Under the pieces are notes generated by a model. It worked only from the letters and a program-made list of their open reading frames with translations. It was not told the origin of the DNA and did not search any database. Shown one piece after another: positions 1 to 24,694 of a stretch of 24,694 bases of DNA (position 1 is the stretch's first letter; each line of letters opens with the position of its first letter). The stretch comes from Azolla caroliniana (Eukaryota; Plantae; Polypodiophyta): the NCBI GenBank assembly GCA_043228905.1, contig JBHGNT010000453.1, forward strand, positions 1-24,694, read 5' to 3'. Position numbers and translations under genes: made by a program.

Positions 1-262
1 AATTTGTGGTGGGCGAAACAACTAGTTGAGGACTTTTGCCAGACCTTTGGAGCCAATGTCAACTAGAATAAAACCTCGGGCCTCTGGACTTGTGCGGAGG
101 AGAAACCAAGGTGGCAACCCCACGTTGATTTTGACTGGGTTCCAGACGGGACGACCTTCAAGTACCTAGGGTTTATGATGGGGAGGGACATCCCCCAAAG
201 GGGTGCAACTATCCCATGTGCAATCCAAAATAAGTAGGAAGCTGAACTATTGGTCTTACGGG
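1..262 (+). mobile_element. LINE (L1/Tx1-like) ORF2 reverse transcriptase fragment, decayed
   Basis: Frame 1 reads NLWWAKQLVEDFCQTFGANVN*NKTSG...FDWVPDGTTFKYLGF and, after a frameshift, KISRKLNYWS. These resemble the SGxxVNxxKS, KYLG and KIxxKLxxW motifs at the C-terminal end of L1-clade RT. Contains a stop and a frameshift. Confidence 0.7.
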
Positions 263-299
263 CATGGTGTCACATGTGACAACATTTGGTTAGGATCAC

Positions 300-2507
300 C
301 CCTGAGACACTAACCCTATTTCATTGGGCATACCTAAGAATCTTAGTAGTCCAAGTTTATCAAATAAATTTGAAGTTCCAAGACTAGCCAAAATATGAGC
401 CATTTGGTTGCATAGTCTTGGATCTGTGCATACCATTAAGGTTCCATTTCTTCTAAGCAAGTTAACAAGGTGTTCTTAGCTTAAGAGGAAGTTAGTAGTA
501 CGAGCAACCATCCAGTTCATGTTCCAACACTCCTAGATATCGGGGCTAATACTTGCTTTCTGGATAGAGATTTTGCTCGAAATCCTCAGGTATCTCTAAG
601 AAAACGTCATTGCCCAGCTTTTGTAGTAGTCATTGATGGTCGCCTCACTGCTTTTGGAAATATCATAGAAGAGTCGAAGCCAGTTCGTGTTGTATAAGAT
701 AATTTGACATGTGTAATGTTATCTTTTAATATAATTAGCAGCCTTGAACATCCAATTGTCTAGGGGTTGTCGTGGTTTGAATTGCATAACCCCAAAATCG
801 ACTGTAGAACGAGAGAAATCAAGTATCACCAACAAGATAATATAAAACCTCAAGCATTTAGTCATAGGATTTTTTCCATTTCGCTACATCAATTATGTAA
901 GGAAGGACGAAAGGAAGTAATGTTTTCATTTGTAGTATCAATGAAGCCTTCCAATATCATTGAGGAAAACTCAACAATTCAACTTCTGAAGAAGTATCAA
1001 GATTATGTTGATGTTTTGATAAGGTAAAAGCGAATACACTTTCATAGGATCAACCACATGATTGTCCCACTGATTTGCAACCATGAAAGGAGCCACCACG
1101 GAGACCGATCTACAATTTGTCATCGATCGAGCTTGAGATTTTTTGAGCCTACATAGAGGAAAACTTGGCAAATAGATTCATTTAACACTCGAAATCTCCC
1201 GCTGCTGCACCTATTTTCTTTGTAAAGAGAAAAAATGGATCACTTCGTCTAGCTGTTGATTATCAGGGTTCGAATAAAGTTATTATCAGGAATACGTCCA
1301 CACTTCCCTTGATCTTTAGTTTTTTAGAATGGATTAACGATGCAAAATATTTACAAAGATCAATTTACAAGGTGTATATAACCTTGTTCGGTTTCGAGTG
1401 GGAGATTAGTGGAAGGCAACAATCCTTACCCGATATGGGCTCTTTGAATATACAGTTATGCCATTTTTTGTCTCACAAATGCACCAATAGTTTTTCAGCA
1501 CATGGAAAATGACATTTTTCAAGATCTTTTGGACATCTTTCTAATAATTTGTCTAGATGATCTATTGATTTACTAAAAAACACAAGAAGCGCATGATTCT
1601 CATGTTCGTCAAGTACTAAAAAGTCTACGACTATATATCCTTTATGCAAAACTAGAGAAGTGTAGTTTTGATTGCAAATAGGTGGAATTCTTAGGCTATG
1701 TCATCTCCCCTGAAGGAATCTTTATGGATCCAACTAAAGTCTAAATAGTGTTGGAGTGACAGAGTTCATGATTTGTGCGAGATGTGCAATGTTTTCTAGG
1801 ATTCACAAACTTCTATCGCAAGTTTATACAGGATTACTAAAAACTTATTTTGTCTCTCACACAACTCACAAAGATGGATCTCAAGAAAGCATTTACATCC
1901 GCTCCTATTCTAACTCATGTTGATCCGCAAAAACCATTTATTATTGACGCGGATGCATCATATTTTGCACTTGGTAATATTTTGTCATTGTAATGTGACA
2001 TTGATAGGAAGCTACATATAATGGCTTTCCATTCGCACAAATTTGACACGATTGAGATAAACTATGAGGTATAGGACAATGAGTTATTAGATATAGTTGA
2101 TTCCTTTGAACAATCACGACATATTTTGGAAGGCTCTCCTCATCAAGTCATTGTATTCAATGACCACAAAAACGTCACCTATTTCTTGAGTGCTAGTATG
2201 CTAAACAGACGACAAGCTTGATGGGCTCAATTTCTTACTCAATTCAATTTTAAGATTACATTTTGTCCGAGCAAGCAACAAAGGAAAGTAGATGCATTAT
2301 CATGACGTTTGTATCTACACCTCGTCCTGGTGATCTGGACTTCGATAATAAAAAACAGGTAATCCTTGGTCTTGCACGGCTTCAAGCAACTACACTCTTT
2401 GACACTCCACTAGATTCAACCATTGTTGATACTATCTGTCATGATCTCACAACAATATCTTTGCTCAAGACATCTTAGATCATATTGATCCCACTTGTAC
2501 ATCCTGT
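300..2507 (+). mobile_element. Ty3/Gypsy chromovirus-type pol pseudogene (protease, RT, RNase H), interrupted at ~2507
   Basis: Protease TLLDIGANTCFLD (DIG at 536-544), GLSWFELHNPKID, RT KSPAAAPIFFVKRKNGSLRLAVDY, catalytic CLDD (decayed YLDD, 1550-1561), VEFLGYVIS, RNase H DADASYFALG, NYEV*DNELL and DHKN. Many stops and frameshifts. Left boundary approximate. Homology to the second Gypsy copy ends at ~2507. Confidence 0.9.
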
Positions 2508-2509
2508 TA

Positions 2510-2895
2510 TGTTATGATGTGGACCGTAAATCAACAAGCAAAATAGGCTGTGATGATACACAGAACAAAGATAAATAGAAAATAGCAAAATACATAGTAC
2601 ACAAGATTTACGTGGAAACCCTAAAACAGGGAAAACCACACACCGGCACACTTTCACTATGAAGAGAGGGAAGTACAAGAGAAAGGTTACAAGTCTCTGA
2701 AAAACAAAGAATACCCACTTATGGTTTTTGCAAGTTCCACTAAACTTTGTCGTCTCTCACTCACTTTCACTCTTGTTTGCTACCTTCTCTCTGTAGCTCG
2801 ACTATACTCAATCTACACAATTCTGCTACTTCATCTCCATAAAGTATGCCCTAACTCCATATATTTATAGATGGGAATAAGTTCTTATTAGATAA
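2510..2895 (-). mobile_element. Partial Copia-type LTR (LTR A, U5/R side) inserted into the Gypsy pol
   Basis: Gypsy homology stops abruptly at a TGTT terminus (2505 or 2510). The sequence acacaagatttacgtggaaaccct...gggaaaaccac resembles reverse-oriented Copia U5. Minus-strand TATA CTATAAATAT at 2861-2870. Cut off at 2895 by LTR B. Confidence 0.55.
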
Positions 2896-3084
2896 TGTAA
2901 AAAGATAAGTGCGGAAACGTATGCGGAAGACACAATAGTACACAGTTGGTTATCCGGAAGTACTACAATTAGATAAACACGAAGAATGTGGGGGGGGGGG
3001 GGAGAGAGAGAGACTGAGTGAGAGTGGACAACGAAACGAGTCTATTACAAAATGCTTAGTACATACAATGTGCTCAGTGAGCAC

Positions 3085-3092
3085 TATTTATA
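3085..3092 (-). promoter_or_regulatory. LTR B TATA box
   Basis: TATAAATA on the minus strand, downstream of the U3 region and upstream of a pyrimidine-rich leader. Confidence 0.55.
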
Positions 3093-3204
3093 CAAGTTCA
3101 CAAAAGGACTGACAGAAGTATTGACCAATACTTCAATGCTCTTAAAAGAGTCTTTCACACTAATTGCCTATATTAGGCCTATTTTCTAGAATAGGTCTAA
3201 TCAG

Positions 3205-3687
3205 CACGTGTGACGTTCCTCTGTCATCCGGATCTGACATTCGATTCGTCATCCAGATTTTGTGTTCGGCTTCTTCAGCCGATCCAGCATTCGGTCTGGA
3301 AATAAGACCTAGCCAACCGGAGCAACTCCGGTCTAACCTGTCGGTCCGGCCCATGTTGAGCTTCCTCGCTCAACAAATAATAATAATAATAGTCGTTAAT
3401 CAGCCGACTAATCGAATCTACTGTCTGAACTACATCCGACTGATCGACTTGACTGTCTTACCCACAAGTCGGACAGTCTAGTCGATTCGACTAGCCAACT
3501 TCTATGTCGACTATCCAGTCGGTCCAAGTAGCAGACTTTGTCATCGACCATTCGGTCAGCCTATCCCTCACTTGGTTCGTCCAACCAATATGGTCGACTA
3601 CCAAGTCGACTCGCTGATTGATTCGGCCAACCGACAAGACTTCGGTTGCCGACTTCTCCCATGAGGTCACCGACCTCTCCCATTAGG
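3205..3687. promoter_or_regulatory. LTR U3 cluster of CCGAC (DRE/CRT-core) motifs plus a G-box
   Basis: CCGAC/GTCGG at 3340, 3404, 3436, 3468, 3518, 3631, 3649 and 3670. GTCGAC at 3506, 3593 and 3605. CACGTG at 3205 and TGACG at 3211. An 18-bp direct repeat at 3649 and 3670. Confidence 0.45.
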
Positions 3688-3705
3688 AGGGATAGAATCC
3701 TAGCA

Positions 3706-3722
3706 AACTCCCACTTCACTCC
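3706..3722 (-). other. Polypurine tract of the Copia element
   Basis: Minus strand GGAGTGAAGTGGGAGTT lies between the end of RNase H coding and the TG of the LTR. Confidence 0.7.
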
Positions 3723-3726
3723 TATA

Positions 3727-4972
3727 GGGAGAGTTTGCCAATCTTGTCTTATGTTGACAAACTCTGAGTCTGTCCATAGGGAGGGTTTTCGTGAGCATGT
3801 CGGAGCCATTATCATCAGTATGGATCTTCATAAGGGTAAATCTTCCTCATCCACTTTCTCTTGTAAACAGTGATACCTTCTTTGTATATGCTTGGTCCGG
3901 GTGTGGTAAGCAACGTTCTTGGCTAGATGTATGGCACTTTGTTTATCATAGTGGAGTAGGAATTTTTCTTGTATCATTCCTAATTCATTGAGAAAATTCT
4001 TCATCCATATCAACTCTTTCCCTGCCTCTATCGTAGCCATATATTCTGCCTTCGTGGTAGACAAAGCCACAACTTTTTGCAATCTCGATTGCCATGACAT
4101 AGTTCCCCCTGCATAGGTCATCACATAACCTGAAGTGGATCGACTGGAGTCTATATCCCCTAACATGTTTGAGTCGATAAAACCTTCCACCATAGGTTTT
4201 TCGAGACCATACTTAAGGCATACCCTTGAGGTGCCTTTCAAATATTTGAGTATCCATTTCACATCTACCCAATGTTCTCTTCTTGGATTACTTATATATC
4301 AGCTTACTATTCCAACCGCAAATGGTATGTCTGGTCTCGTATAGACCACATCATACATCAAACTGCCAACGATTGAGGCATATGGTACTTTCCTCATCTC
4401 GGCCTTGTCCTTTTCACTTTTCGAACATTGCTTAGCATTCAACTTGCAATTTTTCCGCAATGCAGACACGACCAATTTTGCTTCCGACATGTTAAATCTT
4501 TCCAGAACTTTTGTCACATACTTCTCTTTGACAAACATAGCACATTCTTAGTTTTGTCTTGAACTATGTGCATCCCCAATATTTTCTTTGTCGGTCCAAG
4601 ATCTTTCATGGAAAATGACTTGCCTAGTGCTTTCTTCAAGCTCGCAATCTTCTTGGTGTCTTGTCCGAGCACTAACATGTCATCCACATATAGCAAGAGA
4701 ATCAAGAAGTCGCCTTCATTATACCTTTTGACAAACACACAATGATCAACTTATGTTTTATGGAATCCATGTTCCAACATGAAGGATTTGAACTTCTTAT
4801 ACCATTGGCGTGAAGCTTGCTTCAGACCATACAAGCTTTTCTTCAGTCGACACACCAAATTCTCTTTTCCTTTCTCCTCAAAACCTTTGGGTTGCTGCAT
4901 GTAGATCTCTTCATCTAATTCCCCATGCCAGAGTGCTATTTTGACATCCAATTGCTCTATTTCCAGATTCAT
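3727..4972 (-). mobile_element. Ty1/Copia (Tnt1-like) RT-RNase H pseudogene, 5'-truncated at ~4972
   Basis: [67 protein letters not shown], RNase H GDIDSSRSTSGY, STTKAEY, RTKHI and KIHTDDNGSDMLTK, broken by stops and frameshifts. Confidence 0.95.
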
Positions 4973-5227
4973 AGAATACGTGTAGAATATGTTAAATACT
5001 TCTTTAATTTTAATTATCTTTTTCAATTTAAAAAAAAATAAATTCCATATTTGTTTTTGAAATTTTAAATACTTGTTAAATACGTAGAATATCTCACATT
5101 CTTAAAATACATAGAATACATGAAAATATGGAAAAATGGTAGTCCTAAAACGTAGAATACGTGTGGAACATTTCAAAGTATTCTAAAACGTATTCTAAAC
5201 GTAGAATACAAGTTTTTAACAACTATG
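4970..5227. mobile_element. AT-rich DNA-transposon-like end (hAT/MITE-like) with subterminal repeats; also at 11922-12179 and 18874-19131
   Basis: Repeated (C)GTAGAATAC/TATTCTA motifs in both orientations. Ends in TTTTAACAACTATG (reverse complement CATAGTTGTTAAAA), which resembles a hAT-type terminus. No TSD or full partner TIR seen. Confidence 0.35.
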
Positions 5228-5607
5228 CCTTATTTAAACATCGAGAATCAGTGCTTTGAAATATGAATATCTCTTCTTAGGAAGGAGACATACATCCAAA
5301 AAAATTTTGTACTTAGGTTCCATGGGTCAATATTGGCCTGTCTATGGACACAAAAAATATCTATCTATTTAGCCTCCTCGAACATTGTCAAATAGGATTG
5401 GAGACTTCCCCTTACTACAATGTAGGCTAAATGTGCCACAAAGATGTATTTGTGGAAGGCAAATTTTGACCCTTGCACCTTTAATTTAAGTACAATGCAT
5501 TGTATTTACCAATTGGGTAACTAGTATTGAGTGTTTAATTTCTAATTAATACATAGTCAAAAACCACTAAAACAAAGCCACACTCACAAATCCATGACCC
5601 ATCCTTT

Positions 5608-5853
5608 CTGGTTCAAGTCCTCTCTCGTCTGGCTCATATTTCCTTTGCGCATGTATAACTTCGCGACAACGTTGGCTATATGAGTATAACAATTACAACT
5701 CCCTACAATAGGTTTGGTGGCCTTGCGTAACTGGTTCAAGTCCTCTCTAGTCTTCCTCGCATTTCCTTTGTGCACATATAACGTTGTGACAACGTTGGCT
5801 ATATGAATATAACAACAAAAACTCGCTAAAATAAGTTTGGTGGCCTCACTTAA
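5608..5853 (+). repeat. Diverged 2 x 123-bp tandem duplication; also at 12560-12805 and 19512-19757
   Basis: CTGGTTCAAGTCCTCTCT starts at 5608 and 5731. Both copies end GTTTGGTGGCCT...TAA. Confidence 0.9.
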
Positions 5854-5880
5854 TTAGCTATTGCATTTTATGAGTTAAAC

Positions 5881-6239
5881 CCTTCTTAGTCAATTTGCTA
5901 CTAGATGTGTATATTAGTTAATGAAAAAATATTCGAAACAATTCTAGCTAATTTGCTACTAAATGTCCTCTCTTAACTAATTAGATACTAGACATTATAC
6001 TTTGCCAAACTAGTCTTAACTAATTAGCTATTAACTATCAGTTGTAGGATGTGTATATGTTGGCTAAGATAGCCTTCTTAGTCAATTCGCTACTAGATGT
6101 GTATATTAGTTAATGAAAAACTATTCGAAACAATTCTAGCTAATTTGCTTCTAAATGTCCTCTCTTAATTAGTTAGATACTAGACATTATCACTTTGCCG
6201 AAGTAGCCTTAACTAATTAGCTATTACCTGTTAGTTGTA
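5881..6239 (+). repeat. Diverged ~192-bp tandem duplication (~1.9 copies); also at 12833-13191 and 19785-20143
   Basis: CCTTCTTAGTCAATT.GCTACTAGATGTG starts at 5881 and 6073, with internal TAATTAGCTA/TAATTTGCTA sub-repeats. Confidence 0.9.
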
Positions 6240-8302
6240 TTAGAGTGGCAAATTCCACGTTCGTTGCGAGATGTGCAATGTTTTTTAGGATTCGCAAATT
6301 TCTATCGCAAGTTTATATAGGACTACTCAAAGCTTATTTTGCCGCTCACACAACTTACAAAGAAGGGGCAATAATTTGTTTGGACAAAGGAAGCGGACAC
6401 GACTTTTGAGGGTCTCAAGAAAGCATTTACATCGGCTCCTATTCTAACTCATGTTGATCCGCAAAAACCATTCATCAATGAGGCAAGCGTGTTAGATTTT
6501 GCCCTCGGTAGTATTTTGTCACATCAAGGGGACGATGAGAAGGCTTTTTTTAGAAGGATATCCTCATCAAGTCACTGTATTTAGTGATCACAAGAATCTT
6601 GCCTACTTCCAGAATGCTTGCATATTAAATAGACGACAAGCTCGGTGGGCCCCGTTCCTCACTCGTTTCGACTTCAAGATTACATATCGTCCGGGCAAGC
6701 AATGGGGGAAGGTAGATGCATTATCACGACGCTCATATCTAGCTTGTCATCCTGGTGATCCGACCTTCGACAATCAAAAGCAAGTAATCCTGGGACCGAC
6801 ACAACTTCAAGCAACATGGGTTTTTGACACTCAATTGGATTCCCGCATTATCGATACCATACACGAAGATTTGAAGTCAGATGTTTTCGCTCAAGCTATT
6901 GTAGATCAAATTGATCCCTCTTGGGCATCTTGTTCATGGTCACCACAACCAGGTACAGATTGTCGACAATTCCAATGTCACGATGGATTACTCTTATTTA
7001 AGAAACTTTTGTATGTTCCCAATGGTTCATGTCGCCTTTGAATAGTACAAAATTGTCATGACACATACCCAACCAGACATTTTGGTAGTACTAAAACGTT
7101 GGATTTAGTATAACGATCATTTTGGTGGCCTTATATGCGAAGATTTGTCGAAGACTATGTTCGGACATGTGATACATGTTGTAGAGCGAAGATGCCTAGG
7201 AATCATCCACATGGTTTGTTGGAGCCATTACCGATCCCAAGCAAACCGTGACAATCTATTCCTCTGGATTTTATCACAGATCTTCTAGATTCGAAGGGCT
7301 TTAATGCGATCTTAATAGTGGTAGATTGATATACTAAGATGGCACATTTTGTGCCCTGTACTAAAGAAATCATGGTCTTCCCGACAGGAATTGTTATGCG
7401 TGAAGTATTTCGGCATCATGGTCTTCCCAATAGTATCATCAATGATCGTGGACCTCAATTCGTCTCTAAATTTTGGAAGCATCTCTTCAAAATGCTCAAG
7501 GTCACCTGCAATCTCTCCTTCGGCTACCATCCCCAAACAGATGCACAAGCAGAATGTACCAATCAAATGCTGGAATAGTATCTTCGGTGTTTCCTAAGCT
7601 ATCAACAAGATGATTGGATAGATATTCTCCACTTTGTTGAATTTTCTTATAATAATTTTATCCACTCCTCTACTAGGGTTACACCATTCTATGCTTATAT
7701 AGGCTATCATCCTTGTTGGTGTGCAAAACTCCTGAGTTCCCCACAAATCCTAGTGCAGAGGATCATTTGGGGTGGCTACGACGAATTCAGGTAGAACTAT
7801 CTACCCACCTACATCACACCCAACAAACACTGAAGGATTATGCGGATCGTCATTAGCTTCCATCCTATTTTGGTATTGGAGATAGAGTATGGCTATTATG
7901 ACGACACATCAAGATTACTCGACCATGTGACAAACTGGATTATCGACGGTTAGGCCCTTTCCGTATTAACGAAAAAATTAGTGATGTCACTTTTTGCCTA
8001 GATCTACCTCTGCAACTACGGATACATCTGGTATTTCATATTCTCTTCTAGAACCCTATCAAGACAACACTATTCCCAATCGTATTATACCACCTCCACC
8101 CCCGATCGAATTTGAAGATGGACATGAGTACGAGGTTGCTGCCATCCTCGATTCCAAGATTGTTCACAACAAGCTCTACAATTTGGTCTATTGGCTAGGC
8201 TATAGTCTAAGCAAGCATACTTGGGAACCAATAGAGAATGTGGTCAATGCTCGAGCACTTCTTGAAAATTTCCATCGTCAATTTCCAGACAAACCAGGTC
8301 CT
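6237..8302 (+). mobile_element. Chromovirus (Ty3/Gypsy, Tcn1-like) pol 3' half: RT end, RNase H, integrase, chromodomain; pseudogene (unit 1)
   Basis: [35 protein letters not shown], zinc finger CHD...HFG...CDTC, LDFITDL, NDRGPQFVSKFW, HPQTDAQAE, LGPF, and chromodomain EYEVAAILDSK...YWLGY...TWEP...FHRQFPDKPGP. Multiple stops. Confidence 0.95.
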
Positions 8303-8537
8303 TGTGTGCACATCTTATCTTAATACACCCATTCTTCTCTAATAATCTCGTTCCTTTCTTCTTCTATTCTCTTTATATCCTTCTTCCATCACTCTATCTT
8401 TTACACTATTCCGATAGTTTGATTTGAGTTTATTTGAGAATACTTGTATGTCTCTATTTAAAGGTTCCTATAGAATAGTCTAGATATTTTTGTAATGTTC
8501 TAGAATGTTCTAGACCTATAATATTCTTGTCATGATA
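8303..8537. mobile_element. Gypsy LTR-like fragment; also at 15255-15489 and 22207-22441
   Basis: TTCTAGAATGTTCTAGA repeats, a minus-strand TATA-like CTTTAAATAG, and a terminus GTCATGATA (decayed TGACA). No PPT after the chromodomain, so orientation is uncertain. Confidence 0.4.
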
Positions 8538-8619
8538 TGGCATGGTATGGCTCCAAAAGGATTTCAACCCATGACCTCATGTTACATGGGTTGAACCCCT
8601 ACCATTAAACTATGCATTG
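8538..8619 (-). pseudogene. tRNA-derived sequence (SINE head or tRNA pseudogene); also at 15490-15571 and 22442-22523
   Basis: Minus strand has A-box TAGTTTAATGGTA (8612-8600) and GAGGTCATGGGTTGAAATCC with a B-box one mismatch from GGTTCRANNCC (8569-8559), at tRNA-like spacing. The cloverleaf stems do not pair properly. Confidence 0.6.
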
Positions 8620-8702
8620 TAATACAAAAAATATTATTTTCATTGTTAGTCTTAAGCTTCTTAGTTGTTCTTGTATCTTTCTTCATATAATATACTTCTT
8701 GG

Positions 8703-8711
8703 TGTCATCAT

Positions 8712-8742
<31 letters not shown>

Positions 8743-8959
8743 CTTCTCTCGTGAGTTCCACACACTCCCTTCCTCTTATTACTAATCCTCATAGTACTTT
8801 CCTCCTCTATCTCTAGTACGAATTCCCTCTATGTCTTTAGTACTATTCTTGACAATTCTAAGATGTTCTAGGATATTCTAGAACATTCTAGAATGTTCTA
8901 GACTTTTACAATGATCAATATATATTATTAAAGGTAGCTTTTATTATTTTTATATGACA
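8703..8959. mobile_element. Short solo-LTR-like segment TGTCAT...ATGACA; also at 15655-15911 and 22607-22863
   Basis: 6-bp inverted termini, an internal (CT)n and TTCTAGAACATTCTAGAATGTTCTAGA repeats. Flanks CTTGG and ATAAG are not a TSD. Confidence 0.4.
8716..8742 (+). repeat. (CT)13 microsatellite; also at 15668-15694 and 22620-22646
   Basis: Direct reading. Same length in all three units. Confidence 0.9.
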
Positions 8960-9019
8960 ATAAGCTATCTTAATGGTTCAAGTCCAGGTGAAGCCATGAT
9001 GTTCATGTCATGTTTTAAC

Positions 9020-10925
9020 ATTTGTTTGATTACCAAATGGAGGAAAACTTTTTTATGATGAATGTAGAGGTTAAATGTAATAATTTCTCAAAAACAAAAC
9101 CTAAAAACCTAAAAACCTAAAAGCAAAACCACCAATGAGTGTTTTTCTAGAACTAACACATATGTGGCTTTAATATTCTTAACTCGGTAGGAATAAAAGT
9201 TTTCAATTGCATTGGAAACAAAGCAAATGCTAAAACATTATGGAATAAACTTGAAACTTGATCATCTTTTAAGACATGTAATAATAAGTTGTGTTCGCTT
9301 AGGAAAACCACGTACTTGACTTACAAAGAGTTTAACTCCATTTCTGATCAATTGAATCAATTGTTTGGCATGCATGTTAAACTTGATGATAATATTCTTG
9401 CTCTTTGGTTGCTTAACATACTTCCTACTTTGTGGGAAATGTTTAGACTCATGTCAAGTTGACTAATGCTACTCACAATGGAACCATGCATCCAATAGTA
9501 ATAAAGAATAGACGGGGTGTAGATGATAGAGCTTATCATGTTAATGTAAAACTAAATCTAAAACCACAAATCCAGTAGTAATCATCAACAAATGGGTGAA
9601 GATGATAGAACTCATTGTGTTAATGCAACTTCTTTAAATGAGTGGCTTGTTTTTTATGATGAGAACATGATAAATTTTGCTTGCCAGGGAATTGATTGGG
9701 TTGTTGACAATAATGGATAATTTCATATCAATGATAAAAAAGAGTTAGTTCTTCACATCCTATACTTGACACTTTGGAGTCATGAAGGTAAATGATGGAC
9801 AATCAAAGGTAGTAGATACCATAATTGTTTATTTGGAGTCCAACTCAAGAGCAAGTTGATCCGCAAGGAGTTGAAGTATGTACAAATATAAGGTAACCTT
9901 TTATCTCCAAAGGTAAGTTAGATGATAATGTACATTTGCATATCTTTAATGAGGGTCAATGGAAGTACATTCAAAGTTCCTAGCTGGTGGCTCATGATAA
10001 GAAATCTTCTATTTTTTGAAAGCCTCTACTTCAACAAATCTTGTAAATGTGATTGAAAGCACATGCATATAAAAATAATGAAATAAAAGGTTGTCTCACA
10101 TTCGCATGAACTTTGCATCACAAATCTTTTGCAAGTGAGGCTTTGAATACCATTACATATGTTATTGGTATATTTCCTATTATTGCACTATACAGTGATG
10201 TTCCTACTATTTCATTGTAGTTTGGTATGGTAAGGATGTTTCTTATGGTCATTTACATGTGCTTGGTTGTAATTTTTTTGTGTAGGAACATAACGATGAA
10301 AGGTCTAAGAAGAATTTGGTTGTAAACTTATATGTATTATGAGTCATGAAAAATAAGCTTATTAGGAGGCATAATGTAGGTTGAGGATCAAACCATTTAA
10401 ATTATTGACAAGGTCAAAGAAATTCCTACAACTGACAATGCTACAGATGGAGATGTTTCTCAACAAGAGTAAGAACATGAGGATGTTAGTGAGCCATGAT
10501 AGGTTAATGCTAATCACAATATTGTTTTATTACAAATACATGTTAACAAGGGGGAGTGAACATAATTACAAGAGGTGATTAATAAACAAGCTAGAAGGTC
10601 TACCACAAGAACAGACAACCATCCATGAAGTATTTTAGTTTTGATTGTATATTAATTATTGAAGATCTATAGACTTTTAATATTGTGCAAGGCCAGAAAG
10701 ATAAAGATAGCTGGATAAAAGTTATGCATGATGAGATTAACTCTTTGAGAATGAATATAGCATCTTTGTGTTAGTTGACTTTTAATAATGGGGAGGGCCA
10801 GAAAGATAAAGATAGTTGGATAAAAGTTATGCATGATGAAATTAACTCTTTTTGAGGGAGAATAACACCTTTGAGTTAGTTAGTTCTTAACGGAAGAAAC
10901 GCTTTGAAAAGTAAGTGGATTGTTA
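9020..10925 (+). mobile_element. Heavily decayed Ty1/Copia gag-PR-INT-(RT start) remnant (unit 1)
   Basis: Gag ANAKTLWNKLET, NNKL...YKEFNSISDQLNQL and KLDDNILALWLLNILPTLWEMFR. Protease-like DWVVDNNG*FHI. Integrase EALNT and VWYGKDVSYGHLHVLGC, DERSK. RT-leader WIKVMHDEINSL, ENNTFELV and NALKSKWI. Large internal deletions. Confidence 0.8.
10691..10895 (+). repeat. ~105-bp local duplication within the Copia remnant; also at 17643-17847
   Basis: GGCCAGAAAGATAAAGATAG.TGGATAAAAGTTATGCATGATGA at 10691 and 10796. Confidence 0.85.
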
Positions 10926-11018
10926 ATTATGTGCATGTTAGTATGCCATGTAGTATTTGTTTGAACTTCGAACAGTTACATTGGGTTTGAATTCTATGAT
11001 TCAATGTATTCATCCAAG

Positions 11019-11924
11019 TTAAAGGCGTAGGAAGAGAGACCTAAGGACCGACCCAAGGAGAGCATTGTCATCCTTCAAATACTCCTCATACACTCGCACA
11101 CAATAGGCTTGCCTGCTTTTCAACTCTTCCTCGGAAATCGCCCGGAGTGCCGGCAGTATGCTGCCCATTTCCGTCGTCCCGAACCTCAACGCGCACCGAC
11201 CCCACTTGATCATCAACTTGCCATTTCCCAATGGCTCCACGTAATTGTCGGCCACGATAACTGGGATCGTTCCGGCGCTCATCACCTCAATGATCCTATA
11301 GGACGATGACGACCTCCCCGCTGGTGCTAGGCCAAAGGTCGAATTCATTAGCTCCTCGTACGTGTACTTCCTGAATGTGGCCTCATCATCATCGCACCCG
11401 GCATTCAGATGCGGACATCGTATGCGAATCCTGTTGTTTGTCGGCTGATTGCACGAGACCACAACTATCACATCCCGCCCATTGTGTAAGGAGCGGAACG
11501 ACGGATCACCGCGGAAATTGCCTTCCTTGTTTCCGATATAGCGTGTGCCTTGGAATGTAAGGAAATATTTGCGCGCCCGGGGTGGGAGCGGTGCGAGATG
11601 CCGGAAGTGAGACAGGCCAGGCAACGGGATGGCGACGTCGAATCCAGGGCGAAATGACGTCAGCTCAAGACACGATGCGGCGATAGAGGCCATTCCAATG
11701 GAGGCAGGATTGGCAATGATATCTGTGTGCAACTTGTCGGCCAAGGATGTGATCACGTGATTTAATCCCCCGTTCCAATGCGGCAAAGAGCGAAACGGGC
11801 GTCGCCATTCTTCCGAGAGCTCGAGCAGGAGTGGAACAAGGAGAATGCATGCAGACTCCGGATCATCTAATTCCCCATGCCAGAGTGCTATTTTGACATC
11901 CAATTGCTCTATTTCCAGATTCAT
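11019..11924 (-). CDS. Chimeric ORF, 301 aa from the first ATG: ~20 aa Copia RT stub fused to an N-truncated exostosin-family (GT47, EXT1-like) glycosyltransferase
   Basis: [20 protein letters not shown] (Copia RT), then DPESACILLVP, HWNGGLNHV, FRPGFDVAIPL, RKYFLTFQGTRY, LHNGRDVIVVVSC, NSTFGLAPAGR, SYRIIEVMSAGTIPVIVAD, matching exostosin motifs. Open and intronless. The ORF track start at 11978 is a TTG. Confidence 0.8.
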   Translation of the reverse strand: MNLEIEQLDVKIALWHGELDDPESACILLVPLLLELSEEWRRPFRSLPHWNGGLNHVITSLADKLHTDIIANPASIGMASIAASCLELTSFRPGFDVAIPLPGLSHFRHLAPLPPRARKYFLTFQGTRYIGNKEGNFRGDPSFRSLHNGRDVIVVVSCNQPTNNRIRIRCPHLNAGCDDDEATFRKYTYEELMNSTFGLAPAGRSSSSYRIIEVMSAGTIPVIVADNYVEPLGNGKLMIKWGRCALRFGTTEMGSILPALRAISEEELKSRQAYCVRVYEEYLKDDNALLGSVLRSLFLRL

Positions 11925-13188
11925 AGAATACGTGTAGAATATGTTAAATACTTCTTTAATTTTAATTATCTTTTTCAATTTAAAAAAAAATAAATTCCAT
12001 ATTTGTTTTTGAAATTTTAAATACTTGTTAAATACGTAGAATATCTCACATTCTTAAAATACATAGAATACATGAAAATATGGAAAAATGGTAGTCCTAA
12101 AACGTAGAATACGTGTGGAACATTTCAAAGTATTCTAAAACGTATTCTAAACGTAGAATACAAGTTTTTAACAACTATGCCTTATTTAAACATCGAGAAT
12201 CAGTGCTTTGAAATATGAATATCTCTTCTTAGGAAGGAGACATACATCCAAAAAAATTTTGTACTTAGGTTCCATGGGTCAATATTGGCCTGTCTATGGA
12301 CACAAAAAATATCTATCTATTTAGCCTCCTCGAACATTGTCAAATAGGATTGGAGACTTCCCCTTACTACAATGTAGGCTAAATGTGCCACAAAGATGTA
12401 TTTGTGGAAGGCAAATTTTGACCCTTGCACCTTTAATTTAAGTACAATGCATTGTATTTACCAATTGGGTAACTAGTATTGAGTGTTTAATTTCTAATTA
12501 ATACATAGTCAAAAACCACTAAAACAAAGCCACACTCACAAATCCATGACCCATCCTTTCTGGTTCAAGTCCTCTCTCGTCTGGCTCATATTTCCTTTGC
12601 GCATGTATAACTTCGCGACAACGTTGGCTATATGAGTATAACAATTACAACTCCCTACAATAGGTTTGGTGGCCTTGCGTAACTGGTTCAAGTCCTCTCT
12701 AGTCTTCCTCGCATTTCCTTTGTGCACATATAACGTTGTGACAACGTTGGCTATATGAATATAACAACAAAAACTCGCTAAAATAAGTTTGGTGGCCTCA
12801 CTTAATTAGCTATTGCATTTTATGAGTTAAACCCTTCTTAGTCAATTTGCTACTAGATGTGTATATTAGTTAATGAAAAAATATTCGAAACAATTCTAGC
12901 TAATTTGCTACTAAATGTCCTCTCTTAACTAATTAGATACTAGACATTATACTTTGCCAAACTAGTCTTAACTAATTAGCTATTAACTATCAGTTGTAGG
13001 ATGTGTATATGTTGGCTAAGATAGCCTTCTTAGTCAATTCGCTACTAGATGTGTATATTAGTTAATGAAAAACTATTCGAAACAATTCTAGCTAATTTGC
13101 TTCTAAATGTCCTCTCTTAATTAGTTAGATACTAGACATTATCACTTTGCCGAAGTAGCCTTAACTAATTAGCTATTACCTGTTAGTT

Positions 13189-15254
13189 GTATTAGAGTGG
13201 CAAATTCCACGTTCGTTGCGAGATGTGCAATGTTTTTTAGGATTCGCAAATTTCTATCGCAAGTTTATATAGGACTACTCAAAGCTTATTTTGCCGCTCA
13301 CACAACTTACAAAGAAGGGGCAATAATTTGTTTGGACAAAGGAAGCGGACACGACTTTTGAGGGTCTCAAGAAAGCATTTACATCGGCTCCTATTCTAAC
13401 TCATGTTGATCCGCAAAAACCATTCATCAATGAGGCAAGCGTGTTAGATTTTGCCCTCGGTAGTATTTTGTCACATCAAGGGGACGATGAGAAGGCTTTT
13501 TTTAGAAGGATATCCTCATCAAGTCACTGTATTTAGTGATCACAAGAATCTTGCCTACTTCCAGAATGCTTGCATATTAAATAGACGACAAGCTCGGTGG
13601 GCCCCGTTCCTCACTCGTTTCGACTTCAAGATTACATATCGTCCGGGCAAGCAATGGGGGAAGGTAGATGCATTATCACGACGCTCATATCTAGCTTGTC
13701 ATCCTGGTGATCCGACCTTCGACAATCAAAAGCAAGTAATCCTGGGACCGACACAACTTCAAGCAACATGGGTTTTTGACACTCAATTGGATTCCCGCAT
13801 TATCGATACCATACACGAAGATTTGAAGTCAGATGTTTTCGCTCAAGCTATTGTAGATCAAATTGATCCCTCTTGGGCATCTTGTTCATGGTCACCACAA
13901 CCAGGTACAGATTGTCGACAATTCCAATGTCACGATGGATTACTCTTATTTAAGAAACTTTTGTATGTTCCCAATGGTTCATGTCGCCTTTGAATAGTAC
14001 AAAATTGTCATGACACATACCCAACCAGACATTTTGGTAGTACTAAAACGTTGGATTTAGTATAACGATCATTTTGGTGGCCTTATATGCGAAGATTTGT
14101 CGAAGACTATGTTCGGACATGTGATACATGTTGTAGAGCGAAGATGCCTAGGAATCATCCACATGGTTTGTTGGAGCCATTACCGATCCCAAGCAAACCG
14201 TGACAATCTATTCCTCTGGATTTTATCACAGATCTTCTAGATTCGAAGGGCTTTAATGCGATCTTAATAGTGGTAGATTGATATACTAAGATGGCACATT
14301 TTGTGCCCTGTACTAAAGAAATCATGGTCTTCCCGACAGGAATTGTTATGCGTGAAGTATTTCGGCATCATGGTCTTCCCAATAGTATCATCAATGATCG
14401 TGGACCTCAATTCGTCTCTAAATTTTGGAAGCATCTCTTCAAAATGCTCAAGGTCACCTGCAATCTCTCCTTCGGCTACCATCCCCAAACAGATGCACAA
14501 GCAGAATGTACCAATCAAATGCTGGAATAGTATCTTCGGTGTTTCCTAAGCTATCAACAAGATGATTGGATAGATATTCTCCACTTTGTTGAATTTTCTT
14601 ATAATAATTTTATCCACTCCTCTACTAGGGTTACACCATTCTATGCTTATATAGGCTATCATCCTTGTTGGTGTGCAAAACTCCTGAGTTCCCCACAAAT
14701 CCTAGTGCAGAGGATCATTTGGGGTGGCTACGACGAATTCAGGTAGAACTATCTACCCACCTACATCACACCCAACAAACACTGAAGGATTATGCGGATC
14801 GTCATTAGCTTCCATCCTATTTTGGTATTGGAGATAGAGTATGGCTATTATGACGACACATCAAGATTACTCGACCATGTGACAAACTGGATTATCGACG
14901 GTTAGGCCCTTTCCGTATTAACGAAAAAATTAGTGATGTCACTTTTTGCCTAGATCTACCTCTGCAACTACGGATACATCTGGTATTTCATATTCTCTTC
15001 TAGAACCCTATCAAGACAACACTATTCCCAATCGTATTATACCACCTCCACCCCCGATCGAATTTGAAGATGGACATGAGTACGAGGTTGCTGCCATCCT
15101 CGATTCCAAGATTGTTCACAACAAGCTCTACAATTTGGTCTATTGGCTAGGCTATAGTCTAAGCAAGCATACTTGGGAACCAATAGAGAATGTGGTCAAT
15201 GCTCGAGCACTTCTTGAAAATTTCCATCGTCAATTTCCAGACAAACCAGGTCCT
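13189..15254 (+). mobile_element. Chromovirus pol 3' half pseudogene (unit 2 copy)
   Basis: Copy of 6237-8302 at +6952. Confidence 0.95.
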
Positions 15255-15663
15255 TGTGTGCACATCTTATCTTAATACACCCATTCTTCTCTAATAATCT
15301 CGTTCCTTTCTTCTTCTATTCTCTTTATATCCTTCTTCCATCACTCTATCTTTTACACTATTCCGATAGTTTGATTTGAGTTTATTTGAGAATACTTGTA
15401 TGTCTCTATTTAAAGGTTCCTATAGAATAGTCTAGATATTTTTGTAATGTTCTAGAATGTTCTAGACCTATAATATTCTTGTCATGATATGGCATGGTAT
15501 GGCTCCAAAAGGATTTCAACCCATGACCTCATGTTACATGGGTTGAACCCCTACCATTAAACTATGCATTGTAATACAAAAAATATTATTTTCATTGTTA
15601 GTCTTAAGCTTCTTAGTTGTTCTTGTATCTTTCTTCATATAATATACTTCTTGGTGTCATCAT

Positions 15664-15694
<31 letters not shown>

Positions 15695-15971
15695 CTTCTC
15701 TCGTGAGTTCCACACACTCCCTTCCTCTTATTACTAATCCTCATAGTACTTTCCTCCTCTATCTCTAGTACGAATTCCCTCTATGTCTTTAGTACTATTC
15801 TTGACAATTCTAAGATGTTCTAGGATATTCTAGAACATTCTAGAATGTTCTAGACTTTTACAATGATCAATATATATTATTAAAGGTAGCTTTTATTATT
15901 TTTATATGACAATAAGCTATCTTAATGGTTCAAGTCCAGGTGAAGCCATGATGTTCATGTCATGTTTTAAC

Positions 15972-17877
15972 ATTTGTTTGATTACCAAATGGAGGAAAAC
16001 TTTTTTATGATGAATGTAGAGGTTAAATGTAATAATTTCTCAAAAACAAAACCTAAAAACCTAAAAACCTAAAAGCAAAACCACCAATGAGTGTTTTTCT
16101 AGAACTAACACATATGTGGCTTTAATATTCTTAACTCGGTAGGAATAAAAGTTTTCAATTGCATTGGAAACAAAGCAAATGCTAAAACATTATGGAATAA
16201 ACTTGAAACTTGATCATCTTTTAAGACATGTAATAATAAGTTGTGTTCGCTTAGGAAAACCACGTACTTGACTTACAAAGAGTTTAACTCCATTTCTGAT
16301 CAATTGAATCAATTGTTTGGCATGCATGTTAAACTTGATGATAATATTCTTGCTCTTTGGTTGCTTAACATACTTCCTACTTTGTGGGAAATGTTTAGAC
16401 TCATGTCAAGTTGACTAATGCTACTCACAATGGAACCATGCATCCAATAGTAATAAAGAATAGACGGGGTGTAGATGATAGAGCTTATCATGTTAATGTA
16501 AAACTAAATCTAAAACCACAAATCCAGTAGTAATCATCAACAAATGGGTGAAGATGATAGAACTCATTGTGTTAATGCAACTTCTTTAAATGAGTGGCTT
16601 GTTTTTTATGATGAGAACATGATAAATTTTGCTTGCCAGGGAATTGATTGGGTTGTTGACAATAATGGATAATTTCATATCAATGATAAAAAAGAGTTAG
16701 TTCTTCACATCCTATACTTGACACTTTGGAGTCATGAAGGTAAATGATGGACAATCAAAGGTAGTAGATACCATAATTGTTTATTTGGAGTCCAACTCAA
16801 GAGCAAGTTGATCCGCAAGGAGTTGAAGTATGTACAAATATAAGGTAACCTTTTATCTCCAAAGGTAAGTTAGATGATAATGTACATTTGCATATCTTTA
16901 ATGAGGGTCAATGGAAGTACATTCAAAGTTCCTAGCTGGTGGCTCATGATAAGAAATCTTCTATTTTTTGAAAGCCTCTACTTCAACAAATCTTGTAAAT
17001 GTGATTGAAAGCACATGCATATAAAAATAATGAAATAAAAGGTTGTCTCACATTCGCATGAACTTTGCATCACAAATCTTTTGCAAGTGAGGCTTTGAAT
17101 ACCATTACATATGTTATTGGTATATTTCCTATTATTGCACTATACAGTGATGTTCCTACTATTTCATTGTAGTTTGGTATGGTAAGGATGTTTCTTATGG
17201 TCATTTACATGTGCTTGGTTGTAATTTTTTTGTGTAGGAACATAACGATGAAAGGTCTAAGAAGAATTTGGTTGTAAACTTATATGTATTATGAGTCATG
17301 AAAAATAAGCTTATTAGGAGGCATAATGTAGGTTGAGGATCAAACCATTTAAATTATTGACAAGGTCAAAGAAATTCCTACAACTGACAATGCTACAGAT
17401 GGAGATGTTTCTCAACAAGAGTAAGAACATGAGGATGTTAGTGAGCCATGATAGGTTAATGCTAATCACAATATTGTTTTATTACAAATACATGTTAACA
17501 AGGGGGAGTGAACATAATTACAAGAGGTGATTAATAAACAAGCTAGAAGGTCTACCACAAGAACAGACAACCATCCATGAAGTATTTTAGTTTTGATTGT
17601 ATATTAATTATTGAAGATCTATAGACTTTTAATATTGTGCAAGGCCAGAAAGATAAAGATAGCTGGATAAAAGTTATGCATGATGAGATTAACTCTTTGA
17701 GAATGAATATAGCATCTTTGTGTTAGTTGACTTTTAATAATGGGGAGGGCCAGAAAGATAAAGATAGTTGGATAAAAGTTATGCATGATGAAATTAACTC
17801 TTTTTGAGGGAGAATAACACCTTTGAGTTAGTTAGTTCTTAACGGAAGAAACGCTTTGAAAAGTAAGTGGATTGTTA
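15972..17877 (+). mobile_element. Decayed Copia remnant (unit 2 copy)
   Basis: Copy of 9020-10925 at +6952. Confidence 0.8.
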
Positions 17878-17970
17878 ATTATGTGCATGTTAGTATGCCA
17901 TGTAGTATTTGTTTGAACTTCGAACAGTTACATTGGGTTTGAATTCTATGATTCAATGTATTCATCCAAG

Positions 17971-18876
17971 TTAAAGGCGTAGGAAGAGAGACCTAAGGAC
18001 CGACCCAAGGAGAGCATTGTCATCCTTCAAATACTCCTCATACACTCGCACACAATAGGCTTGCCTGCTTTTCAACTCTTCCTCGGAAATCGCCCGGAGT
18101 GCCGGCAGTATGCTGCCCATTTCCGTCGTCCCGAACCTCAACGCGCACCGACCCCACTTGATCATCAACTTGCCATTTCCCAATGGCTCCACGTAATTGT
18201 CGGCCACGATAACTGGGATCGTTCCGGCGCTCATCACCTCAATGATCCTATAGGACGATGACGACCTCCCCGCTGGTGCTAGGCCAAAGGTCGAATTCAT
18301 TAGCTCCTCGTACGTGTACTTCCTGAATGTGGCCTCATCATCATCGCACCCGGCATTCAGATGCGGACATCGTATGCGAATCCTGTTGTTTGTCGGCTGA
18401 TTGCACGAGACCACAACTATCACATCCCGCCCATTGTGTAAGGAGCGGAACGACGGATCACCGCGGAAATTGCCTTCCTTGTTTCCGATATAGCGTGTGC
18501 CTTGGAATGTAAGGAAATATTTGCGCGCCCGGGGTGGGAGCGGTGCGAGATGCCGGAAGTGAGACAGGCCAGGCAACGGGATGGCGACGTCGAATCCAGG
18601 GCGAAATGACGTCAGCTCAAGACACGATGCGGCGATAGAGGCCATTCCAATGGAGGCAGGATTGGCAATGATATCTGTGTGCAACTTGTCGGCCAAGGAT
18701 GTGATCACGTGATTTAATCCCCCGTTCCAATGCGGCAAAGAGCGAAACGGGCGTCGCCATTCTTCCGAGAGCTCGAGCAGGAGTGGAACAAGGAGAATGC
18801 ATGCAGACTCCGGATCATCTAATTCCCCATGCCAGAGTGCTATTTTGACATCCAATTGCTCTATTTCCAGATTCAT
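17971..18876 (-). CDS. Chimeric Copia-RT/exostosin (GT47) ORF, second copy
   Basis: Identical translation at +6952, spanning the unit 2/3 junction at 18814/18815. Confidence 0.8.
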   Translation of the reverse strand: MNLEIEQLDVKIALWHGELDDPESACILLVPLLLELSEEWRRPFRSLPHWNGGLNHVITSLADKLHTDIIANPASIGMASIAASCLELTSFRPGFDVAIPLPGLSHFRHLAPLPPRARKYFLTFQGTRYIGNKEGNFRGDPSFRSLHNGRDVIVVVSCNQPTNNRIRIRCPHLNAGCDDDEATFRKYTYEELMNSTFGLAPAGRSSSSYRIIEVMSAGTIPVIVADNYVEPLGNGKLMIKWGRCALRFGTTEMGSILPALRAISEEELKSRQAYCVRVYEEYLKDDNALLGSVLRSLFLRL

Positions 18877-20140
18877 AGAATACGTGTAGAATATGTTAAA
18901 TACTTCTTTAATTTTAATTATCTTTTTCAATTTAAAAAAAAATAAATTCCATATTTGTTTTTGAAATTTTAAATACTTGTTAAATACGTAGAATATCTCA
19001 CATTCTTAAAATACATAGAATACATGAAAATATGGAAAAATGGTAGTCCTAAAACGTAGAATACGTGTGGAACATTTCAAAGTATTCTAAAACGTATTCT
19101 AAACGTAGAATACAAGTTTTTAACAACTATGCCTTATTTAAACATCGAGAATCAGTGCTTTGAAATATGAATATCTCTTCTTAGGAAGGAGACATACATC
19201 CAAAAAAATTTTGTACTTAGGTTCCATGGGTCAATATTGGCCTGTCTATGGACACAAAAAATATCTATCTATTTAGCCTCCTCGAACATTGTCAAATAGG
19301 ATTGGAGACTTCCCCTTACTACAATGTAGGCTAAATGTGCCACAAAGATGTATTTGTGGAAGGCAAATTTTGACCCTTGCACCTTTAATTTAAGTACAAT
19401 GCATTGTATTTACCAATTGGGTAACTAGTATTGAGTGTTTAATTTCTAATTAATACATAGTCAAAAACCACTAAAACAAAGCCACACTCACAAATCCATG
19501 ACCCATCCTTTCTGGTTCAAGTCCTCTCTCGTCTGGCTCATATTTCCTTTGCGCATGTATAACTTCGCGACAACGTTGGCTATATGAGTATAACAATTAC
19601 AACTCCCTACAATAGGTTTGGTGGCCTTGCGTAACTGGTTCAAGTCCTCTCTAGTCTTCCTCGCATTTCCTTTGTGCACATATAACGTTGTGACAACGTT
19701 GGCTATATGAATATAACAACAAAAACTCGCTAAAATAAGTTTGGTGGCCTCACTTAATTAGCTATTGCATTTTATGAGTTAAACCCTTCTTAGTCAATTT
19801 GCTACTAGATGTGTATATTAGTTAATGAAAAAATATTCGAAACAATTCTAGCTAATTTGCTACTAAATGTCCTCTCTTAACTAATTAGATACTAGACATT
19901 ATACTTTGCCAAACTAGTCTTAACTAATTAGCTATTAACTATCAGTTGTAGGATGTGTATATGTTGGCTAAGATAGCCTTCTTAGTCAATTCGCTACTAG
20001 ATGTGTATATTAGTTAATGAAAAACTATTCGAAACAATTCTAGCTAATTTGCTTCTAAATGTCCTCTCTTAATTAGTTAGATACTAGACATTATCACTTT
20101 GCCGAAGTAGCCTTAACTAATTAGCTATTACCTGTTAGTT

Positions 20141-22206
20141 GTATTAGAGTGGCAAATTCCACGTTCGTTGCGAGATGTGCAATGTTTTTTAGGATTCGCA
20201 AATTTCTATCGCAAGTTTATATAGGACTACTCAAAGCTTATTTTGCCGCTCACACAACTTACAAAGAAGGGGCAATAATTTGTTTGGACAAAGGAAGCGG
20301 ACACGACTTTTGAGGGTCTCAAGAAAGCATTTACATCGGCTCCTATTCTAACTCATGTTGATCCGCAAAAACCATTCATCAATGAGGCAAGCGTGTTAGA
20401 TTTTGCCCTCGGTAGTATTTTGTCACATCAAGGGGACGATGAGAAGGCTTTTTTTAGAAGGATATCCTCATCAAGTCACTGTATTTAGTGATCACAAGAA
20501 TCTTGCCTACTTCCAGAATGCTTGCATATTAAATAGACGACAAGCTCGGTGGGCCCCGTTCCTCACTCGTTTCGACTTCAAGATTACATATCGTCCGGGC
20601 AAGCAATGGGGGAAGGTAGATGCATTATCACGACGCTCATATCTAGCTTGTCATCCTGGTGATCCGACCTTCGACAATCAAAAGCAAGTAATCCTGGGAC
20701 CGACACAACTTCAAGCAACATGGGTTTTTGACACTCAATTGGATTCCCGCATTATCGATACCATACACGAAGATTTGAAGTCAGATGTTTTCGCTCAAGC
20801 TATTGTAGATCAAATTGATCCCTCTTGGGCATCTTGTTCATGGTCACCACAACCAGGTACAGATTGTCGACAATTCCAATGTCACGATGGATTACTCTTA
20901 TTTAAGAAACTTTTGTATGTTCCCAATGGTTCATGTCGCCTTTGAATAGTACAAAATTGTCATGACACATACCCAACCAGACATTTTGGTAGTACTAAAA
21001 CGTTGGATTTAGTATAACGATCATTTTGGTGGCCTTATATGCGAAGATTTGTCGAAGACTATGTTCGGACATGTGATACATGTTGTAGAGCGAAGATGCC
21101 TAGGAATCATCCACATGGTTTGTTGGAGCCATTACCGATCCCAAGCAAACCGTGACAATCTATTCCTCTGGATTTTATCACAGATCTTCTAGATTCGAAG
21201 GGCTTTAATGCGATCTTAATAGTGGTAGATTGATATACTAAGATGGCACATTTTGTGCCCTGTACTAAAGAAATCATGGTCTTCCCGACAGGAATTGTTA
21301 TGCGTGAAGTATTTCGGCATCATGGTCTTCCCAATAGTATCATCAATGATCGTGGACCTCAATTCGTCTCTAAATTTTGGAAGCATCTCTTCAAAATGCT
21401 CAAGGTCACCTGCAATCTCTCCTTCGGCTACCATCCCCAAACAGATGCACAAGCAGAATGTACCAATCAAATGCTGGAATAGTATCTTCGGTGTTTCCTA
21501 AGCTATCAACAAGATGATTGGATAGATATTCTCCACTTTGTTGAATTTTCTTATAATAATTTTATCCACTCCTCTACTAGGGTTACACCATTCTATGCTT
21601 ATATAGGCTATCATCCTTGTTGGTGTGCAAAACTCCTGAGTTCCCCACAAATCCTAGTGCAGAGGATCATTTGGGGTGGCTACGACGAATTCAGGTAGAA
21701 CTATCTACCCACCTACATCACACCCAACAAACACTGAAGGATTATGCGGATCGTCATTAGCTTCCATCCTATTTTGGTATTGGAGATAGAGTATGGCTAT
21801 TATGACGACACATCAAGATTACTCGACCATGTGACAAACTGGATTATCGACGGTTAGGCCCTTTCCGTATTAACGAAAAAATTAGTGATGTCACTTTTTG
21901 CCTAGATCTACCTCTGCAACTACGGATACATCTGGTATTTCATATTCTCTTCTAGAACCCTATCAAGACAACACTATTCCCAATCGTATTATACCACCTC
22001 CACCCCCGATCGAATTTGAAGATGGACATGAGTACGAGGTTGCTGCCATCCTCGATTCCAAGATTGTTCACAACAAGCTCTACAATTTGGTCTATTGGCT
22101 AGGCTATAGTCTAAGCAAGCATACTTGGGAACCAATAGAGAATGTGGTCAATGCTCGAGCACTTCTTGAAAATTTCCATCGTCAATTTCCAGACAAACCA
22201 GGTCCT
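20141..22206 (+). mobile_element. Chromovirus pol 3' half pseudogene (unit 3 copy)
   Basis: Copy of 6237-8302 at +13904. Confidence 0.95.
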
Positions 22207-22615
22207 TGTGTGCACATCTTATCTTAATACACCCATTCTTCTCTAATAATCTCGTTCCTTTCTTCTTCTATTCTCTTTATATCCTTCTTCCATCACTCTA
22301 TCTTTTACACTATTCCGATAGTTTGATTTGAGTTTATTTGAGAATACTTGTATGTCTCTATTTAAAGGTTCCTATAGAATAGTCTAGATATTTTTGTAAT
22401 GTTCTAGAATGTTCTAGACCTATAATATTCTTGTCATGATATGGCATGGTATGGCTCCAAAAGGATTTCAACCCATGACCTCATGTTACATGGGTTGAAC
22501 CCCTACCATTAAACTATGCATTGTAATACAAAAAATATTATTTTCATTGTTAGTCTTAAGCTTCTTAGTTGTTCTTGTATCTTTCTTCATATAATATACT
22601 TCTTGGTGTCATCAT

Positions 22616-22646
<31 letters not shown>

Positions 22647-22923
22647 CTTCTCTCGTGAGTTCCACACACTCCCTTCCTCTTATTACTAATCCTCATAGTA
22701 CTTTCCTCCTCTATCTCTAGTACGAATTCCCTCTATGTCTTTAGTACTATTCTTGACAATTCTAAGATGTTCTAGGATATTCTAGAACATTCTAGAATGT
22801 TCTAGACTTTTACAATGATCAATATATATTATTAAAGGTAGCTTTTATTATTTTTATATGACAATAAGCTATCTTAATGGTTCAAGTCCAGGTGAAGCCA
22901 TGATGTTCATGTCATGTTTTAAC

Positions 22924-24694
22924 ATTTGTTTGATTACCAAATGGAGGAAAACTTTTTTATGATGAATGTAGAGGTTAAATGTAATAATTTCTCAAAAACA
23001 AAACCTAAAAACCTAAAAACCTAAAAGCAAAACCACCAATGAGTGTTTTTCTAGAACTAACACATATGTGGCTTTAATATTCTTAACTCGGTAGGAATAA
23101 AAGTTTTCAATTGCATTGGAAACAAAGCAAATGCTAAAACATTATGGAATAAACTTGAAACTTGATCATCTTTTAAGACATGTAATAATAAGTTGTGTTC
23201 GCTTAGGAAAACCACGTACTTGACTTACAAAGAGTTTAACTCCATTTCTGATCAATTGAATCAATTGTTTGGCATGCATGTTAAACTTGATGATAATATT
23301 CTTGCTCTTTGGTTGCTTAACATACTTCCTACTTTGTGGGAAATGTTTAGACTCATGTCAAGTTGACTAATGCTACTCACAATGGAACCATGCATCCAAT
23401 AGTAATAAAGAATAGACGGGGTGTAGATGATAGAGCTTATCATGTTAATGTAAAACTAAATCTAAAACCACAAATCCAGTAGTAATCATCAACAAATGGG
23501 TGAAGATGATAGAACTCATTGTGTTAATGCAACTTCTTTAAATGAGTGGCTTGTTTTTTATGATGAGAACATGATAAATTTTGCTTGCCAGGGAATTGAT
23601 TGGGTTGTTGACAATAATGGATAATTTCATATCAATGATAAAAAAGAGTTAGTTCTTCACATCCTATACTTGACACTTTGGAGTCATGAAGGTAAATGAT
23701 GGACAATCAAAGGTAGTAGATACCATAATTGTTTATTTGGAGTCCAACTCAAGAGCAAGTTGATCCGCAAGGAGTTGAAGTATGTACAAATATAAGGTAA
23801 CCTTTTATCTCCAAAGGTAAGTTAGATGATAATGTACATTTGCATATCTTTAATGAGGGTCAATGGAAGTACATTCAAAGTTCCTAGCTGGTGGCTCATG
23901 ATAAGAAATCTTCTATTTTTTGAAAGCCTCTACTTCAACAAATCTTGTAAATGTGATTGAAAGCACATGCATATAAAAATAATGAAATAAAAGGTTGTCT
24001 CACATTCGCATGAACTTTGCATCACAAATCTTTTGCAAGTGAGGCTTTGAATACCATTACATATGTTATTGGTATATTTCCTATTATTGCACTATACAGT
24101 GATGTTCCTACTATTTCATTGTAGTTTGGTATGGTAAGGATGTTTCTTATGGTCATTTACATGTGCTTGGTTGTAATTTTTTTGTGTAGGAACATAACGA
24201 TGAAAGGTCTAAGAAGAATTTGGTTGTAAACTTATATGTATTATGAGTCATGAAAAATAAGCTTATTAGGAGGCATAATGTAGGTTGAGGATCAAACCAT
24301 TTAAATTATTGACAAGGTCAAAGAAATTCCTACAACTGACAATGCTACAGATGGAGATGTTTCTCAACAAGAGTAAGAACATGAGGATGTTAGTGAGCCA
24401 TGATAGGTTAATGCTAATCACAATATTGTTTTATTACAAATACATGTTAACAAGGGGGAGTGAACATAATTACAAGAGGTGATTAATAAACAAGCTAGAA
24501 GGTCTACCACAAGAACAGACAACCATCCATGAAGTATTTTAGTTTTGATTGTATATTAATTATTGAAGATCTATAGACTTTTAATATTGTGCAAGGCCAG
24601 AAAGATAAAGATAGCTGGATAAAAGTTATGCATGATGAGATTAACTCTTTGAGAATGAATATAGCATCTTTGTGTTAGTTGACTTTTAATAATG
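22924..24694 (+). mobile_element. Decayed Copia remnant (unit 3 copy, cut by the window end)
   Basis: Copy of 9020-10790 at +13904. Confidence 0.8.

What the first reader, a model, noticed from the sequence alone, without database searches (positions are those of the whole stretch)
11019..11924. Array junction creates an in-frame Copia-RT::exostosin chimeric gene
Seen: the unit starts inside the Copia RT (4911) and ends inside an exostosin gene (11862). On the minus strand the parental Copia reads GGG GAA TTA GAT GAA GAG (GELDEE). The junction reads GGG GAA TTA GAT GAT CCG GAG (GELDDPE). The fusion is in frame and an internal RT methionine (ATG at 11924) becomes the first ATG, giving an uninterrupted 301-aa ORF at every junction (second copy 17971-18876). 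The parental Copia allele is still visible at 4751-4972. Established: GT47 enzymes are normally type II Golgi/ER membrane proteins. Inference: this is a new-gene birth caught with one parent intact, encoding an anchorless GT47 that lacks the start of the domain. It may be untranscribed, inactive, interfering, or a silencing trigger for the native gene. In-frame fusion has about a 1-in-3 chance, so selection is not implied.
Basis: partly seen in the sequence, partly recalled or inferred. Interest (0 to 1): 0.8.

Follow-up and report, generated by a model that had tools for sequence, protein, structure and literature searches.

The report
Young tandem amplification makes chance fusion
A 7-kb stretch of what is likely a fern chromosome is repeated head-to-tail without a single difference, likely about five times on one of the two chromosome copies, and each seam joins a scrap of dead jumping gene in frame to the back two-thirds of a sugar-transferase gene; the seam is real DNA, but the hybrid is likely a silent by-product of an ordinary kind of rearrangement.

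Summary
Observation confirmed; not an assembly artefact. The window is a whole unplaced contig: 4,910 bp of flank plus 2.85 identical copies of a 6,952-bp unit. It is the second haplotype (99.6%) of a chromosome stretch on C9, where the unit is single and the intronless 425-aa EXT1-like GT47 gene is whole. Short-read contigs bridge the junction in 3 of 4 runs laid on it, from two studies (2017, 2024); a third study's genotype is single-copy. Depth 54:107:163 and one-sided allele choice point to about five copies on one haplotype, both native genes intact. The seam is a 5-bp microhomology. The 301-aa ORF is real, but 26-32% of random breakpoints here would also give an in-frame ATG. The Copia donor is a promoterless relic, and the product loses the anchor, a conserved Cys motif and the first strand. 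No expression data were available. Verdict: a young microhomology-joined amplification with a likely passive chimeric ORF, a new member of a known kind. The scan has noted such junction ORFs before in bacterial genomes.

The parts
1..4910 (.). Single-copy left flank of the array; allelic to G000:C9 2511569-2506662 (second haplotype)
   Evidence: blastn 99.6% collinear; 19 of the 37 SNPs lie here
3433..4973 (-). Decayed Ty1/Copia relic (3' half of RT and RNase H); 5' part and 5' LTR missing; donor of the chimera's N-terminus
   Evidence: RVT_2 at 4751-4972; homology to other Copia copies stops at 4970-4973; frames broken by stops
4911..11862 (.). Repeat unit 1 (6,952 bp)
11863..18814 (.). Repeat unit 2, identical to unit 1
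18815..24694 (.). Repeat unit 3, cut by the contig end after 5,880 bp
   Evidence: window is the whole contig C453
11863..11867 (-). 5-bp microhomology at junction 1 (GATGA on the coding strand); same at 18815-18819
   Evidence: chance of 5 or more about 0.004 for random local breakpoints
11019..11924 (-). Chimeric ORF 1, 301 aa: codons 1-19 Copia RT, 20-21 shared, 22-301 = native exostosin 146-425
17971..18876 (-). Chimeric ORF 2, identical
11019..11867 (-). 3' two-thirds of the intronless EXT1-like GT47 gene; 4 SNPs against C9 (3 silent, 1 Ser/Gly)
11924..12179 (.). High-copy AT-rich dispersed repeat directly upstream of the chimeric ATG (4972-5227 in unit 1); it, not Copia, forms the would-be promoter and leader
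   Evidence: 1,040 first-look candidates, 40 scored, 76-82% identity at dispersed sites
5228..5371 (.). Second short dispersed repeat
   Evidence: 930 candidates, 40 scored
6241..8323 (+). Decayed chromodomain-bearing Ty3/Gypsy fragment (RNase H, integrase-like, chromodomain)
   Evidence: RT_RNaseH and Chromo hits; 83% to another copy on C9; longest open frame 181 aa
8316..8978 (.). Nested dispersed repeats, LTR-like by position (not proven)
   Evidence: 3,493 candidates, 40 scored

Best explanation
The window holds a perfect head-to-tail repeat of a 6,952-bp chromosome segment joined at a 5-base microhomology; it likely arose as a recent error-prone repair or template-switch duplication on one haplotype, likely grew to about five copies by recombination between the identical units, and the in-frame Copia::exostosin ORF at each seam is likely a silent or inert by-product. 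Step 1 (junction shown, pathway inferred): a break inside the exostosin gene was joined to a point 6,952 bp downstream inside a dead Copia through GATGA, the signature of polymerase-theta end joining or microhomology-mediated template switching. Step 2 (inferred): once two identical 7-kb units existed, unequal sister exchange or re-replication raised the number; all seams are identical, so the junction formed once. Step 3 (geometry plus depth): the array is flank-U1...Un-native 5' end, so the last unit still carries a whole gene and native gene dosage is unchanged. Step 4 (inferred): the hybrid ORF inherits no promoter, and any protein would stay in the cytosol without anchor, luminal disulfides or the first Rossmann strand, away from Golgi acceptors.
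For: Real DNA: junction contigs in 3 of 4 runs laid, two studies. Copy number: X3 contig depths 53.9 (unique flank), 107 (junction), 162.9 and 150.3 (unit), about 52 for the native path by arithmetic, i.e. 2: 3.97: 6.04: 1.92. One haplotype: sample S1 shows both alleles in the flanks (X7 1-422 and X3 9537-9879 identical to C9; X3 1-999 with 7 differences; both alleles at 696 in X7) but the window allele in 24 of 24 site-by-run cells at the 8 listed single-copy SNP sites inside the unit (21 separate bubbles). Polymorphic: X4 (other genotype, other study) has one contig across the native site (1364-2130) and inside/outside depth ratios of 0.83 and 0.95. Young: 0 differences in 12,832 paired positions (95% bound 0.023%) against 0.31% between haplotypes. 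Microhomology 5 bp, P about 0.004; 61.8% of 204 Arabidopsis tsk-4 tandem-duplication junctions show microhomology and they first appear heterozygous (PMC13031928 section 8). Chance frame 26-32%. No promoter inherited: Copia homology ends 1 bp before the ATG; no TATA[AT]A[AT] in 600 nt upstream, 12 upstream ATGs, T at -3 and A at +4, whereas the native start has G at -3 and +4 and TATAAAA at -321. Lost parts: transmembrane helix (hydropathy peak 2.2 vs 1.3 at most in the chimera), 6 of 51 invariant or near-invariant columns including three Cys, strand 110-112 and three helices of the native model; the Copia residues 1-19 are modelled below pLDDT 50 and supply no strand. Nothing else intact is amplified: longest other open frame 181 aa.
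Against: Expression was not testable, so 'silent' is inferred. Contig depth is not a calibrated copy number, and depth alone fits 3+3 copies as well as 5+1; only allele choice separates them, and at two SNP sites inside high-copy repeats (L026 8244, 8337) the runs disagree; 140 rows of that table were not shown. In X5 the junction (2.3) is not deeper than the native path (2.9), though depth there is too low to judge. The rest of the chimera is modelled confidently (mean pLDDT 84.4) as an EXT1-like GT-B fold (Z 25.0, rmsd 2.8, 277 aligned) and keeps the donor-site residues matching EXT1 R340, R346 and E349 (PMC9178029 passages). In Drosophila 24 of 76 tandem-duplication chimeras were up-regulated (PMC5460883 section 7), although those carry a 5' gene's promoter, which this one lacks. 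Growth from 2 to about 5 copies could reflect selection, but no target is visible. Perfect identity of the copies could be partly due to consensus polishing.
Confidence: 0.75

Rival explanations
1. The array acts in trans on the native gene: promoterless truncated copies among transposon relics yield aberrant or antisense RNA and small RNAs that silence the native EXT1-like gene (and perhaps its 87%-identical paralogue), or the array's heterochromatin spreads into the last, intact copy.
For: About four extra truncated copies, 99.5-100% identical to the native 3' end, lie in tandem among high-copy repeats; repeat-induced silencing and cosuppression are established plant phenomena (recalled, no call).
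Against: No RNA or methylation data; the transposon surroundings of the gene's 3' end are the same on the unamplified haplotype, so only copy number is new.
Confidence: 0.12
2. A newborn functional gene: the upstream AT-rich repeat gives a cryptic promoter and a soluble cytosolic GT47 is made that glycosylates a new acceptor or poisons a complex.
For: Open 301-aa frame with ATG; C-terminal donor-binding subdomain and residues equivalent to EXT1 R340/R346/E349 retained; confident GT-B model; copy number rose.
Against: First strand, three conserved Cys and anchor lost; weak start context and 12 upstream ATGs; the fusion is expected by chance in about a quarter to a third of breakpoints; none of 17 further cluster members of the two nearest database proteins begins with the Copia peptide, and the exact chimera is not in the 15-billion collection, though neither is the exact native protein, so that blank is weak.
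Confidence: 0.03
3. Same junction, other architecture: the unit was excised as a 6,952-bp circle closed at GATGA and re-inserted as a rolling-circle concatemer at its own locus (or persists as a circle), or the copies are split 3+3 over both haplotypes and collapsed in C9.
For: A single identical junction and a jump to several identical copies are what rolling-circle amplification gives; depth 2:4:6 fits 3+3.
Against: The contig joins unique flank to unit 1 without a seam, so the array is chromosomal in the assembly; 24 of 24 in-unit cells take the window allele, unlike the mixed flanks. Re-integration at the home locus cannot be told from unequal exchange by sequence alone.
Confidence: 0.09
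4. Assembly or library artefact (unrolled loop, chimeric read, amplification concatemer).
For: The window is a short unplaced contig with perfectly identical copies, and the chromosome assembly shows one copy.
Against: Junction words are in short-read contigs of X1, X3 (2024) and X5 (2017, another study), and unit depth is three times flank depth in X3.
Confidence: 0.01

Closest known systems
Microhomology-joined tandem duplications in plants (polymerase-theta signature; Arabidopsis tsk-4 study, PMC13031928, passages and section 8 read)
   Same: Head-to-tail duplication with a clean microhomology seam, size within the reported <1 kb to 1.5 Mb range, present on one haplotype, heritable.
   Different: Here in a presumably repair-proficient, likely fern genome and expanded to about five copies rather than two; the pathway is inferred from the seam only.
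Chimeric genes at tandem-duplication junctions segregating in Drosophila (PMC4069613 passages; PMC5460883 abstract and section 7)
   Same: Both breakpoints in coding sequence in parallel orientation give a junction ORF with both parents left in place; such chimeras are about 10% of gene-capturing duplications (78 in D. yakuba, 38 in D. simulans) and polymorphic.
   Different: There the 5' partner is a gene that donates its promoter; here it is a promoterless retrotransposon relic giving 19 codons, so it is closer to a 3' gene fragment with recruited upstream sequence.
Exostosin GT47 domain (human EXT1; EXTL3 structure paper PMC9178029, passages read) and its single-domain relatives in ferns, lycophytes, bryophytes and Ginkgo
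   Same: Native gene: type II anchor, Cys motif, GT-B fold, EXT1-type donor-site residues; best solved match EXT1 (E 8e-33).
   Different: The plant proteins lack the GT64 domain; the chimera also lacks the anchor, stem, Cys motif and first strand. Substrate of the plant clade is unknown from what I read; two Marchantia GT47 clade G proteins without angiosperm orthologues localise to the Golgi (PMC12398305 passage), but I did not test whether this gene is clade G.

Membership tests
Microhomology-mediated tandem duplication/amplification | Head-to-tail copies of a segment that is single in an allelic reference | tested here: met
Microhomology-mediated tandem duplication/amplification | Short homology shared by both breakpoints, no inserted bases | tested here: met
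   5 bp, P about 0.004
Microhomology-mediated tandem duplication/amplification | Junction and raised depth in raw data | tested here: met
   junction in 3 of 4 runs laid; threefold depth in X3
Microhomology-mediated tandem duplication/amplification | Dependence on polymerase theta or another named pathway | not testable with these tools
   inferred from the seam only
Chimeric gene (new gene) | In-frame ORF from two parental coding sequences | tested here: met
Chimeric gene (new gene) | 5' parent supplies a promoter | tested here: not met
   Copia homology ends 1 bp before the ATG; upstream is an unrelated dispersed repeat
Chimeric gene (new gene) | Transcribed and translated | not testable with these tools
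   no RNA run holding the stretch could be laid
Chimeric gene (new gene) | Maintained by selection or shared across lineages | tested here: inconclusive
   copies identical, so no signal can exist yet; not seen in genotype X4
GT47 exostosin family (chimera) | Pfam PF03016 above cut-off | tested here: met
   81.5 bits vs 33.4, but only profile 92-282; native covers 4-286
GT47 exostosin family (chimera) | Type II membrane anchor | tested here: not met
   native helix 17-35 absent from the chimera
GT47 exostosin family (chimera) | Complete N-terminal Rossmann subdomain with Cys motif | tested here: not met
   strand 110-112, three helices and C89/C94/C100 (P0001 numbering) lost
GT47 exostosin family (chimera) | C-terminal donor site with EXT1 R340/E349 equivalents | tested here: met
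   R327 and E336 of P0001, inside the retained part
GT47 exostosin family (chimera) | Glycosyltransferase activity | not testable with these tools
   needs an assay

The most novel reading that the evidence does not exclude
A gene-fragment amplicon still expanding in a living plant line: about four promoterless Copia::GT47 copies on one haplotype are transcribed from the adjacent repeat and either silence the native EXT1-like glycosyltransferase in trans or make a soluble cytosolic GT47, giving a natural knock-down or neomorph of a heparan-polymerase-like plant clade whose substrate is unknown.
Probability: 0.1. Interest if true: 0.6.

Novelty: new member of a known kind. Interest (0 to 1): 0.25.

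Why it matters
As it most likely stands it is a clean, dated example of how plant genomes make raw chimeric ORFs: one microhomology seam, both parents in view, amplified on one haplotype and missing from the chromosome-level assembly, which is a practical warning that unplaced contigs can hold real heterozygous copy-number variants. It gives a ready junction marker for the line that carries it. If the copies proved transcribed or silencing, the amplified and single-copy genotypes would form a natural pair for probing the EXT1-like GT47 clade of seed-free plants.

Tried and rejected
No RNA holder listed for window 10900-12500; not used as evidence on expression. The long-range joint was not among the joints shown (56 rows hidden); the narrower lay showed it directly. 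My first reading of depth as three copies on a haploid chromosome was dropped once both alleles appeared in the flanks. The idea that the Copia peptide replaces the lost first strand found no support in the model; the model was built with full-length relatives in the alignment, so its high confidence elsewhere does not show stability. Searches of G000 found no contig with the array's other end: the native 5' part matches only C9 and its paralogue. Two short pieces of 9182-9899, which look like decayed Copia gag-pol by eye, gave no Pfam hit. Paper search 'exostosin + copia + fusion + tandem duplication' gave 0 papers; searches showed no description of this locus in the listings; this covers only the open library. 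No earlier scan note matched the protein. No complex prediction was run: no binding claim is made. Supplements were not opened.

Full report
1. What is in the window. The window is the whole of an unplaced contig, G000:C453, in a 523-Mb assembly of 1,503 contigs. It consists of 4,910 bp of single sequence followed by 2.846 copies of a 6,952-bp unit; beyond position 4910 there is no mismatch between adjacent copies. The minus-strand ORFs at 11019-11924 and 17971-18876 encode the same 301-aa protein. Pfam places residues 45-252 in Exostosin_GT47 (profile 92-282 of 293) and the frame at 4751-4972 in RVT_2.

2. The parents. Window 1-11867 is collinear with chromosome contig C9 2511569-2499703 at 99.6%: 37 SNPs (24 transitions, 13 transversions) and three microsatellite-length differences, spread over flank and unit alike. 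That is the pattern of an allele, not of errors. On C9 the unit is single and runs on into the rest of an intronless 425-aa gene (C9:2499274-2500551) with an N-terminal hydrophobic helix. A paralogue lies 190 kb away (82% protein identity; dS 0.31, dN 0.10, omega 0.32 over 412 codons), so the native gene family is under moderate purifying selection. The nearest named relatives are fern proteins (Adiantum, Ceratopteris, 48-52%), then mosses, liverworts, lycophytes and Ginkgo; in a 25-row tree the gene falls in an 11-row group whose named rows are all ferns, with support 88/98, below the starred level. The best solved relative is human EXT1 (E 8e-33). The Copia partner is a relic: its likeness to other Copia copies covers 3433-4973 and ends 1 bp before the ATG, its frame stops after 73 codons, and an unrelated high-copy AT-rich repeat sits directly upstream. 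The Met is Copia's own (5 of 6 relatives).

3. The seam. Both breakpoints share five bases, GATGA on the coding strand, with nothing inserted; five or more would arise by chance about 0.4% of the time. Hence codons 1-19 are Copia-only, 20-21 are shared, and 22-301 equal native 146-425, with three silent SNPs and one Ser/Gly difference.

4. Is it real? Twenty-one runs were listed and six were laid. On the junction, X3 has a 55-nt contig over 11838-11892 at depth 107 without a difference, X1 a 653-nt contig through it, and X5, from another study of 2017, the same 55-nt contig at depth 2.3 beside the native and Copia paths; X2 has a gap there. S1 (X1, X3, X7) may be the sample the assembly came from, so X5 is the independent witness; it may well be the same line sampled seven years earlier, which shows stability, not a second origin. 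On the C9 stretch X3 has depth 48-54 outside the unit and 141-152 inside, and its contig breaks exactly at the microhomology. X4, a different genotype from a third study, runs through the native site in one contig with flat depth. The array is therefore real and polymorphic.

5. How many copies, on which chromosome? In X3 flank, junction, unit and native path stand as 53.9: 107: 162.9: about 52, or 2: 3.97: 6.04: 1.92 (the last by arithmetic on a depth bin). This fits either three copies on both haplotypes or five on one and one on the other. Sample S1 shows both alleles in the flanks, chosen differently from run to run, but inside the unit all 24 site-by-run cells at the eight listed single-copy SNP sites carry the window allele (seven separate bubbles in each of three runs). 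That favours five copies on the window's haplotype. Caveats: contig depth is not a calibrated copy number, two SNP sites inside high-copy repeats disagree between runs, and 140 rows were hidden. The native path at about twice the single-haplotype depth means both haplotypes still have a whole gene, as tandem geometry predicts for the last unit. No contig holds that far end. Zero differences in 12,832 paired positions put the copies at under 8% of the divergence between the haplotypes, unless polishing evened them out.

6. Is the ORF more than chance? Holding the exostosin breakpoint fixed and sliding the other over 7-29 kb of the real neighbourhood, 26-32% of positions give an in-frame ATG before a stop, and 10-16% give 19 or more extra codons. 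The start context is weak (T at -3, A at +4), there are 12 ATGs and no TATA-like match in the 600 nt upstream, while the native start has G at -3 and +4 and a TATAAAA at -321 (native upstream also has 12 ATGs, so that count alone does not discriminate). The Copia promoter is gone. Expression could not be tested.

7. What would the protein be? Against the native model (pLDDT 84.6) the chimera lacks the membrane helix, the stem, strand 110-112 and helices 91-94, 115-118 and 130-137 (P0001 numbering), and 6 of the 51 invariant or near-invariant columns of a 55-sequence alignment, among them C89, C94 and C100. The GT47 fold has only five strands per subdomain (PMC9178029, passages); that the first is an inner strand of a Rossmann sheet, and that these Cys form luminal disulfides, is recalled knowledge. 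The chimera model leaves residues 1-19 below pLDDT 50 but otherwise matches EXT1 (Z 25.0, rmsd 2.8, 277 aligned) and keeps the equivalents of EXT1 R340, R346 and E349. So the donor half is whole and the acceptor half is cut; without a signal anchor the product would be cytosolic. An unstable or idle protein is the likely result, but this is inference.

8. Mechanism. Shown: a single microhomology seam, identical units, heterozygous state, intact parents. Inferred: formation by polymerase-theta end joining or template switching, as for 61.8% of 204 tandem-duplication junctions in Arabidopsis tsk-4 plants, which also first appear on one allele (PMC13031928, section 8); then expansion by homologous exchange between units or by rolling-circle re-insertion. 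Nothing intact is amplified (longest other frame 181 aa), so dosage selection has no visible target.

9. Comparison with the known. Junction chimeras are a routine product of tandem duplication: 78 and 38 segregate in 20 lines each of two Drosophila species, about 10% of gene-capturing duplications (PMC4069613, passages), and 24 of 76 are up-regulated (PMC5460883, section 7), but those take a promoter from the 5' gene. This case works like that class and fails its promoter criterion. Earlier notes of this scan describe the same kind of seam ORF in bacteria (unchecked). I found no paper on this locus in the open library (and the listings).

10. Verdict. Observation confirmed and extended; interpretation partly supported. 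A real, young, likely five-copy, one-haplotype amplification whose seam happens to be in frame. New member of a known kind; interest 0.25. The open upside, about 10%, is an effect on the native EXT1-like gene or a translated soluble enzyme, which one RNA-seq experiment would settle.

Noticed in passing
G000:C9 2499274-2500551 and 2310426-2311658; C18 3.08-3.11 Mb; C1065 1340-2371: The native gene belongs to an intronless, single-domain GT47 clade closer to animal EXT1 than expected for a plant enzyme (E 8e-33), found here in ferns, lycophytes, bryophytes and Ginkgo; no flowering-plant name appeared among the 67 hits. The genome has at least five members, one with an internal stop. Substrate unknown.
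   Followed up: partly
window 4972-5227 (L031-L034 for relatives): High-copy AT-rich dispersed element built of short TAGAATAC-type subrepeats in both orientations, with one sharply conserved end; class not determined.
   Followed up: partly
protein P0051 (Adiantum nelumboides annotation): An annotated exostosin N-terminal part fused to a Copia RT at its C-terminus, next to an intact paralogue by locus number; probably a gene-model artefact over an insertion, the reverse order of the chimera studied here.
   Followed up: no
G000:C1065 versus C18:3109278-3110315: Another small unplaced contig carries a GT47 of the same score as a chromosomal copy but with a shorter open frame (433 vs 517); possibly a further haplotig.
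   Followed up: no
window 5608-5853, 5881-6239, 10672-10890: Older, diverged short tandem duplications (123, 192 and 105 bp spacing; 83-96% identity) inside the unit, also on C9: the region has duplicated locally before.
   Followed up: no
window 380-2508: A second, more decayed Ty3/Gypsy copy in the left flank, 77-83% like the one inside the unit.
   Followed up: no
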